Positions 1 through 64,000 of a stretch of 64,000 nucleotides of DNA are shown here, piece after piece (positions within the stretch are counted from its first letter, which is position 1; each line of letters starts with the position of its first letter). The DNA comes from a virus. The notes beneath the pieces were generated by a model. It ran no database searches. It worked only from the letters and a program-made list of their open reading frames with translations, and had not been told where the DNA came from. The translations under genes were made by a program, and so were the position numbers. The stretch covers positions 1 to 64,000 of the IMG/VR virus record IMGVR_UViG_3300023174_000080; one strand, 5' to 3'.

Positions 1-65
1 AGATTGACAATCTCCAGATTGACGAGTTGTTGCGTTCCCTTCGCAGCTAGGATATAATAACCACC

Positions 66-263
66 ATGACCATCAACGTTAAGAATCGTGACACTGGCAA
101 GCTTGTTTACTGTGGCGATACCATTGTGGGAATCTATAACGAGCCGTGGATTTTTCTTGCTATGTCAAGCCCGATGACAGTGTGGGTGCGAGATCCGATC
201 ACGGGTGCCGTTGTTGACTTTGACCCGACGACTATGGTAATCGACGTGGACGTGGTAGCCTAA
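66..263 (+). CDS. Small hypothetical early protein (leaderless)
   Basis: ORF with TTGCGT(30-35)-17-TATAAT(53-58); ATG 7 nt after -10; no SD. Confidence 0.7.
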   Translation: MTINVKNRDTGKLVYCGDTIVGIYNEPWIFLAMSSPMTVWVRDPITGAVVDFDPTTMVIDVDVVA

Positions 264-273
264 CCTGTAGCCT

Positions 274-343
274 TGGCACGGAGCTTGCACAGCCGCCGCG
301 CCTTGCGCGGCTGGCATTATATCATAATAAAAAAATAAAGCAA
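274..343. repeat. Convergent-promoter palindrome element, copy 1
   Basis: sigma54 TGGCAC-N5-TTGCA (274-289); CAGCCGC/GCGGCTG palindrome (290-313); minus-strand TTGCTT-16-(TG)TATAAT (343-316). Confidence 0.8.
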
Positions 344-388
344 GAGAAAAAAACTAATAATGTCCACCCATCCACGGGCAAACCGCGC

Positions 389-417
389 ATGTTAGTTGAA
401 CTGGCAACGGGAGTCAA
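389..417 (-). promoter_or_regulatory. Additional minus-strand sigma70 promoter
   Basis: Reverse complement reads TTGACT-17-TAACAT. Confidence 0.45.
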
Positions 418-478
418 GAGCGAAAAAAAATGCATCCACCCTCTTGCACGTACACGAAAGCGCGTCTATAATAAGGGC

Positions 479-664
479 ATGACCAACGAAACCTGCAACG
501 GACGGCACACGAAGAATGATGGTTCCTACTGGGTCAATGATGCGCGTGGCATTCCCCTTGCCCGCGTCTGCGCCAAGTGCGCGGAGAAAAAGCTTTCCAA
601 GTATCGGAAGGATGTTCGCACGAACGCGAGCTATTGGGCAGACGAGATTGTTGACGGCGACTAA
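479..664 (+). CDS. Small Cys/His phage protein (DARGIPL..VCxxC), leaderless
   Basis: Start reassigned from 389 to ATG 479, 6 nt after TATAAT(467-472); TTGCAC -35 at 17 nt. Confidence 0.75.
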   Translation: MTNETCNGRHTKNDGSYWVNDARGIPLARVCAKCAEKKLSKYRKDVRTNASYWADEIVDGD

Positions 665-717
665 GGTTCCCCTGTATAATATCCCGGCAGTTAACCCGTA
701 GCACCTGAGAGAAAAAA

Positions 718-1005
718 ATGATCATCTTCCGTCGCCTCATTCGTTCCAAGGGTTCCACGTCTGCGAAGCTTGTCGGTGGACACCGTTTCGCTGTCAGTGT
801 TAAGGAGCTGATCCGTCACGCAAAGCAGACGCGGCACGTCTACGCTTTCATTGACGAGAACGGCAACGAAGGAACGATCCGCAGCGGTGTTCTCATGCGG
901 ACGGTTGATTCCCACGTTCGCAACATCGTGACCGTTGGTGACGCGATCCAGCGTCCCCTGCCTTTCGGTGTGGAGTCAAGCGATATTTTTGGTATCGCTG
1001 CCTAG
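718..1005 (+). CDS. Hypothetical early protein (leadered)
   Basis: ORF; TTGACG-18-TATAAT promoter; leader contains GCAGTTAACCCGTAG. Confidence 0.7.
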   Translation: MIIFRRLIRSKGSTSAKLVGGHRFAVSVKELIRHAKQTRHVYAFIDENGNEGTIRSGVLMRTVDSHVRNIVTVGDAIQRPLPFGVESSDIFGIAA

Positions 1006-1120
1006 TTGACAGCACCTTGGCTCCCGTGCTAGAATATGGCGGGAGCCTTGGCATAGAGGTTGCAGCCGCCCTTCGGGCGTCGGCTGGCACTATTATATCA
1101 TGCCTACGGAATAAAAGCAA
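1006..1120. repeat. Convergent-promoter palindrome element, copy 2
   Basis: TTGACA-18-TAGAAT (1006-1035); sigma54 TGGCAT-N5-TTGCA (1049-1064); CAGCCG..CTTCGG..CGGCTG palindrome (1063-1086); minus TTGCTT-17-TATAAT (1120-1092). Confidence 0.8.
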
Positions 1121-1190
1121 CTAAAAAAAGAAAATAAAAAAGTGGTTCCACCCCCTTGCAAGCCCATGAAAGCGCGGGTATAATATGCAC

Positions 1191-1373
1191 ATGACCCAGA
1201 CCGAGTTTGATTTCGAGGCAGATGATTTTGGCGTGAAGCTGAAGGATCCCTGCGAGTGGTGCGCGAAGCATGAGGCAGCGCACACTGTGGTCAAGCGTGG
1301 GCAGGACACTGGGCTTTGCAATAACTGTGCCGAGGATGATTACATGGATTGGGTTGAACAAATGAACGATTGA
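1191..1373 (+). CDS. CxxC-CxxC zinc-ribbon microprotein, acidic, leaderless
   Basis: CEWC...CNNC; TTGCAA-17-TATAAT; ATG 6 nt downstream. Confidence 0.75.
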   Translation: MTQTEFDFEADDFGVKLKDPCEWCAKHEAAHTVVKRGQDTGLCNNCAEDDYMDWVEQMND

Positions 1374-1405
1374 CGGCACTAAGAAAAAAAGATATAATGA
1401 CCGCC

Positions 1406-1570
1406 ATGACCAAGCCAAAGCGCATCAAGATCCAGCTACACAAGAAGGTGTGCGTCAAGTGTCTGACGCAATGGCAGACCAGCAATAAGGATAGCAAGGT
1501 GTGCCCTTCCTGTGTCAACGACCCTTCAACAATCCTGACGCGGTGCCTTGCAAACATTGTGAAGCTGTGA
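1406..1570 (+). CDS. CxxC-CxxC zinc-ribbon microprotein, basic, leaderless
   Basis: CVKC...CPSC; TTGACG-17-TATAAT; ATG 7 nt downstream. Confidence 0.7.
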   Translation: MTKPKRIKIQLHKKVCVKCLTQWQTSNKDSKVCPSCVNDPSTILTRCLANIVKL

Positions 1571-1583
1571 GAGAATAACGCCC

Positions 1584-1754
1584 ATGAACAACTACGGATA
1601 CGGCTTCAGCATCGGTGACAAGGTTACTACTAACAGCGGGATGTTCAACGGCGTTGCTACCGTGTGGGAATACAGGAAGGAAGGTTATGTTGTTGTCAAG
1701 TATTTTGCTTCCCTGTATCGCGTCCACCATAAGACGCTCCAGCTTGTCAAGTAG
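1584..1754 (+). CDS. Small SH3/KOW-like protein (not in ORF track, 56 aa)
   Basis: Translated by hand: MNNYGYGFSIGDKVTTNSGMFNGVATVWEYRKEGYVVVKYFASLYRVHHKTLQLVK; TTGCAA-17-GAGAAT, leaderless. Confidence 0.7.
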   Translation: MNNYGYGFSIGDKVTTNSGMFNGVATVWEYRKEGYVVVKYFASLYRVHHKTLQLVK

Positions 1755-1760
1755 TATCGT

Positions 1761-1829
1761 TGGCACGGCAGTTGCAAGCCGCCGCAAACGCGGCGGCTGC
1801 TATTATATCATAGCTGAGAATAAAAGCAA
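1761..1829. repeat. Convergent-promoter palindrome element, copy 3
   Basis: sigma54 TGGCAC-N5-TTGCA (1761-1776); AGCCGCCGC-AAAC-GCGGCGGCT (1777-1798); minus TTGCTT-16-TATAAT (1829-1802). Confidence 0.8.
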
Positions 1830-1899
1830 GAATAAAAAGAAAAAAGAAAAAGCGTTCCCCCCCCTTGCGTGCGTCCACGACATCCTGTAGAATAGGCAC

Positions 1900-2031
1900 A
1901 TGACCAAGTTGATCAAGGCAAAGCGGGTTGGCGGTCTTTACTTCCTGTCCATCGGTCGCATCCAGATTTCCTTTTGTGTCAAGCGGAAAGAAAAGAAAAA
2001 GAAGATGTTGACCATCCCTGCCAACCTGTGA
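1900..2031 (+). CDS. Basic microprotein, 43 aa (not in ORF track)
   Basis: MTKLIKAKRVGGLYFLSIGRIQISFCVKRKEKKKKMLTIPANL; TTGCGT-17-TAGAAT; ATG 6 nt downstream. Confidence 0.65.
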   Translation: MTKLIKAKRVGGLYFLSIGRIQISFCVKRKEKKKKMLTIPANL

Positions 2032-2043
2032 GAGAATAAGCAC

Positions 2044-2193
2044 ATGGAAAACAAAAACCTGACCCTGACGGTTGACGAGATCCGCATGATCCGCCTTGCG
2101 CTCGCCTCTCATGTTTTCGGTGCGTCGAAGCAAACGGAAAACAACATTATGAATCTCATGTCGAAGCTTCACAAGGTACTTGACCCGCAGTAG
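2044..2193 (+). CDS. Microprotein, 49 aa (not in ORF track)
   Basis: MENKNLTLTVDEIRMIRLALASHVFG...; TTGACC-18-GAGAAT; ATG 6 nt downstream. Confidence 0.65.
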   Translation: MENKNLTLTVDEIRMIRLALASHVFGASKQTENNIMNLMSKLHKVLDPQ

Positions 2194-2249
2194 AAACCCG
2201 CTGTATAATGTCCCTCGCAGTTAACCCGTAGAACGAAAGAGAAAAAACA

Positions 2250-2486
2250 ATGTCCACTGTCAATGATATCGCGGCGAAGCTCAACAGCTACAAGCGTTCC
2301 AACGGTCAGCGTATGTTCTACGTCACTGACACGGCGATTGTCCTTGACAATCCGGTGGTGAGCGGTAACGAGGTTGCCGCAGAGGTTGAGGGAACCATCC
2401 TGCGTTTCACGCTCGGTGTCAACTGTTTTCAGATGATCCGCACGCGAAAGGTTGAGACTACCGAAACGTGGACGCTGGACGAGTGA
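2250..2486 (+). CDS. Hypothetical early protein (leadered)
   Basis: ORF; TTGACC-18-TATAAT; leader contains GCAGTTAACCCGTAG. Confidence 0.7.
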   Translation: MSTVNDIAAKLNSYKRSNGQRMFYVTDTAIVLDNPVVSGNEVAAEVEGTILRFTLGVNCFQMIRTRKVETTETWTLDE

Positions 2487-2497
2487 GAAAATAAAGC

Positions 2498-2579
2498 TTG
2501 ACAGCTCGCCGAGTCGGTGGCATAATAGCCGCCGATTTCGGCGGCTGCATATTATATCACAAGGAAAAGAATAAAGCAA
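2498..2579. repeat. Convergent-promoter palindrome element, copy 4
   Basis: TTGACA-17-CATAAT (2498-2526); AGCCGCCGA-TT-TCGGCGGCT (2527-2546); minus TTGCTT-17-TATAAT (2579-2551). Confidence 0.8.
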
Positions 2580-2660
2580 TAAAGAAAAGCACGGGAAGAT
2601 AAGAAAAAAAAGACGTGCAGGCTCTTGATTCCCGTAGAGATTCCAGCGTATAATATGGGC

Positions 2661-2792
2661 ATGAACGAGAACAACAGCTGGTGCAAGGATTGCGGCACGG
2701 AGAAGAACCTTGTCATTTTCTCCGAGGCACCAAAGGTTGTCCTTTGCACGGAGTGCGCCATGTGGCGCGACAGCAAGATTGACAAGCGGTAA
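2661..2792 (+). CDS. CxxC-CxxC zinc-ribbon microprotein, 43 aa (not in ORF track)
   Basis: MNENNSWCKDCGTEKNLVIFSEAPKVVLCTECAMWRDSKIDKR; TTGATT-18-TATAAT, leaderless. Confidence 0.7.
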   Translation: MNENNSWCKDCGTEKNLVIFSEAPKVVLCTECAMWRDSKIDKR

Positions 2793-2814
2793 AAAGGAAA
2801 GGTATAATATCACC

Positions 2815-3006
2815 ATGACCAAGAACTGCGACGACTGTGGTGTGAAGCTGCACGGGCAGTGCATCGTTGACGGTGGCAAGCTGATGTGCTTGGACTGCGC
2901 GGAAGCGTTCAACGATGAACAGGAGTTCGGCATGGTGGACGACCGGGAGGAAACGGACGGGGATATCCACGATGATCTGGTGGATATGTATTACAACGAA
3001 TATTAG
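2815..3006 (+). CDS. CxxC-CxxC zinc-ribbon microprotein with acidic tail
   Basis: CDDC...CLDC, D/E-rich C-terminus; start reassigned to ATG 6 nt after TTGACA-18-TATAAT. Confidence 0.75.
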   Translation: MTKNCDDCGVKLHGQCIVDGGKLMCLDCAEAFNDEQEFGMVDDREETDGDIHDDLVDMYYNEY

Positions 3007-3113
3007 TTGACTCCTGCTGGCGGGTGAGCTATAATAGCCGCCCGCTGCGCGGGCTGGCACACTTATTGCCAGACATTCAGTACTATTATATCAAACAGCC
3101 GCCGTGTTGTCAA
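3007..3113. repeat. Convergent-promoter palindrome element, copy 5
   Basis: TTGACT-17-TATAAT (3007-3035); AGCCGCCCGC..GCGGGCT; sigma54 TGGCAC-N5-TTGC (3055-3069); minus perfect TTGACA-17-TATAAT (3113-3085). Confidence 0.8.
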
Positions 3114-3183
3114 GCTAAAAGCGCAGGAAAAGAAAAAAAGATATGCGCTTGCATATGTCCCCCGTTCGTGAGAGTATGTGCGT

Positions 3184-3549
3184 ATGACCAACAACAACAT
3201 GACCATCGAGATCCACGCGGGCGACGAGCTTCAGGAGATCAGTGTGCCCACCAAGTGGGAGATCTGCGAGCGTTGCGAGGGCAACGGCAAGCACGACCCT
3301 GAGTCGTTCTCCAACGGCTTCACCGCGAGCGAGTTCAATGACCTCTTCGACGACGAGGAGGAGCGCGAAAACTATTTCAATGGCAAGCACGATGTTGCGT
3401 GCCGCGAGTGCAACGCCTCGGGCAAGGTGCGCGTGCCTGACCTTAGCTCTCTCACGGACGAGGAGCGCGAAGGCTACGAGCGTGCGCTGGAGGACCGTGC
3501 TGACTACGAGCGCGAGTGCCGCTACGAGCGCCGGTACCTCGGGTACTAG
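3184..3549 (+). CDS. DnaJ-type zinc-finger phage protein
   Basis: CERCEGNG...CRECNASG; TTGCAT-17-GAGTAT; ATG 6 nt downstream. Confidence 0.75.
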   Translation: MTNNNMTIEIHAGDELQEISVPTKWEICERCEGNGKHDPESFSNGFTASEFNDLFDDEEERENYFNGKHDVACRECNASGKVRVPDLSSLTDEEREGYERALEDRADYERECRYERRYLGY

Positions 3550-3609
3550 TTGCCCCTGTCAAGGGGGTGGTGGTTGGCTAAATAAAAAAAATAAAAGCCT
3601 CCCACCCCC

Positions 3610-3707
3610 TTGACGAATATCCACAGGTATGGTAAACTAGCCGCCTTGCAAAGCAAGGCGGGAGGCTGGGACACCTATATTATATCATGGGTGAATAGGT
3701 CGCGCAA
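3610..3707. repeat. Convergent-promoter palindrome element, copy 6
   Basis: TTGACG-17-TAAACT (3610-3638); AG-CCGCCTTGC-AAA-GCAAGGCGG; minus TTGCGC-17-TATAAT (3707-3679). Confidence 0.78.
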
Positions 3708-3783
3708 GAAATAAAAAAAGATATTCCACCTCTTGTCCACCACCATCCTGTCAAGGTAAGCTAGAGACATAGGAGAAAAGATT

Positions 3784-4194
3784 ATGGCTAGCAAAGACTA
3801 CGAGAAGAACGATAAGCTGTATGCAAAGATTGAGCAGAGGATTGAACAGGTTGCGCTCATCATGCATAGATTAAATAACATGTGGAGCTTCACAGGTACT
3901 CAGCTGTCCTATGCCTGTGACAACTACATGCGTCCCCGTGACCTTGCTACACTAGAGGAGCGTGTGCATTGCTTGGTGCAGGCTTATGCTGCACTAACAA
4001 AGAGCGTGACCTTGTATACATCTCAGGGTTATGTGCTGCCACAGTTCTGGGATGAAACGTTTGGCAAGCTAGGACAAGATATAATCTTTACCTTGCCCGA
4101 GATGCTGCATGTCAAAAAAGAAAAAGCCTTCTATAAAAATTTGCAAAAGACCTTCACCCTTGCGTGGGGGGAGTCCCCCTCCCTCCCCCTCTAA
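3784..4194 (+). CDS. Hypothetical protein
   Basis: 136-aa ORF with AGGAG SD. Confidence 0.65.
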   Translation: MASKDYEKNDKLYAKIEQRIEQVALIMHRLNNMWSFTGTQLSYACDNYMRPRDLATLEERVHCLVQAYAALTKSVTLYTSQGYVLPQFWDETFGKLGQDIIFTLPEMLHVKKEKAFYKNLQKTFTLAWGESPSLPL

Positions 4195-4282
4195 GGGGCG
4201 TATTTCCGGAAAATAAGTCTCTATGATATTGACATTGACCCTAAAAGTGCTCTATGGTCGTTTTTAAATTCCGGGCCAAAAA

Positions 4283-4543
4283 ATGAAAAAATTCAAGTTC
4301 AAAGTTGGTGATCTTGTTGCCTGTTACAACGATCCCGACAATTTTAAAATAATACTCGGTTGGGTTGTAAGCCGTTGGAAAAATAGACATGGTGAAAATA
4401 ATTACCATATTCATTGGAGCGACATAGCCGATAATCCCGATTATATCCAATCACCTATAGATGAATATGGTGTGAATGAATGTTATAATTTGCTACAAAA
4501 AGCTATCGAAACAGATACATGGTCGGGCAAAAAAATTCTGTAA
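4283..4543 (+). CDS. Small SH3/KOW-like protein (GDLV family)
   Basis: KFKVGDLV...LGWVV...YHIHW pattern. Confidence 0.7.
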   Translation: MKKFKFKVGDLVACYNDPDNFKIILGWVVSRWKNRHGENNYHIHWSDIADNPDYIQSPIDEYGVNECYNLLQKAIETDTWSGKKIL

Positions 4544-4564
4544 AAAATTTTTTGGAAATTTTTC

Positions 4565-4828
4565 ATGAAAGATTCAAAATACAACATAGGAGATCTTGTA
4601 GCTACTTATGTTGAGCTTGATGATGCAAATGATAAATTATTATTAGGATGGATAGTTAGTAAAAACAAATATGTCACCATAGATAACAAAATGACATGGA
4701 TATATGATATAGAATGGGCCGATGGTGAAATGGAAGATGAAGTGGAAGAAGACGTTGTTTATAATGTCATAAAAGCATATCGGGAAGCAAAGCGTTACAA
4801 GCGTTGGACGCGAAGTAGATGGATATGA
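4565..4828 (+). CDS. Small SH3/KOW-like protein (GDLV family)
   Basis: KYNIGDLV...LGWIV...YDIEW. Confidence 0.7.
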   Translation: MKDSKYNIGDLVATYVELDDANDKLLLGWIVSKNKYVTIDNKMTWIYDIEWADGEMEDEVEEDVVYNVIKAYREAKRYKRWTRSRWI

Positions 4829-5544
4829 TAACTACCGAAGATGAATTAATAAAAAGATGCGTAGAATTAGTGAACGGACCCCCTCTGCCGGTGATTGGCA
4901 AGGGGGATAAACGTTTTGGCATGACGCTAGAGAGTTATATGAATATCGATATAAATTCTCGCGTAACAAGCGATATTGAAAGTCTTGATTTAGAAATAAA
5001 AGCAAAAATAAAAAAGGAAACAGACTTAACGCTTTTCTCAACAAAGCCAGCTTTTCTACGCTTGAATAGCGATGAGTTCTTTCGTATTCATAACAAATTA
5101 AAAGATAACACTGAATCACTATACACAGACGTAGGCGGCGGTGTGAACTCTTTTGGTTTGCAAATAAGCATCCAACAAACGGCTGAAGACATAGAAATGA
5201 TTATTTATGATGCTGAACGGAATATAAACCGCGCTTCAATCAACTTTGGTCACATCAAGCATATAGCAAGGATGAAAATGCGGAACCTCTTGGTCGCCTA
5301 CGGCGACAGATTGGAGGTTGCGGGCGTCGAACATGTCCGGTTTGATTCAGTGCATATTCATCAAAATTTGAATTTGACGAACGAAAAGATTCGTGACTTT
5401 CTACTTAATAATAAGATGGTTTATTCTTTCAGACAGCGGAAGCGTCATGGGAAATATAAAGACCATGGAAGTGCGTTCCGTTTGACGGATCCAAAATATT
5501 TGAAAGAATTATATAACAATTATGAAGCAATAGAACGTAAATGA
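4819..5544 (+). CDS. MvaI/BcnI-family PD-(D/E)XK restriction endonuclease-like protein
   Basis: GxTLE..MNIDINS..SD..LEIK...LTLFS..P and C-terminal DHGSAFR motifs typical of the family. Confidence 0.75.
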   Translation: MDMITTEDELIKRCVELVNGPPLPVIGKGDKRFGMTLESYMNIDINSRVTSDIESLDLEIKAKIKKETDLTLFSTKPAFLRLNSDEFFRIHNKLKDNTESLYTDVGGGVNSFGLQISIQQTAEDIEMIIYDAERNINRASINFGHIKHIARMKMRNLLVAYGDRLEVAGVEHVRFDSVHIHQNLNLTNEKIRDFLLNNKMVYSFRQRKRHGKYKDHGSAFRLTDPKYLKELYNNYEAIERK

Positions 5545-5744
5545 GAGATGATATCCCAATCGGAACTCTGGTTTCCTTGAGCGGTGAAGATATAGGCGTT
5601 GTTGTTGATCACCATTATATAAAAGCTTGGCCCGATGAAAGTATAGATAATATAAAATATAAAGTTATCTATAAAGTTAATATCATCAATAAAAATTTAT
5701 ATAAATATTGCTATTCATACGAGATGGTAATATTAAGTGAGTAG
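5541..5744 (+). CDS. Small SH3/KOW-like protein
   Basis: IPIGTLV..IGVVV..YKV..YSYEM. Confidence 0.6.
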   Translation: MRDDIPIGTLVSLSGEDIGVVVDHHYIKAWPDESIDNIKYKVIYKVNIINKNLYKYCYSYEMVILSE

Positions 5745-5931
5745 GCAATTTCATATAGGCGATCTTGTACACTTCAAGATGGATAATGCATATTTTGGTC
5801 TTTGTATAGTTAAAGGCTTTGGAAAAAATATTTTTAAAGATGGTCAATATCAAATAATGAATTGTGCCACTGGTGAGGTATATATAGCTTTTGAATATGA
5901 GTTGTTTTCTCCCGATGAGTTCTATTTATAA
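5737..5931 (+). CDS. Small SH3/KOW-like protein
   Basis: FHIGDLV..GLCIV..YQI..FEYEL. Confidence 0.65.
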   Translation: MSRQFHIGDLVHFKMDNAYFGLCIVKGFGKNIFKDGQYQIMNCATGEVYIAFEYELFSPDEFYL

Positions 5932-5945
5932 AACTAATTATATAC

Positions 5946-6176
5946 ATGAGTCGTAACCTTAACGAATATGTATATCCTTATAGAAAAATTAAGATTGGTA
6001 GCTTGGTTGAGGTGCGAATCATAAAACGCAAATTAGATCTTGCTATAGTTGTTGATCGAAATGTAGGCTTGCGTCAAAAAGATCATTGGTATGTTGTTCA
6101 TAGCATTTTTGAAGATCGTCAATACGCTGCATATCCAAATGAATTAAAAATACTTAGCGGAGAAACCGAAGATTAA
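5946..6176 (+). CDS. Small SH3/KOW-like protein
   Basis: IKIGSLV..LAIVV..YVV..YPNEL. Confidence 0.65.
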   Translation: MSRNLNEYVYPYRKIKIGSLVEVRIIKRKLDLAIVVDRNVGLRQKDHWYVVHSIFEDRQYAAYPNELKILSGETED

Positions 6177-6241
6177 ATTTTTTGGTTTTCTATTAAAAAA
6201 TCAACTATTTATAGTTATATTTGTTGAAAAAGGGAAATAAT

Positions 6242-6535
6242 ATGAAAATTACAAAAGATTATTTGCGTCAAGTCATTCGTGAAAGCTTAGAAGAAGGTAA
6301 CAGAAACCCCATTAGAAAAAAATTTGTAAAAACATTTCCTACGGGGGAATTTGATAATCCTGATATAAATCCGAAAGATGTAGATCCTATGATAGATTTA
6401 ATGAATGTAAGTGGTATGGAGGAAGATGAATATGAAAAATACTCAAAACTTCATGACTCTTTTATGAAAATTCCCGCTATTAAAAAAATGTGGAATGAAT
6501 TCGTTGCAAAGAAAAAACAAGAAATTAGTGAATAA
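6242..6535 (+). CDS. Hypothetical protein with MKITK..LRQVIRES N-terminal motif (putative virion-internal)
   Basis: N-terminus shared with next gene; preceded by ACTATTTA motif and AAGGG SD. Confidence 0.65.
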   Translation: MKITKDYLRQVIRESLEEGNRNPIRKKFVKTFPTGEFDNPDINPKDVDPMIDLMNVSGMEEDEYEKYSKLHDSFMKIPAIKKMWNEFVAKKKQEISE

Positions 6536-6541
6536 ATTATC

Positions 6542-6838
6542 ATGAAACTTACAAAATCCTATATTAAACAATTAATACGCGAATCAATAGATGAAGTTGT
6601 TCGTATGGATCCGCGTGAAGATCCCGAAGGAACTTATGGGGTAGACCCAACTGGCGAATTAAGTCGTGAAGCACGTAATACAGATGATGAAGGCCCCGTA
6701 GAGTTAAAATTTAATAATTGGTTGAAAACAGAATTAGCAGAATTGATTGTTTCTGAGGATCATCGAGCAATTCTTGAAGCAATAAGGGATGCCTACATGG
6801 CAACCTATGGCGAAACACCTGAATCTTCATTAAAGTAA
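6542..6838 (+). CDS. Hypothetical protein with MKLTK..IKQLIRES N-terminal motif
   Basis: Paralogous N-terminal helix motif. Confidence 0.65.
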   Translation: MKLTKSYIKQLIRESIDEVVRMDPREDPEGTYGVDPTGELSREARNTDDEGPVELKFNNWLKTELAELIVSEDHRAILEAIRDAYMATYGETPESSLK

Positions 6839-6844
6839 TAAGAT

Positions 6845-6905
6845 ACCCGCACTGCCTCTGCCCCCCTGTTGTATGGCGGCACGCCCACTGTTGGCGGGTT
6901 TTTTA
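6845..6905 (+). terminator. GC-rich stem-loop with U tract (probable intrinsic terminator)
   Basis: ACCCGC...GCGGGT outer stem with inner TGCC/GGCA, followed by TTTTTT. Confidence 0.5.
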
Positions 6906-6927
6906 TTATCTAAAAACTACTTATAGT

Positions 6928-7128
6928 ATGTTAAACAGACCTTGTTACGTAAAAATTGGAGATTTCGTAAGCACTAAAAAATTTGATGGTGTTTATGGTT
7001 ATGTAACGTGGATAGATGAAAACAGCGAAACAGGTGAATACTACGTAGAGGTTCATCATGACGATGAAGCTGATCCTCTTTATTTTTATGACAATGAGTT
7101 GAATGTCATGAGAATGGAAAATGAGTAA
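6928..7128 (+). CDS. Small SH3/KOW-like protein
   Basis: VKIGDFV..YGYVT..YYVEV..YDNEL. Confidence 0.65.
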   Translation: MLNRPCYVKIGDFVSTKKFDGVYGYVTWIDENSETGEYYVEVHHDDEADPLYFYDNELNVMRMENE

Positions 7129-7357
7129 AGATCATTTATTAGTTCACTCTGTAGGCGATCTAGTATTAAGTAGAGATAAGGATAACAAAATAATATTAGG
7201 TTTTATAATAGGTAGTTTTGCTGGTTTTTCTGGTACCTATTACGAAGTAGAATGGTTACATGGAAGTGGATATATGTATTATGGTTATTACGACATAATC
7301 AAGATGAAAGGTGAATTATTAAAATTTAAAGAGGAAAAAGGGATTGAACGAACATAA
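7121..7357 (+). CDS. Small SH3/KOW-like protein
   Basis: HSVGDLV..ILGFII..YEVEW. Confidence 0.65.
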   Translation: MSKDHLLVHSVGDLVLSRDKDNKIILGFIIGSFAGFSGTYYEVEWLHGSGYMYYGYYDIIKMKGELLKFKEEKGIERT

Positions 7358-7580
7358 TGTAGGAGATTTATTACTATCTTATACATTTGAAGGAAAAGCA
7401 GTCTTAGGAGTTATAAGAAAAGAAGAGATTTCTCCTATTGACTTTACCCTGAACCTCTATGATATAATGTGGCTAGAAAAGGAAGAAGATATAATAGTTA
7501 GCGGATATTACACATATTCTACTGTGAAAAGTTTTAAAAAAAATCTTTTTGATTATCTATACAATTATGACAAAACATAA
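7344..7580 (+). CDS. Small SH3/KOW-like protein
   Basis: HNVGDLL..VLGVI..YDIMW. Confidence 0.65.
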   Translation: MNEHNVGDLLLSYTFEGKAVLGVIRKEEISPIDFTLNLYDIMWLEKEEDIIVSGYYTYSTVKSFKKNLFDYLYNYDKT

Positions 7581-7719
7581 AGATATATTAGAATTGACAT
7601 TTTACTATTTTATTGCTTTGCTGTTCATAGCTTTAGCAACATATTTTGCATTAACGATTCCTAATACAAAGCCGGAACCTAAGTATAAAAATACTCTACA
7701 ACGCGATATAAATCCATAA
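7567..7719 (+). CDS. Single-TM microprotein, 50 aa (not in ORF track)
   Basis: MTKHKDILELTFYYFIALLFIALATYFALTIPNTKPEPKYKNTLQRDINP; fills the gap before the SLT gene. Confidence 0.5.
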   Translation: MTKHKDILELTFYYFIALLFIALATYFALTIPNTKPEPKYKNTLQRDINP

Positions 7720-7722
7720 TTT

Positions 7723-8361
7723 ATGAGAAAATTATTACTTGCTATAGTTACCCTGATGTGTACTGCCGTCGCTCCTGCGCCAATTATGAAGCCTCTTGCA
7801 TGGGAACAACCGGGAAAACCGGGGCGGCAAAAATGGAGTGAACATACTTTCCAGAATATATATCGTAACTTCGATAAGCTCGATAAAGCGATAGATATAC
7901 AATATTTTTGTCCTGAGTACAACAATCTAAACCGTGACGAACGTGTTAATGCTTGGGCACAGCTTATAGCTGCTATAGCATGGTACGAAAGCGGTTGGAA
8001 CCCCCGTGCCCGTGCGTTACAGCCGTCTTTCGGCTATGACAAGATAACGGGTGAAACTGTTGTGGCAGAAGGATTATTTCAACTTGGATATATGGATTCG
8101 CTGTGGCGAGATTATTGCGATTTCGATTGGTATGGGGATAGAAATCTAAATGACGATGATTTAAACCGTACCATGATTAATCCGCGTAACCAAATACGGT
8201 GTACGGTTGGCATCCTAGCAGACCAAGTACAGCGCCATGGGCGCATAGTGATACCAAGTGGGGCGTACTGGTCTGTGCTCATGGAAGGGCATCGTAATCA
8301 ACGTATAGACGGTATACGGCGTATGGTGATGCGTATAAAGGGATGTCTTAACGAGGAGTAG
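7723..8361 (+). CDS. Secreted lytic transglycosylase (SLT/lysozyme-like)
   Basis: Signal peptide; IAWYESGWNP catalytic Glu motif; GLFQL; P..QIRC.V.IL. Confidence 0.75.
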   Translation: MRKLLLAIVTLMCTAVAPAPIMKPLAWEQPGKPGRQKWSEHTFQNIYRNFDKLDKAIDIQYFCPEYNNLNRDERVNAWAQLIAAIAWYESGWNPRARALQPSFGYDKITGETVVAEGLFQLGYMDSLWRDYCDFDWYGDRNLNDDDLNRTMINPRNQIRCTVGILADQVQRHGRIVIPSGAYWSVLMEGHRNQRIDGIRRMVMRIKGCLNEE

Positions 8362-8370
8362 ATTAATTTT

Positions 8371-8393
8371 AGCGCGGCGTTGCCGCGCTTTTT
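8371..8393 (+). terminator. Intrinsic terminator
   Basis: AGCGCGGC-GTT-GCCGCGCT followed by T run. Confidence 0.75.
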
Positions 8394-8425
8394 ATTTGTA
8401 TTTAAATATGTGGTAGTATATTGTC

Positions 8426-8746
8426 ATGGATAAAATAAAAATATTTTTAGTTGGTTCTGCATTGGTTAGTAATGGCATTTTTGCATGTTTTTTATCGCGT
8501 GCTATCCAAAATGGAAGTATGCCTTGGTGGGCATCCTATTTAACGAGTTTTATAAGCGCTTCTATCTTTGCTTATCAACTTAGAGCAAAGCTGTTACCTC
8601 TAACTCTTATGTCTGTATTCCAAACTTTCTTTTTTCATGCTGCTTGGTATGGAACAGCGTTATTTATATTAGGAAACGAATTAAAAGGTATTAAAATTGT
8701 TGGTTTGTTGTTTGCTTTTGTAGGTATGATAATGATGAGTTTATAA
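8426..8746 (+). CDS. Small 4-TM membrane protein (SMR/EamA-like)
   Basis: Four hydrophobic segments; ends in ILGNEL...GLLFAFVG. Confidence 0.6.
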   Translation: MDKIKIFLVGSALVSNGIFACFLSRAIQNGSMPWWASYLTSFISASIFAYQLRAKLLPLTLMSVFQTFFFHAAWYGTALFILGNELKGIKIVGLLFAFVGMIMMSL

Positions 8747-8757
8747 GGAAAATATAT

Positions 8758-9009
8758 ATGGCTAATTTAACACAATCACAAGTAGATGGTGCAAAAAATT
8801 TATCTTGCGAATCATGCGGCAATGAAGTAATGAAACAAGCATTTGTTATAAAGACAATTTCTGGATTATTAACTGGGGAAAGTAAAGATACCTTGATTCC
8901 AGTTCCAGTTTTTGCATGCAATTCTTGTAATCACATTAATAAAATGTTTTCTGAGGATTTAAAAATAAAAAATATTTCTGATGAAGAAATTCTACACGTT
9001 CCAGTGTAA
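8758..9009 (+). CDS. Zinc-ribbon protein
   Basis: CESC...CNSC; IPVPVFAC motif. Confidence 0.65.
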   Translation: MANLTQSQVDGAKNLSCESCGNEVMKQAFVIKTISGLLTGESKDTLIPVPVFACNSCNHINKMFSEDLKIKNISDEEILHVPV

Positions 9010-9077
9010 TCTCCACTGTTGACGTTGAGGTAAGCTAGATGTATGATGACGATACTTCTTATGAGGTGTTAAATAAC

Positions 9078-9599
9078 ATGAAAGTACTTACTCTGGCTTC
9101 TAACTATGAGCCGCTTGGTGTTGTATCTTGGGAGCGAGCTATATCTCTTATTTTTTCTAATAAAGTAACTACTTTAGAAGAATATGAAAATATTATTCGT
9201 TCACCATCTGTTACAATGAAAATACCAGCGGTTATTGTATTTAAAAATAATAAACGTGGTAAACAGAAAAATTCTGTACGTTTTTCTAGAAAGAATGTTT
9301 GGATTCGTGACGAAGGAAAGTGTCAATATTGTCAAAGATATGTTTCAATAGCGACATTTACTATTGATCACGTTAATCCAAAGACAGCTGGTGGGAAAAC
9401 TGTTTGGGAAAATGTTGTTACGTGTTGTTATGATTGTAACCAAGAAAAAGGCGATAAACAGTTAAAAGATGTAAATTTTAAACTAATTAAATTGCCAAAA
9501 AAACCAAATAGACTTCCATATATTCAAGAAATTACTGATGGTCATTATAATTTAGAAAAAAATATACCACAATCTTGGAAATTCTATTTAGAAAGATAA
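9078..9599 (+). CDS. HNH endonuclease (McrA/HNH_5-like)
   Basis: VLTLASNYEPL N-term; CQYC..TIDHV.P..GG..WENVVTCC..CN..KG; GAGGTG SD supports ATG 9078. Confidence 0.88.
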   Translation: MKVLTLASNYEPLGVVSWERAISLIFSNKVTTLEEYENIIRSPSVTMKIPAVIVFKNNKRGKQKNSVRFSRKNVWIRDEGKCQYCQRYVSIATFTIDHVNPKTAGGKTVWENVVTCCYDCNQEKGDKQLKDVNFKLIKLPKKPNRLPYIQEITDGHYNLEKNIPQSWKFYLER

Positions 9600-9602
9600 T
9601 GA

Positions 9603-10214
9603 ATGTATATAACAGCTATAGACACTGAAACAACCGGATTGGATTTGCGAAAGCATCAAATAATTCAACTAGGTGCAATAAAATATGAATTAGAAGATTG
9701 CGGTGATTTAAGAGTATTAGAAAAATATCAATATAATATAAAACCAACTAATATTAAAGCAGCATCACCTGAAGCTTTAAAAATTAATGGTTATACAGAA
9801 GCTGCATGGGAAAATTCTGTACCATTTATTGATTGCTTTCCATTATTAGATAATGTATTCAAAACCTCTGATGCGCTAATAGGACAAAATCTTATTTTTG
9901 ATTTACGTTTTATTAAAAAAGAATATTGGCGTTATGGTCTTATTATGCCAAAAGTTCCAAAATATATTGATACAAAATACATGGGACAACAACTAGTAAA
10001 TGAAGGAAAGATAAAGTCTTGCTCAATGGATAACATGTGCAAACATTTTAGTATTAAATTCAACGGTAGAGCACACACTGCTTTAACTGACTGTGAGCGC
10101 ACTGTTACAGTGTGGGAACGTCTAAACAAATATACAGAAACCCGTTATTTTACTTTCGAGGAGCCATATGATGCATTCAAAAAAAACCATCCAAATGCCA
10201 GAAACGTTATCTAA
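9603..10214 (+). CDS. DEDDh 3'-5' exonuclease (DnaQ/RNase T-like)
   Basis: IDTETTG, GQNLIFD, HTALTD motifs. Confidence 0.9.
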   Translation: MYITAIDTETTGLDLRKHQIIQLGAIKYELEDCGDLRVLEKYQYNIKPTNIKAASPEALKINGYTEAAWENSVPFIDCFPLLDNVFKTSDALIGQNLIFDLRFIKKEYWRYGLIMPKVPKYIDTKYMGQQLVNEGKIKSCSMDNMCKHFSIKFNGRAHTALTDCERTVTVWERLNKYTETRYFTFEEPYDAFKKNHPNARNVI

Positions 10215-10371
10215 CAAAGACATAACTAGTATAATATATGTTTTTAAATCTATGTCCGTAGCAGCTAAACATGATTTTTTATCTTCTTTAATTATACAAC
10301 ATCCAGAGCATTATAAGAAAATTAGAAAAGCGCTCGGTAAGGAACACAATAATTCTATAGGTTTGGCATAA
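10195..10371 (+). CDS. Hypothetical protein
   Basis: ORF overlapping previous stop; start uncertain. Confidence 0.5.
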   Translation: MPETLSNKDITSIIYVFKSMSVAAKHDFLSSLIIQHPEHYKKIRKALGKEHNNSIGLA

Positions 10372-10402
10372 CACGATACTAAATATAGTAAGAGCGTTTG
10401 GT

Positions 10403-10591
10403 GTGCTCTTGAGGGAAAAAATTGTGTCTATACCAGCTTATATTATAAATAATAAAAGAGAAGAAAAAAGAAAAGAAATACAATTAGAAATTCCCGATTA
10501 TTCACAACAATATTACGATTATTTAGAAAAAAAACAAGAAAAAGAACAAAATAATAAACCAGAAACCGTAATTCACATTCAAATATACTAA
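10403..10591 (+). CDS. Hypothetical protein
   Basis: ORF; start uncertain. Confidence 0.55.
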   Translation: MLLREKIVSIPAYIINNKREEKRKEIQLEIPDYSQQYYDYLEKKQEKEQNNKPETVIHIQIY

Positions 10592-10618
10592 TTAATTTAA
10601 GAATTTTAAAGCTTTAAG

Positions 10619-10652
10619 AACTACTTATGTCATAGCGCATAAGTAGTTTTTT
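10619..10652 (+). terminator. Hairpin plus T tract overlapping an ACTACTTA motif
   Basis: AACTACTTATG/CATAAGTAGTT inverted repeat then TTTT. Confidence 0.55.
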
Positions 10653-10660
10653 TATTTCCA

Positions 10661-11839
10661 ATGAATGAATTGTTATTAGAAAATATAAGTCACGAAGACT
10701 TAAAAAAGTATCTATTAGAGTTTTATAGTTATGCTAAAAGCAAATTAACTATAGAACGCTCTCCTAAACTATTTTTTCAAAAAAATCAAAAAAATGCAGA
10801 TAATTTATTTGGAAAAACAGGTTACTATAATCCAGAGAAAGAAGAAATTCATTTATTTATAACCGATAGGCACGCTAAAGATGTTATTAGATCTTTTGCT
10901 CATGAATTGATACATCATATGCAAAAATTAAATGGATTTAATGATGAAATAGATTTATCAAAAATAGGAACAGATCCAGCCTATGCTACAAATGATCCAA
11001 TGTTACGAAAAATGGAAGAACAGGCATTTTTAGAAGGCAACATGCTATTCCGTGATTGGACGGATATGAAAAAAGTTGAAATGAAAAATATATTAAATGA
11101 AAGAAAATTAAAACCATCAGAAAAAGAAAAGTTAATTGGCTTAGAAAAAGATATATCTAAAAAATCTTTTACTAAGAAATATGGTAAGAAAAAAGGTAAA
11201 CAAGTATATTATGCCACATTAACAAAAATGGCAAAAAAGAAAAAGAAGTCTAAAACAATGAAAGAGGAAAATACTATGAAACTAAGAGTAAATTCAAAGC
11301 ATATGGAAGAAGAAGGAAAGATGGAAGAAGCATTACCTTCTAAAATGGAACCACCAAAAAAGAAATCTAAAATAGATGATATATTACATGATTTAGAAGG
11401 TGAGCGTGATGAATTACAAAATGAACCCGGAGCTGGCGATATAGGAGGACGCCTAGAAAAATCCAGTCTAGCATCAGGAGAAGTTGGTAAGTCAGGCGAA
11501 GCCGGTGGCATTGCAGGATTTTTAAATTTAGAAAAGATGATTGATGACAAATTTAAAGATATGGATGATGCACAACGAGTTAGATTTGCTGAATTTTTAG
11601 CTAAAAAAGCAGCTAAAGCTAAAGAAGAAGCTAGAATGCAAGCAAAATTAGATTCTGGAAAGGCAATCAAAGATCCATTCACTGGCGAAATAATTGGTCC
11701 CAAGGGTCAACTACCAGAATCTAAAAATACTCCATACCCAGTTCTTTTTGAGCAACGTGAACGTTTATTAAAAGAAGCCTATCAAACACGCGAAGAACGT
11801 GTTTATAATGAATTAGTTCGTCGTTTTCTTAAAAAATAA
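10661..11839 (+). CDS. Protein with HExxH metallopeptidase-like N-domain and charged tail
   Basis: RSFAHELIHHMQ...EEQAF. Confidence 0.65.
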   Translation: MNELLLENISHEDLKKYLLEFYSYAKSKLTIERSPKLFFQKNQKNADNLFGKTGYYNPEKEEIHLFITDRHAKDVIRSFAHELIHHMQKLNGFNDEIDLSKIGTDPAYATNDPMLRKMEEQAFLEGNMLFRDWTDMKKVEMKNILNERKLKPSEKEKLIGLEKDISKKSFTKKYGKKKGKQVYYATLTKMAKKKKKSKTMKEENTMKLRVNSKHMEEEGKMEEALPSKMEPPKKKSKIDDILHDLEGERDELQNEPGAGDIGGRLEKSSLASGEVGKSGEAGGIAGFLNLEKMIDDKFKDMDDAQRVRFAEFLAKKAAKAKEEARMQAKLDSGKAIKDPFTGEIIGPKGQLPESKNTPYPVLFEQRERLLKEAYQTREERVYNELVRRFLKK

Positions 11840-12003
11840 TGCCTAGAGATTTTACAATACCATTTGATCAATCAAGATTAAGTGGTTCTGTTAGTGGGAA
11901 CACCGTTAATATTCCTGTTATACAACAGGTTAACGGTGTTCCTTCGTTAAAAAATACTGGTTATCCATATACAATAGTCACTGGCGATATTACATTAGAG
12001 TAA
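11839..12003 (+). CDS. Hypothetical 54-aa protein (not in ORF track)
   Basis: MPRDFTIPFDQSRLSGSVSG...; TAATG overlap with upstream stop. Confidence 0.5.
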   Translation: MPRDFTIPFDQSRLSGSVSGNTVNIPVIQQVNGVPSLKNTGYPYTIVTGDITLE

Positions 12004-12009
12004 AAAAAT

Positions 12010-13425
12010 ATGCTAGAAATTTTAACAGAATCAAATATTAAATATCTTTATGAACGTGGTGATTTATCTTTTGGAAAACTAAAAGAAAAACTTGTTAATT
12101 CATCAAAATTAATTAAATTAAAAAAGAAAGATAAGAAATTAACTGATCCAAAAACCGGCAAAGGTCTTTTACTATCTTTTTCTGTTAAAGAAGGAAAATT
12201 AAAATTAGCAATTAATCAGTCAGAAGCAAAATCTGGTGGATACGATGTAAAGAAAACTTGTGAATCTTATGGAGATTTAAAAGAATCTGCTATGAGATCT
12301 CTTTCAATGTTTGAAAATAAAATTCACAATTTATCTTTAGAGGAACAAATAAGTTTATTTGGCGAAAGTACAAATAAATTTTATAAAATTAAATTAACTA
12401 ATTTTACTTCTGAAGGTGTTAAGAATTACGATTCTCGTCATATGCTTGTAGAAAAAGATGGTACCTATAATAATGGTCCATCGGTTATGGAAGAAATATC
12501 ACAGCAAACTACAAAGTTTGAAAATTTAATAAATGAATGGCAGCAAAGCATTAATCTTGAAGAATACAGTATGCACGGTAAAGCCGTTAAGAGATTAAAC
12601 GAATGTTATAATGGAGAATATGGTAATAACGCTGTAAATAAATTAAATTCAAATTTATCTTCCGTTAATTCTCTTATAGGTAATAATAAATTATCTCTTG
12701 GCGATGATTCGCAAATTAACGATTATATGCTTGCAAGAGTATATGTTTTGTTAAATGGTATGCTAGATTCTCCTAAAGGAGATCGTTTTGATCCCGTAAC
12801 AAAGATGAATATAGCTAAAAAGCTTTTAGGAGTCGGTGGGATTAGTGTACCGGATTTGATGCGTAAAGTACCAGAAGAAAAGAAAATATTTGTAAAAGAA
12901 AATATTTTAAATAATGATTCTAAAAAAGAAATTTTGTCTAATGCAATAAAGCCAATAGAAAACATAGTTTTTGATTTTATTGGCGATAATTTAAATTCTG
13001 CAAAGGCATTATTATTTTTACAAGATTCACCAGATTCAAGAAGAATGATTAAACAAATAGATCAAAATCTAAACTTAATGAAAACTGGCGGTAATATAAA
13101 TACCTATAGAAACACTCTTCGCGGATTAAAAAACTTAGATAGGCATTTAAAAAATAATAATACTTTTGCTTTTGATTATGATGGTATGACTTATGAACCA
13201 GAATATGAAAATGGTCCAGTGAATCAAATGTTAGAAATGTTAAAATTTGTAGAAAATAATGATAAAATTAATAATGAAGATAATAAAAATGTTTTAGAAA
13301 TTAAAGATATATATAATATTGTAAAAGAAATGTCATCTGCTGGTGCTGGTAGCGTAAGTTTTGGTGTTATGCCAAAAACAAATATACTAAGGAAGAAAAG
13401 AAAATGGAACAAATCGAAGAATTAA
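12010..13425 (+). CDS. Hypothetical phage protein
   Basis: 471-aa ORF. Confidence 0.7.
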   Translation: MLEILTESNIKYLYERGDLSFGKLKEKLVNSSKLIKLKKKDKKLTDPKTGKGLLLSFSVKEGKLKLAINQSEAKSGGYDVKKTCESYGDLKESAMRSLSMFENKIHNLSLEEQISLFGESTNKFYKIKLTNFTSEGVKNYDSRHMLVEKDGTYNNGPSVMEEISQQTTKFENLINEWQQSINLEEYSMHGKAVKRLNECYNGEYGNNAVNKLNSNLSSVNSLIGNNKLSLGDDSQINDYMLARVYVLLNGMLDSPKGDRFDPVTKMNIAKKLLGVGGISVPDLMRKVPEEKKIFVKENILNNDSKKEILSNAIKPIENIVFDFIGDNLNSAKALLFLQDSPDSRRMIKQIDQNLNLMKTGGNINTYRNTLRGLKNLDRHLKNNNTFAFDYDGMTYEPEYENGPVNQMLEMLKFVENNDKINNEDNKNVLEIKDIYNIVKEMSSAGAGSVSFGVMPKTNILRKKRKWNKSKN

Positions 13426-14303
13426 GAAATTATATTAAAACAGTTTTACGAAAGATAAAACGCGACCAGCAAGAATCTGTTAAAACAGAATTAAAAGAAG
13501 ATCGTAATTTACGTAAATTAGTTCGTAAAATGTTACGAGAAGTAAAAGAAACTTCTCCACATGAATTAACTGGTATCAACGTATTAGAAAAATTACTAGG
13601 AAATATCATGCCTGTAATTGAAACAGGATATAAGAGTTTAACTACCGATAAAGCACAAAGAGAATCATATGCTGCACATGTTTTAAGTGCAGTTAAAAAT
13701 TTATTAGCTATCCCATCAATGTATTTTAATATTGATAAAAGTAATAAATTGGATGCTAATACTACGCAACCACAAGAAAAACCAGAAACAGCACAAATGA
13801 AAGCTTCTGTAGGTGTTGAATCGGCACCAGAGACTGAACAACCAGAAGAAGAATTACAAGAAGCTGAAGAAGAAGAAAAAGAAGACATAGATCCAAAAGA
13901 TATTCCTGATGAAGAAAAGTTTATAGATATTAATAAAGACAAAAAACAAGAAGAACCACAACAACAAGAAAAAGATCCAATGTCAGCTTTTCAAGATATA
14001 GAAGGCGAAGATCACACTGGTCGTTCATTTGCCTTAGAAACTTTTAAAAAAGTTCAAAAACAAATTCTTGAATCATATGGAATTTTATCAAACGATAAAG
14101 ATAGAGAAGTTTTTGAAGAATATTTAATTACAAATATCAGGATGTATTTAGATGGTTTTGAAAAGGAACTTTCTGATAATCCTCCAAAGCCAACCACTCC
14201 TTCATATGAAGCTGAAAAACAAAAACAGAATGCAAATCTAGAAACCGCTCAAGCTCCACAGCCAGCAGCCGGTACACCACCAGCAACAGAGCAACCAGCG
14301 TAA
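13404..14303 (+). CDS. Hypothetical acidic phage protein (possible head-associated)
   Basis: 299-aa ORF; LRKLVRKMLRE motif; E-rich linker. Confidence 0.7.
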   Translation: MEQIEELRNYIKTVLRKIKRDQQESVKTELKEDRNLRKLVRKMLREVKETSPHELTGINVLEKLLGNIMPVIETGYKSLTTDKAQRESYAAHVLSAVKNLLAIPSMYFNIDKSNKLDANTTQPQEKPETAQMKASVGVESAPETEQPEEELQEAEEEEKEDIDPKDIPDEEKFIDINKDKKQEEPQQQEKDPMSAFQDIEGEDHTGRSFALETFKKVQKQILESYGILSNDKDREVFEEYLITNIRMYLDGFEKELSDNPPKPTTPSYEAEKQKQNANLETAQAPQPAAGTPPATEQPA

Positions 14304-14373
14304 AAAAGATCATTAACATACGAACAGCATAGTCTGACGTAAATTTCTTGTTAAACCACAAAGGAAAACACTT

Positions 14374-14649
14374 ATGAATCCAATGAAAAGAAAAAAACTT
14401 CATCGAGCAGGAATGCTTGAGCAAAAACAAATATTAGAAAATGCTCTTATTAAAGAAAATTTAAAAGACAATTCTTTATCCTTGGTTGATTCTAACAAGC
14501 CAGCAGAAACAACCAATGAAGTATTACAGTTATCTACTTCTAAATCTGAAACTCTTGTTAAATTAACAGAACAAGTATCTGATGAATTAGTATTAGATAG
14601 TAAGAAAGAAAAAGAAAAGAAAAAGAAAACCTCTTCACAAGATATATAG
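14374..14649 (+). CDS. Hypothetical protein
   Basis: ORF with AAGGA SD. Confidence 0.55.
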   Translation: MNPMKRKKLHRAGMLEQKQILENALIKENLKDNSLSLVDSNKPAETTNEVLQLSTSKSETLVKLTEQVSDELVLDSKKEKEKKKKTSSQDI

Positions 14650-14667
14650 TCGTGTTATAGTAGAGTA

Positions 14668-14961
14668 ATGACTAATAAAACATACAAACAAATTGGTGAA
14701 GAAATTGGTAATTTAGTAGATGAAAAAAATGCAGTATATGGAAGTTCATTTGCTGAATGTCATAAAATCTTGAGCGTCTTATATCCTAATGGTATCCAAC
14801 CAGAACAATATACAGACGCTCTTGCTATTATAAGAGTAATAGATAAGTTATTTAGAATAGCTAATAAAAAAGATGCTTTTGGTGAATCACCATGGAAAGA
14901 TATTGCCGGTTACGCAATATTAGGTATTGCTAATGACGACTCTAAGAAGCCATCTAGGTAA
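14668..14961 (+). CDS. DUF1599/nucleotide-modification-associated all-alpha domain protein
   Basis: KNAVYGSSF...RVIDKLFRI...W.DIAGYAIL pattern. Confidence 0.7.
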   Translation: MTNKTYKQIGEEIGNLVDEKNAVYGSSFAECHKILSVLYPNGIQPEQYTDALAIIRVIDKLFRIANKKDAFGESPWKDIAGYAILGIANDDSKKPSR

Positions 14962-15352
14962 AATACAAGAATATAAAAATAATACTTGTAAAGATTATTC
15001 AGTAATTAAAGTTCTTCGTGAACAAAAAAAAAGTAATGATTATTTTGAAATAATGCTAAATAATCTTACTTTAGAAGAGATTATAGCATTAAAATTAGAA
15101 TTAACTTATAAAAGTATTGGCGTTGCTTTATATGGTTTTCCAATATGGAACTCAACTGTTTTTATAGTAAGAGATGCAATTTTAAAATATGCCTTATCAA
15201 TATCATCTAGTAAATCTATGGCAGCAAGATATTTAGGTGTAAGAATAAATATAATATCTAATCTTTTAAAGAAATATAATGTTGAAGAATTCTTTAAAAG
15301 ACATAAAAAATTAAAGGAAAAAACAGATGATAATAACAGAACAACAGCTTAA
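14933..15352 (+). CDS. Fis-type HTH DNA-binding protein
   Basis: C-terminal ILKYALS..SSKSMAARYLGV...LLKKYNV resembles the Fis/bEBP HTH_8. Confidence 0.6.
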   Translation: MTTLRSHLGKIQEYKNNTCKDYSVIKVLREQKKSNDYFEIMLNNLTLEEIIALKLELTYKSIGVALYGFPIWNSTVFIVRDAILKYALSISSSKSMAARYLGVRINIISNLLKKYNVEEFFKRHKKLKEKTDDNNRTTA

Positions 15353-15899
15353 AAAAATATATCCTAACATAAAACAAGATAAATTACAATTATATGTTAA
15401 AGCTTTTAATAATGTTTTTCCTACCTATGGTATCAATACCGCTAGACGCATTGCTGCATTTCTTGGACAAGTCGGCGTTGAAAGCGGAGAACTCAAATAC
15501 GACAAAGAGCTAGCTTCTAAATATAATAAAAAAGATATTGGTAATAGATTTGAACCAATTGGAACATTATATGAAGGAAGAAAAAATTTAGGTAATACAC
15601 AAGCTGGCGATGGTCCTAAGTTTATTGGTCGTGGTATTCTTCAATTAACAGGTAGAGCTAACTATGAAAATATGTCTAAAATATTAGGAATTGATTTAGT
15701 TAATAATCCTGAATTAGCATGTGATCCAGAAGTTAGTACTAAAATTGCTTGTGAATATTTTAAAAAACGTGGATTATTAGAATTAGCTGATGAATGGAAT
15801 TTAGATGAAATAACACGTAGGGTTAATGGTAATGCTAAATTACATCACAATATAAGAGTTAAATATAGTGAAGCTGCATTAAAAATATTAGATAAATAG
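15327..15899 (+). CDS. Glycoside hydrolase family 19 endolysin
   Basis: AAFLGQ..VES, LGNTQAGDG.KFIGRGILQLTGRANY, ITRRVNG motifs. Confidence 0.9.
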   Translation: MIITEQQLKKIYPNIKQDKLQLYVKAFNNVFPTYGINTARRIAAFLGQVGVESGELKYDKELASKYNKKDIGNRFEPIGTLYEGRKNLGNTQAGDGPKFIGRGILQLTGRANYENMSKILGIDLVNNPELACDPEVSTKIACEYFKKRGLLELADEWNLDEITRRVNGNAKLHHNIRVKYSEAALKILDK

Positions 15900-15901
15900 T
15901 T

Positions 15902-16211
15902 AATATTAGGTAGTAGGCTTAGAAGTAGCCATCTTTAAAGAGTGAAACAAAATCCTTGGCTAGTAGATATATGTCCGTTAACAGCGGAGAGCTATGTGAA
16001 GTTTACCCGAAGAAAGCGTAACGAAACCCGATGTCAGTTACGTAGACAACAAGCTAGTAGGTAAGCTCTAATATATCATAAATCTTGGGGGTTGGGTAAT
16101 AGGAAAGTCAGTTAATTCTGATGGGATAGAAAAAAACTTAAGATATAATCATTGAAAAGATTATATTGTTTATTTCCTCCCTTTCTTTAGTGTAGTAACA
16201 CGCCTAATATT
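15902..16211 (+). ncRNA. Structured ncRNA mimicking the 23S rRNA uL11-binding/GTPase-associated centre (H43-H44) with a large structured insert
   Basis: 5' GTAGGCTTAGAAGTAGCCATCTTTAAAGAGT matches H43; 3' GTGTAGTAACAC matches H44; 9-bp closing stem AATATTAGG/CCTAATATT; no ORF; multiple internal helices. Confidence 0.85.
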
Positions 16212-16228
16212 GATGTTGATGAGGAAAC

Positions 16229-16492
16229 ATGAAAAAAAATAAAATTGGTAAATGGAATTATAGAGTTTTTAAAACAATTAAATCAAATGGTTTAGAAGAA
16301 TATGGTATAGTAGAAGTATTTTATGACACTAAAGATAAACCAGTTGGATACACTGATTTTCAAATTCCTTGGGGTGAAAATTTAAAAGATTTGAAATGGG
16401 AATTATCTTCTATGTTAAAATCTTGTAGACAAGAAGTTTTAACAGAACAAGATTTTAAACCGAGAAAAAAAAATGCAAAAAGCAAAAGTTAA
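16229..16492 (+). CDS. Hypothetical protein (WNYRV...IVEVFYD family), paralog 1
   Basis: GAGG SD; similar to next gene. Confidence 0.7.
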   Translation: MKKNKIGKWNYRVFKTIKSNGLEEYGIVEVFYDTKDKPVGYTDFQIPWGENLKDLKWELSSMLKSCRQEVLTEQDFKPRKKNAKSKS

Positions 16493-16787
16493 AGATTGGG
16501 ATTATAGAGTTTATAAATCCGGTGATTTTTTTGGAATAGTAGAAGTTTATTATGATAAATCAGGAAAGATAGTTGGTTTTAGTGATTATAATTATCCATT
16601 TGGCTACACTGAACAAGAATTAAAAATGGATTTAAATACAATGCAAAGAGCGTTCAAAAAACCAATATTAAACGAATCAGATCTTAAAAAAAATAATAAA
16701 TCTATAAGAAAAAAAAGAACAATTATTCCATCAATTTCTAAACCTCCATTAAAAGAAGAAATTTCAAAAGGACAACAGAATGTCTAA
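16473..16787 (+). CDS. Hypothetical protein (WDYRV...IVEVYYD family), paralog 2
   Basis: Tandem paralogue. Confidence 0.7.
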   Translation: MQKAKVKDWDYRVYKSGDFFGIVEVYYDKSGKIVGFSDYNYPFGYTEQELKMDLNTMQRAFKKPILNESDLKKNNKSIRKKRTIIPSISKPPLKEEISKGQQNV

Positions 16788-17028
16788 TAACTGGAAAACA
16801 GAAAAGATATTTTCTTCTTATAAAGAAGCATTAGAATTAAAAAAGACGTTGCAGCACGAACCTCAAGGTGCTACACTACAATTTAAAATTAAAAAATATA
16901 TAGAATTAGATGGTAAAGAAATTTTTCACGTTAAAAGTAGAACAGATCCTAGCCTTGTTGCAGTAATACAAGAAATAGAAGAACAACTGTTAATTAATAA
17001 AAATAAAAAGAAAAAAGGTGAAAAATGA
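16780..17028 (+). CDS. Hypothetical protein
   Basis: ORF coupled to neighbours. Confidence 0.6.
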   Translation: MSNNWKTEKIFSSYKEALELKKTLQHEPQGATLQFKIKKYIELDGKEIFHVKSRTDPSLVAVIQEIEEQLLINKNKKKKGEK

Positions 17029-17651
17029 TATTCGGTAAAAAAATTAATGATGATAAAGAAAAACAAAAAGAAGCAGCACCTGCACGTAAAACAAGAGATA
17101 GAGATGAAGATATTCTAGATGTAGAACATGAAGATGGGCATATATATTTCTATACTGAAGTTAATAAAGGATCTATTCTTGATTTAAACCAAGCAATACG
17201 TACTAGTGAAGCCGACATGTTGCACACAGCTCAGATACTTCAAATACCAACACCGGAAATTAAACTTCATATTAATAGTCCCGGTGGTAGTTTGTTTGAT
17301 GGTCTTGCAGCTGTTGATTATGTGCGTAAGAGTAAAGCACCAGTACATTCTATTATTGAAGGTATGGCAGCTTCAGCTGCAACTCTTATTTCAGTAATGG
17401 CTCATAAACGTTCTATTAATAAACATTCTTATATGCTGATTCATCAACTTTCTTCTGGGGCTATTGGAAAGTTTGAAGAATTAATGGACGACATGGAAAA
17501 CAATAAAGCTTTGATGAAAGCAATTAAACAAATTTATCTGGAGCGTACAAAAATTCCAGAAAACCTGTTGAAAGATATCCTTAAAAAAGATATCTATTTT
17601 GACGCAAAGCAGTGCCTGAAGTATGGTCTTGTAGACCAAATTCTAGAATAA
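17025..17651 (+). CDS. clpP: ClpP-family serine protease
   Basis: HINSPGG, GMAASAAT (Ser), MLIHQ (His), KKDIYFDA..CLKYGLVD. Confidence 0.88.
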   Translation: MIFGKKINDDKEKQKEAAPARKTRDRDEDILDVEHEDGHIYFYTEVNKGSILDLNQAIRTSEADMLHTAQILQIPTPEIKLHINSPGGSLFDGLAAVDYVRKSKAPVHSIIEGMAASAATLISVMAHKRSINKHSYMLIHQLSSGAIGKFEELMDDMENNKALMKAIKQIYLERTKIPENLLKDILKKDIYFDAKQCLKYGLVDQILE

Positions 17652-17662
17652 AGGAAAATAAA

Positions 17663-17968
17663 ATGAAGACACTCGTTATGACCGCAGTAGCAGCAGCAAT
17701 GTTTGTAGGTTGCACCAGCAAGACCAGCGTACCAGCCGCCGGTTCTACCTCTACCACCACACCAGTAGTAGAAGTTTCAGCACCAGCAGTATCAACCACT
17801 ACACAAACTTCCCCTACTGTAGCCGCTCCAGTTGCCCCACAAACCGCTGTAGTGGCCCCATCCGTAGGTGGAAGCACTTCTGCCGCTCCAGCAGCCTCTA
17901 GCGGCTCTACAACATCAGCTGTATCAGGTACAGCAGCAGGTTCTGCCGCTACAGCTGATAAGAAGTAA
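17663..17968 (+). CDS. Ser/Thr/Ala/Pro-rich lipoprotein
   Basis: MKTLVMTAVAAAMFVGC lipobox; low-complexity body; AAGGA SD. Confidence 0.75.
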   Translation: MKTLVMTAVAAAMFVGCTSKTSVPAAGSTSTTTPVVEVSAPAVSTTTQTSPTVAAPVAPQTAVVAPSVGGSTSAAPAASSGSTTSAVSGTAAGSAATADKK

Positions 17969-18050
17969 TTTTTAACAATCCCGCAGGTGACGGCATGGGG
18001 AGTCTGTTTTTTAATAGACAAATAGATGTCGTCTTACTATTTATATATGA

Positions 18051-18121
18051 GGGCGATTAGTTAAACGGGATAACAACGGCTTTGCAAGCCGTGATTGACA
18101 GTTCGATTCTGTCATCGTCCA
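18051..18121 (+). tRNA. tRNA-Ala(UGC)
   Basis: Acceptor GGGCGAT/ATCGTCC with G3:U70; anticodon arm ACGGC-TTTGCAA-GCCGT; T arm GACAG-TTCGATT-CTGTC; discriminator A; CCA not encoded. Confidence 0.92.
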
Positions 18122-18123
18122 TT

Positions 18124-18315
18124 ATGAAGCAAAATAAATCTAGCAATACAATATGGCTAAGAATAATGGTGATACTTAATACAATTGCTGTTGCTGGTTA
18201 TATTTTTTATGGTGAGTATGAAAAAAAACAACCACGGATGGTAAAACATGTTTGCCAAACCGTGGCTGCTGATCAAGAAAAAGGCTTGATCGCCCTTACC
18301 TGCCTAGAAGATTAA
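18124..18315 (+). CDS. Single-TM membrane protein
   Basis: Start moved to ATG 18124 because the upstream part of the listed ORF is the tRNA; TM IWLRIMVILNTIAVAGYIFY. Confidence 0.6.
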   Translation: MKQNKSSNTIWLRIMVILNTIAVAGYIFYGEYEKKQPRMVKHVCQTVAADQEKGLIALTCLED

Positions 18316-19130
18316 GCATTCTCTAGTTGCCATAATCCTTCGGCAAGTTGCAATAATGTTTTAGCATTCTCTAAGCTAACACATATTGATATATGTTCAT
18401 AGTGAATTGTGCGTTTACTCAATAAACCAATTACTTTACCTTTATAAAAAATACCAGAACCACTGTGACCGGGAGCAGAAGGAAGAGTAATAATTTCTTC
18501 ATTGTTTTCGTCTAGTCCCATAAATCTACCATCTGTTACGATGAATATATTTTTTGGATGATATCCCAAAGCAGCACCAGAAATCATTACGCTAGCACCA
18601 ACTGGTGGTAATTCATCAGCTAATTCTCTTGCTTCTCCTGCAATACAAGTACTTTTAATAACTGATAAATCTTGCTTTTCGTTTCCTGCCATTGGAAATG
18701 CAGCACACTTTTCACCATCTAATCTCTCAACCATCATTTCAATTTTATCTATTTGGAAGAAATAGAATCCACTTTCGTCTATTTCTAGAGTTGTTTTTTG
18801 TGGGTGTGTTACGTGGGCAACGCTTAATATTAAACTTTCTTTTTTATCAAAGTTATTTCTGACCACAACACCAGAACCTGTCCAGCTTTTTTCTTCACTT
18901 TTTTCTTTTGTTCCTTCTGGCATGCTTGCATTTATACCCAAAACGCTAGCTAAATTAGTTCTATGACCAGAAACTTTTGTGTAAATTTTAACCGTGCTGC
19001 TCATTGCTTCTCTTGCATCAGAACCTTCTTGCGCAAACAGACCGCAACGTTTAAAACAGCCGCTCATCATTACTAATATCATTGTTCCTGCTATTAATTT
19101 GTGTTTAATCCATGTATTATTTCCTTTCAT
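18312..19130 (-). CDS. Trypsin-like (S1) serine protease, probable lipoprotein
   Basis: GSGVVV, SVAHV (His), QDLSVI (Asp), PGHSGSG (Ser); MMSGC lipobox; GGAGG SD. Confidence 0.85.
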   Translation of the reverse strand: MKGNNTWIKHKLIAGTMILVMMSGCFKRCGLFAQEGSDAREAMSSTVKIYTKVSGHRTNLASVLGINASMPEGTKEKSEEKSWTGSGVVVRNNFDKKESLILSVAHVTHPQKTTLEIDESGFYFFQIDKIEMMVERLDGEKCAAFPMAGNEKQDLSVIKSTCIAGEARELADELPPVGASVMISGAALGYHPKNIFIVTDGRFMGLDENNEEIITLPSAPGHSGSGIFYKGKVIGLLSKRTIHYEHISICVSLENAKTLLQLAEGLWQLENA

Positions 19131-19284
19131 TAGACTCTCTCCTCCCTATAAAAGTAGGGGCTGATCTATTATTAACTAGTAACGAAAAAAATCTTCGGCA
19201 TTTTGCTAAAATTAAACTATTTACTAGTTTTAGCTAATTTTTGTTTACAAAACTATTTAAGTGTGCAATAGTATTAATATATTT

Positions 19285-19370
19285 GGAGAGTTGCGTGAGT
19301 GGTCTAAACGAGCGGTTTGCTAAACCGTCGCATTCAAAAGGTGCCGTAGGTTCAAATCCTACACTCTCCG
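19285..19370 (+). tRNA. tRNA-Ser(GCU)
   Basis: Acceptor GGAGAGT/ACTCTCC; anticodon arm GCGGT-TTGCTAA-ACCGT; long variable arm; GTTCAAATC T loop; G73; CCA not encoded. Confidence 0.93.
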
Positions 19371-19384
19371 CTGGAGGATAAAAT

Positions 19385-19615
19385 ATGTCTATTAAAGAAT
19401 TTAATATAAGTTTAGGAACAATAAAAATTCTGGAGATTAAAGATAATCCAGACGGAACAGCTACTATAGAATTTGATATAGACGAAGAATTTAAAAATAA
19501 TTTAATAAAACAAATGAATTGGGATAGTTGGTCAGATGATAAGTTTAGTAAACTAGTTCTAGAAGCATTAGAAAACGCAGTTAAGAACAAGCCGGTTGAC
19601 AGGATAGAAGACTAG
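19385..19615 (+). CDS. Hypothetical protein
   Basis: GGAGG SD immediately after the tRNA. Confidence 0.65.
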   Translation: MSIKEFNISLGTIKILEIKDNPDGTATIEFDIDEEFKNNLIKQMNWDSWSDDKFSKLVLEALENAVKNKPVDRIED

Positions 19616-19633
19616 AAGTAGTATGTTCTTACT

Positions 19634-20194
19634 ATGAACAACAACCAAAACATCCAAAATTATAACATCGTTGATAAGTATAAGTTTGATCGCCTCACTC
19701 AGTGGACTACAGAATTGATTAAAAAAGATCTCCAACAAAAAGCTTTTCCATTCTCAGTTATGATGGAAAATCTTGTTGGAGATTTTAATTTGTCTTCTGT
19801 TCTTCGTTCATGTAACGCTATGAACGGTCGTGAAATGTTCTATCTTGGTCGTAAACAGTATGATAGGCGTGGAACTGTTGGTACCCACCATTACACTGAT
19901 ATAATTAATCTAAAGGACCGTGAAGAGCTTCTAAAGCTAAAAGATCGGTATACTTTTGTTGCCCTTGAAAACAGTGTTCCACAAGCAGAAAGTATTTATA
20001 ATTTTGAATGGCCTGAAAATCCATTAATTATCATTGGAGAAGAAGGTGTTGGTATAACGCAAGAAACGCTAGCTATTTGTGATAGATTTGTATTTATTCC
20101 ACAGTTTGGAAGTGTAAGAAGCATGAATGCAGCAGTAGCTGGAAGTATCGCAATGAATGATTTTGTGATGAAATATCACAAAAAGAACAGATAA
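19634..20194 (+). CDS. SpoU/TrmH-family (SPOUT) RNA 2'-O-methyltransferase
   Basis: NLSSVLRS, IIIGEEGVG, IPQFGSVRSMNAAVAGSI motifs. Confidence 0.88.
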   Translation: MNNNQNIQNYNIVDKYKFDRLTQWTTELIKKDLQQKAFPFSVMMENLVGDFNLSSVLRSCNAMNGREMFYLGRKQYDRRGTVGTHHYTDIINLKDREELLKLKDRYTFVALENSVPQAESIYNFEWPENPLIIIGEEGVGITQETLAICDRFVFIPQFGSVRSMNAAVAGSIAMNDFVMKYHKKNR

Positions 20195-20237
20195 AATACT
20201 ATTTATACCGTGCCGAATGAGCACGAAGGAATAAATA

Positions 20238-21551
20238 ATGTCAAAAAAATACTATGTGTTGGACACAAATGTATATCTAAGCGATTGTGATGCAGTATTT
20301 GCTTATAAGAATAATAACGTAGCAATTCCATTAAAAGTATTAGAGGAAGTTGATAAACATAAAAAACGTCAAGATGGCGTTGGCGCTAATGCAAGACAGT
20401 TTATTCGTACTCTTGATGAACTACGCCAAAAAGGCAGCTTAGATGAAGGTGCAAAGCTTGGTAAGGGAAAAGGAACCATTTCAGTAATTCCATGTGATTT
20501 ATCTCTATTACCAACTGGCTTTGAAAAAGATAATGCCGATAATCAAATTATTGCTGCTGCTCTAACCCTCATTCGTGAATTAGGTGATAATAAAAATGTA
20601 TTCTTAGTATCTCAAGATATCAACATGAGAGTTAAATGCGACTCTCTTGGTATTAGTACTGAAGATTATATCCCAAATCAGATCGTAGAGAGAGCAGAAG
20701 AGGTATTTACAGGCTTTACTCAATATCTTGTAGATGATGCTTTTATTGATCGTTTTTATGCAGGAGAAAAGATTTTATTAGAAGAAAAAGATATTAAACT
20801 TCATCCTAATCAATTTCTAATGCTTGTATCTAATGCAAACGATAAAAAGACTGCATTAGCAAGATTTAGAGCATATAATTTACCACTTTCAAAAGTAAAA
20901 GAATATAAAAATGGTATTTGGGGTATTCATGCAAAAAATAAAGAGCAACAGTTTGCTTTAGAATTGTTAATGGATCCAGAAGTTAAGATAGTTTCTATCA
21001 TTGGTCGTGCCGGTGGAGGCAAAACTCTCAATGCTTTGGCTGCTGGTCTTCAACAAATTCTTGATGATAAGATCTATAAAAAGCTAATCGTATCTCGTCC
21101 AGTTCAACCAATGGGTAAAGATATAGGTTATTTGCCGGGAACACTAGAAGAAAAAATGTCTCCTTGGTTAGCTCCCGTTCAAGACAACCTTGAATTCCTT
21201 ATGGGTGACGATAAGGCACATTTACAGATGCTAATGGAAGCTGGAACTATTGAAATGGAAGCATTGACATATATTCGTGGTCGCTCTATAGCTAATGCCT
21301 TTATTATTATTGATGAATCTCAAAATTTAACATCACATGAGTTAAAAACTATAATTACTCGCGTTGGTGAAGGCACAAAAATTGTACTAACAGGCGATAT
21401 TGAACAAATCGATAATGCATATGTAGATGCTACCACTAATGGTCTTACATATGCTGTTGAAAAATTAAAAGCTTATGATATAACTGGTCATATAACATTG
21501 AAAAAAGGCGAAAGGTCCGCAGTTGCTAGCCTTGCTGCTTCTGTTCTATAG
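20238..21551 (+). CDS. phoH: PIN-domain plus PhoH-family ATPase
   Basis: VLDTNV PIN motif; GRAGGGKT Walker A; IGYLPG, RGRS, IIDESQN, GDIEQID. Confidence 0.92.
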   Translation: MSKKYYVLDTNVYLSDCDAVFAYKNNNVAIPLKVLEEVDKHKKRQDGVGANARQFIRTLDELRQKGSLDEGAKLGKGKGTISVIPCDLSLLPTGFEKDNADNQIIAAALTLIRELGDNKNVFLVSQDINMRVKCDSLGISTEDYIPNQIVERAEEVFTGFTQYLVDDAFIDRFYAGEKILLEEKDIKLHPNQFLMLVSNANDKKTALARFRAYNLPLSKVKEYKNGIWGIHAKNKEQQFALELLMDPEVKIVSIIGRAGGGKTLNALAAGLQQILDDKIYKKLIVSRPVQPMGKDIGYLPGTLEEKMSPWLAPVQDNLEFLMGDDKAHLQMLMEAGTIEMEALTYIRGRSIANAFIIIDESQNLTSHELKTIITRVGEGTKIVLTGDIEQIDNAYVDATTNGLTYAVEKLKAYDITGHITLKKGERSAVASLAASVL

Positions 21552-21565
21552 AAAGAATAAATAAA

Positions 21566-21817
21566 ATGGAAAATTCACAATTAGATGAAGTAGTGCAAAA
21601 AGTAAATCCTATGAAGGAATGGCTCGTAAATTATGTTGGTGAAGCTCTCAAGCCAGAAAAAAATGAAGTTACAGTTGCTATGATAATAGAAGTAATGGCA
21701 AAAGAATTTCCTGAATTTTTGATGGTTTTTGCAGAAGAGAATTTTATTCGTGGTTATCAACAAGCTTTTGCAGATTTAGAAGCAAAAGGTAAAATAACAT
21801 CAACAAACAATGAGTAG
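21566..21817 (+). CDS. Hypothetical protein
   Basis: 83-aa ORF. Confidence 0.65.
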   Translation: MENSQLDEVVQKVNPMKEWLVNYVGEALKPEKNEVTVAMIIEVMAKEFPEFLMVFAEENFIRGYQQAFADLEAKGKITSTNNE

Positions 21818-22493
21818 CATAGAATATATAAAAAAATCTTCAAATAAAAACTCTTCTTTATTAAAAGAGTATCATTTATTTAATGACATTTTAGTAGTTA
21901 TAACTTCTCCATTATCTAATGATGTAAATATTAAAAAAATCTTAAAGCGTATAGAAAAAAATATACCAAAACATTTATTTATAAATTTAGATATAATTTA
22001 TTTTGGTGACTTTAAAGAATTAAAAGCTAGACAAGTATCATCAGCATATATGGATGGTGGAATATATCTTTCTAATAATCAAATATCAGATGAAGAAATA
22101 TATAATTCTATAATTCATGAATTGGCCCATAGCATAGAAAAAAATTTTGAATATGATTTATATGGTGATGAAAAAATACTAGAAGAATTTCTAAATAAAA
22201 GAAAACAATTAAGAGGAATATTAGAATCTAATAAATTATATTGTGAACCATCTTTGTATCTGAAAACAGAATATACTAGAGATTTTGATAATTTTTTGTT
22301 TAAAACTGTTGGTTACGATAAACTAGCTTTATTAATATCAAATATTTTTATTTCTCCATATTCATGTACCTCCTTAAGAGAATATTTTGCATCTGGTTTT
22401 GAGCATTATTACTGCTCAGAAAATCCAGAATATATTAAAAATATTTCACCGAAGTTATATAATAAAATTATATCCTTGACAAAGAATAACTGA
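21810..22493 (+). CDS. HExxH zinc metallopeptidase-like protein
   Basis: IIHELAH...REYFASGF. Confidence 0.65.
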   Translation: MSSIEYIKKSSNKNSSLLKEYHLFNDILVVITSPLSNDVNIKKILKRIEKNIPKHLFINLDIIYFGDFKELKARQVSSAYMDGGIYLSNNQISDEEIYNSIIHELAHSIEKNFEYDLYGDEKILEEFLNKRKQLRGILESNKLYCEPSLYLKTEYTRDFDNFLFKTVGYDKLALLISNIFISPYSCTSLREYFASGFEHYYCSENPEYIKNISPKLYNKIISLTKNN

Positions 22494-22528
22494 TTAGATA
22501 TAATGTACCTAGAAAGTGTAGGTACAAA

Positions 22529-23302
22529 ATGTCTAATCATATATCTTTTTCTGCTTTAAAGATTTGGAATGACTGTCCTTTTAAATATAAGTTAATTTAC
22601 GTAGATAGTGTTCAAAAATTTCGTGGAAGTGAACATACAGCTTTTGGTACTGCTTTACACGAAGCTTGTGAAAAAAAATTATTAGATAATAATATAGATG
22701 AAGTTGAATGCTTTAATTCTAAATTTGAAGAAGAATTAAAGAAAATTCCTTCTGATATAAATGTAGATAATAAACTTATTACTGAAATGAAAGAGCAGGG
22801 AAAGCAGCTATCTACAATGGCACTTCCCGCTCTTAAAGAAAAGTTTGGCAACTTTAAAGTATTATCTGCCGAAGAAGATATTCTTGAAGCAATCAATAAA
22901 ATCCCAGAGCTAAGTTATAATTTTAAAGGATATATTGATTTAATTCTTCAAACTGAAGATGGAAAAATTCATATTCTAGATTGGAAAACCTGCGCTTGGG
23001 GTTGGGATGCTAAAAAGAAGAGCGATCCAATGATTACATACCAGCTCACTTTTTATAAATACTTCTATGCTCAAAAACATAAGGTAGATCCAAAAAATAT
23101 TGAAACATACTTTGCTCTACTTAAGCGTACAGTAAAAAAAGATAATGTAGAAATATTTCGCGTAACCAGCGGTGACAAAAAAACAGAAAATGCATTTAAC
23201 TTATTAACAAAAGCGCTTTATAGTATTAATAAGAATTTTTTCCCAAAAAATCGCTTAAGTTGTAAATATTGCGAATTTAACAACACAAAGGAATGTCCTT
23301 AA
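22529..23302 (+). CDS. Cas4/RecB-like PD-(D/E)XK nuclease with Fe-S cysteines
   Basis: SFS..CP, GTALH, GYIDL, ILDWKT, QL..Y, CxxC...C. Confidence 0.85.
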   Translation: MSNHISFSALKIWNDCPFKYKLIYVDSVQKFRGSEHTAFGTALHEACEKKLLDNNIDEVECFNSKFEEELKKIPSDINVDNKLITEMKEQGKQLSTMALPALKEKFGNFKVLSAEEDILEAINKIPELSYNFKGYIDLILQTEDGKIHILDWKTCAWGWDAKKKSDPMITYQLTFYKYFYAQKHKVDPKNIETYFALLKRTVKKDNVEIFRVTSGDKKTENAFNLLTKALYSINKNFFPKNRLSCKYCEFNNTKECP

Positions 23303-24282
23303 TGAAAACAGCCGTCATAACAGGTATTACAGGGCAAGATGGAAGCTACCTTGCTGAATTATTATTAGAAAAAGGTTATAAAGTAATAGGTCTAGTGCGT
23401 AGAAGCGCCATGGAAGATAAAAAATTTTATAACATAAATCATCTTCTACAAGATCCTAATTTAGTTTTAGAAAATGGGGATTTAACTGATTCCCCTTCTT
23501 TATGGAGAATCATAAAAGAATATAAACCAGATGAATTTTACAATCTTGCTGCACAAAGCCATGTAGGCGCATCTTTTACCTCCCCAGAAAGCACTTTAGA
23601 AATAAATGCTACTGGGGTTTTAAATTGTCTAGAAGCAATTCGTAATTTAAAGCCTGATACAAAATTTTATCAAGCTTCTACTAGCGAAATGTTTGGAGAT
23701 AATATGAATGCTCCTCAAAATGAAGAAACAGTATTATCTCCTGTTTCTCCATACGCTTGTGCAAAAGTATATGCTCATAATTTAGTTATTAACTATCGTA
23801 AAGCATATAATTTATTTGCATGCTCTGGTATTCTTTTTAATCACGAATCTCCTCGTCGTGGCGAACAATTTGTAACTAGAAAAATTACAAAAGCAGCGGC
23901 ACGAATTAAAATTGGTTTACAAAATGAATTACGTTTAGGAAATTTAGATGCTAAACGGGATTGGGGATATGCAAAGGAATACGTAGAAGGAATGTATTTA
24001 ATGCTACAGCATGAGTCACCAGACGATTATGTACTTGGTACGGGAATAACACACACTATTAGTGAATTTATTACTTGCATATCTGATATTGCTGGTTATA
24101 ATTTATTTAATCATGTAGTTATTGATGATAAATATAAACGTCCTAGTGAAGTTCCTCTATTGCTTGCCGATCCTTCAAAAGCAAAAAGAGTATTAGGATG
24201 GGAACCAAAAACTAATCTAAAACAACTAGCAGAATTAATGTATAATTCTGATCTAGAAAAGGAAAAAAATAATGTCAAATAA
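23302..24282 (+). CDS. gmd: GDP-mannose 4,6-dehydratase
   Basis: ITGITGQDGSYLAE, AAQSHV, QASTSEMFG, YACAK, NHESPRRG, RDWG. Confidence 0.95.
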   Translation: MKTAVITGITGQDGSYLAELLLEKGYKVIGLVRRSAMEDKKFYNINHLLQDPNLVLENGDLTDSPSLWRIIKEYKPDEFYNLAAQSHVGASFTSPESTLEINATGVLNCLEAIRNLKPDTKFYQASTSEMFGDNMNAPQNEETVLSPVSPYACAKVYAHNLVINYRKAYNLFACSGILFNHESPRRGEQFVTRKITKAAARIKIGLQNELRLGNLDAKRDWGYAKEYVEGMYLMLQHESPDDYVLGTGITHTISEFITCISDIAGYNLFNHVVIDDKYKRPSEVPLLLADPSKAKRVLGWEPKTNLKQLAELMYNSDLEKEKNNVK

Positions 24283-25513
24283 AAAAATAAAGATCTTAAC
24301 TTTATCTGATCATCCACTTAGTCCTAGTGGTGTTGGTAGTCAAACTAATTATATACTTCAAGGTCTTCTAAAAACTGGTAAATATCAAATTATTTCTCTT
24401 GGTGGTGCGATTAAACATCAAGATTATAGACCAGTAAAATTTCACGAATTTGGAGATGATTATATTATCATTCCAGTTGATGGATACGGAACTCCAGAAT
24501 TGATTCGTACAATTTTAATGAAAGAAAAGCCTGATATTCTTTGGATGATGACAGATCCACGTTTTTATACATGGCTTTGGAATATGGAACAAGAAATACG
24601 TCCAAACATCCCAATTGTTTATTATCACGTATGGGATAATTATCCATATCCAAAGTTTAATCGTTCTTTTTATTTATCTAATGATAAAATTGCTACCATT
24701 TCAAAGCTTACCAGCGATATTGTTCGTGTAGTAGCACCAGAAGTTGAAGAACAATATATTCCTCATGCAGTAAGCCCAGAACTGTTTAAAATTCTTGATG
24801 AAAAAGAATACTCTCATTTACGTATGAAAGATAAGACGTTATTCTTCTGGACTAATCGGAATGCTCGTAGAAAGATGAGTGGAAGCGTAGTTTGGTGGTA
24901 TAAAGAATTTCTAGATAAAGTTGGACATGATAAAGCTTTCTTATTAATGCATACTGATCCAAAAGATCCACATGGTCAAGATCTTGTAGCTATTGCAGAA
25001 GAGCTTGGACTTACAAAAGAAAATTTTGCTATTTCTGCCGGTAAAGTACCAGCAGTTGATATGGCAAAATTTTATAATGCCGCTGATTGTACAATAAATA
25101 TTAGTGATGCAGAAGGGTTTGGCCTTTCTTGCTTAGAAAGCTTGTCATGCGGAACACCAGTTATAGCTAATAAGACAGGCGGTATGCAAGATCAGTTAAC
25201 TGATGGAGTGGACACATATGGAATCCTTATAGAGCCTTCTAGCCGTGCGGTGATTGGTTCACAAGATGTACCATATATTTATGAAGATCGCGTAAGTAAT
25301 ACTGATGTTGTTAATGCAATGATAAAAATTCATAATATGACGCGAGAAGAACGCAAGGCGCTTGGAAAAAAGGGATATGATAATGTTCAAAAGAACTTTA
25401 ATTTCCAAACTTTCCAAGAAACTTGGGATAAACTTCTAAGTGAAGTTCATGAAAAATATGGTTCTTGGGAAACACGCAAGGGATATAAATCTTGGAGCGT
25501 AAAGGAATACTAG
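24272..25513 (+). CDS. Glycosyltransferase family 4
   Basis: NRNARRK, AEGFGLSCLESLSCGTP. Confidence 0.88.
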   Translation: MSNKKIKILTLSDHPLSPSGVGSQTNYILQGLLKTGKYQIISLGGAIKHQDYRPVKFHEFGDDYIIIPVDGYGTPELIRTILMKEKPDILWMMTDPRFYTWLWNMEQEIRPNIPIVYYHVWDNYPYPKFNRSFYLSNDKIATISKLTSDIVRVVAPEVEEQYIPHAVSPELFKILDEKEYSHLRMKDKTLFFWTNRNARRKMSGSVVWWYKEFLDKVGHDKAFLLMHTDPKDPHGQDLVAIAEELGLTKENFAISAGKVPAVDMAKFYNAADCTINISDAEGFGLSCLESLSCGTPVIANKTGGMQDQLTDGVDTYGILIEPSSRAVIGSQDVPYIYEDRVSNTDVVNAMIKIHNMTREERKALGKKGYDNVQKNFNFQTFQETWDKLLSEVHEKYGSWETRKGYKSWSVKEY

Positions 25514-25514
25514 A

Positions 25515-26720
25515 ATGAAAAAAATATTAATCAATGGTCCAGTATTAAGCAGAAGCGGTTATGGTGAAATGGCTCGTTTTGCATTACGTTCTTTAAAAGA
25601 TAGAAGCGATGTTGAATTATATCTTTTGCCAACATCTTGGGGAAATACCGGTTGGCTTTTTGAAGTTAATGAAGAAAGAAATTTTATTGATTCTCTTATT
25701 GCAAAAACACAACTTTATATACAGCAAAACGGCGGACGACCTCAATTTGATTTGTCTATACAAGTTTCTATTCCAAATGAATGGAAGAAAATAGCGGCTA
25801 TTAATATTGGTTATACCGCTGGCATAGAAACAAATCTCATCTCCCCAGCTTGGTTAGAAACAAGTCAACAGATGGATAAAATTATTGTTATTAGTGAACA
25901 TGCCAAGTCAGGGTTTGTAAATACAATATTTGGTAATCCACAAGGACAGCAATTTAAAGTAACAGTTCCTGTAGAAGTGGTACATTTGCCATATAGAAAT
26001 ACACAAAAGAAAGAAATTGATTTACAATTAAAATATGATTTTAACTTCTTATCTGTTTGCCAATGGGGGCCAAGAAAGAACTTAGATCAAACAATTATTG
26101 GGTTTTTAGAAGAATTTTCTAATGAAGAAGTTGGTTTGGTATTAAAAATTAATACTGCCAATGATTCTATTATGGATAGAGTATTGACTCAAAAAAGGCT
26201 AGAAGTCTTATTAAGTGCATATCCAAATAGAAAATGCTCTATAACCCTTCTGCATGGTCATTTAAGCGATGCAGAAGTGGAATCGCTATACACTCATCCA
26301 AAGATTAAGGCAATCGTTTCTACGACTCATGGAGAGGGTTTTGGATTACCTTTGCTAGAAGCCGCCGCCAATTCCTTACCAGTTATAGCAACAGATTGGA
26401 GTGGTCACACAGATTTCCTATATTTACCAGAAGACGATGATAAGAAAAGAATGTTTGGTAAAATCGATTATGATTTAAAACCAATCGACGCAGCCCATGT
26501 CTGGAAGGGAGTTTTAGAAGAAGGAACACAGTGGGCTTATCCAAAAATGGTAAGTTACAAAGATCGTTTACGTGATTGTTATAAAGATTGGGGTCGATAT
26601 AAGTCACAAGCTAAGAAACTAGCGCCTTGGGTAAAAGAAAATTTTGAAAAAACTAAATTGCAAGATAAGTTTAGCTCTTTATTAACATCAAATAAAGATA
26701 CAGATTTGTTGGTATTATAA
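25515..26720 (+). CDS. Glycosyltransferase family 4
   Basis: SGYG, QWGPRKN, GEGFGLPLLEA. Confidence 0.88.
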   Translation: MKKILINGPVLSRSGYGEMARFALRSLKDRSDVELYLLPTSWGNTGWLFEVNEERNFIDSLIAKTQLYIQQNGGRPQFDLSIQVSIPNEWKKIAAINIGYTAGIETNLISPAWLETSQQMDKIIVISEHAKSGFVNTIFGNPQGQQFKVTVPVEVVHLPYRNTQKKEIDLQLKYDFNFLSVCQWGPRKNLDQTIIGFLEEFSNEEVGLVLKINTANDSIMDRVLTQKRLEVLLSAYPNRKCSITLLHGHLSDAEVESLYTHPKIKAIVSTTHGEGFGLPLLEAAANSLPVIATDWSGHTDFLYLPEDDDKKRMFGKIDYDLKPIDAAHVWKGVLEEGTQWAYPKMVSYKDRLRDCYKDWGRYKSQAKKLAPWVKENFEKTKLQDKFSSLLTSNKDTDLLVL

Positions 26721-26721
26721 G

Positions 26722-27915
26722 ATGAAAAAGATAATTTATGTTGGTCAATTTACTGATGCTAGTGGTTATGGTAGTGCCGCTAGAAAATATTTACGCTTAT
26801 TAGATAAATATTTAGATATTAATCAATATGAATTAAAAGTATATAATTCTTCATATGAAGGAAAAGATTCTATTTCCGATAAAGATTTAAAAATATTAAA
26901 TAAATATATATTAAATAATGATCAAATAATAGATTATATTTCTAAAAAAGATTATATTGCACTTTTTCATTTATTACCTTGGGATACGGTATTAATACAA
27001 GATGATAAATATAAAAATAAATCTATAAGAGAAAATGCAAGAGTAAATATAAATTTATCTTATTGGGAAGCAGATAGATTACCAGAATACTGGAGGGATA
27101 TATTTGCAAATCAAATTTATGATAAATTAATTTTGGGAAGTAGCTGGAATAAATTAGTATACGAAAAAGACGTTAGTATACCGATAGATATAATTCCAGT
27201 ACCAATTTCAGTTCCAGAAATTGTTATTAAACCAACTGATATATTTACAATTTTTTCTTTATCTCAATGGCAACCAAGAAAAGGATTTGATATTTTAATT
27301 AAAGCTTTTTATCAAGAGTTCTTTAATCAAGATGATGTAAAGTTATTTATTAAAACTTATAAGAATGAAGCGTTCGCAAAAAATGTGAAAAACGATAAAG
27401 AAGAAATTTTAAAAGAAGCATTACAATATAAAAATTCTGTTAATCACTATTCTGAAAAACCTAAATGTAAATTAGAAATAAAAACAGGAATAGTAGATTA
27501 TGAAGAATTGTTATCATATTATTCTAATGCTTCTATTTTTTGTTTAGCTTCAAAAGGAGAAGGGTTTAGTATTCCTTCTGCCGAAGCAGCTTTATATGGA
27601 TTACCAACGATAACAGCAGATATTGGTGGGCATACAGATTTCCTAGATAAAGATAATAATTTTTTCTTTAACGTAGAACCACAGCCGGTAGAAAATATGT
27701 TTGTTAGTCCTTTATATTCTTCTATTGAAATGAATTTTTTATCTCCAAATATTTTTTCTTTAAGAAAACAACTGAGGAAATCATATAATATTTGGAAAGA
27801 AGATAAAAATAAATTATTAGAAATGGGTAAAAATAGTAGAAATTATGCTTTAAAATATTTTGATGAAAAAGAAATATTTAATAAACTTATGAACTGTATT
27901 ACATTTAAGGAATAA
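26722..27915 (+). CDS. Glycosyltransferase family 4
   Basis: SGYG, QWQPRKG, GEGFSIPSAEA. Confidence 0.85.
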   Translation: MKKIIYVGQFTDASGYGSAARKYLRLLDKYLDINQYELKVYNSSYEGKDSISDKDLKILNKYILNNDQIIDYISKKDYIALFHLLPWDTVLIQDDKYKNKSIRENARVNINLSYWEADRLPEYWRDIFANQIYDKLILGSSWNKLVYEKDVSIPIDIIPVPISVPEIVIKPTDIFTIFSLSQWQPRKGFDILIKAFYQEFFNQDDVKLFIKTYKNEAFAKNVKNDKEEILKEALQYKNSVNHYSEKPKCKLEIKTGIVDYEELLSYYSNASIFCLASKGEGFSIPSAEAALYGLPTITADIGGHTDFLDKDNNFFFNVEPQPVENMFVSPLYSSIEMNFLSPNIFSLRKQLRKSYNIWKEDKNKLLEMGKNSRNYALKYFDEKEIFNKLMNCITFKE

Positions 27916-27916
27916 T

Positions 27917-28684
27917 ATGAAGAAAAAAATTGCATTTTGCACTTATGTTTCTGATGATAAGATTGTATATTTTGGTTTATTAAAGATGCTATCATCTTTT
28001 AAAAAATTTCATCCCGATATTCCAATTTATGTTTTAACTAATAAGCATATATTTAATGAAATAAGAAAATTTCCAATATTTAATAGTTTTTATTATTTAA
28101 ATCCATTAATGTCAATAACATTAGCGGATAAATATGAAACTGTAGTGCATATAGATGCCGATTGTATTGTTACTGATAGATTAGAAGAAATATTGCAGTG
28201 CGACTATGATGTAGCCATAGTCAGAAATAATAGCGACTTTAAAACTGCCGGTATGGGTCCACCGGAAACTGCTAATGGATTAATAGATGTATTTAAATAT
28301 GCTAATTGTGGTTTAATAGCTTCTACTAAAAAAGAATTTTGGGAAGATTGGATTCAAGAAAATGTTAAATGTATTAATAAGTATAGACAACACGAACAAG
28401 ATATAGCTAATATATTGCTTTCTCAAGGAAAATATAAAATAAAAATTTTAGATTCTATTGATAATAACTTATACTATGGTGTCGCTAATGCCTATGGTTC
28501 ACATACGCATTGGGATAGTTGGAAGCATATAATAATTGGTGATAATAACAAGTTATATTTAAATAATAAATTAATCAAAGTTCTTCATCATGCTGGTGGC
28601 TTTGTTAATGAAAAATTAAATTTAGATGATTTATTTTCCCATGAAGTTTCTCGTTACTTAAAAGATTTATGTGAGGATTTATAA
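27917..28684 (+). CDS. GT-A fold glycosyltransferase (GT8-like)
   Basis: HIDAD, NCGL, EQD, HHAG motifs. Confidence 0.75.
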   Translation: MKKKIAFCTYVSDDKIVYFGLLKMLSSFKKFHPDIPIYVLTNKHIFNEIRKFPIFNSFYYLNPLMSITLADKYETVVHIDADCIVTDRLEEILQCDYDVAIVRNNSDFKTAGMGPPETANGLIDVFKYANCGLIASTKKEFWEDWIQENVKCINKYRQHEQDIANILLSQGKYKIKILDSIDNNLYYGVANAYGSHTHWDSWKHIIIGDNNKLYLNNKLIKVLHHAGGFVNEKLNLDDLFSHEVSRYLKDLCEDL

Positions 28685-28685
28685 A

Positions 28686-29345
28686 ATGAAAAAGAAAATA
28701 GAGTTAATAGAATATGATTTTCAAGGAGATCTTTTTATAGATATTGGTGGTAATATTGGTTTATGGAGTAAAGAACTATATTATGATTATAAGAAAATTT
28801 TTTTTCTTGAACCATCACAAGAAGCTATAGAGTTAGCTAAAATAAATATTAATGATCAATTAAATAAAGTAGTATATTACAAAAATATATGCTCTAACGA
28901 ATCAAAATTAAAAAAGACAATCTATTCAAGTACTGGCAATTCTGTAAATTACTCAATTTTTGCTAAAGACCTTTATTCGACTGTTATTTCAAAAGAAGAA
29001 GATATAGAGACTATAACAATAGATGATTTGCTAGAATCAGCGTCAGAACATAAAGATATTTTAATAAAAATCGATACAGAAGGATGTGACTTGGATATAA
29101 TTTTAGGAGGAATGAAGTTTATAAAAGAAAAAAAGCCAAATATTATTATGGAAGCTCATTTCCATATGTATTATGATGATGAAAAATTTAATACAATTAA
29201 AAACTTTTTATATAATCTAGGATACAAAATGTCAGAATATAAAAATGACAACTATCTTCACTCACCATATCATATTTTTGATGGTAAACATAATGGCTTA
29301 CAAATGCATAATCTTCATTATCAAATACTTTTTTCTACAAAATAA
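28686..29345 (+). CDS. FkbM-family methyltransferase
   Basis: IDIGGNIG, LEP, IKIDTEG.D. Confidence 0.85.
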   Translation: MKKKIELIEYDFQGDLFIDIGGNIGLWSKELYYDYKKIFFLEPSQEAIELAKININDQLNKVVYYKNICSNESKLKKTIYSSTGNSVNYSIFAKDLYSTVISKEEDIETITIDDLLESASEHKDILIKIDTEGCDLDIILGGMKFIKEKKPNIIMEAHFHMYYDDEKFNTIKNFLYNLGYKMSEYKNDNYLHSPYHIFDGKHNGLQMHNLHYQILFSTK

Positions 29346-29357
29346 AATTTCATAAAA

Positions 29358-30314
29358 ATGAAAAAAATTGTTTATATAACTGGCTGTTTGGGATTTATTG
29401 GCTCTCATCTTACAAGAAAATGCTTAAATCTTGGTTGGTTTGTTAAGGGCATAGATAGAATTACATATGCAGCGAATGTACAAACTTTAGAAGAATTTAA
29501 AAAATATAAAAACTTTTCTTTTGAGCAAAAAGATATTAATGATTTAGATTTTCTATATGATTGTGATTATGTTATTAATACAGCTGCTGAAACACATGTT
29601 GATAATTCCATAGTTGATAACAAAGATTTTTTAAAGAGTAATATAGATGGTGTACATAATTTACTTGAATTAATAAAAAATAACAGAAATAATAAAAAAC
29701 CAATCTTTTTTCATTTCAGTACTGACGAAGTATACGGCGACATTGATTCTGGTTCACATAATGAACTTTCGCTTTTAAAGCCAAGTAATCCTTATTCTGC
29801 TACAAAAGCTGCTGCCGATATGATGATTCTTGCTTGGGCCAGAACGTATGATATTAAGTATATCATTGTAAGGCCATCTAACAATTATGGTATTGGTCAA
29901 TATGTAGAAAAATTAATTCCTAAAACTTGTAAATATCTTTTTTTAGGTAGAAAGATTCCTTTACACAATAATGGAACGCCAATAAGGACTTGGCTTCATG
30001 CAGACGATACCGCTGAAGCATGTATTAAAATAATTAATAGTCAAAAAACAAATGAAATATATAATATTTGCGGCTCAGAAGAAAAAGCTAATATAGATAC
30101 AATAAAATGTATAATTAAAGAATATTTTGATTTTAAAGATAATGAATATGACATCAATAATTATGTAGATACCTCATATACTAGAAAAGGTCAAGATATT
30201 AGGTATTCTGTTGAAGATAAAAAATTAAGACAATTAGGTTGGAAAAATAGTAAAAAATTTGATGAAGAAATAAAATCAATAGTGAATTACTATAAGGATA
30301 ATTTTATATGGTAG
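29358..30314 (+). CDS. rfbB: dTDP-glucose 4,6-dehydratase-like
   Basis: GCLGFIG, AAETHVDNSI, STDEVYG, YSATK, NNYG..Q..EKLIP. Confidence 0.88.
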   Translation: MKKIVYITGCLGFIGSHLTRKCLNLGWFVKGIDRITYAANVQTLEEFKKYKNFSFEQKDINDLDFLYDCDYVINTAAETHVDNSIVDNKDFLKSNIDGVHNLLELIKNNRNNKKPIFFHFSTDEVYGDIDSGSHNELSLLKPSNPYSATKAAADMMILAWARTYDIKYIIVRPSNNYGIGQYVEKLIPKTCKYLFLGRKIPLHNNGTPIRTWLHADDTAEACIKIINSQKTNEIYNICGSEEKANIDTIKCIIKEYFDFKDNEYDINNYVDTSYTRKGQDIRYSVEDKKLRQLGWKNSKKFDEEIKSIVNYYKDNFIW

Positions 30315-30943
30315 ATAAAAAACTAAAAAAAAGACTTTTAGAAATTTGCTATAAACACAAGCTTCATCATTTGGGAAGTTATTTTTCTTCACTAAATATT
30401 ATCGATAATATATATTCTCAAATGAAAAAAGACGATATTTTTATTCTTTCTTCTGGTCATGCTGTTGTTGCGTTGTTCGTAGTTTTAGAAAAATATTTTG
30501 GTTTTGATGCAGAAGAACTATTAAAAAAACATGGAGAGCATCCTAAGTTGGATGAAGAACATAAAATTTTTTGTTCTACAGGAAGCCTTGGATTAGGATT
30601 ACTTGTAGCGGTTGGTCGTGCAGTTGCAAATAAAAATAGAAATGTTTTTTGTTTAATTTCTGATGGTGAAACAGCCGAAGGAAGCATATGGGAAGCTTTA
30701 AGATATGCTAAAGAATCTAAATTAGATAATTTAAAAGTTTTTGTAAATGCAAATGGTATTTGTGGTTATGATACAGTAAATGTTGATTATTTAGAAAAAA
30801 GAATCAAATCTTTTGACGAAAAAATAAATTTTGTTGTTACCACAGTAGAACAAATACCAGCTCTTAAAGGAATAGAATCACATTATTGCACATTAAATGA
30901 AAAAGATTATTTAGACGGTCTAGAATATATTGATAGAGAATAA
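30308..30943 (+). CDS. Transketolase N-terminal (TPP-binding) subunit
   Basis: HLGS..S, LSSGH, HP, STGSLG.GL, SDGE..EG..WEA..N. Confidence 0.88.
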   Translation: MVDKKLKKRLLEICYKHKLHHLGSYFSSLNIIDNIYSQMKKDDIFILSSGHAVVALFVVLEKYFGFDAEELLKKHGEHPKLDEEHKIFCSTGSLGLGLLVAVGRAVANKNRNVFCLISDGETAEGSIWEALRYAKESKLDNLKVFVNANGICGYDTVNVDYLEKRIKSFDEKINFVVTTVEQIPALKGIESHYCTLNEKDYLDGLEYIDRE

Positions 30944-30945
30944 AA

Positions 30946-31422
30946 ATGAGAAAAACTTTTGCTACTTTACTACATGAAGAAATGAAAATAAATAAAGATA
31001 TTTATTTGCTTACAGGTGATTTAGGTTTTAGACTTTGGGATAATATTAAAAATGATTTTCCTAATAACTATATTAATCCCGGTTCCGCTGAACAGCTATT
31101 GATTGGTATGGCAGCTGGATTAGCCTTGGAAGGTAAAATACCTGTTGTGTATTCTATAACTCCTTTTCTTATCTATAGACCGTTTGAAATTATAAGAAAC
31201 TATATGCATTACGAAAAGATACCTGTAAAGTTAATTGGTGGTGGCCGTGGAAGAGATTATGGTGTTTTAGGATACACTCATTGGGCCGAAGAAGATGAAA
31301 AAATTATTAATATATTAAATAACATAAAGCAGTACAGGCCAGAAAAAAATGAGGATGTAAATTCTTCTTTTAAAGACTTTCTATATTCTAAACAGCCATG
31401 CTATATGAATTTAAAAAAATAA
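30946..31422 (+). CDS. Transketolase pyrimidine-binding subunit (no C-terminal domain)
   Basis: TGDLG, AEQ..IG.AAGLA.EG, RPFE.IR, GYTH. Confidence 0.85.
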   Translation: MRKTFATLLHEEMKINKDIYLLTGDLGFRLWDNIKNDFPNNYINPGSAEQLLIGMAAGLALEGKIPVVYSITPFLIYRPFEIIRNYMHYEKIPVKLIGGGRGRDYGVLGYTHWAEEDEKIINILNNIKQYRPEKNEDVNSSFKDFLYSKQPCYMNLKK

Positions 31423-31423
31423 C

Positions 31424-32281
31424 ATGCTAAATATAATGGTTACTGGTGGCAACGGATTTCTAGGTAAAGAAATATTATCGTCTTATTTAAAAGATAAATA
31501 TAGATTATTTAATATTAATAGAACCATATTAGATATTACGGATTTTAATAAAGTAAAAAGTTTTATTTTACAAAAAAATATAGATGTTATTATTCATTGT
31601 GCGGTAAAAGGCGGTAGAAGAAATAAAATAGATACCGCACAAGACTATTATGAAAATATCATAATGTTTGAAAATTTAATTAATAATCTATCTAACATAT
31701 CTCTTTTTATAAATTTTGATAGTGGTGCATCGTTTGATAGAAGACAAAACATACATCGGTTTAAAGAAGAACAACTGGGTGATTCAGTGCCAAACGATTT
31801 TTATGGCTCTTCTAAATATACAATATCTAAAAAAATTATTAATTTAGAAAAAAGTATTAACTTAAGAATATTTGGGTGCTTCTCAGCTAATGAAGATGAC
31901 ACAAGATTAATTAAATCAAATATAAAAAAATATCTCTCTAATAAAGATTTAATTCTTCATCAAAATAGAGAAATGGATTTTATCTATTTTAAAGATGTTA
32001 TTTCAGTTGTAGATTTTTATATAAATAATAGATTTATTTTAGATAAATTGCCTAAAGATATTAACCTTTGTTATGAAGAAAAAAATTCCCTTTTACAAAT
32101 TTTAAATATTATAAACAATTTATCAGATAAGAAAAGTAATATTATTAAAAATAATGATAATGATGGTTTATCATATTCTGGCGATGGAAAAAAATTAAAT
32201 TCTTTAAACATAAAATTATTTGGTTTAGAATATGGTATAATTGATGTTTACAATACCTTAAGGGAACAAAATGACCAATAA
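31424..32281 (+). CDS. NAD-dependent epimerase/reductase (SDR)
   Basis: TGGNGFLG; YGSSK. Confidence 0.85.
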   Translation: MLNIMVTGGNGFLGKEILSSYLKDKYRLFNINRTILDITDFNKVKSFILQKNIDVIIHCAVKGGRRNKIDTAQDYYENIIMFENLINNLSNISLFINFDSGASFDRRQNIHRFKEEQLGDSVPNDFYGSSKYTISKKIINLEKSINLRIFGCFSANEDDTRLIKSNIKKYLSNKDLILHQNREMDFIYFKDVISVVDFYINNRFILDKLPKDINLCYEEKNSLLQILNIINNLSDKKSNIIKNNDNDGLSYSGDGKKLNSLNIKLFGLEYGIIDVYNTLREQNDQ

Positions 32282-33566
32282 AATAAATATTGAAAAATTT
32301 GTTGAAGATATATTTAAAGACGAAAAGAGTTTTCCATATTTAATAGGATCTAAAATAAAACCAAAAAACTCTATTCCTTATTCTGGTCCTTATTGGGATG
32401 AGCAAGAAATAAAAGCCATTTTTTCAAGTTTAATTATGGGAAAATGGCTTCCTAGCGGTGGAGAAATAGCAAAATTTGAAACCAAATTTTCTAAGATGTT
32501 TAACTTAAGTTTTTCTTTAATGGTAAACTCAGGCAGTTCTGCCGATCTTTTAATGATTGCCGCTATTAAAAAAGTCTTAAATTGGCAAGACGGTGACGAA
32601 GTAATTTTATCTGTTGTAGGATTTCCTACCACTTTATCTTCATTAATATTAAATAATTTGAAGCCAGTATTCTGCGATATTGAAATGCAAACATTAAATT
32701 TTGATATTGGCAAAATAGAAAGTTTAATATCCTCTAAAACAAAAGCGATATATATATCACCAGTACTTGGCAACGCTCCCGATATGGACAAATTATTAGA
32801 AATTAAAAATAAATATAATATTGAGCTTATTTTAGATAATTGTGATTCTCTAGGGAGTAAATGGAAAGGTAAATTTTTAAGCGATTATGCCATAGCCTCT
32901 TCGTGTTCTTTTTATATGGCACATCACATTGCTACTGGAGAAGGCGGCATGGTTTCTTCTAATAATGAGAAAATAGTGGAAGAAGCTAGAAAAATGTGCT
33001 GGTGGGGTAGAGATTGTTATTGTGTAGGTAAGAATAACACTTTACCATGTGGAACTTGTGGGCAAAGATTTTCTAAATGGATTAAAGAATATGATTATGA
33101 AATTGATCATAGATATTTTTTTACATCAATGGGATATAATTTAAAACCATTAGATTTTCAGGGCGCAATAGGTTTAGTGCAATTAGATAAATTTTCTAAA
33201 ATTGAAGAATTAAGAAAAAAGCATAAAAAAGCTATTGAACAATTATTTGTTAATAATATATCTAATGTTACTTCAATTAAAGAATTATCCGACGCTGACA
33301 CTTCTTGGTTCGGAGTACCAGTAATTTGTAAAACACCGGAAGATAAAAGAAAATTAGTTAAATATTTAGAAGATAATGGTATTCAAACAAGAAATTATTT
33401 TGCTGGCAATATTTTATTACAACCAGCTTATAAAGATTATGGAGATTGGAAAAAATATACAAATGCAAATAAAGTTTTAGATTTAGTATTTTTTGTTGGA
33501 TGTGCTCCGTTTTATGATGAAAACGATTTAAATTACTTTGAAAAAGTATTAAAATTATACAAATAG
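32271..33566 (+). CDS. rfbH: NDP-4-keto-6-deoxyhexose 3-dehydratase (RfbH/DdhC-like, DegT family)
   Basis: VNSGSSA, DNCDSLG, SFYMAHHIATGEGG (His instead of Lys), WGRDCYC...CG.RF Fe-S motif. Confidence 0.85.
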   Translation: MTNKINIEKFVEDIFKDEKSFPYLIGSKIKPKNSIPYSGPYWDEQEIKAIFSSLIMGKWLPSGGEIAKFETKFSKMFNLSFSLMVNSGSSADLLMIAAIKKVLNWQDGDEVILSVVGFPTTLSSLILNNLKPVFCDIEMQTLNFDIGKIESLISSKTKAIYISPVLGNAPDMDKLLEIKNKYNIELILDNCDSLGSKWKGKFLSDYAIASSCSFYMAHHIATGEGGMVSSNNEKIVEEARKMCWWGRDCYCVGKNNTLPCGTCGQRFSKWIKEYDYEIDHRYFFTSMGYNLKPLDFQGAIGLVQLDKFSKIEELRKKHKKAIEQLFVNNISNVTSIKELSDADTSWFGVPVICKTPEDKRKLVKYLEDNGIQTRNYFAGNILLQPAYKDYGDWKKYTNANKVLDLVFFVGCAPFYDENDLNYFEKVLKLYK

Positions 33567-33642
33567 AAGAATTTATTAATATATTTTAATTTAATATAAT
33601 CAGCAAAACAAATTTTACAAACTTATAAAAAGGAATTGTTAT

Positions 33643-33819
33643 ATGAAAATGTCTAACCAAATGTTAACTGCGATTATGGTATCATTGCAAAAAAGTCTTA
33701 TGGAGCAAACAGACATAGTACCGGTTTTAAAAGGCTTTGAAATGTCTTTAGAGGGCGAAGAGCTGGTTGTTACTAATCCACCAGCCACCATATCCGCAAA
33801 GCCTGTAGAGGGCAAATAG
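33643..33819 (+). CDS. Hypothetical 58-aa protein (not in ORF track)
   Basis: MKMSNQMLTAIMVSLQKSLMEQTDIVPVLKG...VTNPP; AAGGA SD. Confidence 0.65.
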   Translation: MKMSNQMLTAIMVSLQKSLMEQTDIVPVLKGFEMSLEGEELVVTNPPATISAKPVEGK

Positions 33820-33820
33820 G

Positions 33821-34075
33821 ATGCCTACATACATTTATAAATGTGATAAGTGTAATAATACTTTTAAAGCATTTCATGGCATGAATGATCTTCTTACAGA
33901 ATGCCTAGATTGTCATGAAATTGGTCATGTGAACAAGGTACCTTCATTATTAACCTCTCTACCAGAACGAAATAGTGAACAAACGGCGGCTGGTATGCGT
34001 GTCAAGGAAGCCATAGAGGATAATAGACGGCTACTTTTAGATAGCAAACAACAAGTTGTTGTAAAGAAGATATAA
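33821..34075 (+). CDS. FmdB-family zinc-ribbon protein
   Basis: MPTYIYKCDKC...CLDC. Confidence 0.8.
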   Translation: MPTYIYKCDKCNNTFKAFHGMNDLLTECLDCHEIGHVNKVPSLLTSLPERNSEQTAAGMRVKEAIEDNRRLLLDSKQQVVVKKI

Positions 34076-34076
34076 T

Positions 34077-34388
34077 ATGATTATACTTTTATCATTATTG
34101 TTATTTGTCTCCATAGTTGGAAATGTTATGTTAATATGGTATACAAGAAAGTTAATTAATAATTTATTATATGGCGTTAAGAATGTGGATGAAATGCAAA
34201 AACTGTTTGAAGAATATATTACATTAATACAACCTCTAGCTACTATGGAAAATTATTATAATGATCCAGCTATAACATCAGCAATAAATAATACAAATGT
34301 TATTATTGAGGCTTGCAAAATGTATAAAAATACCATGATAGAACAAATAGATGAAAAAAATAATAAAACCAACAATAAAGCAGAATAA
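34077..34388 (+). CDS. Membrane-anchored hypothetical protein
   Basis: N-terminal TM helix. Confidence 0.65.
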   Translation: MIILLSLLLFVSIVGNVMLIWYTRKLINNLLYGVKNVDEMQKLFEEYITLIQPLATMENYYNDPAITSAINNTNVIIEACKMYKNTMIEQIDEKNNKTNNKAE

Positions 34389-35091
34389 TGCTCAAGAAAA
34401 AAATCAATATTTTACTAAAAAGCATGAAAATGCCATTTTAGAATATGCGTCTATATTAGACAATAATAGAAAAACTTTATTATATATAAAATATATCCAA
34501 CCAGCTTTTAATGAAATGGTTGAAAAGATAGTTTATACCTATAAATTCAATAGTTTACCTAATATAGATGATTTAAAAAGCGAATGTAAGACATGGCTTA
34601 CGACTATTCTGGATAAATATGATGTTTCCAGAGGGTCTAAAGCCTTTTCTTATTTTAGCGTCATAACCAAAAACTGGTTTATTCATAAAGTAAAAAAGAA
34701 TAATAATAAAAAAGAAGTATATATTGAAGATATTAAAGATACTCAACAAGAAGAAGATCTTGTATATGAGGAATCATATTTTACTAATAGAGAAAGAGAA
34801 GAATTCTGGTTTGCTCTAGAAAATGAAATGCATGGTTGGTTTGATAAAAGACTAAAAGAAAATGAAATTAAGGTTTATAAAGCTATAATATTACTTTTTA
34901 AAGAGTCTGAATCAATAGAAATTTTTAATAAGAAAGCTATTTATCTTTACATGAGAGAAATAACCGGTTTAAATACTAAACAAGTAGTAAATAATTTAAA
35001 AAAATTTAGAAATAAATATGAAGATTTTAGAAAAAATTGGGTAAATGGCAACGTAACTCATGTAAAAACGAGGGTTTACAGAGATGAGTGA
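34351..35091 (+). CDS. Phage late sigma factor-like protein (T4 gp55-like)
   Basis: YFT...E, KYD..RGSKAFSYFSVITKNWFI resembles sigma region 2; located at head of structural module. Confidence 0.65.
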   Translation: MKKIIKPTIKQNNAQEKNQYFTKKHENAILEYASILDNNRKTLLYIKYIQPAFNEMVEKIVYTYKFNSLPNIDDLKSECKTWLTTILDKYDVSRGSKAFSYFSVITKNWFIHKVKKNNNKKEVYIEDIKDTQQEEDLVYEESYFTNREREEFWFALENEMHGWFDKRLKENEIKVYKAIILLFKESESIEIFNKKAIYLYMREITGLNTKQVVNNLKKFRNKYEDFRKNWVNGNVTHVKTRVYRDE

Positions 35092-35386
35092 AGATAAAAA
35101 GCTTTTAGAGCATTATATTTTAGAAAGTACAAAAAATATTGAAAATGATAGAGCATTAGCTAGTAAACTTTTAGTTGATTTAATGGAAAAAATGAATGAA
35201 TTAAAAGATGAAAAATATACACATAAAAATTATGGTGAAATAGCCGCCATGTATCTTGAAACTCTACAGCGCTCTAATGAACAAATGGTAAAATTAGCGT
35301 CTATAGTACAACGTCAAGAAGGTGGCAAAGAAGGAATGTCTAAAAAAGAAAGAGACGAAATATTTGATTTAATTAAGGAGGGATAA
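35084..35386 (+). CDS. Hypothetical protein
   Basis: 100-aa helical ORF. Confidence 0.65.
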   Translation: MSEDKKLLEHYILESTKNIENDRALASKLLVDLMEKMNELKDEKYTHKNYGEIAAMYLETLQRSNEQMVKLASIVQRQEGGKEGMSKKERDEIFDLIKEG

Positions 35387-35390
35387 AGAT

Positions 35391-35927
35391 TTGTCTAGAT
35401 CAACAGAAATAGGAATGGTTGAAGATCCTATTACGCCTCATATAGATTTAACTTCTACTACTTTTTGGGATGCAATAACAAAAGTTTTTGCTGATACCTA
35501 CACTCCAAATGAATTACCAACAAGATTTTCTGGTAAAATTTGTAGAGTTGAGAGCGATCCTTCTAAATTTAATGGCAACGCACAAAGCCAAATGTTCAAA
35601 GAAATGAACATAAACAATACTCAATGTAAAGTATGGCTAGAGGGAGGAGTATATAAAATTTACTGTAAACCAGAAACATTTGATAATACGCCAGAAGATA
35701 GATGTATAATAAATAATCTTCCTGATATTCCTTTAGCTAAAGAAAAATTTGATGGTCTAGTAGATAGAGGACAGAGTGTTTCTGTATCATCAGCTTCTTC
35801 TACAAGTTTAGAAGGTTTAGTAGTAGATTATTCATATACAGAAAAAAGTAATGGAGAAAGATGCTTAGGAGATGAGACAACTAGTAAACCTAGTTCTGCT
35901 TTCGCTAATAAATCTCCTCAACCATAA
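35391..35927 (+). CDS. Hypothetical protein (structural module)
   Basis: ORF with AAGGAGG SD, TTG start. Confidence 0.6.
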   Translation: MSRSTEIGMVEDPITPHIDLTSTTFWDAITKVFADTYTPNELPTRFSGKICRVESDPSKFNGNAQSQMFKEMNINNTQCKVWLEGGVYKIYCKPETFDNTPEDRCIINNLPDIPLAKEKFDGLVDRGQSVSVSSASSTSLEGLVVDYSYTEKSNGERCLGDETTSKPSSAFANKSPQP

Positions 35928-35935
35928 TAAATCAT

Positions 35936-36814
35936 ATGTCAAACAATAAAGGTCCAGCAGATCCAAATCCTAATTGTAATAACGGTTATAGAAATTCAGT
36001 TTTAAAAGAGCCTTTACCACTAAGGCTCTGGTCGGCAGGCGAAAAGGTAATAGAAGGAGCGAATAACGCTTTTATAGTTTTAGGTAGAGATCGTCCTGCT
36101 GGTTTAGATTCTGGCTATGGTGCTGGTGGAGATCATAAAGCAGGGATGATAGAAATATGTGTTGGTGCATTTGGTGCAGCAGACGCTAACAGTTTAAATG
36201 GGTATGTAGATCCTAATGTTGGCGCTGATGCAGCAAAAATTTATATAAGTCAAAAAGCTGATATTGATGATTATTTCTTTTTAGCTAGTGGTAAAAGCGG
36301 TAAAAGCATTGCTAGATCAGCAATAGCATTAAAGGCTGATGATATAAGAATTATAGGAAGAAACACTATAAAGATTGTTAGTAATTGCGATGCTGTTCTT
36401 TCAAACAATGAACCATCTTATAGTACTTTGGGAGTACAAATAATAGCAAATAATGATGATAAATCTTTAGAGCCTATGCCAAAAGGTTTAAAGCTAAATA
36501 AAGCCTTTGAACAATTAAGCAAAAATATCATACAAATTATTGGCACAATACAAAAATTTATGAATATTCAAAGAGATTTTAATTATCTAGTCTCGCAGCA
36601 TACTCATTTTGAAAATTTCATGGTTTCTCCAGTGCCTGTTTCAGTTAGTCCTTCTTTAGCTACTAATGGAATAGATGTCATTTTACAGTTATTAAAAGAA
36701 GTAGAGGCTGATTTGAGAATTGAAACTGCCAATTTCACAAGTTGGGAAAATGCTTATATAAATCCTGCGTCTACGTCTACATATATAAACAGTGTTTATA
36801 ATTATGTAAATTAA
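35936..36814 (+). CDS. Putative baseplate hub/spike-associated protein
   Basis: Beta-rich IVLGRDRP...AAKIYISQK..ID...ALKADDIRII; position upstream of gp25-like gene. Confidence 0.5.
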   Translation: MSNNKGPADPNPNCNNGYRNSVLKEPLPLRLWSAGEKVIEGANNAFIVLGRDRPAGLDSGYGAGGDHKAGMIEICVGAFGAADANSLNGYVDPNVGADAAKIYISQKADIDDYFFLASGKSGKSIARSAIALKADDIRIIGRNTIKIVSNCDAVLSNNEPSYSTLGVQIIANNDDKSLEPMPKGLKLNKAFEQLSKNIIQIIGTIQKFMNIQRDFNYLVSQHTHFENFMVSPVPVSVSPSLATNGIDVILQLLKEVEADLRIETANFTSWENAYINPASTSTYINSVYNYVN

Positions 36815-36822
36815 GGAATATA

Positions 36823-39800
36823 ATGTATAATTTAAATATAAGAAAATATCCTGCATTTCCTACGGTTGCCACCCATACAGTTGTTGGGAGCAAATTTTTT
36901 ATTGAATCACAAGAAAATTTACCTGCAATTCCATTAGTGATTGATAGAAATACAAAAACTCTAGATAATGTAGAAGTAACATTACTTGATTATGGTTTAG
37001 GATATAATGGTTTATGGAGTAGAGTCTATGTTCATAATCAAGATGGTTCTAAAACACTTGGATATGTAATGACTTCTGGTTTAGTAGAAAAACCAGAAGC
37101 AAAATTAAATCCTTTATTTGAGTATAATCCAGATAATAGTTTAGCCTCAAAATTAGTAGAAGGAATAGATTGGAAAAAAGCAACTCCGCAAACTTCTATT
37201 GATGATGAAAAGAACGGTTGTAAAATAGTCGTGTGGGAATTTCCAGAAGTCACTGATTTTCAAAATGTTGATTTAAGCGAAAAATTAGCTGAAGCATACG
37301 AAAAAGGCGTAAAATTTCTTCTCAGTGAACAAGGATATAGCTTAAGGCAAAAAGATAAAGTAAATAAACTACTTTATGGCTATTATGCTTTTGCAAGAGC
37401 GGAAGAATTTAGCATAGATCCTCGTCCGTGCTCTTGTTTAAAAGTTCTTGTAGCTATTTCTAAAAGATTTTTATTATCTAGCGCTATAGATTTAAATAAA
37501 AAAGAAAAAAATGAAGAATATGAAGATTTAGAAAAAACTATAGTAGAAGAAGAAACTGATGATCAAAACACTATCGAACCTATAAAATTTGTAGAAAAGA
37601 AATTTAATAATTTTAAAGAATTTAAAAAATTTTTTTGTATATTAGGCGGCACAATAGCTACCTATAATTCCGTTTTAGAACAAAAGGAATGGGATTTAGG
37701 AGAAGCGACTTTAAATTTTCAAGACGAATTCTCAGATATAAAAAAATATTTTAAGATCATAGGACAATTTTTAAGATTAAACAGCCCAAAGTCATTTGTT
37801 ACAGAAGATAAAATAGGAGAATTTATTGCTACAGTATTTGCTGTAGATTTAGAATCTACCATAGAAAAATTTAGTTTACAAATTACACCTACTGATTATG
37901 CTGAATGGCGTGGAGATTTAACATTAGTCATTAATCCAAATAATTATTCTATAGCTAATATAATACATAATTTAGACGGAAAGCAAGTATCTTTAAATAA
38001 AGAATTATTAACATTTTTAAAAAATGAAACGATTCAAAACGGCACAATCGTTAATTATTTACTCACATTCAATCCAGATAAAGACGGACCAAACGATAAT
38101 GGTAAACAAATATTATTAAATAATTGGAATAATAATAATTTCAATTTATTTGATATAAACGATAGTACATCAATAAAAGGTGCTTTTTCTATTTATGGAG
38201 GAATTGCACCATTTTTAATGGATACATTTGATGGTCAAACACAGGTCTTTTTAAAAGATAAACACTATCCATCTATTGAAGCTACGCCTTTAGGATTAGA
38301 TATAGAAAATTGTATAACAACTGAAATCCAAAATTTACAAGATATAGCCAGAGATAAGCTTCCAGCAACAGCTGAATTATATGCTAAAAGGAAGCAAAAA
38401 GCAATAGACGAACAGCCAAAGATAGAAGCAAATGTTTTCTCTACTTCATTACTAGATTTAAGTAATGTAGTTGACCCAAACTTTAGAATTTTATTTGGCA
38501 TAGATGAACCACCCGGAGATAATAAAAAGCAAAAGTTTTTTAATTATGTAGCGGTTGCCCAATCTTTGGATTGGGCAAAATATTTAGCATTTGCTTCTCA
38601 GTGTTTATCAAAAAAAATAAATCCAAATGATTATCAAGAAATAATAAAGAAATACGGTTCTGCAAAAAAATTCATTGAAAATTTGTTATTAGCTACTTTG
38701 TGTAATCCATTTTTAACAAATGGCTTAAAAATAATTAACGGTTTTCAAATACCTACAATACAAACAAATAATTCCTTGCAGGCATTAGCTGAAGCAATTC
38801 AGCAAGGTATTATAGATTTATTAAAAGAAGTAATACAGGAAGGTATTAAAGCGGCTCTAAAAGCAGCCGCCGACGCTTGCGTAGATGATCCAAATGCAGA
38901 TTATGGAGGAGCCGCACCAGCTGACGGGGAAGATCCTTTTGAAGATCCTCTATCAGCGGCTATAGATGATCCAGACCTAAATGACTTATTAGGAGATCTT
39001 TTTGGAGATCTAAAAGATGATAAAGGTTTATTAGATGATGACGCTAAACAGGAAGCAAAAGATAAATTAAAAAATTTGCTTGATGATATTTCTTCTTGTT
39101 TGTCGGCAAATGAATTTTGTAGATTATTAAAAGGATATTCTGTTAATGATGAAGTAATACAATTTATAATGGCTTTGGCAAAAAGAAAATTTGGCCCACC
39201 ATTAAGTAATCGTTTTAATAATAAAGATTATATTTATCGTTTTTTTAAAACTTTAGGTTCTAAAATAGATTTAACTATTTGTGAAGATATATTAAATAAT
39301 GAAGTACCAAAAACAGCTAATTTATTATGTGATGATGGAAAATTACAAAATCTTAGAAGAAAGATATTAGAAGATACAAATTTACCAAAAGATGCAATAG
39401 ATGATTTATTAAATGCTCTTAAAGAAAAAGAAAAACAAAATTTAGAAAAAGTGTTAGGATTATTGAATTCAGATAATCCATTTGATTTTAGTAAAGCGCC
39501 TGACTTGCTATGCAGTATTCTACCAAATGGTCAAACTATAGCTCCTCCAAAAGAAAGCTATAACAAAATAATAGATGCTTTATTTGATCCTGTATATACA
39601 AAGTTTAATGAAGAAGCAGAAGAATGGTATAAAACCACTTATTCATTAAGTTCTTCTGCTCCACAAATGATGCGGTTTGATGAAGCTACTGGACAATTTG
39701 CTATAAATCAACAACAATCTACTGGAGCTTTAACTGATTTAATAAAAGCTAGCTTTGAATCAGATCCTGAGAAAAGAAAGAAAGCAAACAGTTTTGATGC

Positions 39801-42800
39801 CGCAACGGCAATTGGCGGCGGTGGAGGAAACTCTGGAATTAAATATCCTTCTTATATGTTTAAGGATGTATTCCAAAACAATAATTATTATTTAAATTAT
39901 TCTAGCAATGATAAATTATCAGTATTTAATTTTACCGCTTCTCTTAATGGTTATAAACAGCAAAAACTTGATGCTGCTCTAATAGGAGAAAATCTTAGAA
40001 ATAAGGTTTTACAAGCCGAAAAACCGCTTAAAGAAGCAGTTTCCAAATTACTTCTTTATTTTAATGCTAAATTTGTTGTAGAAGTGGCAAAAATGATACC
40101 AAGTGTTACTGAGGACGTGGCCGGTGCATCCTCAGTTGCCCTTGGATTTATGGAAGGCTTTAAAGCGCTAGGTGGGATAGCAGATTTTGTACGTATTTTA
40201 GATATGTATGTTAGAGGAAATGTAGTTAATCTGAATGAGCCAGTTTTAGCTAATGATTTAGATGCTTATTATAAACTTTTAGGTTTTGATAGCGCTCAAG
40301 AAGCTGCCGCTATATATTCTTCAGAAAGTGGTGTACCAATATATTATTTAATAGCAAAAACTTTTTTTGATGATGTAGGCCAATTAAAACCGGATCTAAG
40401 CCAACTTATAAATTATGTTACAACTATTAATACTGGTGAAAATAATTCTATAAATTCTAATATAGAACTTGCAGAAGGCTTAGTGGCTGATTTTCTAAAA
40501 GCTGGAAATTTATACAGAGAAGTAAAAAATTATTATTCTGTTGTTCTTAACACTCTAGTTGCATATCCAAATTATGATATTACATTAAATTCTGGTTTAA
40601 GCAGCTTAGAGATTCCGTTAAATAAAAAAATAATTTTACAAAATGAAGAGATAAAATTAGGCGATCAAACAAACGATACTTATACATTACAAACTTATTT
40701 TAATAATAATTTATATGATATTTACAATTTAGAAATAAAAAAGAATGGCAACAATCACTTAAAAATAAGTGAAACCATACCAGTATCTAAAAATATTTTA
40801 TCTTTTATAACAAAAGAATTAAAAATTGAATCTTTAGAAAATATTAAAAAACATGATATTTATAGTTCTTTTATAAATAAAAAAATAAAACAATATGGAA
40901 AAGATGAAGATTGTTTATTAATAGAAACTTCAAGAGAAGAAGCGATAACTTATGACACTAGTATATTTGATCAAAGAAGAATAAAAATTACAAGAAAAGA
41001 TTATATACAAAATTATAATAATGCTTCACAATATATTTTTAATAATATAAAATCTAACATTTTATCTACTAATGCAAAAACAAATAAATTTTTGTTTCTT
41101 AAATCACTAGCTACTGGAACTATACCAGATTCAGTTATTGCTTTAGAGAGTGGTTCTGATGGAATACCATATACTAAATTTTTAAAATTAGTAATTCCTG
41201 CTACACAGAATCAAATTCTTTGCAATGCTAGACCGCATTATTTAGATATTGATAATATAAAACAAGACACTAAGAAGGAACAACAAAAAAATAATTGCGC
41301 TGACAAAATTATAGATGATAAAATAGCTAAAGGATTACCTATAGATCCAAAAGAAATTGAAGAAATAGAAACAGATGAATCACAAAAAATAATGTCTAAA
41401 GGTATATATCAATTAGCCATAAGATTATTTTTACATGATTTGGTATTAAGAAGCATACCTGTATTTGGATATTATGATCCACAAACATTAAGAGATGAAA
41501 AGTTATTTTGTGACTTTTTATCTGATATGGTTGAAATAGAAATGAGAGGAATGGATAATACATTCTTTAGAATGTTATCTAATTATGTTTTCAAAGTATA
41601 TTTAAAACAAAATCCTTTAAAACAAGATGAAGTAATAACAGAATCTAAAAAAATTGATTTAAGAAGAAAAGCTTTGAGGGCGGCTGTAAAAGAAGAATTA
41701 AAATCTGCTGTATTGCCAAAGTTAGCTAAAAGAATTGATATTGATACAAATATTGATTTAATTAATTCTTATCCAAAAGATAAAACAATAAAATTAATTG
41801 ATATTTATGACGATATTCAAAACTTTAATCAATATATAAAATTCTATAATAATTCAATATATATAAAAATAATTGATAATAAATTAAAGAAATCAACAGA
41901 AACTTATTATATAAAAATTTTTCAAAGCAAAAGCTCGGATCCAAATAAAATATGGATGGATTTTGTATCTACTACGGAACATGATTTGTTATTTAAATAT
42001 TTATTCCCCGTTACTCAATATTTAACAACCATTTCTATTACATCTATTTTAGCTACTTCTACAAGAAAGCAAATAATTGATGCTTTTAGAGATACAAAGA
42101 AAAAGCTTATAAGAATAGCTAAATCGGTTCAAGCTAATGGAAGACAAATTAGTTTTGATCCAATGAATCCTCAAGATATGGAAAATAGTAATCCTTTAAA
42201 TGAGGTATGGAAATTTATTCTTACAGCTTTATTAAAGACGCCTTATAATATTGCTAAAGCGTTTGCAGAAGGAACAGAACCTAATTTAGCTATTATAACT
42301 ACAGTATTTAAACTAGCAAGAGCGTTTGAACCAAGATTACCGTCCCTATTGATACCAGCAGCTTCTATCCCATCGGCTTTATTGCCGCCACCAATAGGCT
42401 TCTTACCAGCAGTTAACCCAATACTGTTCTGGATATATCACGCTACTCTAATGTGGTTCGATGATCCATATAAGGATATTCTAGAATCTAGTAAACAGCA
42501 GTTCTTTGATCAATTAAGTAATGGTAATATGTCTAACGTAAATTGTGACGATGTAATCAATCAAGATCGTTTCTATTTAGATAAAAATAATAAACCAGTA
42601 ACTATAGAACCAATAAGTGGAAAATATGACTTATATTATGGCAAAGGTTATGAAGCTGGTTCTTTAAAAACTATAGAAGATATTTTAAAGGATACAGAAA
42701 AACAACAAAAAGCTAGAGCAGATGCTGAAGCAAAAAAGGCTAATGAAAAATTAGAAGAAGAAAAGAGCGCAATAATTGATAGAAGGGACGCAAAAAACAA

Positions 42801-42816
42801 TCCAAAGAATAATTAA
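36823..42816 (+). CDS. Very large virion structural protein (1997 aa)
   Basis: Uninterrupted ORF immediately before gp25-like gene; SH3b-like N-terminal W.RV...GYV motif. Confidence 0.7.
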   Translation: MYNLNIRKYPAFPTVATHTVVGSKFFIESQENLPAIPLVIDRNTKTLDNVEVTLLDYGLGYNGLWSRVYVHNQDGSKTLGYVMTSGLVEKPEAKLNPLFEYNPDNSLASKLVEGIDWKKATPQTSIDDEKNGCKIVVWEFPEVTDFQNVDLSEKLAEAYEKGVKFLLSEQGYSLRQKDKVNKLLYGYYAFARAEEFSIDPRPCSCLKVLVAISKRFLLSSAIDLNKKEKNEEYEDLEKTIVEEETDDQNTIEPIKFVEKKFNNFKEFKKFFCILGGTIATYNSVLEQKEWDLGEATLNFQDEFSDIKKYFKIIGQFLRLNSPKSFVTEDKIGEFIATVFAVDLESTIEKFSLQITPTDYAEWRGDLTLVINPNNYSIANIIHNLDGKQVSLNKELLTFLKNETIQNGTIVNYLLTFNPDKDGPNDNGKQILLNNWNNNNFNLFDINDSTSIKGAFSIYGGIAPFLMDTFDGQTQVFLKDKHYPSIEATPLGLDIENCITTEIQNLQDIARDKLPATAELYAKRKQKAIDEQPKIEANVFSTSLLDLSNVVDPNFRILFGIDEPPGDNKKQKFFNYVAVAQSLDWAKYLAFASQCLSKKINPNDYQEIIKKYGSAKKFIENLLLATLCNPFLTNGLKIINGFQIPTIQTNNSLQALAEAIQQGIIDLLKEVIQEGIKAALKAAADACVDDPNADYGGAAPADGEDPFEDPLSAAIDDPDLNDLLGDLFGDLKDDKGLLDDDAKQEAKDKLKNLLDDISSCLSANEFCRLLKGYSVNDEVIQFIMALAKRKFGPPLSNRFNNKDYIYRFFKTLGSKIDLTICEDILNNEVPKTANLLCDDGKLQNLRRKILEDTNLPKDAIDDLLNALKEKEKQNLEKVLGLLNSDNPFDFSKAPDLLCSILPNGQTIAPPKESYNKIIDALFDPVYTKFNEEAEEWYKTTYSLSSSAPQMMRFDEATGQFAINQQQSTGALTDLIKASFESDPEKRKKANSFDAATAIGGGGGNSGIKYPSYMFKDVFQNNNYYLNYSSNDKLSVFNFTASLNGYKQQKLDAALIGENLRNKVLQAEKPLKEAVSKLLLYFNAKFVVEVAKMIPSVTEDVAGASSVALGFMEGFKALGGIADFVRILDMYVRGNVVNLNEPVLANDLDAYYKLLGFDSAQEAAAIYSSESGVPIYYLIAKTFFDDVGQLKPDLSQLINYVTTINTGENNSINSNIELAEGLVADFLKAGNLYREVKNYYSVVLNTLVAYPNYDITLNSGLSSLEIPLNKKIILQNEEIKLGDQTNDTYTLQTYFNNNLYDIYNLEIKKNGNNHLKISETIPVSKNILSFITKELKIESLENIKKHDIYSSFINKKIKQYGKDEDCLLIETSREEAITYDTSIFDQRRIKITRKDYIQNYNNASQYIFNNIKSNILSTNAKTNKFLFLKSLATGTIPDSVIALESGSDGIPYTKFLKLVIPATQNQILCNARPHYLDIDNIKQDTKKEQQKNNCADKIIDDKIAKGLPIDPKEIEEIETDESQKIMSKGIYQLAIRLFLHDLVLRSIPVFGYYDPQTLRDEKLFCDFLSDMVEIEMRGMDNTFFRMLSNYVFKVYLKQNPLKQDEVITESKKIDLRRKALRAAVKEELKSAVLPKLAKRIDIDTNIDLINSYPKDKTIKLIDIYDDIQNFNQYIKFYNNSIYIKIIDNKLKKSTETYYIKIFQSKSSDPNKIWMDFVSTTEHDLLFKYLFPVTQYLTTISITSILATSTRKQIIDAFRDTKKKLIRIAKSVQANGRQISFDPMNPQDMENSNPLNEVWKFILTALLKTPYNIAKAFAEGTEPNLAIITTVFKLARAFEPRLPSLLIPAASIPSALLPPPIGFLPAVNPILFWIYHATLMWFDDPYKDILESSKQQFFDQLSNGNMSNVNCDDVINQDRFYLDKNNKPVTIEPISGKYDLYYGKGYEAGSLKTIEDILKDTEKQQKARADAEAKKANEKLEEEKSAIIDRRDAKNNPKNN

Positions 42817-42831
42817 TTAGAGGAAAAATAA

Positions 42832-43206
42832 ATGCAAGGTTATTCACCAAAATTACCATTATTACAAAATGAAGAAGATGGGGTTTATAGTTTAAATAAA
42901 ACAATATTAGATACCGCAAGACAAAATTTAAAAATGCTCTTATTAACAAGTCCCGGCGAAAGATTAATGGATAAAAATTTTGGAGTTGGATTAAAAAACT
43001 ATATTTTTTCTCAAGACACCCGCGATGTTAGAAGTTCCATAGAAAGTAATATTTTAAAACAAGTTTCTAGATATTTAAGTTATATTACTATTAATGAAAT
43101 AATATTTTCTGAACCTAATTCTAATGATGAAAATATATTATTTTTAACTATTAGATATAGTATTCGTACTTTAAATACAAATGACGAGTTAAATATTACT
43201 ATATAA
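42832..43206 (+). CDS. Baseplate wedge protein, gp25-like
   Basis: QNLKMLLLTSPGERLMD.NFGVGL. Confidence 0.9.
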   Translation: MQGYSPKLPLLQNEEDGVYSLNKTILDTARQNLKMLLLTSPGERLMDKNFGVGLKNYIFSQDTRDVRSSIESNILKQVSRYLSYITINEIIFSEPNSNDENILFLTIRYSIRTLNTNDELNITI

Positions 43207-43232
43207 TCTAATTATGTTATTGAGGAAATAAC

Positions 43233-45038
43233 ATGTCTAAGAAAATAATACCTATTAAATACACAAGTAGAGATTTTCAATCTATAAAAAATGATTTAAT
43301 AGAGCACGCTAAAAGATACTACCCAGACTCTTATAAAGATTTTAATCAGGCAACATTCGGTTCTTTGATGCTAGATACTGTTTCTTATGTTGGTGATATT
43401 TTATCTTTTTATTTAGATTATCAAGCTAATGAGTCTTTTTTGGATACAGCGGCAGAATTTGAAAATATTATAAAACTTGGTAAACAAACTGGTTATAAAT
43501 TTGCTAGTGCAAATTCTTCAACTGGCGTTGCTACATTTTATATTTCCATCCCAGCTAACATAGATTCTTTGGGTCCAAATTATGATTATGCGCCAGTATT
43601 AAAAAAAGGTAGCACTTTTTCTACAAAAAATAATATAAAATTTATACTTAATGAAGATGTAAGATTCGATAATCCGCAAAATGAAAAAAGGCCAAGCTTA
43701 TTTGATCCTGTTACTGGTCGTCCGACATATTATGCTGTTAAAGCAAAAGGCAGTGTTATTTCAGGAGTAATAAGTTCGGAACAAATAACCATTGGAAGTT
43801 ACGAAAGATTTAAAAAGATTTCTTTGTCAGAATTGGATATTGTAGAAATACTATCTGTTTTTGATTCTGAAGGTAATGAATACTATGAAGTTGATTATTT
43901 ATCACAAAATATTATTTATAAATCAATTACTAATAGAGATCCAAATTCTTCCATATTAGCAAAAGAAATATTAAAGCCTATTTTAGTACCAAGAAGATTT
44001 TCTGTAGATAGAAGCCTAAGAACTACTTCATTGCAGTTTGGGGCTAGCTCAGATGTTGTAGTAGATTCAGAAAATAACATGGTTGCTGAACCAACTAACG
44101 TAGTACTAAATATATTTGGAAAAGAGTATATTTCAAATGATAATTTTGATCCAACAAAATTATTAAATAGTGATAAGTTTGGTATTGCTCCATCTAATAC
44201 AGTTTTAACTGTCACTTATAGATATAATAACTCAAATAGTCCAGTTAATTTTCCAATAAATTCTTTAAATAAAGTGATTGGACCCATTTTTGAATTTGCT
44301 AATGAACAACAATTAGATAGATTAGTATTAGAAGCGGTTAGAAATAGCCTAGAAGCCAATAACGATACTGCTTTATTAGGTGATACCGATATTATTGATT
44401 CTGATGAACTAAAGAGAAGAATTGAAAATTCGTTTTCTTCACAAAGCAGAGCGGTAACTGCTCAAGATTATATATCATTAGTATATAATATGCCAAGAAA
44501 GTTTGGTTCTGTTAAAAGAGCGGCAATATATAGAGATGATAATTCATTAAAAAGAAACTTAAATCTATTTGTTTTATGCGAAGATCAAGATGGTTTATTA
44601 ACTGCTCCTAATCAATTAGTAAAAAATAATATAAAAACTTGGTTATTACGTAATAAAATGATTAATGATACAATAGATATTTTAGATGGTAAAGTTGTAA
44701 ATTATGGTATCAATTTCGTTGCAGTTGGCAATAGCGGAATGTCAAAATATGATATTTTAAATGATGCTATTAATCAATTAAAAGCTGATTTGTCGATGAC
44801 ACCAGACTTTGGTGAGCAACTATCTATATCAAATATCTACACTAGTCTTAAAAAGGTAAATGGAATAATAGATGTTGTATCGGTAGAAATAGTACCAAAA
44901 TTATTTGATACTTATTCCGATGCACAATTTGACTTTAAGAAAAATACAACATCTGACGAAAGATATATTAATGTTCCATTAAATGTTGTCATGGAATTAA
45001 AATATCCAGATAGCGATATAAAAGGAACTATATTGTAA
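43233..45038 (+). CDS. Baseplate wedge subunit, gp6/J-like
   Basis: YTSRDFQSIK..L, SYVGDILSFYLD.QANE.FL.TA, RAVTAQDY. Confidence 0.88.
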   Translation: MSKKIIPIKYTSRDFQSIKNDLIEHAKRYYPDSYKDFNQATFGSLMLDTVSYVGDILSFYLDYQANESFLDTAAEFENIIKLGKQTGYKFASANSSTGVATFYISIPANIDSLGPNYDYAPVLKKGSTFSTKNNIKFILNEDVRFDNPQNEKRPSLFDPVTGRPTYYAVKAKGSVISGVISSEQITIGSYERFKKISLSELDIVEILSVFDSEGNEYYEVDYLSQNIIYKSITNRDPNSSILAKEILKPILVPRRFSVDRSLRTTSLQFGASSDVVVDSENNMVAEPTNVVLNIFGKEYISNDNFDPTKLLNSDKFGIAPSNTVLTVTYRYNNSNSPVNFPINSLNKVIGPIFEFANEQQLDRLVLEAVRNSLEANNDTALLGDTDIIDSDELKRRIENSFSSQSRAVTAQDYISLVYNMPRKFGSVKRAAIYRDDNSLKRNLNLFVLCEDQDGLLTAPNQLVKNNIKTWLLRNKMINDTIDILDGKVVNYGINFVAVGNSGMSKYDILNDAINQLKADLSMTPDFGEQLSISNIYTSLKKVNGIIDVVSVEIVPKLFDTYSDAQFDFKKNTTSDERYINVPLNVVMELKYPDSDIKGTIL

Positions 45039-46468
45039 TGTCTATAAAAAAATATATTGCTAGTAAAGATAATACTATAACTAATGCTTTTATGGAGAAT
45101 TTAATTAAGCGTGGAACCGATGCCAATATGGGTGCATCCGATTCATTAGAAGTATTTTCTATCTACGCTCAAGCTTCAACTTCTTCTCTAGAAAACACTA
45201 GAATGCTAGTACAGTTTCCTATAAATGAGATTTCTGCAAGTAGATTCTCAGGCTCTTTACCCGCTAGCGGAAATGTATCATTTTATTTACGTTTATATAA
45301 CGTTGAACATCCTTTTTCTGTACCAAGAAATTTTACTTTAACTATTAATCCAGTTTCTAAATCTTGGGAAGAAGGCTATGGATTGGACATGGAAGGTTAT
45401 ACTGATAGAGGCTTTGTGTCTGGTTCCGGCGGTTATGGAAGCACATGGATAATGGCTGGAAGTTCATCAATGTGGTTGAATCAAGGCGGTGATTATATTA
45501 CTGGTTCAGGATATGATTACGAATACTTTTTTACTAGCGGGCTAGAAGATATAGAGCTAAATATAACCTCTTTAACCGAAAAATGGTTATCTGGTGAATT
45601 ACAAAATAATGGATTATTAATCAAACTTTCATCATCTTTAGAAGATGGTTCAAGAAAAGAAAGTTTCTATACAAAGAAGTTTTCTGCGCGAGGATCAGAA
45701 TTCTACATGCGTAGACCCTGCTTAGAAGCTCGTTGGGATCCATCTGTAACTGATGATAGAAATAACTTCTATGCTTCTAGTAGTCTATTGTCGCCAGATG
45801 ATAATAAAATGAATATATATTTTTATAATAAAATAAATGGTAAATTAAAAAACATATATTTAAATCCCATTCCAGTTGTTAAATTCTTTACTGATGACAA
45901 TTATCTTTCTGAGATAAATCCAACGTATCTTACTGTTTCCAATCCAGAAGTAGGAATTTACAAGGCTACTGTTATTTTGGATACTACCGCTTCTGCTATA
46001 TACGAAAAATGGTGTAATCCATTATTAACTTCTAGTGTATATTTCTCTAGCTCTTTTGATGTTTTAAAAAGAGAAGCAGATATTAGCAGTGAGATGAATC
46101 AATATGTAATTAATATTAAAAATATGAAGTCTTCATATATGCAAAATGAACAGGCAAGATTTAATATTTTTGTTCGTGAGCGTGATTGGCAGCCAAATAT
46201 TTACACAGTAGCATATAATAATGTAGAAAATACATCAATTCCTAATTTATATTATAAAATTTTTAGATTTAATGATAATTATACAGTAGTTGATTATTCC
46301 ACAGGTTCTATAGCATATACTAAAACTTCATATGATTCAAATGGAAATTATTTTGATTTAGATATGAATATTCTTGAAAAAGATTATGGATATGGTATAA
46401 AATTAGCTTTGTGGGATGGCGTACAATTATCAGAATTCAAAGAAACATTTAAATTTAGGGTTGATTAA
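45038..46468 (+). CDS. Virion structural protein (DNRLRE-like beta domain)
   Basis: ASKDNTI, N.GASDSLE, W.EG.G, NNGLLIK, KKFSAR..P.LE.RW. Confidence 0.6.
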   Translation: MSIKKYIASKDNTITNAFMENLIKRGTDANMGASDSLEVFSIYAQASTSSLENTRMLVQFPINEISASRFSGSLPASGNVSFYLRLYNVEHPFSVPRNFTLTINPVSKSWEEGYGLDMEGYTDRGFVSGSGGYGSTWIMAGSSSMWLNQGGDYITGSGYDYEYFFTSGLEDIELNITSLTEKWLSGELQNNGLLIKLSSSLEDGSRKESFYTKKFSARGSEFYMRRPCLEARWDPSVTDDRNNFYASSSLLSPDDNKMNIYFYNKINGKLKNIYLNPIPVVKFFTDDNYLSEINPTYLTVSNPEVGIYKATVILDTTASAIYEKWCNPLLTSSVYFSSSFDVLKREADISSEMNQYVINIKNMKSSYMQNEQARFNIFVRERDWQPNIYTVAYNNVENTSIPNLYYKIFRFNDNYTVVDYSTGSIAYTKTSYDSNGNYFDLDMNILEKDYGYGIKLALWDGVQLSEFKETFKFRVD

Positions 46469-46470
46469 AT

Positions 46471-49400
46471 ATGTCACTTAAAGACCTCTTTAGTAATAAT
46501 TCAGGACAAGTAGTAATAAATAAATCTTTAGAAGATTTAAATAGAGAAGCGCAAACAGAAAATTATTTAGATTCTTTAATAGAAAATAACGAGAGGTATC
46601 TTCCAAACGTTGACTTTTCTGATCCTGTTAATTTTGCTAGATATGGCTCTGCTGAAAAATATTACGTAGACGGCATAAAAAATATTTATCAACATTATCC
46701 ATATGATGGTTCCAAAAAAGAAAAATTAGATTGGCGTAATCGTGCATCGCAAATAGATTTATATATATTAGATAATATCTATCCAAAATCAGTTGGTTAT
46801 GTAAATTTAAGTAGTTCTGTTTCTTTATCAACCGTTTCCGGTTTGCGTTCTTCTTCTCTACCTCAATATGTTTCTATTAAAGGCGGTCCAAATGTTTCAT
46901 CTACCGGACAATTTTCCTTATCAAACATATACGACCCAGCAAATAATCGTGAAAGTAATTTATCGATTAATGGATTTGGAAATACAGTAGAATTCTGGTT
47001 TAAAGATGAAGTATCATCTTCTAATACAAATTATAATTCTTCTTATGCATTATTTGATTTATGGAACAGCATTACTGCCTCATCAGCTGATTACTCTCGC
47101 TTAACAATAGCAAAAATAAGTGGTTCAAATAAGTTTGCCGTAACATATCGTTCCGGTTCAAGCGGTATAACAAATGAAACAATAGATTATACATTTGATT
47201 CATCTGCTTGGCATCATTATGCTTTCTCTTTCTCACCTTTTAATACAAGTGATTTATTAGTTAGCTTATATATTGATGGCGTTCTTGTAAAGTCAGAACA
47301 ATATTCTTCGTCTGCTATTTCATCAGCCAACAATAATAATGCTATAGCATATATCGGAGCCTTAAGGGCGAGTATTGTTTCTGCTGATTCTTCACATCAA
47401 GGATTGGGAGCTTCATACGGCTCTTATGATGAATTCCGCTTTTGGAAGAAATGCAGAAATCCACAAGAAATATATCGTAACTGGTTTTTATCAGTAGATG
47501 GCGGTTCTAATACTGATGATTCAAACATAGATCTAGGAGTATATTTGAAGTTCAACGAAGGCATAGTCAATACAGCCTCTGTAAGTGAAATAGATAAAAT
47601 CTGTATTGATTATTCTGGTCGTATATCGAATGGCGCATTAGTAAATTATTCAGTCGGTACAAAGATAACAAGTTCCGCAGTAGATGAATATTTTGGTGAA
47701 ACAAAAGAAGAAAAAGATATAATTATTTTCTCTTCTAATCCTCTCGTCCAACAAGCTATACAAACCTACGGTAATATAGGTTTTGCATATGATCAAACAA
47801 ACATCTCTAGTATTTATAAGAGTCTACCATCTTGGATTACAGAAGAAAATGAAAAGCAAGAGTTAGAAGATCTGCCAAGTTTAATACAAATAATTTCTAG
47901 TTATTTTGACACTTTACATATTCAAATTGAAAATGTAAATAAAATTAAAAATCTAGAGTATACTCAAGATTCAGAAAAGCCAAAACCATTCGCTAAACAG
48001 CTATTAACATCCCACGGTTTTGATAATTTAGAATTATTTACTGATACAACCTTCTTGGAAAAAGTACTTTCAAGAAATGAAAATGCACAATTTGAAAAAA
48101 ATCTCTCTGATATAAAAAATACAATTTATCAAAATATATATAATAACTTAGCTTATATTTATAAAAGTAAGGGAACTGAAAAATCACTTAGAAACTTAAT
48201 CCGTTGTTTTGGTGTTGATGATGAATTAATAAAAATTAATTTATATTCAGATAATACAAAATACGATATATCAGATAAGTTTATTTATTCCTCTGTACCA
48301 AAAAAGTTTGTAGATTTTAATAATCCAGATAGATATGATGGTTATGTATATCAAAAGAGAAAGTCCACAGATTTAACAAATACTAAATCTTATATCCCAT
48401 CTACTGATTCTGGATCAATAGTTTATATTCCTATAACAGTACAGGCTGAAGTTATATTTCCAAAACAATTACCAATAGAAAGTACCGGATACTTTACAGT
48501 AGATTTTATAACTTCTTCTTTGTTTGGTGCTCATACAGCTAATCAAAATGATTCTATTTATACTTGGGGTAATGATGAGTTTAATTTTCAAGTATATTCA
48601 ATTAGAGAAAAAGTAGGAAGTCCAAATACTTATTTCTTAGCTACTGGCTCTTTCTCTGGTAGCGGATTTGCCTTATCATCTAGCATTTATAAAGATGTAT
48701 ATGATAATCAAAAATGGAATTTTGCTTTAAAAATTAAACCAAATAAATATGATCAAGTAAATATCGCTAACGGAAGTCAAATTACGGATTATTCAGTTGA
48801 ATTCGTTGGTTATAATTCGTTGGCTGATTCTGTTGATAATGTATTTAATATTTCTACTAATATTTCTCAAAGTAATATGGTTAGTGCGTTGACAAAACAT
48901 AAGAGACTTTATGTTGGTTCACATTACCAAGACTTTGATAATACACAATTATTATGCAAAACAGATGTTAAGATTTCCTCATTAAGATTTTGGTATGATT
49001 ATTTAACTGATGAAGAAATTAAATTGCATTCTTTTGAATCAACTAATTTTGGAAGAAATAACCCAAATTGGAATCCAGATTATTTCCTTTCGATATCATC
49101 AGATAGGGTATTTACTAAATCAGATACTCTTGCCCTTAATTGGGATTTTAGTAATGTATCTTCTTCTGATTCTAACGGACAGTTTATAGTAGAAGATTTA
49201 ACTTCTGGTTCTTTACAGGAAGCATCCTCAAACGAATTTGGCTGGTTTAGCGGTTTAGTTGGTTATCAATATCCCGGCTTTGCTGATGAATTCTTAGAAA
49301 ATGATGATCAGGTAGTAAACAAAGAATATGTCTTATCAGCCAAGAAACAAAATCCAGAAATTATAAATGGTAATGATTTAATACAAACCCCAGATACCGA

Positions 49401-52400
49401 TGACGTTACTAGAATAAAAGATTCTAAAGCTATTACTTATTATTTATCAATTGAAAAGAGCATGGCTCAAGTAGTAAATGATGAAATAATGAACTGGTTT
49501 GCAACAATTAAAGGATATAATAATTTAATTGGAGAACCTGTTGAAAGATATAAAGCAGAATATTCTGGCCTTAGACAAATGCGAGAAATATTCTTTAAAA
49601 ATATTGGTAGTACATTAAATTTTGAGAAGTTCTTTGAATTTTATAAATGGATTGATTCTTCATTATCTAATATAATTGAACAACTAATTCCTCTATCGAC
49701 GAACGCTTCTACAAAAGTTAGAAACATGGTTGAAAGTCATATGTTGGAAAGAAGCAAATATGAAAATAAAACTCCAACAATTGAATTTAAGGGTGAGCCA
49801 AGATCATATCCAATTGTTTCGCATCTTCAATATAATTATAAAGAACAAGCTGCCTATCCAAATAATCTAAATTCAGAAGTGCTTATTAGTCGTTATTATA
49901 CGGATAAGCCATTATGGCTAAAGCAACGTATTCAAAGAACTGATGTTATCGTAAGTTCTTCGTTAGAGCCACAAAATGATATAGATAGAGAGATAATTCG
50001 TCAGGTTATTAATCAAAATAATATTGATAAATTACCAACCTTATTCTCTTCGGATACTGCCTATGAAGGCAGAAACGATGTAAGCCGCGTATTTACTAAA
50101 ACATATAGAATAATAGGTGATACATTATATAACTTAGAAGATACATTAACATTCGGAAACATATCTAACAATAGAATAAATTCACAATTTTTATTCGCCT
50201 CCGCAAGCGTTACTGCATCAGGCCAAGTAGTTCAGCCATTGGTTAAAAAAGGTAATTATTTAAACACATATGAGTTTGTTCAAATGTCCAGCAGAACAAA
50301 CAATAATAAATCTTTTATTGATTTAACTGGTTCTATATTTGCCGTTTCTGGTACAAATATACTAGGATTTACAGATAGAACATTACCTGTAAGAGCGGCA
50401 TACAAAAATATATTTGTTGAAAGATTTAGTGCCCCCGGTGGTCCAGAAGTATTATCACGCGGGACTTTAGATAAAAACGCAGAAGAATATTCAGCATATA
50501 ATTCATTAAATTATAGAAATTTCAGAGTTAGAAAAAATCTAAATAAATGGTTAGCAGAAACATCTAGTATTGATTCTGAAAATCCATCTTTACATAAGAA
50601 CGCTGATAACATTGCTAGATATCCCGGTGATGATAACAACTCTTATACTAATACACAAAACGATAATGCATTTATAAGTCACGCCATCCCCAGAAGCGAT
50701 TATCAATATTCATGGATTACATCTTCCATGCAATCAAATAATTTATTTAGCGGTTATTCTTCTAAATATACTAACTTAGATATACAATATACATTTGTTT
50801 CTGGAAATGTTTCTGGCTCTTCTATAGTTGATTTTGTTGGTTTGAATACAACTATTCCAAAAACAATTAATACATCATCCAATACTTTATCTTCTGTTAA
50901 CGCTGTTATAGATGTGAACAAATATTTGTCAAATATTAACGGTCCATATCAACATCCAACTTGGAAGCAAATTCGCGGTGGTGAATCTTTACTTTCAAGA
51001 GTATCTAGAAAAAATAACAAAATACTAGTACAAGATACGCCGATTTTAAAAACAAAAATTGTTAACAATGTAGTAGTTCCATATATTGAAAGAACAAGTC
51101 AAACATTTACATCATATAAAGAAATGCCAGTTTCCTATAACAAACCTATGACGCATGTTATAGATATTTCCGGCTCTGATAGTTTAATAGAAACAATCAG
51201 CACTTATGATAATAACAAGGAAAGATTCTCTAATGAACTCTTAGGTAATACTTTAGGAATTGATGCTAAAGAAACTCCTGAATATCATGATATATTGAGT
51301 AATCTTGAAAAAGGATTATTTGAACCAAAGCCGGAAATAGTAGAAATAAAATATGAAAATATGGCTTATCCAAATAATACATATGTTGGTTCAGCTGACG
51401 TTCGTTTACGCGATAATTATGAAGATTTTATCGATAATACCGGTAGTATTGTTAATGCTCGTACATTCTGGAGAGATAGTATTGATGAACGCGCAAGAGC
51501 TAGCGTAACAGAAGATATTTATGAAAATTTAAACACTTCTTATGAACAAATAAATAATGATTATTTATTTTATCCTTATAATAATGAAAACAGCAATGAA
51601 ACGATATTAATTAATCAAAATAATTGTTTTAGAGAAAGTATCTTGTCTTTAGATAGTTATATGACCAGCTCATATAGTAGTCAAAATATTGGTATTTATA
51701 TTCCGTCGAATCCAATAGCAGATGGGACATATAATAATATTGCTTTTACCAATGATGGCTATTCGTGGACAAATATGAATTTATCTATGAGTAATGATGT
51801 TAAAGCCATAGTAAGTAATGTATATAATAATGATATATACATTGGTGGATCCTTTACTTCTGTAAATGGAAATTCAGTAAGAGCAATAATAAAATGGAAC
51901 AACGGATTAACCTCTTCAGTTGGAACTATAATAAGTGGAGAAATAAATACATTAGTATCTGGCAATAATGGAATTTATGCAGGTGGAACATTTGTTACAA
52001 GCACTGGGCAAAGTAGAATAGCTAGATGGGATGGAACTGCTTGGAATAATGTTGGAAGCGGTTTAAGTAATACGGTTTTAACATTATTCAGTGCCAGTAG
52101 CGGTTTATATGCTGGAGGTATATGGACTACTAATACCGGTTCTCGTATAGCTAAGTTTGACGGAATAGCTTGGAGTGCAATTGGTGGAGGTATATCTGAT
52201 CAAGTTTATAGTATATTTTCTAATAGTTCTGGTTTATATGCTGGTACCAGAACGACGGCTAGAAATGGCTATTTAACTAAATATAATACTTCTACTTTAA
52301 CTTGGAATTCACTTGGAAGCGTTGGTACAGTTTATTCTATTACTCAAGGACCAACAACAACTAATTTATATTTAGGGATTGACTCTACTTCTTATTATGG

Positions 52401-55400
52401 GTTTGTTAGCTACAATGGAGCAGTTTTCAGTGGAGTTCCCTTCTCTGGAACGGGTTTATCACCCGATAGCGAAGGAGCTATTATTTGCTATAGTATGTAT
52501 TCTTCAAGCGATGGGATAATTCTTGGTGGAAGATTTGCCGGTGCCGGTAGCTATGGAGGATCGCCATATTATGAATCTTCAAGAATAATAAAATGGAATT
52601 ATAACATTGGCGGTACTAGTGGCTGGCAAAGATTTGGAAGTGGAATTAGCAAACCAGTATCTGGTGGATTTAGAGGATATGTAAATACTATTTTTTCTAA
52701 TAGCAGTGGTTTATATATTGGAGGAAATTTTACGTCTAGAGGTCCATACGTCTATCCAAAACATATATTAAATTATAATAATGTAATTCATGGTGATATT
52801 AAAAATTCTAATATTTTAGAAAATATTTATAATATTAAAAATAACATTTCTTATAAAACATCTAAAATTGCCATTTATGACGTAAAACAAGAAAATATTT
52901 ATAATATTTCTAAAAGCGTTTATTATAATAGTGAATTAGATTTTGGCGGCACCGTGCCGGGATTTGAAATCCAACAATTCCCAATATTATTTTCAATTAT
53001 AACTGCTAGTGACGGTATATACGTTGGAGGAACTTTTAACAGCATTGGAGCTTCTTCAATAGCAAATATAGCAAAATGGAATGGCAATACATTTGAAAAT
53101 TTTGCTAATTTATATTACCAATCATTAATATATGGTTATGGAATTAATAAAATAATTTCTGGAAGTGACGGGATATATTTTTGCGGTCAAGTAAAAACTT
53201 CTTTAGGTGGACAAGATCTATACGTACTTAAATGGGCTAATAGTTTACTAACAACATTAAGTTCATCAGTGATAGCAGGTACCGATAAGCAAGTTTATGA
53301 TATTTTATCAGGAAATACTTTATTTACTACAACGGCCAACAGTGTTAATTATTATAATGTAGGAGCTTTTTCTGCTCTGCCAGCAATGGCTTCTATTACA
53401 TATAGTAATTATTCTAACAATAGCATAGCCAGTGCCAGTAATGGATTAATTGTTGCTGGTAATTTTACAATTACTTCTTCAGCATATTCCATATTAAGAA
53501 CAGATATAAATAATTGGTATTCTTTCCCAAAAAATCCTTTAAATGTTACTAGTGTTTGTTCTGGCGCTGACGGTATTTATATAGCCTCTAGAACAGGAGT
53601 TATAGTAGATTCAGATCTTAATAATTATAATTATATTGCCAAAATTACTGATAGTGGAGTAGTGGCTTTAGGCAAAGGCTTAAATGGTTCTGTGCGTAGT
53701 ATGACCTCTAACTCTAGTGGTTTATATGTTGGCGGTACTTTTACTTCTGGGGCTAATTCTGATAATACAAGTATTTTATTAAATAATATCGCTAAATGGG
53801 ATGGCGTAAATTGGACGCAAGTTGGAGAAAAAAATAATAATAATGGATTTAATATAAACGTTAATGATACAGTGGCAGGTTTAAGCAGCGATGAAAAAAA
53901 TGTTTATATAGCTGGAAATTTCCTAACAACAAGATCTAGTCCAAAAATAAAAGATAAAAATTATTCTAATTATTTTTATGGCTACTACAATCAAAATAAT
54001 TTAATTATTCCAACACCACAATTAATATTTAATAACAATATTAATAATTTATCTTGTTCTTCTAATAAAATTGATTTACTAGAATTAACATATGATTCTT
54101 TAAATAATTCTAAAATTATTACAAAATATTCTGGTAGTCATAATGTAAAAATAATAAATAATGGATATGAATATGAAATAAACGAAAAATCTAATAAAAC
54201 TCCATTTTTTAATTCTTATCTTGAGTATCTTGGAGACTTAAAAACTAAAACACAAAAGTATTCTGTAATTCCAGAATACACAATTAGTGATTTTGTAAAA
54301 ACATACATTAAAGAAAAGAATGGTAATTATAATGCTATTATAAATAATGATTATTTAAAACTTGACGGCGCAGCACAAGAGCAAGGATATGAAGATATAA
54401 ATAATTCTATTAATATAAGTAATTTAATAAAACCAGAATTAATATTTAATAATTCTAAAAATAATGAAAATATAAATTTAAATTTTAAAATATCAAGTAT
54501 TAAAAAATTAATCCCATATAGAGATTTTTATCCAAGTGAAAGAATAATTAAATTAAGTAATTATTTTATTAATTCTTTTCTTGATATAGATACTAGACTA
54601 ACTTCTGTTTTAAATTCAGAAGAAGTTTATAGTTCTTCTCTTTCAAATGGTACGCCAATAAATCAACAAATATTAACATTATTGCAACCAATGATGGCTC
54701 CGGGTATTTTATTGAATACTATTAAGTCTTCTATTGCTGTAGATTGGCCTATATTTATTGCAAATAGCGGTTCTTATAATTTAACAGGCGGAATTCAATT
54801 CTACTCTCATACTGGAAGTAATTTAATTACTAATACTGTTTATGATTCTGTTAGCGATAGATCTTATGCTTATACAGCTTCAAACTATATTGATAAAGAA
54901 CAAAATTATCGTCTACCTTTTGAAGCTATTATAGAATTTGATACACGAATTCCACAAGAGTTACGTAGCGACGATAAAAATATGTATTATTTAAATCCTT
55001 CTTATTATACATCAGATGTATTAACAGGAAGCGATTATAGTTTATTATCTTATCCAAGTTATAATATGGGTTCCGGCTCATTAAAGGCATTCATATTTCG
55101 TGATGCTAACTATAAATTAGCAATGCATAATTTCCTTGCGGAAATACCAAATTTCTTCCTTAATGGTAAATTAACAAATATAATTTCACTACCAGAAAAT
55201 GAATTTACTACAGCTAAACGAGGTGTGACATATTATATGGATGTTGTGTTAGAGCGCGATTCTAAATATAAAGAATTTATTGCCGATCCATATTATGAAG
55301 GTTTAAAAGCGCAAGCAAACAGCTTTTACGATGGTACTTTCTTATTACCATCACCTGATTCTCTATATGGTCCACCCACAAGGTATTGGAATAATGTAAA

Positions 55401-56982
55401 TCCAAATCCATTTTTCTCACGTAGCCCATATAATTTTTATTCTAAATTATTAGATACACCTGCATATGCACCATATGTACCTCCATATTATTATGGTAAA
55501 GCAGTGGCTAGAATATCTTTCACTGCCGATGATACAAGACAATATTCTTTATCCGAAATTCAATCTTCATGTTCAGTGGAATATATTAACACCGAAGCGG
55601 AAGCTTTATTTAATCAACGTTCTAATTTTATAAATGGTAATTTTACAGGATCATTTATTGATAATTATTCAACCTCCCCAGCTTATAAACAAATGATGCG
55701 TTTATCATCAAGTGTTAATTTATTCTTAGCAATTGATACAAAGCTTACTAAATTTGATCCAAAGACCGGTCAAACAACGGAAGTTGGAGATAGAGAAGGT
55801 AACAATAAATCTTGGGTTATTCAAACTAAATTTGAAACACCAAGTATTAATTTTATAAATGCTGATCTGTCTAATAATCTTGGTCTTAAATTTCTTGGTG
55901 GAACAAAAGAAAGTGGAAGTGTTAAAGGTATTTATTCTTACATGATGAAGGGTCTTTGGACAACCTATGGAGAGCCAGTAGATAATGGCTCTGGGATTAA
56001 ATTATATATTCAAGATTCATTTCAAAAAAGATTAACGAATCAAACAGGATCTTTGATAGAGCTTTGCGGTTTCCGAAATGCAGGAGATAAAAAAACAATA
56101 GGTTTATTATCAGAACGTAAAAAGGTTAGCGAATGTATCGTTATGATTCCATATACATTTAATAAAAATCACGGTCCAAACATGAATACAGATTATGCTA
56201 CTACAATAGATCCAATATTAGGAGAAAATGGTATTTATCTTTCTTCTCAAACAGGAAATGGACCATATTATTACGCCATAGATATAAACGTAATAACAGA
56301 TTATCTTGGTGGATTGAAATTTAAAAACGCATCAGTAGAGCAAATTAAAACAGCCGCAGAGTCAAGTCCGTATCAAGAAAGTACAATTATTAAGTTAATT
56401 TTGGCAATGACTAAATATGTCATTCCTCCTCATCTTGATTGGATTAGAAATAAAAATATCAATCCATTCGTTATGTATTTAGCTGAATTCTCCACAGAAT
56501 TTGACAAGCGAGATTTGTCTGATATTTGGCAGGGAGTTATGCCAAAACAAAGTTATAAAGCAGAAATAGAGCAAATAGATATTAATCATAAGTTTACAAA
56601 TAATGAATTCTTCCACGGTAAACGTCCACAAAACGATACTAAATTTAAAGTATTTAAAGTAAAACAACGAGCAAATATTAATTATTATAAACTAACTGAT
56701 GATTCTAAGGATGATGATCGCTTTAAATTTACATTTAGTAATTCTCAACAAGCAACAATCCCAGAATATTCTTATAACTGGCCTTATGATTTCTTTTCTC
56801 TCGTAGAACTAGTTAATATTGAAACTTCTTTAGAATATAAGAAACCAGAAGAAAAAGAAATTATGATTAATCCAAATGAAATTTTATCTACTTTACAGGA
56901 TCAAAACCCAATTTCTCAAAAAGATAAAATAGAAAAATTAAATAAAAAAGCAATTCCACCGAGAAAAAAACTTAAACGGTAA
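46471..56982 (+). CDS. Giant tail/baseplate protein with LamG domains and beta-propeller repeats
   Basis: TVEFW..WHHYAF..LYIDG..DEFRFW (LamG); KSKGTEKS baseplate-like motif; repeated YxGGxF...IAKWDG..W. Confidence 0.75.
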   Translation: MSLKDLFSNNSGQVVINKSLEDLNREAQTENYLDSLIENNERYLPNVDFSDPVNFARYGSAEKYYVDGIKNIYQHYPYDGSKKEKLDWRNRASQIDLYILDNIYPKSVGYVNLSSSVSLSTVSGLRSSSLPQYVSIKGGPNVSSTGQFSLSNIYDPANNRESNLSINGFGNTVEFWFKDEVSSSNTNYNSSYALFDLWNSITASSADYSRLTIAKISGSNKFAVTYRSGSSGITNETIDYTFDSSAWHHYAFSFSPFNTSDLLVSLYIDGVLVKSEQYSSSAISSANNNNAIAYIGALRASIVSADSSHQGLGASYGSYDEFRFWKKCRNPQEIYRNWFLSVDGGSNTDDSNIDLGVYLKFNEGIVNTASVSEIDKICIDYSGRISNGALVNYSVGTKITSSAVDEYFGETKEEKDIIIFSSNPLVQQAIQTYGNIGFAYDQTNISSIYKSLPSWITEENEKQELEDLPSLIQIISSYFDTLHIQIENVNKIKNLEYTQDSEKPKPFAKQLLTSHGFDNLELFTDTTFLEKVLSRNENAQFEKNLSDIKNTIYQNIYNNLAYIYKSKGTEKSLRNLIRCFGVDDELIKINLYSDNTKYDISDKFIYSSVPKKFVDFNNPDRYDGYVYQKRKSTDLTNTKSYIPSTDSGSIVYIPITVQAEVIFPKQLPIESTGYFTVDFITSSLFGAHTANQNDSIYTWGNDEFNFQVYSIREKVGSPNTYFLATGSFSGSGFALSSSIYKDVYDNQKWNFALKIKPNKYDQVNIANGSQITDYSVEFVGYNSLADSVDNVFNISTNISQSNMVSALTKHKRLYVGSHYQDFDNTQLLCKTDVKISSLRFWYDYLTDEEIKLHSFESTNFGRNNPNWNPDYFLSISSDRVFTKSDTLALNWDFSNVSSSDSNGQFIVEDLTSGSLQEASSNEFGWFSGLVGYQYPGFADEFLENDDQVVNKEYVLSAKKQNPEIINGNDLIQTPDTDDVTRIKDSKAITYYLSIEKSMAQVVNDEIMNWFATIKGYNNLIGEPVERYKAEYSGLRQMREIFFKNIGSTLNFEKFFEFYKWIDSSLSNIIEQLIPLSTNASTKVRNMVESHMLERSKYENKTPTIEFKGEPRSYPIVSHLQYNYKEQAAYPNNLNSEVLISRYYTDKPLWLKQRIQRTDVIVSSSLEPQNDIDREIIRQVINQNNIDKLPTLFSSDTAYEGRNDVSRVFTKTYRIIGDTLYNLEDTLTFGNISNNRINSQFLFASASVTASGQVVQPLVKKGNYLNTYEFVQMSSRTNNNKSFIDLTGSIFAVSGTNILGFTDRTLPVRAAYKNIFVERFSAPGGPEVLSRGTLDKNAEEYSAYNSLNYRNFRVRKNLNKWLAETSSIDSENPSLHKNADNIARYPGDDNNSYTNTQNDNAFISHAIPRSDYQYSWITSSMQSNNLFSGYSSKYTNLDIQYTFVSGNVSGSSIVDFVGLNTTIPKTINTSSNTLSSVNAVIDVNKYLSNINGPYQHPTWKQIRGGESLLSRVSRKNNKILVQDTPILKTKIVNNVVVPYIERTSQTFTSYKEMPVSYNKPMTHVIDISGSDSLIETISTYDNNKERFSNELLGNTLGIDAKETPEYHDILSNLEKGLFEPKPEIVEIKYENMAYPNNTYVGSADVRLRDNYEDFIDNTGSIVNARTFWRDSIDERARASVTEDIYENLNTSYEQINNDYLFYPYNNENSNETILINQNNCFRESILSLDSYMTSSYSSQNIGIYIPSNPIADGTYNNIAFTNDGYSWTNMNLSMSNDVKAIVSNVYNNDIYIGGSFTSVNGNSVRAIIKWNNGLTSSVGTIISGEINTLVSGNNGIYAGGTFVTSTGQSRIARWDGTAWNNVGSGLSNTVLTLFSASSGLYAGGIWTTNTGSRIAKFDGIAWSAIGGGISDQVYSIFSNSSGLYAGTRTTARNGYLTKYNTSTLTWNSLGSVGTVYSITQGPTTTNLYLGIDSTSYYGFVSYNGAVFSGVPFSGTGLSPDSEGAIICYSMYSSSDGIILGGRFAGAGSYGGSPYYESSRIIKWNYNIGGTSGWQRFGSGISKPVSGGFRGYVNTIFSNSSGLYIGGNFTSRGPYVYPKHILNYNNVIHGDIKNSNILENIYNIKNNISYKTSKIAIYDVKQENIYNISKSVYYNSELDFGGTVPGFEIQQFPILFSIITASDGIYVGGTFNSIGASSIANIAKWNGNTFENFANLYYQSLIYGYGINKIISGSDGIYFCGQVKTSLGGQDLYVLKWANSLLTTLSSSVIAGTDKQVYDILSGNTLFTTTANSVNYYNVGAFSALPAMASITYSNYSNNSIASASNGLIVAGNFTITSSAYSILRTDINNWYSFPKNPLNVTSVCSGADGIYIASRTGVIVDSDLNNYNYIAKITDSGVVALGKGLNGSVRSMTSNSSGLYVGGTFTSGANSDNTSILLNNIAKWDGVNWTQVGEKNNNNGFNINVNDTVAGLSSDEKNVYIAGNFLTTRSSPKIKDKNYSNYFYGYYNQNNLIIPTPQLIFNNNINNLSCSSNKIDLLELTYDSLNNSKIITKYSGSHNVKIINNGYEYEINEKSNKTPFFNSYLEYLGDLKTKTQKYSVIPEYTISDFVKTYIKEKNGNYNAIINNDYLKLDGAAQEQGYEDINNSINISNLIKPELIFNNSKNNENINLNFKISSIKKLIPYRDFYPSERIIKLSNYFINSFLDIDTRLTSVLNSEEVYSSSLSNGTPINQQILTLLQPMMAPGILLNTIKSSIAVDWPIFIANSGSYNLTGGIQFYSHTGSNLITNTVYDSVSDRSYAYTASNYIDKEQNYRLPFEAIIEFDTRIPQELRSDDKNMYYLNPSYYTSDVLTGSDYSLLSYPSYNMGSGSLKAFIFRDANYKLAMHNFLAEIPNFFLNGKLTNIISLPENEFTTAKRGVTYYMDVVLERDSKYKEFIADPYYEGLKAQANSFYDGTFLLPSPDSLYGPPTRYWNNVNPNPFFSRSPYNFYSKLLDTPAYAPYVPPYYYGKAVARISFTADDTRQYSLSEIQSSCSVEYINTEAEALFNQRSNFINGNFTGSFIDNYSTSPAYKQMMRLSSSVNLFLAIDTKLTKFDPKTGQTTEVGDREGNNKSWVIQTKFETPSINFINADLSNNLGLKFLGGTKESGSVKGIYSYMMKGLWTTYGEPVDNGSGIKLYIQDSFQKRLTNQTGSLIELCGFRNAGDKKTIGLLSERKKVSECIVMIPYTFNKNHGPNMNTDYATTIDPILGENGIYLSSQTGNGPYYYAIDINVITDYLGGLKFKNASVEQIKTAAESSPYQESTIIKLILAMTKYVIPPHLDWIRNKNINPFVMYLAEFSTEFDKRDLSDIWQGVMPKQSYKAEIEQIDINHKFTNNEFFHGKRPQNDTKFKVFKVKQRANINYYKLTDDSKDDDRFKFTFSNSQQATIPEYSYNWPYDFFSLVELVNIETSLEYKKPEEKEIMINPNEILSTLQDQNPISQKDKIEKLNKKAIPPRKKLKR

Positions 56983-56989
56983 TAAATAA

Positions 56990-57925
56990 ATGTCATATTT
57001 TGACGATAAACAAGAAATATTAAAATTAGAATTGACCACTTATGGTAGATATTTGCTTTCTAAAGGTAAATTAAAGCCAGTTTATTATGCTTTTTTTGAT
57101 GATGATATAATATATGATGCTGAATATGCTCAGATATCAGAATCTCAAAATTCTACCCAAACAAGAATATTAGATGAAACTATATTTCTAAAACCACAAA
57201 CTACGTTTACTGGTGTAGAAAATAGTGTTTCTAGAAATAAAACTTTAATTATTGATGAATTGCAGAAATTAAAACAAGAAGAATTACAAATTTCTTCTGA
57301 TAAAAATTATGCTCTATCATTACCTCTAGGTAATTCTTCGCATGCCTCAGAATATGCTCCATCGTGGAAGTTAAACTTAATTAATGGACAAATAGATAAT
57401 GTAGAGCAATATATCGACAATTCAACTGGTGATTCTGGTTCTTTACAACCATATTTAAAAATTCCTCAAATATTTCTAAAAGATATTGTATCAAATATAA
57501 AAATTAAAAAAAATGATAGCAAAATAGATGAAAATTATATTTTCTTGTCTTCTAAAATAATTGGTTCAGATACTTATTATGCTTCTTATAAAGAAGAAAG
57601 CTGCACCTTAGATATTTTAGAATTAAATACATATGACGAAAAATTAAATTTTGATATTGAAATGTTTGTTGAAGAAAAAAATAATATGGATGAAACTACT
57701 TGGAGACAATTAAAATTTAATTCTTCTATAAAACAGATAGAAAATAATCTTTTATTGGATGAACCAATTATTCCTAAAAGCATGGATAATACCAACTTCT
57801 CAGAATATTATTTTGATTCAACGGTAGATGCAGAAATAGAAGAAGTTAAAATACAAAGCATAGGTACCTCTACCTATCAATCAAATGTCAAGCCAGAAGA
57901 CGGTCCATTTGGAGAAGATTGTTAA
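56990..57925 (+). CDS. Virion structural protein
   Basis: LELTTYGRYLLSKG...YAFFDDDIIYD, similar to the N-terminus of the ORF at 63116. Confidence 0.65.
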   Translation: MSYFDDKQEILKLELTTYGRYLLSKGKLKPVYYAFFDDDIIYDAEYAQISESQNSTQTRILDETIFLKPQTTFTGVENSVSRNKTLIIDELQKLKQEELQISSDKNYALSLPLGNSSHASEYAPSWKLNLINGQIDNVEQYIDNSTGDSGSLQPYLKIPQIFLKDIVSNIKIKKNDSKIDENYIFLSSKIIGSDTYYASYKEESCTLDILELNTYDEKLNFDIEMFVEEKNNMDETTWRQLKFNSSIKQIENNLLLDEPIIPKSMDNTNFSEYYFDSTVDAEIEEVKIQSIGTSTYQSNVKPEDGPFGEDC

Positions 57926-60900
57926 TGTTTTTTAAATTATCTAACGAACAAATTAAGAATGCGAAAACCAATTCTTTCCCACAAAGTGTTGATTACGATG
58001 CGATTGTATCCTCTAAAGGCACAGACAATAATATAAAAATAATTATTAATATAATAGATGGTATTAATAAAAAATACAAAGTTTTTAATAATATTACCGC
58101 TCAAAAATATATGAAGTTAAAAATTTTTGAAATTAATGGCGATAATATGAAAAGCGAATTAGAAACTGCGGCCACAAATGAAAATCCATCTTTAATAGAA
58201 GAAATAATTAAGAAATATGGTGTAATTTCAAGAACTTTAAGCGCTGCTTATGATTTTAAAGGAGATGTTTATAAATTACAAAATAGAAATAGTTATTCTG
58301 GTATAACACGTTTAAGATATGAAACAGATATACTTTTACCTAGAGATATAATAAATTATTTAAGTATTGGTGTATATTTTTATTATGATCTACCATCATA
58401 TTTAAAAGAAATAAATGTTGAAGAAAAATTTGTAAATAAAGCAGTAACTTGGGACAAGCTTCATGTGTTTTCATTATATAAAAATGATAAAATTGTCATA
58501 GGAGCAGATGTAAAAGATTTAAGAAAAATAAAATCAATATTTAATCAAAGTTCTTTTTTAGATAATTTAAATGCTAATATAAATTTAGAAAATAGCTTTA
58601 ATAAAAAACTAGAAGATTCTAGAAAAAATAAATCTATAAATCAATATTTCTCTAAAGCTTATTTTTCAAGAACGCAAGATAAAAAAGCAGGTTTTGTTTT
58701 TAATTTTGATTATAAAAAAATTATAGAAAATAATTCTGCATATAAAAATATAGTAAAAGATTCCATAAAAGAATTGTCAGATATATATGCTAGTGCAAAT
58801 AAAGTTTTAGATTTAAAAGTTTCTAGAAGGCAAGTATTAATAAAAAATAAAAATAATAATGAAAAAGTAGAAATATTAAAGGACACAGAGCAAAAAATAA
58901 TATCTACTAAATTTTCAAAAAATGATATTTTTTCTTCTGTAGAAAACAAAGAAGGTAAAATTTTTGAATTATCAACTAATAATAGTTTCGGTAATTCAAT
59001 TAAAACAATCTGTGTTACTGATAAAAAAGCTTTTCAGCATTCAAACGCAATATATCAGTATGGTGTACAAATAACTATTAAAGATAGTTTAGCGTATTTA
59101 TTTAATTACTTATCTAATGCACATATTTCTGATTCTATCAATATATTAAAATATTATTTATCTTTATTAGATGATCCAAGAAATTATGATCCAACTGAAA
59201 ATTCTATTACTAATGAATTTATTTTAAAAATAGATTTTGATAAGAATTTACAACAAAAAATATCTAATGCTGTAGATAGTTTCATATTAGTTTTAAAAGT
59301 ATTTGGTATTTATAAAAATGTTGATGATGATTTACAAGAAACTTTAATATCTATTTTTAATCCTAAAAATGTTAATATAGAAAATATATCTTATTTTATT
59401 AAAATATATGAAAAAGTACAAGCACAAGTGACTAAGATATCTAAAAATAAATATGAAAATGTTTATACAATAGAAAATTGGTTTAATGATTATTTGGATA
59501 CTCAAGATAGCATTGAATATGGTTTTACTTACTTTGATAAATTACAAACAAATAGTTTGGCAATTATAGATAGCGATAAATATATTGATAAAATTACCAA
59601 TGAAGTAAAAAAATATTCTACTGATACAACTATTACAAATCAGTTTGCACAAACAACTTTATATTCGTACATAACTCCTACAAGAATTATATTACCAAAT
59701 AATAAAGTTATTAATTTAGAATCTTTAGCTTCAAAAGCAGATTCCATACTTTTGGAAGAGTATGCAAGATCTTTTATAGAAATTAAAAAAATAAATTTTC
59801 TATCTAATTTAGCAAATCATGATGAAATCGTATCACAAGATTTTTCATCAAAATCAAATCTTACTTTAAAAAATTCTATTTCCTACATGTCAGAAATTAT
59901 AGGAAATAAAGCTTCTATAGTAACTAATTTATTGCAAAAACCTATTAAGCAAATAACTCTTAAAAATAAGAAAAAAATTGTTAAAAAAGAATCAGAAGTA
60001 GATACATCACTTTTTATGTTAGAAGTAATAAATCATTTTAATATTGATGGTAGAACTTTTTATAGTATTGAAAAAGATGATAATGGCGTTCTCTTAGGAT
60101 CTAATACAACGCCAGATATGCCAATACATCTACAAACACTTATACAAAATAAAAGTAGATTATTTACTTCAACCGATAAGTATCTACAAAACATACAATT
60201 ATATATAAAATTTTTATTATTATATAATACTATACAACAAGTAGAATATCTAACTTATGATAATGACTTATTAAGTTCTGATCCAGCGACCACAAGCTTG
60301 AACAAAGAAAATTGGCGTTTATTAGATAAAAATTCTTTAGAATCTTTTATCAATGGCTCTATCCATATTTGTAGATTAAAATCTTATGTAAATACAAAAA
60401 ATTATATAAAAGGAATTAAAGAAGTAAATTTACCAATTTATGACAAATATTTTTTGTTTATGGCAAAAAATACAAATACAAATATTGAAATACCTGCTCC
60501 TATTGTTACCGTTCCAGCGCCAACTACTTCTCGTATTTTAGAGCCAATTGAAAGGCCGACGCCTTTGAAAGTTACGCCAACAAGACAAATAGAACCATTA
60601 ATATCCTCTCAAATAACAGCAAAAATAGAAAAAATTAGACCTATTCCCGCTTTTAATCCAGCTAAAGATATTGCTACAACAGAAATAAATCCAGCTATTA
60701 ATAAATTAAATAATCTATTAAATAATAGTAACATAAATATTGGATCAAAAATACAAAATAATTTAAATAATGTTCTAGAAACAGTTAAACTTCCATTAAA
60801 AGCTGAGTCATTAAAAATTACTAACACTGATAACCTAAAAGTTACACCGACAATGCAAGTTCCTACTCCAAAAGCCCCACCGAGCGTTCCCGTCGTTGCA

Positions 60901-61128
60901 AAAACAACAGCCGCTAACGCACCGGAGCAGACGCAATCTTCAACACCTAATTTAAAACCAGTTATTCCGGCTGTAGCTAAAGCTTTGTCTGAACAAATAT
61001 CAAATCCAAAAACTAACGCAACACCAGCTACAAAATCAGTTTCATCAGCAAAAAAAGAAGATAAACCAAAGGCTATTAAAGAAGAAAAGAAGTCTATGCC
61101 TTCTTCTAAGAACTTTTCAAGAAGATAA
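57925..61128 (+). CDS. Large hypothetical structural protein with Pro/Thr-rich tail
   Basis: Long ORF translationally coupled (TAATG). Confidence 0.65.
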   Translation: MFFKLSNEQIKNAKTNSFPQSVDYDAIVSSKGTDNNIKIIINIIDGINKKYKVFNNITAQKYMKLKIFEINGDNMKSELETAATNENPSLIEEIIKKYGVISRTLSAAYDFKGDVYKLQNRNSYSGITRLRYETDILLPRDIINYLSIGVYFYYDLPSYLKEINVEEKFVNKAVTWDKLHVFSLYKNDKIVIGADVKDLRKIKSIFNQSSFLDNLNANINLENSFNKKLEDSRKNKSINQYFSKAYFSRTQDKKAGFVFNFDYKKIIENNSAYKNIVKDSIKELSDIYASANKVLDLKVSRRQVLIKNKNNNEKVEILKDTEQKIISTKFSKNDIFSSVENKEGKIFELSTNNSFGNSIKTICVTDKKAFQHSNAIYQYGVQITIKDSLAYLFNYLSNAHISDSINILKYYLSLLDDPRNYDPTENSITNEFILKIDFDKNLQQKISNAVDSFILVLKVFGIYKNVDDDLQETLISIFNPKNVNIENISYFIKIYEKVQAQVTKISKNKYENVYTIENWFNDYLDTQDSIEYGFTYFDKLQTNSLAIIDSDKYIDKITNEVKKYSTDTTITNQFAQTTLYSYITPTRIILPNNKVINLESLASKADSILLEEYARSFIEIKKINFLSNLANHDEIVSQDFSSKSNLTLKNSISYMSEIIGNKASIVTNLLQKPIKQITLKNKKKIVKKESEVDTSLFMLEVINHFNIDGRTFYSIEKDDNGVLLGSNTTPDMPIHLQTLIQNKSRLFTSTDKYLQNIQLYIKFLLLYNTIQQVEYLTYDNDLLSSDPATTSLNKENWRLLDKNSLESFINGSIHICRLKSYVNTKNYIKGIKEVNLPIYDKYFLFMAKNTNTNIEIPAPIVTVPAPTTSRILEPIERPTPLKVTPTRQIEPLISSQITAKIEKIRPIPAFNPAKDIATTEINPAINKLNNLLNNSNINIGSKIQNNLNNVLETVKLPLKAESLKITNTDNLKVTPTMQVPTPKAPPSVPVVAKTTAANAPEQTQSSTPNLKPVIPAVAKALSEQISNPKTNATPATKSVSSAKKEDKPKAIKEEKKSMPSSKNFSRR

Positions 61129-61133
61129 TATTT

Positions 61134-63059
61134 ATGTCTAAAATAGGTAAAAAAGTAACAATATATCAAACCTCTAGTTTTTCTGCTGGTAATGCGGAGT
61201 TAATAAATTATAAAGAGAGTTATATTTCTAATTTAAATGCTTACGGCGGATCTTTTTTCTTAAATAAACAAAATCCTCTTATTTTTACAAATAATAATTT
61301 GGAAAGTTTTAATTATTCTGTTGATGTTCATTATGATGAATTAAAAGAAATAAAAAATATTGAAAATGGGCAAAATGAAGAAACAAGATTAGCTAATTTA
61401 TCCAATTTAAATTTGCACACTTTTCGTTCAAAACTAGAATATAATTTTTTAATTAAAAATTTTGAAGAAAATATTAAGAAATTAGGAATAAATTCTTTAA
61501 GAGTACCTAATTTTTATGACGTTGTTGAAAGCCTATCTTCCACTGGACAATATAAAAATTCAGATGGCACTTCCTACTTAGAAGATTCTGCTAATTTTCT
61601 ATCTTTACAGGAATCAAATGAATTTAAAATAAATATTATACCTTCTAAAATATTAGTTGGAAAAAAGTATGTTCCTTTAAATAAGTATGTAAAAAATTTT
61701 AATCCTTTTAAAGAACAATTTCCATATTATGGTGACATAAGTTTTACTACTCATAAAAAAGTAAAAAATAACATATCTGATTTATTTCATGAGCATGATC
61801 TGTATCAATATGTATTTGAAAAATTATCAAAGACTAACATTACGCAAACTGTTTTTGTTAATAACGAAAATACTTCTACTGTTGCAAAAGTGTTAATTTT
61901 TGATGAATCATTTGTTAATACTATCTTATCTCAAAGAGTGGATTTGCAAACAAATTTTATATTTGAAATAAATAAAAGTATTGATTCTAAAGCAAGAAAT
62001 TTTGCTGATATAGTAAAAAACTATCAAGAATACTCGGAAGTAATTGGTTATCATTTAAAAAAATATGAAGGTTTAGCTAATCCTTCGTTAACGCAAAAGC
62101 CATTACCAATACAGGAATGGTATATACCAAATATATCTGAAGATAGATTTGAGTTTGTAGATACGCAACTTATTTATGATAATCGCTATACATATACTTT
62201 AGACCCAATAGTGTTAACTTTTTCATCAATTTGTACAATTAATCAAGAACCACAAACAAATAATCTTATAAAGTATAATTTTACTAGAAAACCTATTATT
62301 AAAATATTTGATATTGATAGAATAGGGGTTTCTTATAGCAATTATTTAAAAGATAGCCCCCCAACAGAACCAGAAATAGAATTTATACCATATATCGGAG
62401 TTCCGAATAGAATAAAAATAAATTTAAATACTTCAATAGGAATAAAAACTGTTAAACCAGTTAATTTTTCCGCTAATGAAGAAAATAAAAATAAATTATT
62501 AATGGAAGCTCAAGATAAATTAATTACTGATAATTTATTAACTTATCAATCTGATGAACCATCGGATTTTTTTGAAATATATAGATTAATAGATAAACCT
62601 AGCCAATATGAAGATTTTTCTAATAAATTATTAGCCTCTATTCCAACAAATGGTGCCGCTGGAGCGTCTTTTGAAGATACAATAACGCAAAATAGAAAAC
62701 ATTATTACGTAGCTAGATCAGTAGACTATCACAAAAACATATCAAACCCCACAGTTTTATATGAAGTAGAGATAATTAACGATAATGGATTAATAATACC
62801 AAATATTAATGTTGTTGATTTTAAAAGCAATGAAGATATTGGCTCTTATGAAAAAGAAATTAAAAGATTTTTCAAAATTAAACCATCTCTTAGGCACACT
62901 ATCTTAGAAGATGCTAATTTTTTCCCTAGTTTAATCCAATTAGGACAAAAAGAAGAAACTGTATGGAATAGTAGATTCAAGATTAGAGTCACTTCTAAAT
63001 CTACTGGTAAAAAAATGGATATATTTGTAACTTTTAATTATAAAAAGCAAGATAGTTAA
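61134..63059 (+). CDS. Structural protein with FN3-like segments
   Basis: FVDTQLIYD.RYTY; FEDTI..N.KHYYVARSVD. Confidence 0.6.
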   Translation: MSKIGKKVTIYQTSSFSAGNAELINYKESYISNLNAYGGSFFLNKQNPLIFTNNNLESFNYSVDVHYDELKEIKNIENGQNEETRLANLSNLNLHTFRSKLEYNFLIKNFEENIKKLGINSLRVPNFYDVVESLSSTGQYKNSDGTSYLEDSANFLSLQESNEFKINIIPSKILVGKKYVPLNKYVKNFNPFKEQFPYYGDISFTTHKKVKNNISDLFHEHDLYQYVFEKLSKTNITQTVFVNNENTSTVAKVLIFDESFVNTILSQRVDLQTNFIFEINKSIDSKARNFADIVKNYQEYSEVIGYHLKKYEGLANPSLTQKPLPIQEWYIPNISEDRFEFVDTQLIYDNRYTYTLDPIVLTFSSICTINQEPQTNNLIKYNFTRKPIIKIFDIDRIGVSYSNYLKDSPPTEPEIEFIPYIGVPNRIKINLNTSIGIKTVKPVNFSANEENKNKLLMEAQDKLITDNLLTYQSDEPSDFFEIYRLIDKPSQYEDFSNKLLASIPTNGAAGASFEDTITQNRKHYYVARSVDYHKNISNPTVLYEVEIINDNGLIIPNINVVDFKSNEDIGSYEKEIKRFFKIKPSLRHTILEDANFFPSLIQLGQKEETVWNSRFKIRVTSKSTGKKMDIFVTFNYKKQDS

Positions 63060-63077
63060 AATAATTAAATATTTCGT

Positions 63078-63085
63078 ACTATTTA
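63078..63085 (+). promoter_or_regulatory. Candidate late promoter motif ACTANTTA (representative copy)
   Basis: Recurs in intergenic gaps at 5933, 6204, 6916, 10620, 18036, 19216, 19252, 20198, 63078 and on the minus strand at 19180-19173. Confidence 0.55.
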
Positions 63086-63115
63086 TAGAAAAAGACACTA
63101 TAAAGGATAAAAAAC

Positions 63116-64000
63116 ATGGCATTTTTAGATAATAGCGGTGATATAATTTTGGATGCTGTATTAACAGATACAGGACGTATGCGTTTAGCCAAAGGAGATG
63201 GCTCATTTAGAATTACAAAATTCGCTCTTGCTGATGATGAAATAGATTATTCCTTATTTAATGGAAACCACGTTAGCGGTACTGCTTATTATGATTTAGA
63301 AGTTTTACAAACCCCAGTTATGGAAGCATTTACTAACAACGGTTCTTCGATGAAAAGCAAGCTTATTTCTATTTCAAGAAATAATTTGTTATATTTACCA
63401 GTCGTTGTACTGGATACGGTTAATAGTCCAGTAGTTCAAGCAACCGCAATAGTAAATAACGGTTTCATACTTGCCGTAGATACAGCTACAGAGGATTTTT
63501 TAAATCAATCTAATTTACAATATAGTGGTCAAAGTTTCGGAACACAAAAAAGCGGCATTTTAAAAGGTATTAATCCGGACTCTAAGACTATTACTATAGC
63601 ACAAGGATTAAATACTACTGCTTTGCCATACGCTAGAACAATCGATCAAGATCTAAAAGAAGTACAATACCTTGTAGAAATCGATAATAGATTAGCTAGA
63701 GTAGTAAATCCATTAGATGCCACAAAAGAATTACCAGTTTCTTATATTGATGATGATAATATTGCAACATATTATTTATCATATGGAACTGATGCAGAAT
63801 ATGTTAAAGATTTTCCTAATGCTACCACCAGCACTGATTTAAGAATCTTAGCTGGACCGAGAGGAACAATACTAACATTTAGACTTGGATCTCAAAATGA
63901 TGTCTCTACAAGCAGATATCTTTTTGATCAATTAGGTAAAAATATAACATCATTATTTACTATTAGCGGTGGCTCACCCGGCGCAGGAGCCAGTGAAGTA
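63116..64000 (+). CDS. Conserved virion structural protein (partial, runs off window)
   Basis: MAFLDNSGDIILDAVLTDTGRMRLAKGDGSFRITKFALADDEIDY; AAGGA SD; ACTATTTA motif upstream. Confidence 0.75.
   Translation, partial: MAFLDNSGDIILDAVLTDTGRMRLAKGDGSFRITKFALADDEIDYSLFNGNHVSGTAYYDLEVLQTPVMEAFTNNGSSMKSKLISISRNNLLYLPVVVLDTVNSPVVQATAIVNNGFILAVDTATEDFLNQSNLQYSGQSFGTQKSGILKGINPDSKTITIAQGLNTTALPYARTIDQDLKEVQYLVEIDNRLARVVNPLDATKELPVSYIDDDNIATYYLSYGTDAEYVKDFPNATTSTDLRILAGPRGTILTFRLGSQNDVSTSRYLFDQLGKNITSLFTISGGSPGAGASEV

Follow-up and report, generated by a model that had tools for sequence, protein, structure and literature searches.

Repeated hairpin cassettes with predicted opposing promoters among tiny early genes of a freshwater T4-superfamily phage, and their probable kinship with promoter-early stem-loops

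We analysed the first 64,000 nucleotides (the window) of a 118,946-bp contig, a 119-kb fragment from an uncultured freshwater (lake) myovirus of the T4 superfamily. The terminase shares 44% identity with T4-superfamily phages, and sheath, portal and baseplate wedge genes were found; the record is a fragment of about 65% completeness, so that the contig start is not established as a genome end. The region considered here is an island of 50% GC, the remainder having about 30%, and of its 13 early proteins ten were scanned, none of which gave a family match above the cut-off. Minus-strand open frames are plentiful in all frames of this GC-rich block, in the window and in its relatives, and one spans cassette 4 (see below); we judge them to be probably non-coding.

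Six copies of a cassette recur in this block at intervals of 773, 713, 750, 509 and 603 bp, all with the same order of parts: a forward element, a GC hairpin bounded by AGCC and GGCT (hairpin B), a promoter motif on the minus strand, an A-tract and the promoter of the next gene. This bears out what the sequence-only reading had described, namely six periodic cassettes around an AGCCGCC palindrome, each with a forward element directly before it (a sigma54-like box or a sigma70 -10), an opposing extended sigma70 promoter (TTGnnn-N16/17-TGATATAAT on the minus strand, 6/6 sites) and an A-tract between that promoter and the next gene's. On the plus strand AGCCGCC lies at 291, 1064, 1777, 2527, 3036 (also 3097) and 3639; the window holds 15 matches against 1.02 expected (maximum of 4 in 100 shuffles), nine of them within 291-3645. 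The motif TGATATAAT has 10 matches in the window against 3.6 expected, a number reached by 1 of 100 shuffles, and its six minus-strand matches are those at 316, 1092, 1802, 2551, 3085 and 3679; across the entire contig, TATTATATCA occurs on the plus strand only at 1091, 1801, 2550, 3084 and 3678. Positions 1-4400 contain 18 promoter-like sites (3.9 ± 2.0 in shuffles), and canonical terminator-like sites (hairpin plus U-tract) are not enriched (5 vs 5.2 ± 2.5).

Cassettes 1 to 3 carry the sigma54-like box. Motif matching places that of cassette 1 (TGGCAC-N5-TTGC) at 274..288 on the plus strand, 2 nt upstream of AGCC, and its reverse promoter (TTGCTT-N16-TGATATAAT) at 316..343 on the minus strand, with hairpin B (AGCC...GGCT), supported by motif and folding, at 291..312; the predicted promoter of the next gene (TTGCAC-N17-TATAAT, 444..472, plus) ends 6 nt upstream of ATG 479, which would leave the gene leaderless. 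Cassette 2 begins immediately 3' of the upstream gene's stop codon with a candidate promoter, P1 (TTGACA-N18-TGcTAGAAT, 1006..1035, plus), whose -10 lies in the loop of a further hairpin, A (1019..1047, 8-9 bp stem); there follow a box TGGCAT-N5-TTGC adjoining AGCC (1049..1063, plus), hairpin B, again from motif and folding (1064..1085), the reverse promoter TTGCTT-N17-TGATATAAT (1092..1120, minus) and the next-gene promoter TTGCAA-N17-TATAAT (1156..1184, plus), 6 nt upstream of ATG 1191. The corresponding parts of cassette 3 are TGGCAC-N5-TTGC (1761..1775, plus), a hairpin B with a perfect 9-bp stem (1777..1798), TTGCTT-N16-TGATATAAT (1802..1829, minus) and TTGCGT-N17-TAGAAT (1865..1893, plus), 6 nt upstream of ATG 1900.

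Cassettes 4 to 6 have a forward sigma70 promoter (TTGACN-N17-CATAAT, TATAAT or TAAACT) whose last base, at 2526, 3035 and 3638, directly precedes AGCC. That of cassette 4 (TTGACA-N17-TGgCATAAT, 2498..2526, plus) can form an alternative hairpin in which its spacer pairs with hairpin B (2527..2546) and its -10 lies in the loop; the reverse promoter TTGCTT-N17-TGATATAAT is at 2551..2579 (minus), and the next-gene promoter TTGATT-N18-TATAAT at 2625..2654 (plus), 6 nt upstream of ATG 2661. The spacer of the cassette 5 promoter (TTGACT-N17-TATAAT, 3007..3035, plus) pairs with the 5' arm of hairpin B (3036..3055), which is followed by a 29-nt insert with an additional sigma54-like match (3055-3069), a reverse promoter that matches consensus at 12 of 12 positions (TTGACA-N17-TGATATAAT, 3085..3113, minus) and the promoter TTGCAT-N17-GAGTAT (3149..3177, plus), 6 nt upstream of ATG 3184. 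Cassette 6 comprises TTGACG-N17-TGgTAAACT (3610..3638, plus), hairpin B (3639..3667) and TTGCGC-N17-TGATATAAT (3679..3707, minus), and the next-gene promoter TTGTCC-N18-TAAGCT (3733..3762, plus) stands ahead of a 21-nt leader with GGAG before ATG 3784. With predicted promoters, the distance from the end of the -10 to the ATG is 6-7 nt in 10 of 13 genes.

A search of related phages found the cassette at 29 of 35 metagenome loci and in 5 IMG/VR contigs. The window and 24 loci together supplied 51 distinct cassettes, in which the frequencies of individual parts are biased, since the relatives' loci were fetched by patterns including TTATATCA and one fetch also required the sigma54 box. The reverse promoter was assessed on 40 forward hairpins gathered without use of the -10 motif, and TGnTAnnnT with a TTG -35 at 16/17 nt was present at all 40. 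Rare variants of its -10 (TGgTAGAAT, TGgTAAAAT, TGcTAAAAT, TGgTACAAT and TGgTATAAT) are consistent with sigma70 degeneracy, and 38 of the 40 cassettes have TTGCTT as its -35, gene promoters having TTGCA or TTGAC. In the window the minus-strand -35 is TTGCTT, TTGACA or TTGCGC (AAGCAA, TGTCAA or GCGCAA on the plus strand), with spacers of 16, 17, 16, 17, 17 and 17 nt in cassettes 1 to 6. By these features the reverse elements appear to behave like genuine sigma70 extended -10 promoters.

Hairpin B folds in all 24 of its distinct sequences, with 6-9 GC pairs, AT-rich flanks and loops that are not conserved; its folding energy is equal for both strands and G-U pairs are nearly absent, which makes action as plus-strand RNA, minus-strand RNA or DNA indistinguishable. 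Its 3' tails are moderately U-rich at most, and 2 of the 6 plus-strand hairpins score as terminator-like. Hairpin A covaries: among relatives, six different stems, each fully complementary, surround an invariant TGcTAGAAT loop. Several forward promoters have their -10 within the loop of a second hairpin, where compensatory changes are seen. Of the 13 cassettes with an abutting sigma70 -10, eight have a spacer that pairs with the hairpin B 5' arm, and in these no more than 3 of 200 shuffles give an equally good fold.

Gaps between the window and the related contig L008, at 1209-1392, 1579-1909 and 2011-2201, have their ends in promoter/ATG repeats. The joint 1578->1910 recurs in one contig of run X1, and other joints are located at cassette or leader repeats.

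We consider it somewhat probable (about 0.55 for the explanation as a whole) that a composite "punctuation" cassette, present here in six copies, separates the tiny early genes of a hyperplastic region, and that it is a promoter-early stem-loop (PeSL) type of element with additional parts. Its function would be insulation and restart between modules, together with antisense or collision control. Host RNA polymerase would transcribe modules that each comprise one to three tiny ORFans, mostly leaderless; the transcript reaching the end of a module would meet a single GC hairpin or a pair of them (A and B), by which it would be halted or attenuated and given a capped 3' end. The forward promoter would itself be part of the hairpin, its -10 in the loop or directly adjoining the stem, so that its transcripts, with start sites placed from promoter geometry, would begin within the stem and escape the hairpin, and transcription would be reset at every cassette. 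If used in vivo, the conserved extended -10 promoter would fire backward across the hairpin and into the preceding module, where head-on collision and antisense pairing would sharpen the module boundary and keep early expression in check, and the A-tract behind it may act as an UP-like element for the next gene's promoter. The cassette and promoter repeats would also provide crossover points for the gain, loss and swapping of gene modules among related phages. Against this explanation stand the lack of enrichment of canonical terminators, the strand symmetry of hairpin B and a reverse promoter that PeSLs do not account for (see below); a strong antisense promoter should also harm expression of the upstream genes, which calls for an explanation, and the sigma54-like box is given no role.

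The sequence-only reading had recognised no named element in this architecture, but PeSLs, known from the T4-type phages RB49/phi1, T4/PST and KVP40/nt-1 (Arbiol et al. 2010, PMC2839356; Comeau et al. 2014, PMC4122927), are its closest known relative, and the cassette fits six of the seven PeSL defining features testable here. The portions of these two papers available to us describe sigma70 promoters with an AT-rich upstream region, stem-loops that overlap the -35/-10 boxes, lie between them or immediately precede the start site, and a terminal Shine-Dalgarno sequence; PeSLs lie among ORFans of hyperplastic regions and mediate indels, and their promoter-overlapping hairpins are already accounted for as RNA stem-loops. 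The present cassettes likewise belong to a T4-superfamily myovirus, where they separate the small ORFans of a hyperplastic region as repeats about 100 bp long, with a near-consensus sigma70 promoter, an AT-rich upstream tract, a GC stem-loop in the same positions, and indels or replacements among related phages that end in the repeats. New relative to PeSL are the conserved reverse extended -10 promoter of the cassettes examined, the sigma54-like box in many of them, the leaderless state of most genes where PeSL genes are preceded by a Shine-Dalgarno sequence, and the GC island in a genome of roughly 30% GC; each cassette also has up to three forward or reverse promoters and a separate gene promoter. 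A further difference from PeSLs is that any promoter, terminator or mini-circle activity of the present cassettes is putative. In their available text, PMC2839356 does not contain the words "antisense", "bidirectional" or "convergent", nor PMC4122927 "antisense", "bidirectional" or "opposite", which places the most conserved part of the cassette, the reverse promoter, outside the PeSL model as far as that text goes.

Antisense or collision control was already an option of the sequence-only reading and appears viable as part of the explanation preferred here. That the antisense promoter is the very purpose of the cassette we regard as unlikely; early promoters would be active first, and later, middle-mode-like reverse promoters would shut early modules in cis by collision and double-stranded RNA, as a hard-wired timer. 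The departure of TTGCTT from the gene promoters' -35 favours such a timer, as does the extended -10 in every reverse promoter, since a promoter with an extended -10 can dispense with -35 recognition once sigma region 4 has been remodelled. However, the distance of TTGCTT from the -10 is the usual one for a sigma70 -35 (16/17 nt), T4 Mot boxes being 1-2 bp closer to the -10, and the forward promoters and sigma54-like box are left unexplained. Also in favour of the timer, TGCTT is the Mot-box core and, in the available text of PMC4122927, replaces the standard -35 in the PeSL-like promoter-middle stem-loops (PmSL) of vibriophage nt-1; the present cassettes share a stem-loop with a TGCTT promoter, which here faces backward at sigma70 distance, and this phage has no known MotA/AsiA system (an AsiA search of the 119-kb fragment gave no match, nor did the same search in any control genome). 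A precedent comes from phiKMV-like phages, in which a conserved, mapped early-region antisense promoter (P001 of LUZ19) has been proposed to keep transcription from entering early genes, and phage YuA, dependent on sigma70 and sigma54, has a mapped sigma54-like promoter (both from the accessible part of PMC10914365); unlike the present elements, these are single per genome and outside repeated hairpin cassettes, and LUZ19's is read by a phage polymerase.

The YuA precedent lends something to a sigma-factor-sensing switch, which we find quite improbable. Host sigma54 holoenzyme, if the host has it, would be poised by the hairpin as a closed complex on the TGGCAY-N5-TTGC box, either vying with sigma70 polymerase for the reverse promoter, which overlaps it, or driving activator-dependent transcription of the next module, and early expression would then depend on host physiology. 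The box matches the -24/-12 consensus exactly, and the window holds 5 matches where 0.18 are expected; 31 of the 51 cassettes have it at 0-2 nt from AGCC. It is present in 11 of 22 from the window and loci fetched without demanding it, and it adjoins the hairpin even in cassettes that lack the reverse promoter. Against the switch, the 119 kb yielded neither a sigma54 nor an activator AAA+ domain, no upstream activator site is evident, and the place of the box is taken by a sigma70 promoter in 13 of 51 cassettes and by a TTGAC motif in some. We give little credence to a third possibility, confined to the 22 of 51 cassettes that combine a sigma54 box with P1, in which P1 and the reverse promoter would each yield a transcript of 55-70 nt that stops at the hairpin between them; these complementary RNAs would act as RNAs, in the role of decoys or regulators. 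The minus-strand RNA of cassette 4 would be a long hairpin followed by UCAAGCUUUAUUUUCU (shuffle z-score -4.6), the tail-providing AATAAAGC-TTGACA arrangement occurs in at least 4 distinct cassettes, and the terminator-like plus-strand hairpins also fit; yet sigma54-type cassettes have no minus-strand U-tract behind their hairpins, no Rfam family reaches its gathering score (the sole match with E < 1 is CrcZ, 16.9 bits vs 95), and no single-stranded region other than promoter motifs is conserved. The remaining options of the sequence-only reading act at the level of DNA, and even jointly we hold them to be extremely improbable: a sponge for RNA polymerase, genome entry drawn along by transcription from these promoters, and cruciform or hairpin promoters, among which we also count N4-type ones serving a virion polymerase. 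The AT-rich flanks and equal strand energies of the palindromes are compatible with DNA structure, the window and L008 begin at the identical base, and the phage encodes a 3503-aa protein of unassigned function; but that protein has no match in Pfam, PHROG or PDB sequence searches and hence no tie to a polymerase, and the loops are not conserved, N4 promoters having defined ones. Cruciform promoters gain no support, stems of 6-9 bp being short for extrusion and promoter-overlapping hairpins being explained as RNA stem-loops in the PeSL literature available; nor does a sponge, as a few dozen promoters per genome presumably cannot titrate a cell's polymerase. Transcription-assisted entry fares no better, with a record only about 65% complete, a GC-rich block internal to the contig in one relative, and reverse promoters from which inward pulling is not expected.

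A parallel for the geometry of the promoter pair is pR/pL of coliphage 186, a single repressor-controlled lysis/lysogeny switch in which convergent promoters show transcriptional interference. Here too the two predicted promoters face each other at short range with overlapping footprints, so a polymerase bound at one would be expected to shut out or hinder its counterpart; unlike pR/pL, the pair has no evident repressor site and is repeated at each module boundary around a hairpin.

Comparison with shuffled sequence bears out the six promoter-hairpin cassettes that the sequence-only reading had described. The window contains 15 copies of AGCCGCC where 1.02 are expected, nine of them within 291-3645, and the reverse -10 motif TGATATAAT occurs 10 times against 3.6 expected, all six minus-strand copies lying at 316-3687; on the plus strand, TATTATATCA is found in the entire 118,946-bp contig at five cassette sites only. 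The forward elements were likewise recovered as proposed, with sigma54-like boxes (TGGCAY-N5-TTGC; five window matches against 0.18 expected) at 274, 1049 and 1761 and sigma70 promoters ending at 2526, 3035 and 3638, immediately 5' of AGCC, and the spacers of the reverse promoters are 16 or 17 nt. Positions 1-4400 hold 18 promoter-like sites, against 3.9 ± 2.0 in shuffles, and the gene promoters are preceded by A-tracts; canonical terminator-like sites show no enrichment (5 against 5.2 ± 2.5 in shuffles). An extra sigma54-like TGGCAC-N5-TTGC lies at 3055-3069, just after hairpin B (the AGCC...GGCT stem-loop) of cassette 5, in a 29-nt insert absent from the other cassettes.

These sites fall in a sharp GC island, bases 1 to ~4200 having a GC content of 50% against about 30% elsewhere. 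The virus record is single, 118,946 bp long, classed as linear and about 65% complete, and the window is its first 64 kb. The phage belongs to the T4 superfamily, with a terminase 44% identical to those of Microcystis phage Mel-JY01 and Flavobacterium phage immuto, and it also encodes a portal, a tail sheath and a baseplate wedge. Two giant ORFs in the structural region, at 36823-42816 (1997 aa) and 46471-56982 (3503 aa), have no Pfam or PHROG match, and a PDB sequence search with the longer one also returned no match. The 22 public runs containing the stretch are freshwater, lake or estuary metagenomes, none of them an RNA run, and the four examined in detail are DNA contigs. In the contigs of relatives, too, a GC-rich block gives way to AT-rich DNA, and in one of these contigs the block is internal; because the junction recurs, it is not an assembly chimera. 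The phage collection holds no cultured phage with a DNA match to window 1-4300, and the 11 kb that precede the GC block in the related contig L098 gave no tblastx match against the 118,946-bp record. The window and L008, a related contig from an independent assembly and about 89% identical overall, start at exactly the same base and are identical over the first 120 nt; this shared first base could be a physical end, a repeat boundary or an assembly break.

A search of related genomes for the same cassette, suggested beforehand as a check, found it repeatedly: 29 of 35 metagenome loci have at least one hairpin with a reverse promoter, that is, a minus-strand TTGnnn-N16/17 plus extended -10 pointing into the upstream module, and the other six (L118, L131, L132, L143, L150 and L151) are chance matches. 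Our first pattern gave at least 110 stretches in IMG/VR, with the cassette recognised by inspection in six loci from five contigs among the matches listed, the remaining stretches being chance matches or an unrelated recurrent 32-nt match; the second pattern recovered the same five contigs. The four pattern matches among prokaryote genomes were all due to chance, without cassette context, and gave no host lead. The gathered set comprises 51 distinct cassettes (window plus 24 loci), six of them copies in the window. Both fetch patterns include TTATATCA, and the pattern used for the second IMG/VR, the metagenome and the prokaryote searches also required the sigma54 box, so the frequencies of cassette forms are biased, each fetched locus nevertheless supplying extra cassettes that were not used for fetching.

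Subject to that bias, 22 of the 51 cassettes carry on their forward side P1, a sigma70 promoter (TTGACA-N18-TGcTAGAAT) that begins right behind the upstream stop codon, together with a sigma54 box; nine have the box alone, 13 a sigma70 -10 abutting AGCC, four P1 alone, and three some other form. For the 22 cassettes from the window and the first-scan loci, where the box was not demanded, the counts in the same order are 7, 4, 8, 2 and 1. The -10 of P1 sits in the loop of a second stem-loop, hairpin A, for which six different fully complementary stems occur among 19 aligned cassettes. All 24 distinct sequences of hairpin B fold, with 6-9 GC pairs and 3-4-nt loops, and AGCC is retained even when unpaired. 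G-U pairs are almost absent from it, their count showing no strand asymmetry, and its energy is equal on both strands; equal energies are compatible with action in RNA and with action in DNA, and cannot tell which would apply, or on which strand. Hairpin B abuts the forward -10 in all 13 sigma70-type cassettes, a class in which the promoter spacer is predicted to pair with the 5' arm of hairpin B and so to form an alternative hairpin whose loop contains the -10. This alternative is often the more stable (for example -27.4 against -13.5 kcal/mol); in eight of the 13 cassettes no more than 3 of 200 shuffled sequences reach an equally good fold, and cassette 4 reaches z = -6.1.

A stretch of about 180 bp accommodates up to four putative promoters and two hairpins, and the reverse promoter is the most conserved part. 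When hairpins were gathered without use of the reverse -10 motif and oriented by the A-tract, 40 of 40 carried TGnTAnnnT no more than 14 nt away, together with a TTG at a spacing of 16 or 17 nt, the -35 being TTGCTT in 38 of the 40 cassettes. The rarer -10 forms are TGgTAGAAT, TGgTAAAAT, TGcTAAAAT, TGgTACAAT and TGgTATAAT, and, as read from sequence, they vary in the way that an extended -10 sigma70 promoter is expected to. In relatives, a sigma54 box and hairpin occur without a reverse promoter in a few cassettes.

The GC-rich block encodes 13 small early proteins, of which 10 were scanned without a family match above the cut-off and at least six have, judged by eye, a CxxC zinc-ribbon-like look. 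In 10 of the 13 genes the -10 hexamer ends only 6-7 nt before the ATG, which leaves no room for a ribosome-binding site, so these genes appear leaderless; such starts, mostly ATGACC, lie at 66, 479, 1191, 1406, 1584, 1900, 2044, 2661, 2815 and 3184 (region 53-3184), and leaders are present in the other three. A conserved 31-nt leader, with copies at 687-717 and 2217-2247 (87% identical), stands before the two genes with long leaders. The 121-aa early protein has nine homologs, and its distant homolog loci L160-L163, on phage contigs of 46-69% GC, contain neither cassettes nor sigma54 boxes. On the minus strand, an open frame of 273 codons crosses cassette 4 (2172-2990), and L008 has an equivalent of 264 codons; because long antisense frames are common throughout the GC-rich block, this frame is unlikely to be a gene.

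The sequence-only reading had recognised no named element in this architecture, a view that we revise: the cassettes match the promoter-early stem-loop (PeSL) cassettes of T4-type phages, sharing six of their seven testable defining features. PeSLs have been recorded in a few cultured phages of enterobacteria and vibrios and, to our knowledge, no other described "mobile regulatory cassettes" are credited with driving the shuffling of genes among T4-type phages. They are described as small cassettes of hyperplastic regions with strong sigma70-like promoters, an AT-rich upstream region and stem-loops placed between -35 and -10, over either box, within the AT-rich region or immediately ahead of the start site; a reporter assay showed terminator activity, and the cassettes border ORFans and give rise to indels and mini-circles (PMC2839356; PMC4122927). 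Here, too, the cassettes occupy a variable T4-type myovirus region of small genes without known homologs; the region is promoter-rich, with A-tracts ahead of gene promoters (the 18 promoter-like sites against 3.9 expected); stable stem-loops enclose or abut promoter boxes (hairpin A around the -10 of P1, hairpin B against the forward -10, and the spacer pairing); the cassette exists in many copies, its sequence conserved over about 100 bp; and indels or replacements between close relatives end in cassette, promoter or leader repeats, as read from metagenome contigs at 85% likeness. The feature that differs is the 3' boundary: PeSLs finish in a Shine-Dalgarno sequence with its start codon, in contrast to the 10 of 13 genes here that start 6-7 nt after the -10. 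The running text of the two papers makes no mention of antisense, bidirectional or convergent elements (PMC2839356) or of antisense, bidirectional or opposite elements (PMC4122927). Precedents for single components are a sigma54-type promoter in phage YuA and a conserved antisense promoter in the early region of LUZ19 (PMC10914365), and the listings of our literature searches contain no account of a phage in which a convergent promoter-hairpin cassette is repeated.

Alignment of the window with L008 (89% identity) breaks at 1208/1393, 1578/1910 and 2010/2202: between two promoters a gene body is exchanged, between two leaderless promoter-ATG junctions a gene is missing together with cassette 3, and a further gene is missing as far as the next -10. 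The gap ends lie in promoter/ATG repeats. The 1578->1910 joint is also present in a contig of public run X1, and at other joints in public contigs the promoter at about 2201 is linked to the cassette-1 A-tract, or the two copies of the 31-nt leader are fused. As these public joints were read from metagenome contigs matched at 85% likeness, we regard the evidence that module indels end in cassette, promoter or leader repeats as moderate.

We favour, with a confidence of 0.55, a reading of the cassette as a PeSL-type punctuation and recombination element with an added antisense promoter. Its observational basis is the motifs, their conservation, the covariation of the hairpins and the indel breakpoints. 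The hairpins would halt or cap upstream transcripts, the forward promoters would restart transcription inside the stem, the reverse promoter would fire and limit read-through or early expression, and the A-tract would work as an UP element. Roadblock-assisted termination, also considered, has a geometry that suits the sigma54-type cassettes and not the sigma70-type ones.

The reverse promoters could instead form an antisense timer of a later promoter class, which is possible but unlikely. Phage nt-1 is described as having PeSL-like elements with a TGCTT Mot box (PMC4122927), and this core is contained in the reverse -35 TTGCTT of 38 of 40 cassettes here. In the AT-rich part (genome 4300-118946), the 7-mers most strongly enriched in front of genes are ACTATTT and CTATTTA, present at 12-14 genes where about 2 would be expected, and they represent a candidate later promoter class; the motif enriched ahead of the AT-rich genes is ACTATTTA, not TGATATAAT, and the reverse promoters therefore stand outside that class. 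A combined version, which we hold more tentatively than the timer itself, would give each early module its own delayed antisense promoter, producing a cis-wired, region-wide shut-off gated by host state through the sigma54 box. The TGCTT -35 and extended -10 could stay or become active after the phage remodels sigma70, and early shut-off would be spread over the region, not set by one global factor; AsiA has no match in the 119-kb fragment, in a search that also missed every control genome.

Competition between sigma54 and sigma70 acting as a switch is doubtful, less plausible than either antisense scheme. The boxes have the GG/GC doublets of the sigma54 consensus at exact -24/-12 spacing, three of them 0-2 nt before hairpin B; sigma54-dependent promoters rely on host sigma54 together with an activator ATPase, for which binding sites usually lie upstream, and neither a sigma54 DNA-binding domain nor an activator domain was found in the 119-kb fragment. 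Short complementary RNAs are a very improbable product of the cassettes; Rfam gave no family at gathering score, the only match below E = 1, CrcZ, scoring 16.9 bits where 95 would be required. Least credible are the DNA-level devices put forward in the sequence-only reading, namely cruciform promoters, a polymerase sponge or genome entry. N4-type hairpin promoters combine a virion RNA polymerase with a hairpin of defined loop upstream of the start, and the loops of hairpin B vary freely; an N4-like promoter, prompted by the 3503-aa ORF, was dropped, that ORF having no Pfam, PHROG or PDB sequence match.

On the PeSL-type reading, this uncultured lake phage clade uses the PeSL logic in far more elaborate form and, if the reverse promoter works, would possess a compact, portable means of insulating very short operons and setting their timing. 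Since the cassettes carry near-consensus E. coli-type signals, they are directly testable in reporter constructs. Most early genes of the region appear leaderless, sigma54-like boxes recur in it, and it forms a GC-rich island within a genome that is otherwise AT-rich; the combination of these three unusual traits makes the region a good model of how a phage arranges its first minutes of expression.

Two further sequence elements accompany the promoters of this region. A stretch of ~70 nt between cassette 1 and the next promoter (345-420) is conserved in the related loci L008, L029 and L040, and a C-rich box (CCACCCCC-like) lies directly 5' of the -35 of several plus-strand promoters, at 436-443, 1148-1155, 1857-1864 and 3602-3609.

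What the first reader, a model, noticed from the sequence alone, without database searches (positions are those of the whole stretch)
274..3070. Consensus sigma54 (-24/-12) promoters in a phage early region
Seen: TTGGCACGGAGCTTGCA (273-289), TTGGCATAGAGGTTGCA (1048-1064), TTGGCACGGCAGTTGCA (1760-1776) and CTGGCACACTTATTGC (3054-3069), all with the exact TGGCAY-N5-TTGC spacing. None lies directly in front of a gene. Established: sigma54 holoenzyme forms stable closed complexes until an enhancer-binding ATPase acts. Inference: the sites could be sigma54-RNAP decoys or roadblocks, or make early expression respond to host nutrient or developmental state. They point to a sigma54-using host.
Basis: partly seen in the sequence, partly recalled or inferred. 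Interest (0 to 1): 0.75.

Follow-up and report, generated by a model that had tools for sequence, protein, structure and literature searches.

The report
Sigma-54 sites in phage promoter cassettes
Three of the reported sites are conserved docking sequences for the bacterial alternative sigma factor sigma-54, built into the repeated promoter and hairpin cassettes that separate the tiny early genes of an uncultured lake phage related to T4.

Summary
TGGCAY-N5-TTGC occurs 5 times in the 118,946-bp record. All 5 lie on the + strand within 274-3069, against a local expectation of 0.03.

The sites differ in kind. Three of them (273-289, 1048-1064, 1760-1776) are one conserved element. Across four phage lineages, 13 instances give 10 distinct 17-mers with TTGGCA and TGC invariant and the spacer free. 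The fourth site (3054-3069) is a lineage-specific palindrome. A fifth, unlisted site (547-561) is a by-product of coding sequence.

The three conserved sites sit in repeated promoter/stem-loop cassettes. These resemble the PeSL elements of T4-type phages, and they lie in a 50% GC block of a 30% GC genome. Each site takes the slot that sigma-70 promoters hold in sister cassettes, directly against a GC palindrome that spans the predicted start site.

My best reading (0.45) is that they are enhancer-dependent rightward promoters. The main rival (0.25) is that they are silent sigma-54 polymerase docking sites that compete with the overlapping and convergent sigma-70 promoters.

The host is unknown. 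There is only a weak lead to Verrucomicrobiota, which do carry rpoN. I found no activator gene and no RNA data.

This scan has already noted sigma-54 motif arrays in many other uncultured phages.

The parts
273..289 (+). Type I sigma-54-type site 1, TTGGCACGGAGCTTGCA. It follows the stop codon of gene 66-263. Predicted start about 300.
   Evidence: Orthologs are kept with other spacers: L122 273 (same), L126 7161 (AGGGG), L277 12880 (GGGGA).
291..316 (.). GC palindrome (hairpin B1) abutting site 1.
   Evidence: -19.8 kcal/mol; loop at +1..+5 of the predicted start.
316..343 (-). Convergent minus-strand sigma-70 promoter Pb1 (TTGCTT, 16 nt, TG-n-TATAAT). On the + strand it reads as the box ATTATATCA ... 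AAGCAA.
   Evidence: Read. The box family is listed. The same layout occurs in all six cassettes of the window.
444..481 (+). Proximal sigma-70 promoter Pc1 (TTGCAC, 17 nt, TATAAT), with the ATG 6 nt after the -10 box (leaderless gene 479-664).
   Evidence: repeat families D3, D5.
547..561 (+). It is a by-product of the codons for RGIPLA.
   Evidence: It is broken in L122/L119 (TGGTAT) and in L126 (CGGCAT, read at the matching place of the near-identical L121), and present in L277 13152.
1006..1047 (+). Sigma-70 promoter Pa2 (TTGACA, 18 nt, TAGAAT). A stem (GGCTCCCG/CGGGAGCC) brackets its -10 box (hairpin A).
   Evidence: The stem covaries between cassettes and lineages (CTGCCCA/TGGGCAG, TCCCTG/CAGGGA, GGTGCCCA/TGGGCAC).
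1048..1064 (+). Type I site 2, TTGGCATAGAGGTTGCA, 12 nt after Pa2's -10 box. Predicted start about 1075.
   Evidence: Orthologs: L122 1067, L126 7945 (same), L277 13669 (spacer GGGTG). Metagenome variants A1055G and A1057T fall in the spacer only.
1061..1089 (.). GC palindrome B2 (contains a TTCG loop).
   Evidence: -14.2 kcal/mol; loop at -3..-1.
1092..1120 (-). Convergent minus-strand sigma-70 promoter Pb2 (TTGCTT, 17 nt, TG-n-TATAAT).
1760..1776 (+). Type I site 3, TTGGCACGGCAGTTGCA, just after the stop of gene 1584-1754. Predicted start about 1787.
   Evidence: Ortholog L126 8567 is TTGGCACGGTTGGTGCA. The cassette is absent from L122.
1777..1798 (.). GC palindrome B3 (9-bp stem).
   Evidence: listed as terminator-like; -24.0 kcal/mol; loop at -1..+3.
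1802..1829 (-). Convergent minus-strand sigma-70 promoter Pb3 (TTGCTT, 16 nt, TG-n-TATAAT).
2498..2579 (.). Sister cassette without a sigma-54 motif. Sigma-70 promoter Pa4 (TTGACA, 17 nt, CATAAT) abuts palindrome 2527-2546, followed by convergent Pb4.
3054..3072 (+). Fourth reported site, CTGGCACACTTATTGC. It lies after the cassette palindrome and is itself a palindrome, CTGGCA-N7-TGCCAG. It is lineage-specific.
   Evidence: It is absent from the matching cassettes L122 2563 and L126 9880.

Best explanation
Sites 273, 1048 and 1760 are genuine sigma-54 (RpoN)-type -24/-12 promoter elements, kept by selection. They are one component of the repeated promoter/stem-loop cassettes that separate the tiny early genes in a GC-rich, recombination-prone block of a T4-related myovirus. 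These cassettes resemble the PeSL elements of T4-type phages. In each cassette a rightward promoter abuts a GC palindrome, so initiation would fall inside the palindrome. Read-through RNA from the upstream gene would carry the whole hairpin and tend to stop there (inferred). RNA started at the cassette's own promoter would lack the 5' arm and run on into the next cassette (inferred). In some cassettes this slot holds a sigma-70 promoter, in some the sigma-54 element, and in some both. I therefore read the sigma-54 elements as alternative, enhancer-dependent rightward promoters that let host sigma-54 polymerase transcribe the next small genes when a host activator is active. Shown: the motif, its conservation, its slot and its geometry. 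Inferred: sigma-54 binding, firing, and the identity of the activator.
For: Five matches, confined to 274-3069 of 118,946 bp, against a local expectation of 0.03. The related 75-kb record G001 has 2 matches, both in its first 1.1 kb. 13 Type I instances in four lineages (window; L122; L126 group; L277/L068, about 73% identical) give 10 distinct 17-mers. TTGGCA is 10/10, Y at -21, R at -20, -18..-16 free, T-15 9/10, TGC 10/10, A/T at -11. In three window-versus-L126 orthologous pairs I counted by eye 1 change in 36 motif positions against 5 in 15 spacer positions. Natural variants at 1055 and 1057 fall in the spacer. Internal control: the intragenic match at 547 is broken in 2 of 3 other lineages. 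The motif sits 0-2 nt before the palindrome in sites 273, 1048, 1760 and L126 5654, 7161, 8567. The stem starts at -14..-8 and the loop lies at -3..+7 of the predicted start in 12 of 12 instances folded. Sister cassettes put a sigma-70 -10 box directly against the same palindrome. In relatives some sites have no convergent promoter and lie 58-59 nt before an ATG (L126 5654; L126 2318, the latter with a Shine-Dalgarno sequence). The strict TTGGCACG-N4-TTGCW pattern occurs 9 times (control 1) in five rpoN-carrying genomes totalling 23.7 Mb, against 2 times in 3.8 kb here. Precedent: phage YuA has a sigma-54-like promoter with a mapped start (PMC10914365, passage seen). PeSL variants built on another promoter class (PmSL) are described (PMC4122927, passages seen).
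Against: There is no expression data: no RNA run holds the stretch. The host is unidentified, so rpoN presence is unproven. No Sigma54_activat or Sigma54_DBD gene was found in the 119-kb record or in three related fragments, though these are 9-65% complete. I did not search systematically for enhancer sites and noticed none. The would-be melting region (-11 to +3) is very GC-rich, which is unfavourable for opening. In the window, a transcript from each site must pass a strong convergent sigma-70 promoter before reaching a gene that already has its own promoter and no Shine-Dalgarno sequence. One relative carries the motif inverted (L126 6451) and one carries a face-to-face pair (L126 2318/2351), which is awkward for simple promoters. 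The cultured relatives Mel-JY01, immuto and LR756508 have 1, 0 and 0 matches.
Confidence: 0.45

Rival explanations
1. The sites bind sigma-54 polymerase but are not meant to fire. A long-lived closed complex parked at the cassette border would compete with the overlapping rightward sigma-70 promoter. It would also block RNA polymerase coming from the convergent leftward promoter, shielding the upstream gene from antisense transcription. This is.
For: At site 1048 the -24 GG lies about 8 nt after the predicted start of the sigma-70 promoter at 1006-1035, so the two footprints overlap. Every Type I site in the window faces a consensus extended -10 promoter 27-37 nt downstream. C at -12 is 10/10 and the GC-rich palindrome starts right after it. 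In E. coli, sigma-54 polymerase represses sigma-70 promoters by competing at overlapping sites, and all such sites keep C-12 (PMC4551910, passages seen). No activator gene was found. Inverted and face-to-face copies exist in L126.
Against: The sites hold the same slot and orientation as working-type sigma-70 promoters in sister cassettes. Some relatives' sites lack any convergent or overlapping promoter and precede a gene at an ordinary leader distance. Elongating polymerases often displace closed complexes (general knowledge, recalled).
Confidence: 0.25
2. The bipartite motif is read by something other than sigma-54. Candidates are a phage or host DNA-binding protein, or the machinery that recombines the cassettes. 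It could also act in RNA next to the hairpin. On this reading the likeness to the sigma-54 consensus is coincidental.
For: The motif always lies beside the cassette palindrome. Cassette-sized deletions whose joints lie in the conserved cassette DNA occur in natural populations (joints 317->1114, 1090->1818, 1115->1801), and cassette-level indels separate the window from L122. TGGCA also recurs at the 3' foot of the palindrome (GGCTGGCA) and as TGGCA...TGCCA inverted pairs (site 3054; L126 2318/2351). The PeSL authors speculated that a protein might target the stem-loops (PMC2839356, passage seen).
Against: The match to the sigma-54 consensus covers about 12 informative positions with exact spacing, including non-core ones (C/T -21, G/A -20, T -15, A/T -11). 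I know of no other factor with this specificity (recalled). The observed joints lie in the leftward promoter box, not in the motif.
Confidence: 0.15
3. There is no function. The three sites are copies of one ancestral cassette spread by duplication, and the rest are chance matches in GC-rich DNA.
For: Cassettes 1-3 lie 709-775 nt apart and share long repeat families. Site 3054 and site 547 are indeed not conserved.
Against: Spacers, palindrome interiors and flanks have diverged while the motif positions have not, across lineages down to about 73% identity. The local chance expectation is 0.03.
Confidence: 0.05

Closest known systems
PeSL / PmSL cassettes of T4-type phages (Arbiol et al. 2010, PMC2839356; Comeau et al. 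2014, PMC4122927; passages and one abstract seen)
   Same: Repeated intergenic cassettes in a variable block of small orphan genes of a T4-related myovirus. They have near-consensus sigma-70 promoters with an A/T-rich upstream tract. A G/C stem-loop overlaps or abuts the -10 box. Cassette-sized indels occur between close relatives. Variants on a second promoter class (Mot-box PmSL) are known.
   Different: Here some cassettes carry a sigma-54-type -24/-12 element. 'sigma54' and 'RpoN' occur 0 times in both papers. Here every full cassette also has a convergent leftward promoter, many genes are leaderless, and the block is 20 points richer in GC than the rest of the genome. The phage is only distantly related to the described ones (large terminase about 34% identical to T4-like cyanophages, 44% to the nearest cultured phages).
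Bacterial sigma-54 (RpoN) -24/-12 promoters (consensus TGGCACG-N4-TTGCW, recalled from Barrios et al. 1999, not seen here)
   Same: GG and GC exactly 10 bp apart. Flanking consensus positions are matched in 10 of 10 distinct sites.
   Different: No enhancer or activator was identified. A GC palindrome spans the start site. A consensus sigma-70 promoter faces the site. The density (3 conserved sites in 1.5 kb) is far above that of bacterial genomes.
Sigma-54-like promoter P015 of Pseudomonas phage YuA (Putzeys et al. 2024, PMC10914365, passage seen; it cites Ceyssens et al. 2008, not seen)
   Same: A phage using the host's sigma-54 promoter type beside sigma-70-type promoters.
   Different: YuA is a siphovirus with a single such promoter and a mapped start. 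Here there are several copies inside shuffling cassettes, and no transcript data.
Repressive, non-firing sigma-54 sites in E. coli (Schaefer et al. 2015, PMC4551910, passages seen)
   Same: Sigma-54 sites overlap or converge on sigma-70 promoters. C at -12 is kept.
   Different: Those are scattered chromosomal sites shown by ChIP and RNA-seq. Here the arrangement is a repeated designed module in a phage and is untested.

Membership tests
Sigma-54-dependent promoter | GG (-24) and GC (-12) dinucleotides exactly 10 bp apart | tested here: met
   13 of 13 Type I instances.
Sigma-54-dependent promoter | Extended consensus around both elements (YTGGCACGr-N3-TTGCW; consensus recalled) | tested here: met
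   In 10 distinct 17-mers: TTGGCA 10/10, Y-21 10/10, R-20 10/10, T-15 9/10, TGC 10/10, W-11 10/10.
Sigma-54-dependent promoter | Host encodes RpoN | not testable with these tools
   The host is unknown. Lead only: the phage GDP-mannose dehydratase is nearest to Verrucomicrobiota (55 of the best 80 hits, 53-60% identity), and 5 of 5 such genomes have Sigma54_DBD. The Bacteroidota -7 box is not enriched.
Sigma-54-dependent promoter | An enhancer-binding AAA+ activator and its upstream sites | tested here: inconclusive
   PF00158 gave 0 matches in G000-G003, but these records are 9-65% complete and a host activator would suffice. I did no systematic enhancer search.
Sigma-54-dependent promoter | rpoN-dependent transcript starting 11-13 nt after the GC | not testable with these tools
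   No RNA holder listed.
PeSL-type promoter/stem-loop cassette | Strong sigma-70-like promoter with an A/T-rich upstream tract, repeated in intergenic DNA | tested here: met
   20 promoter-like sites against 4.3 expected in 1-4500. Repeat families D1-D6.
PeSL-type promoter/stem-loop cassette | G/C stem-loop overlapping or next to the -10 box | tested here: met
   Stems bracket the -10 box and covary. The palindrome abuts the -10 box in cassettes 4-6.
PeSL-type promoter/stem-loop cassette | Flanks orphan genes in a variable region and marks indel borders between close relatives | tested here: met
   Cassette-level indels between the window and L122. Joints that skip 685-796 nt between cassettes in metagenome contigs. 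10 early proteins have no Pfam or PHROG family above threshold.
PeSL-type promoter/stem-loop cassette | Carried by a T4-type myovirus | tested here: inconclusive
   T4-like core genes are present (large terminase, portal, major head, sheath, baseplate wedge, UvsX-like, gp46/47-like). The lineage is distant.
Repressive sigma-54 site (E. coli class I/II) | Site overlaps the footprint of an active sigma-70 promoter | tested here: inconclusive
   The geometry is met for site 1048 and its orthologs. It is not met for 273 and 1760, which have no upstream sigma-70 promoter. Activity is untested.

The most novel reading that the evidence does not exclude
The palindrome centred on the start site is part of the sigma-54 element. 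In supercoiled phage DNA it would extrude as a cruciform whose foot lies right after the -12 GC and whose loop is the start site. That would give sigma-54 polymerase a ready-made fork junction and a pre-opened start. The phage would then have either an enhancer-independent sigma-54 promoter or a very stable polymerase 'lock' that gates the facing sigma-70 promoter according to how much sigma-54 polymerase the host has. The same motif-plus-AGCCGCC-palindrome pairing in an unrelated 130-kb viral contig (L251/L275) hints that the coupling is not peculiar to one lineage.
Probability: 0.1. Interest if true: 0.85.

Novelty: new variant of a known kind. Interest (0 to 1): 0.55.

Why it matters
Phage early transcription is usually described as running on the host's main sigma factor or on phage polymerases. 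I found sigma-54 promoters in phages documented only for YuA in the papers I searched.

Here the sigma-54 element is a swappable part of a mobile regulatory cassette, interchangeable with sigma-70 promoters. If it fires, early 'takeover' genes are tied to a host signalling route that needs an ATP-driven activator. If it does not fire, it would be a designed use of a silent polymerase complex as an insulator.

Both readings can be tested with standard E. coli sigma-54 reagents, because the consensus is universal. The motif also narrows the host range: hosts without rpoN, such as cyanobacteria, become unlikely although the nearest cultured relative infects Microcystis.

Tried and rejected
Chimeric assembly of a 50% GC piece onto a 30% GC phage: rejected. 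The same junction is present in independent contigs of three further lineages.

N4-like virion-polymerase hairpin promoters (suggested by the 3503-aa ORF): rejected. That ORF has no Pfam or PHROG match, and the phage has a baseplate and a sheath.

Bacteroidota host (a lead from earlier notes of this scan and from the Flavobacterium phage relative): not supported. TAnnTTTG is not enriched in intergenic DNA (0.92 against 0.84 per kb), whereas TATAAT is enriched 3-fold.

Cyanobacterial host (nearest relative Mel-JY01): could not be tested. The control genome Synechococcus elongatus has no Sigma54_DBD.

Host from close homologs of an early protein in 185,579 species genomes: no relative found. The Atlas look-alikes are viral.

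PIN-PhoH against 61 Verrucomicrobiota genomes gave 41-50% identity for its full-length matches. Without other phyla for comparison this says nothing.

The motif-plus-GCCGCC composite as a host-type design: found in 5 of 121 Verrucomicrobiota genomes, control 1. Among 83 distinct viral matches, 5 have the palindrome, and 3 of those are from this lineage.

Known RNA families in 1-4500: only CrcZ at 16.9 bits against a cut-off of 95.

RNA evidence: no RNA holder listed. Only DNA contigs could be laid.

Nearest GenBank phage DNA: no blastn match to 1-8000.

Supplementary files of the papers were not opened. The PeSL sequence figures and tables and the E. coli sigma-54 site lists, which might bear on the comparison, were not seen.

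Full report
**What the record is**

The window is the first 64 kb of a 118,946-bp linear viral record that CheckV rates about 65% complete. It encodes these T4-type genes:
- baseplate wedge, sheath, portal and major head proteins
- large terminase
- a UvsX-like recombinase
- a fused gp46/47-like nuclease

Its nearest GenBank phages are distant. Large terminase is 44% identical to Microcystis phage Mel-JY01 and Flavobacterium phage immuto, and about 34% to T4-like cyanophages.

Bases 1 to about 3800 are 50% GC. The remaining 115 kb average about 30% GC, within 21-42% per 2-kb bin. This junction is not an assembly artefact. Independent contigs of three further lineages join the same GC-rich block to AT-rich phage genes:
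- L122/G001
- the L126 group
- L277/L068

In L126 the block runs from about 2.2 to 11 kb and is flanked by AT-rich small genes on both sides.

**The observation**

TGGCAY-N5-TTGC occurs 5 times in the window, always on the + strand, at 274, 547, 1049, 1761 and 3055. Whole-window shuffles gave a mean of 0.18, and 0 of 100 reached 5. There is no further match in the other 55 kb of the record. Simulations that keep the composition of bases 1-3800 gave a mean of 0.03.

The related 75-kb record G001 has 2 matches, both in its first 1.1 kb. The cultured relatives and a 484-kb uncultured phage have 1, 0 and 0.

It is also true that none stands directly before a gene.

**The sites are not all alike**

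Sites 273, 1048 and 1760 ('Type I') lie 0-2 nt before a GC palindrome that begins AGCCGCC or GCCGCC. I collected 13 Type I instances from the four lineages. They comprise 10 distinct 17-mers:

| Position | Content |
|---|---|
| -27 to -22 (TTGGCA) | invariant, 10/10 |
| -21 | C or T |
| -20 | G or A |
| -18 to -16 | free |
| -15 | T in 9 of 10 |
| -14 to -12 (TGC) | invariant, 10/10 |
| -11 | A in 9, T in 1 |

This is the sigma-54 consensus as I recall it (TGGCACG-N4-TTGCW), including its weaker positions.

Orthologous sites keep the motif and change the spacer:
- Window 273 has GGAGC, L126 7161 has AGGGG, L277 12880 has GGGGA.
- Window 1048 has AGAGG, L277 13669 has GGGTG.
- Metagenome contigs differ from the window at 1055 and 1057, both in the spacer.
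- Over three window-versus-L126 pairs I counted 1 change in 36 motif positions against 5 in 15 spacer positions (by eye).

The unlisted match at 547 gives a useful control. It lies in the codons for RGIPLA of the 61-aa gene and is broken by synonymous changes in L122 and L126, though kept in L277.

The fourth reported site (3054) follows the palindrome instead of preceding it. It is missing from the matching cassettes of L122 and L126. It is itself a palindrome, CTGGCA-N7-TGCCAG. I do not count it with the other three.

**The setting**

The block holds six repeated intergenic cassettes. Read left to right, a full cassette has five parts.

1. A rightward promoter slot. It holds the sigma-54 motif in cassettes 1 and 3, a sigma-70 promoter in cassettes 4-6, and both in cassette 2.
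2. The GC palindrome.
3. A convergent leftward promoter with consensus TTGCTT or TTGACA, 16-17 nt, then TG-n-TATAAT. On the + strand this reads as the box TATTATATCA.
4. An A-rich tract.
5. A rightward sigma-70 promoter whose -10 box ends 6-7 nt before the ATG of a tiny gene, which would give leaderless mRNA.

The scan found 20 sigma-70-like sites in 1-4500 against 4.3 expected. Where a sigma-70 promoter fills the slot, a second stem brackets its -10 box. That stem covaries between cassettes and lineages: CTCCCG/CGGGAG, CTGCCCA/TGGGCAG, TCCCTG/CAGGGA, GGGGGG/CCCCCC.

This is the anatomy of PeSL elements of T4-type phages. Those have strong sigma-70-like promoters with an A/T-rich upstream tract and poly-G/poly-C stem-loops that overlap the -10 box. 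They lie between orphan genes of hyperplastic regions and mediate cassette shuffling (PMC2839356 and PMC4122927, passages seen).

Shuffling is visible here too. L122 lacks window 1579-1909, which is a 56-aa gene plus cassette 3. Metagenome contigs show joints that skip one cassette unit (317 to 1114, 1090 to 1818, 1115 to 1801). The ten early proteins I scanned have no family above threshold, and several are CxxC zinc ribbons.

**Geometry**

Taking the C of the -12 GC plus 12 as the start, the palindrome's stem begins at -14 to -8. Its loop lies between -3 and +7 in 12 of 12 folded instances of this lineage. In sigma-70-only cassettes the -10 box abuts the same palindrome, so the start would fall 2-5 nt before the loop.

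Both promoter kinds would therefore initiate inside the palindrome. A natural reading, which is inferred, is a promoter nested in a terminator or attenuator. RNA from the upstream gene carries the full hairpin followed by the U-rich UAUUAUAU tail, and two of these hairpins are listed as terminator-like. The cassette's own RNA lacks the 5' arm and continues.

This is why I rank 'alternative promoter' first. Other points also favour it:
- L126 5654 and L277 10603 have the motif, the palindrome and then directly a rightward sigma-70 promoter, with no convergent one. For L126 5654 the ATG lies 58 nt after the predicted start.
- L126 2318 lies 59 nt before a Shine-Dalgarno sequence and the ATG of a 31-aa basic ORF.

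**Points against, and the main rival**

- The region to be melted is almost pure G+C.
- In the window, every Type I site faces a consensus extended -10 promoter 27-37 nt downstream.
- The next gene already has its own promoter and no ribosome-binding site.
- At site 1048 the motif starts about 8 nt after the predicted start of a sigma-70 promoter, so the two polymerases exclude each other.
- L126 carries one inverted copy and one face-to-face pair.
- No activator or RpoN gene is present in the four incomplete records.

Passages of Schaefer et al. 2015 (PMC4551910) report that sigma-54 polymerase represses E. coli sigma-70 promoters by binding competition, possibly also through convergent transcription, and that such sites keep C at -12.

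I give lower odds to a different binding factor or a recombination signal, because the match to the sigma-54 consensus is so complete. I give very low odds to neutral duplication.

**Host**

No close DNA relative exists among named phages, and no early-gene relative exists in 185,579 species genomes. The phage's GDP-mannose 4,6-dehydratase is 53-60% identical to its best 80 genome hits. 55 of those are Verrucomicrobiota by record title. All 5 such genomes I tested carry Sigma54_DBD.

This is a lead only, because the enzyme is widely conserved and the scan was limited by its patterns. The Bacteroidota -7 promoter box is not enriched in the AT-rich part's intergenic DNA, while TATAAT is.

**Comparison with what is known**

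The papers I found mention sigma-54 and phage promoters together mainly for YuA, which has a sigma-54-like promoter with a mapped start (PMC10914365, passage seen), and for a putative sigma-54-like protein of Pectobacterium phage Q19 (PMC7693777, passages seen).

The two PeSL papers contain neither 'sigma54' nor 'RpoN'. A search for sigma54, T4-like and early promoter together returned no paper.

This scan's own notes list many sigma-54 motif arrays in other uncultured phages: 158 notes in at least 145 genomes hold the search words. I did not test those notes. I therefore class the finding as a new variant of a known kind, namely a sigma-54-type version of a PeSL-like cassette.

Noticed in passing
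window 1-3800 versus 3800-64000; L126 2200-11000: A 50% GC block sits inside a phage whose other 115 kb average about 30% GC. The block is conserved with both AT-rich flanks in relatives. It could reflect tuning of immediate-early DNA to a GC-richer host, or escape from silencers of AT-rich DNA.
   Followed up: partly
window 316-343, 1092-1120, 1802-1829, 2551-2579, 3085-3113, about 3680-3710 (minus strand): Every cassette has a consensus leftward promoter (TTGCTT/TTGACA, 16-17 nt, TG-n-TATAAT) firing into the palindrome and the upstream gene's 3' end. Its product and purpose are unexplained. TTGCTT also resembles a T4 Mot box.
   Followed up: partly
window 51-68, 467-481, 1179-1193, 1393-1408, 1888-1902, 2651-2663, 2803-2817: -10 boxes end 6-7 nt before the ATG, often ATGACC, of tiny genes. 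This implies leaderless mRNAs with one promoter per gene.
   Followed up: no
L126 2317-2351: Two sigma-54-type motifs face each other with their -12 elements 4 nt apart (TTGGCACGGAACCTGCA and, on the other strand, TGGCATAGCTCTTGC). A palindrome AGGGGTTAAACCCCT precedes them. A 31-aa lysine/arginine-rich ORF with a Shine-Dalgarno sequence follows.
   Followed up: no
L251 600-700 and L275 1680-3020 (one 130,685-bp viral contig): An unrelated, GC-rich viral contig carries arrays of sigma-54-type motifs. Some are directly followed by the same kind of AGCCGCC...GGCGGCT palindrome, interleaved with repeats of TTTTGGCAG.
   Followed up: partly
L241 61-85 and 12063-12087: A 12,147-bp viral contig has the same sigma-54-type site with identical flanks in inverted orientation at both ends. 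These look like inverted terminal copies.
   Followed up: no
window 1 and G001 (L122) 1: Two independent assemblies, 89% identical over the first 1.2 kb, start at the same base, in mid-cassette. This is either a real genome end or a shared assembly break at a repeat.
   Followed up: no
G000 4200-118946, intergenic DNA: ACTA[T/A]TTA occurs 13 times in 3.3 kb of intergenic DNA against 5 times in about 108 kb of coding DNA. It is probably the phage's own middle or late promoter motif.
   Followed up: partly
window 2661-2792 and 2815-3006: The 43-aa and 63-aa zinc-ribbon early proteins give weak, sub-threshold hits to DksA/TraR-type zinc fingers (E 0.02-0.04). If real, they could act on promoters with the GC-rich discriminators seen in the cassettes.
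   Followed up: no
window 23293-33566: A sugar-nucleotide and glycosyltransferase cluster: two GDP-mannose-dehydratase-like enzymes, an epimerase, three GT4 transferases and a DegT aminotransferase.
   Followed up: partly
window 317-1114, 1090-1818, 1115-1801 (joints in coded runs X4, X5): Natural variants lack exactly one cassette-plus-gene unit, with the crossovers in the leftward promoter box. This is cassette shuffling in lake populations.
   Followed up: partly

Follow-up and report, generated by a model that had tools for sequence, protein, structure and literature searches.

Phage RNAs that appear to rebuild the uL11-binding centre of 23S rRNA around an insert

The GTPase-associated centre of bacterial 23S rRNA (E. 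coli 1051-1108) is an autonomous domain of about 58-60 nt that binds uL11 and thiostrepton. Viral copies of tRNAs, tmRNAs and ribosomal proteins are known; of a folded rRNA domain, the literature that we searched described none. Imitation of rRNA is familiar from cellular genomes, in which the mRNA leaders of ribosomal proteins (L10(L12)4, L1) imitate rRNA binding sites for autoregulation; these leaders are cis-acting, lie upstream of r-protein genes and imitate the rRNA loosely. Other RNAs imitate different objects, as when 6S RNA imitates an open promoter. Phage pseudo-ToxI is an antitoxin mimic RNA (PMC3475682). Here we describe a ncRNA gene of a lake-water phage, found in a 64,000-nt stretch of a virus record (hereafter the window), whose two ends resemble the GTPase-associated centre.

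The phage RNA has the same secondary structure and junction as the 23S centre, the same 1060.1078 and 1061.1077 positions, the same triple bases G1071 and Y1072 covarying with 1092-1099, and the same invariant U1066, A1073, G1093, U1094 and A1098 (we take the numbering used here, anchored on A1067 and A1095, to be the standard 23S numbering). Unlike the 23S centre, it is a free-standing gene with its own, unrelated closing stem; in its H44 an insert of 246 nt, UUUR linker included, separates 1090 from 1091, it has A1101 where rRNA has U1101, positions 1067-1070 and 1095-1097 are relaxed, and the 1057-1081 pair is missing from the window's lineage. With the ribosomal protein leaders it would share, as proposed here, the imitation by an off-ribosome RNA of an rRNA site for ribosomal-protein binding. 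In contrast to those leaders, it is a near-exact copy, sits among tRNA genes in many family loci and is upstream of no r-protein gene: the downstream genes encode phrog_21321 proteins, whose function is not known, and a phage uL11 gene is absent from all five element-bearing records searched, so that any uL11 partner would be that of the host. In many family loci, phage tRNAs and tmRNAs share its neighbourhood and strand; they are likewise host translation RNAs copied by large phages, but retain the originals' role in translation. An isolated rRNA domain is unable to do so, and must therefore act by imitation. The proposed logic resembles that of 6S RNA and pseudo-ToxI, an abundant RNA imitating a nucleic-acid site and occupying its partner, the imitated object here being an rRNA domain.

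The gene lies at window positions 15899-16214 on the + strand (approx. 316 bases), in a gap flanked by a GH19 endolysin gene (15327-15899) and a small gene without known function (16229-16492). The segments 15902-15910 (AATATTAGG) and 16203-16211 (CCTAATATT) are perfectly complementary and form the closing stem; with G.U pairs this extends to 15899-15910/16203-16214 and is present in both the MFE and centroid folds. The preliminary description of this DNA had presented the gap as free of open reading frames and closed by a 9-bp stem. The stem stands, but a 40-aa GTG ORF (15942-16064) lies inside the gap; it was rejected as a gene, its frame being broken in relatives by 1- and 2-base indels. 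Between U1090 (15943) and G1091 (16190) there are 246 nt, made up of a 242-nt domain and a UUUA linker (table 1). ViennaRNA folds the 3' hairpin as 4 bp with a tetraloop, and family comparison backs the rRNA register of 2 bp with a hexaloop.

Table 1. Parts of the phage element, in window coordinates unless 23S numbers are given.
Feature	Position	Strand	Remarks and basis
Closing stem, 5' strand (in place of the H42 tip)	15899..15910	+	Pairs with 16203-16214; its first base is also the final base of the endolysin stop codon; sequence, MFE/centroid folds, lineage and family alignments
H43 equivalent (1057-1080)	15911..15934	+	Rfam LSU alignment, 18-mer test, E. coli identity, model R1
H43 stem pairs	15912-15913/15933-15934 and 15916-15918/15928-15930	+	
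H43 non-Watson-Crick positions	U1060.U1078 and A1061.A1077	+	
H43 nine-base loop (1065-1073)	15919-15927	+	Contains A1067, G1071, U1072
Junction and H44 5' strand (1082-1090)	15935..15943	+	U1082-A1086 pair, G1087, A1088, G1089, U1090
Lineage-specific inserted domain, 242 nt	15944..16185	+	Base helix 15944-15947/16182-16185; conserved blocks in alignment A1
Supported inner helices of the insert	15966-15970/16073-16077, 15974-15979/15983-15988, 15988-15991/16066-16069, 16016-16022/16037-16043	+	Helix scan with extra pair types; alifold
Insert hairpins, MFE	16107-16111/16118-16122 and 16142-16150/16159-16167	+	
Single-stranded linker UUUA, conserved	16186..16189	+	Leads from the insert to G1091
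H44 tip: G1091-C1100, U1092-A1099, loop GUAGUA with A1095, then A1101, C1102, G1103	16190..16202	+	Sequence, E. coli identity, family counts
Closing stem, 3' strand	16203..16214	+	Sequence, folds, lineage alignment

Against E. coli 23S rRNA, 15913-15943 aligns with 1059-1090 (27 of 32 positions identical, with one 1-base gap) and 16190-16201 with 1091-1102 (8 of 12 identical). The match reported in the preliminary description was thus real but not ungapped, as it needs a one-base deletion (there is no 1081, and 1057 is U). The E. coli sequence was taken from locus L134 (offset 4), found via a family member closer to it than the window; the window's own 43-nt piece gave no match against E. coli genomes at that database size. 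A sequence check placed the two-ended match and every base named in the preliminary description where it had put them: U1072 at 15926, U1092-A1099 at 16191/16198, U1090-A1101 at 15943/16200, G1071 at 15925, G1091-C1100 at 16190/16199, U1060 at 15914, A1088 at 15941, A1067 at 15921, A1095 at 16194 and A1061 at 15915. An 18-mer of H43, allowing up to two mismatches, has one site in 64 kb vs none in 100 shuffles. The Rfam bacterial LSU model (RF02541) aligns 15908-15956 to its H43 region with 13.9 bits (E 0.042 in a 501-base search), over model positions 1095-1146 only and short of its gathering score of 50. Together with the match of the family model R1 described below, these two results show that the resemblance goes beyond chance.

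The H43/H44 secondary structure and the conserved junction and loop bases of RF02541 are present in the element, and the base triples G1071.(G1091-C1100) and 1072.(1092-1099) are in place as judged by covariation rather than from a three-dimensional structure. H44, continuous in bacterial LSU rRNA, is split here by 246 nt between U1090 and G1091. At Rfam gathering thresholds the 64-kb window yields two tRNAs only, so the element does not lie within an rRNA gene, and Rfam detected no further rRNA pieces in the 64 kb. A model search had been proposed in the preliminary description, in part as a check on novelty; it gave no full-length family match, with the H43 region of the LSU model as a partial one. 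Neither the element nor any of 15 related loci is matched by a family of Rfam 15, and no published description of such an RNA was found in the open full-text literature, so the phage RNA family is apparently undescribed. On these comparisons, the ends of the element rebuild the uL11-binding GTPase-associated centre of 23S rRNA (H42 tip, H43 and H44) around an insert.

Through the endolysin gene we reached 16 related viral loci with 61-93% amino-acid identity, of which 13 carry the element in the same slot; it is missing from L128, L129 and L131, and L128 has a tmRNA there. We aligned the window with nine non-identical relatives (alignment A1). In the core structure, 89.6% of cells are paired vs 83.0% in shuffles, a level reached by none of 500, and nine pairs change on both sides; within the closing stem, 12 pairs were counted and five have both sides changed. 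G1087-C1102 and U1090-A1101 are kept in all ten sequences. With U at 1057 and no 1081, the lineage has lost both partners of that pair, which its most distant member (L132) keeps; U at 1086 in eight of the ten removes the 1082-1086 pair, which the window retains. The H43 loop of the relatives reads UUAAAAG, CCAGAAG, UUAACAG, UUACAAG, UUAGGGG or UUUGAAG. The lineage varies at 1065-1070 too, position 1095 is C or G in two relatives, and L119 and L130 have a second insertion between 1079 and 1082. By its sequence, the window's lineage is a drifted branch of the family, and the window copy is its most rRNA-like member.

The preliminary description had called for homologues to be collected, and viral sequences supplied them in number. 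By blastn of a phage collection, the 5' piece was located in unannotated gaps of the Cronobacter phage GAP32, Pectobacterium phage CBB, Ralstonia phage RSP15 and Pseudomonas phage pf16, the pf16 copy sitting within a tRNA array. A second blastn added the Pseudomonas phages UNO-G1W1, Milchi and Astolliot, Aeromonas phage 4_4572, Xanthomonas phage XacN1 and Paenibacillus phage Pd_22F; its remaining matches were bacterial 23S pieces filed under phage records. A motif scan of viral contigs gave at least 112 stretches. Three of these (L040, L080 and L083) are unsplit copies, each with its own closing stem, one (L075) is a chance match, and all others run into unrelated sequence past 1090. A second scan, which left the H43 loop free, gave at least 120 stretches, and of the first 100 of these, 87 contain a member of the family according to model R1. 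The two scans together hold at least 129 distinct 5' halves, 127 of them split. The 3' half and closing stem could be placed in 75 distinct elements, including the window and four named-phage loci; they were not located in 14 loci, many with just 300 bases of flank, and the placement in L019 was wrong. Conservation is not judgeable at the positions fixed by the scan patterns, namely 1066-1071, 1073-1077 and 1082-1089 for the first and 1074-1077, 1079 and 1081-1090 for the second. In 185,579 species genomes the 3'-half motif occurs in 25 places, nearly all of them metagenome bins, and at least eight have a recognisable 5' half; this rarity indicates that the family is essentially viral.

Model R1, a covariance model, was built on an alignment of 24 short-insert members (alignment A2), none of them from the window's lineage. 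It matches the window at 15902-16212 from end to end (model 1-169; 61.8 bits, E 8.5e-18), at coordinates that are almost exactly those of the preliminary description, and this is its sole match in the 118,946-base virus record. For comparison, R1 scores the true E. coli 23S site at 48.4 bits. The model match places the element in a large family of phage RNAs that share its split architecture.

In alignment A2, 97.6% of cells are paired vs 72.9% in shuffles, and the covariation score is 0.649 vs 0.167, with none of 500 shuffles scoring as high; slid controls were 36-62% paired. Changes on both sides occur in all nine closing-stem pairs, in the three pairs of the insert base helix, and at 1058-1080 and 1092-1099. 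Across 83 distinct parsed members, the combination at 1072/1092-1099 is C/C-G in 56, U/U-A in 21, U/U.G in five and C/U-A in one, and U with C-G never occurs (Fisher p 1e-20, which is no true probability because the sequences are related). The joint switch of 1072 with 1092-1099, first claimed for the window, therefore holds over the family. Further support for the earlier view of a selected, folded mimic rather than decayed rRNA comes from the size of the split family, the helix covariation and the fact that the window has no other rRNA piece. The 1058-1080 pair is G-C in 29 members, U-A in 28, A-U in 20, C-G in five and G.U in one, and A1057, G1059 and U1060 are unchanged in all 83. Invariant bases beside so variable a pair would fit recognition of the H43 stem or a tertiary contact. 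Position 1061 is free (U in 30, A in 29, G in 22, C in two), in agreement with the pattern published for rRNA (PMC6239185).

The split form follows rules of its own. The insert always leaves between 1090 and 1091; it ranges from 27 to 357 nt, and the insert types across the family are unrelated in sequence. Three or four of the four base-helix positions are paired in 78 of the 83 members, built from 42 different 5' tetramers, and the linker after the insert is UUUG in 65, UUUA in 10 and another sequence in eight. A1101 is present in 81 of 83 split members; rRNA and the unsplit copies have U. The window conforms, with the base helix GAAA/UUUC, the linker UUUA and A1101.

The loop bases can be judged in 88 distinct members collected without constraint on the loop. 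There, U1066 and A1073 are invariant and G1071 is present in 85; 1067 is A in 66, G in 21 and U in one; G1068 is kept in 61, A1069 in 79 and A1070 in 72, and the canonical H43 loop appears in 38. Within H44 of the 83 parsed members, G1093, U1094 and A1098 never vary; 76 have A1095, 82 have a purine at 1096, and position 1097 is unconstrained. On the ribosome, A1067 meets factors and thiostrepton. According to PMC6239185, the fold gains no hydrogen bonds from A1067 and A1069, A1070 and A1095 never vary in rRNA yet make no tertiary contacts (cofactors meet A1095), and the tertiary fold is required for L11 binding. H43/H44 is bound tightly by the C-terminal domain of L11 (PMC3592554), and the ACT domain of RelA touches the H43 tip (PMC5291266). 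The family, as its sequences indicate, retains the H43 stem and the bases that build the fold, and is looser over part of the factor-meeting surface. This pattern is more in line with recognition by uL11, or of the fold, than with mimicry of the surface that factors bind. It thereby speaks against part of the functional roles suggested in the preliminary description, which ranged from sequestering uL11, RelA or EF-G to serving as a decoy or recruiting translation factors. Because the exposed positions 1067-1070 and 1095 vary, the RNA is not a full functional copy of the site; A1067 and A1095 may nevertheless have a role, as each of them is kept in most members.

Genes for tRNA or tmRNA lie within 700 nt of the element in 41 of 60 family loci, without exception in its orientation; they often stop just a few bases short of it. 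Within the window's lineage, a tRNA-Gly gene ends 0-2 nt 5' of the element in four relatives, closing arrays of 4-6 tRNAs, and a tmRNA ends at the element start in one further relative. The window copy begins at the endolysin stop codon, and is followed on its own strand by tRNA-Ala after 1.8 kb and tRNA-Ser after 3.1 kb. Around the element, promoter-like sites (7 vs 7.7 expected) and terminators (0) do not rise above chance, so the RNA is probably cut from a longer transcript. Lake and freshwater metagenomes contain the window DNA. In one river metatranscriptome there is a 161-nt contig that lies wholly inside the element (15928-16088, with one difference) and nothing convincing for the neighbouring genes; we set this contig aside, since contigs from DNA runs also break at this place and RNA libraries may contain DNA. 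A link to a SpoU-family methyltransferase gene (19634-20194) was considered and rejected, the protein being TrmH-like rather than Tsr-like and present in one of five element-bearing records.

The best reading, to which we assign a rough probability of 0.45, is that the element is a stable copy of the uL11 site, separate from the ribosome, and captures the uL11 of the host. The 5' end (approx. 45 nt) and the 3' end (approx. 25 nt) would meet under the 12-bp closing stem to form a compact GTPase-associated-centre fold, comprising H43, H44, the junction and two base triples. From the H44 5' strand, between 1090 and 1091, would project the 242-nt structured domain with its UUUA linker, the insert being presumably an accessory domain specific to the lineage. 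Such a trans-acting RNA would be produced alongside the stable-RNA genes of the phage; where a tRNA or tmRNA abuts its 5' end, as in relatives, tRNA 3' processing would free it, giving the presumed transcript ends. Host uL11, whose C-terminal domain recognises exactly this fold, would then bind the ribosome-free core, and the phage would thereby hold or divert uL11, with a presumed physiological effect. We infer uL11 binding from the conserved fold and the published dependence of L11 on it (PMC6239185). The unsplit copies with their own closing stems suggest that the core works without cargo. Blunted RelA activation is one conceivable consequence, albeit an improbable one. Some observations speak against uL11 capture: the uL11 of mature ribosomes may be out of a decoy's reach, what the phage would gain by holding uL11 is conjecture, loss of 1057-1081 in the lineage and of 1082-1086 in eight of ten members might weaken the uL11 site, and the strong conservation of the insert within the lineage means that the function could sit there and not in the core. 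For large phages of many hosts in general, it is possible, though we hold it tentatively, that a replica of the uL11 centre carried with the tRNA set captures uL11 and, via uL11 or the inserts, perhaps other translation or stringent-response factors.

The RNA might instead be a sink, an abundant free copy that absorbs an agent recognising or attacking the GTPase-associated centre and so spares the ribosomes on phage mRNAs. The agent could be a translational GTPase, RelA, a thiopeptide, or else a host defence or a competitor's toxin by which H43/H44 is modified or cut. Attacks on translation may be offset by the tRNA sets of phages, and in many family loci the element keeps company with phage tRNA and tmRNA genes. 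The mimicry is close, as seen in the LSU-model alignment, the R1 match and the E. coli identity, and agents of the right kind exist: the toxin Tre23 ADP-ribosylates H44 at about 1095-1098 and blocks the EF-G GTPase (PMC8661411), and RelA contacts the H43 tip (PMC5291266). A1095 and A1067 are moreover kept in most members (76 of 83 and 66 of 88), although A1067 contributes no hydrogen bond to the tertiary fold and A1095 no tertiary contact (PMC6239185). Against this, 1067-1070 and, to a lesser extent, 1095 vary both across members and in the window's own lineage, and a stoichiometric sink is a poor answer to an enzyme. No defence system of phage hosts is known to be aimed at the GTPase-associated centre, and none came up in the literature searches on this RNA; overall we regard this explanation as unlikely.

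More doubtful still is the idea that the fold is a nuclease-resistant three-way junction whose task is to present the insert, with the cargo doing the work and differing from lineage to lineage. The constant exit point, base helix and conserved linker would suit such a scaffold, as would inserts that span 27-357 nt and belong to unrelated sequence types, and the window's lineage has kept its insert while the H43/H44 loop bases drifted. Yet insert-less copies exist (L040, L080, L083), some inserts are as short as 27 nt, and a scaffold has no need for invariant A1057, G1059 and U1060 or, in most members, for rRNA-like loop bases. A purely cis-acting element, marking cleavage sites or blocking exonucleases in polycistronic tRNA or mRNA transcripts and without function in trans, would account for the adjoining tRNA 3' ends in many loci, for the start of the window copy at the endolysin stop codon and for promoter and terminator signals at chance level. 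Any stable hairpin would serve that purpose, however, and the rRNA-like junction, triples and loop bases across 83 distinct members would be left unexplained, which makes this account very improbable. That the element is debris or an artefact (a decayed host 23S piece, an intron-split rRNA fragment or a chance likeness) has next to nothing in its favour beyond the resemblance of the 5' half by itself to 23S rRNA, and is contradicted by the lack of a second rRNA segment in 64 kb, the covarying closing stem that every member has of its own, the more than 100 family members in viral contigs, the 18-mer test, the 83-member parse, the covariation in A2 and the R1 match. A group I intron, which the U at the end of the 5' part and the frequent G at the end of the insert had brought to mind, was rejected: Rfam gave no group I intron match at E up to 10 in the element or up to 0.1 in 15 related loci, the insert ends in G in 73 of 83 members but in A in the other 10 and in the window, and inserts go down to 27 nt.

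The family is widespread, with members in cultured phages of Pseudomonas, Aeromonas, Xanthomonas, Cronobacter, Pectobacterium, Ralstonia and Paenibacillus, and is therefore open to bench tests. Were uL11 or GTPase-centre factors found to be bound, this would be a new phage route to the control of host translation or the stringent response, and a viral RNA class that rewires host translation control through imitation of an rRNA domain. The family is also a natural experiment on which bases of a much-studied fold serve folding and which serve function, and the insertion point and linker reveal where the fold accepts a large cargo, which is useful for RNA design.

The insert of the window is common to the A1 sequences, with strongly conserved blocks, and inserts of its type were found neither in 116 other loci nor in the phage collection. 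Three of the four base-helix pairs are changed on both sides in A1, and three inner helices, 15966-70/16073-77, 15988-91/16066-69 and 16016-22/16037-43, are backed by covariation. Of 60 cells in the hairpin 15974-79/15983-88, 57 are paired, but it is nearly invariant, with one extra pair type, and consensus folding of the whole insert (alifold) gives a partial structure only. Several candidate features were rejected. Pairing of the linker with 1084-1087 is at odds with the change of A1086 to U in eight of ten lineage members, the linker remaining unchanged; a CCUCC resembling an anti-Shine-Dalgarno sequence (16176-16181) varies within the lineage and acts as a helix strand, and is taken as coincidence; and a likeness of the pf16-type insert to the sarcin-ricin loop was loose and by eye, with no LSU match at E up to 0.1. 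An invariant GGUUGGG block in the window's insert (16090-16096) has several possible pairing partners.

In the window's phage lineage, stable-RNA genes have a hot spot in the slot 3' of the endolysin gene. Arrays of 4-6 tRNAs lie immediately 5' of the element in four viral loci related to the window through this gene (L119, L120, L123 and L133), and a tmRNA occupies the slot in two further such loci, L125 and L128, the element being absent from the latter.

The core itself also varies. Two relatives have a second insertion point within it, between C1079 and U1082 (E. coli 23S rRNA numbering), occupied by an extra hairpin of 30-45 nt. At the top of H43, the C1064-G1074 pair and A1073 are replaced by A1064-U1074 and G1073 in L132 and in two other loci (L262 and L265), a joint change of the pair and position 1073. 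The same rRNA domain is found unsplit on three viral contigs of 15-42 kb (L040, L080 and L083, about 680-750), where each copy spans approximately 70 nt, has its own closing stem and carries U1101; the L080 copy has no tRNA within 700 nt.

Immediately 3' of the element RNA is a paralogous tandem pair of small genes, and phrog_21321 genes follow the element in relatives as well. Further downstream, directly 3' of tRNA-Ser, is a SpoU-family methyltransferase gene, adjoined by a PIN-PhoH fusion gene. The closest solved relatives of the methyltransferase are TrmH tRNA Gm18 methylases, and phage tRNAs may be its substrates. It is missing from four other element-bearing phage records and so is not generally linked to the element RNA. 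Separately, the early region of the window carries a restriction endonuclease-like gene and an HNH endonuclease gene.

Features of the window and related loci
Feature	Location	Strand	Remarks
MvaI/BcnI-family restriction endonuclease-like gene	window 4819-5544	+	early region
HNH endonuclease gene	window 9039-9599	+	early region
Small gene, phrog_21321	window 16229-16492	+	function unknown
Small gene, phrog_21321	window 16473-16787	+	function unknown
SpoU-family 2'-O-methyltransferase	window 19634-20194	+	186 aa; PF00588, E 2e-23
PIN + PhoH fusion, PhoH2-like RNA helicase/nuclease	window 20238-21551	+	NF053827, E 2.5e-93, under that model's cut-off
Second core insertion	L119:3790-3835		approximate
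Second core insertion	L130:4130-4170		approximate
tmRNA	L125:3063-3408		immediately 5' of element
tmRNA	L128:3356-3644
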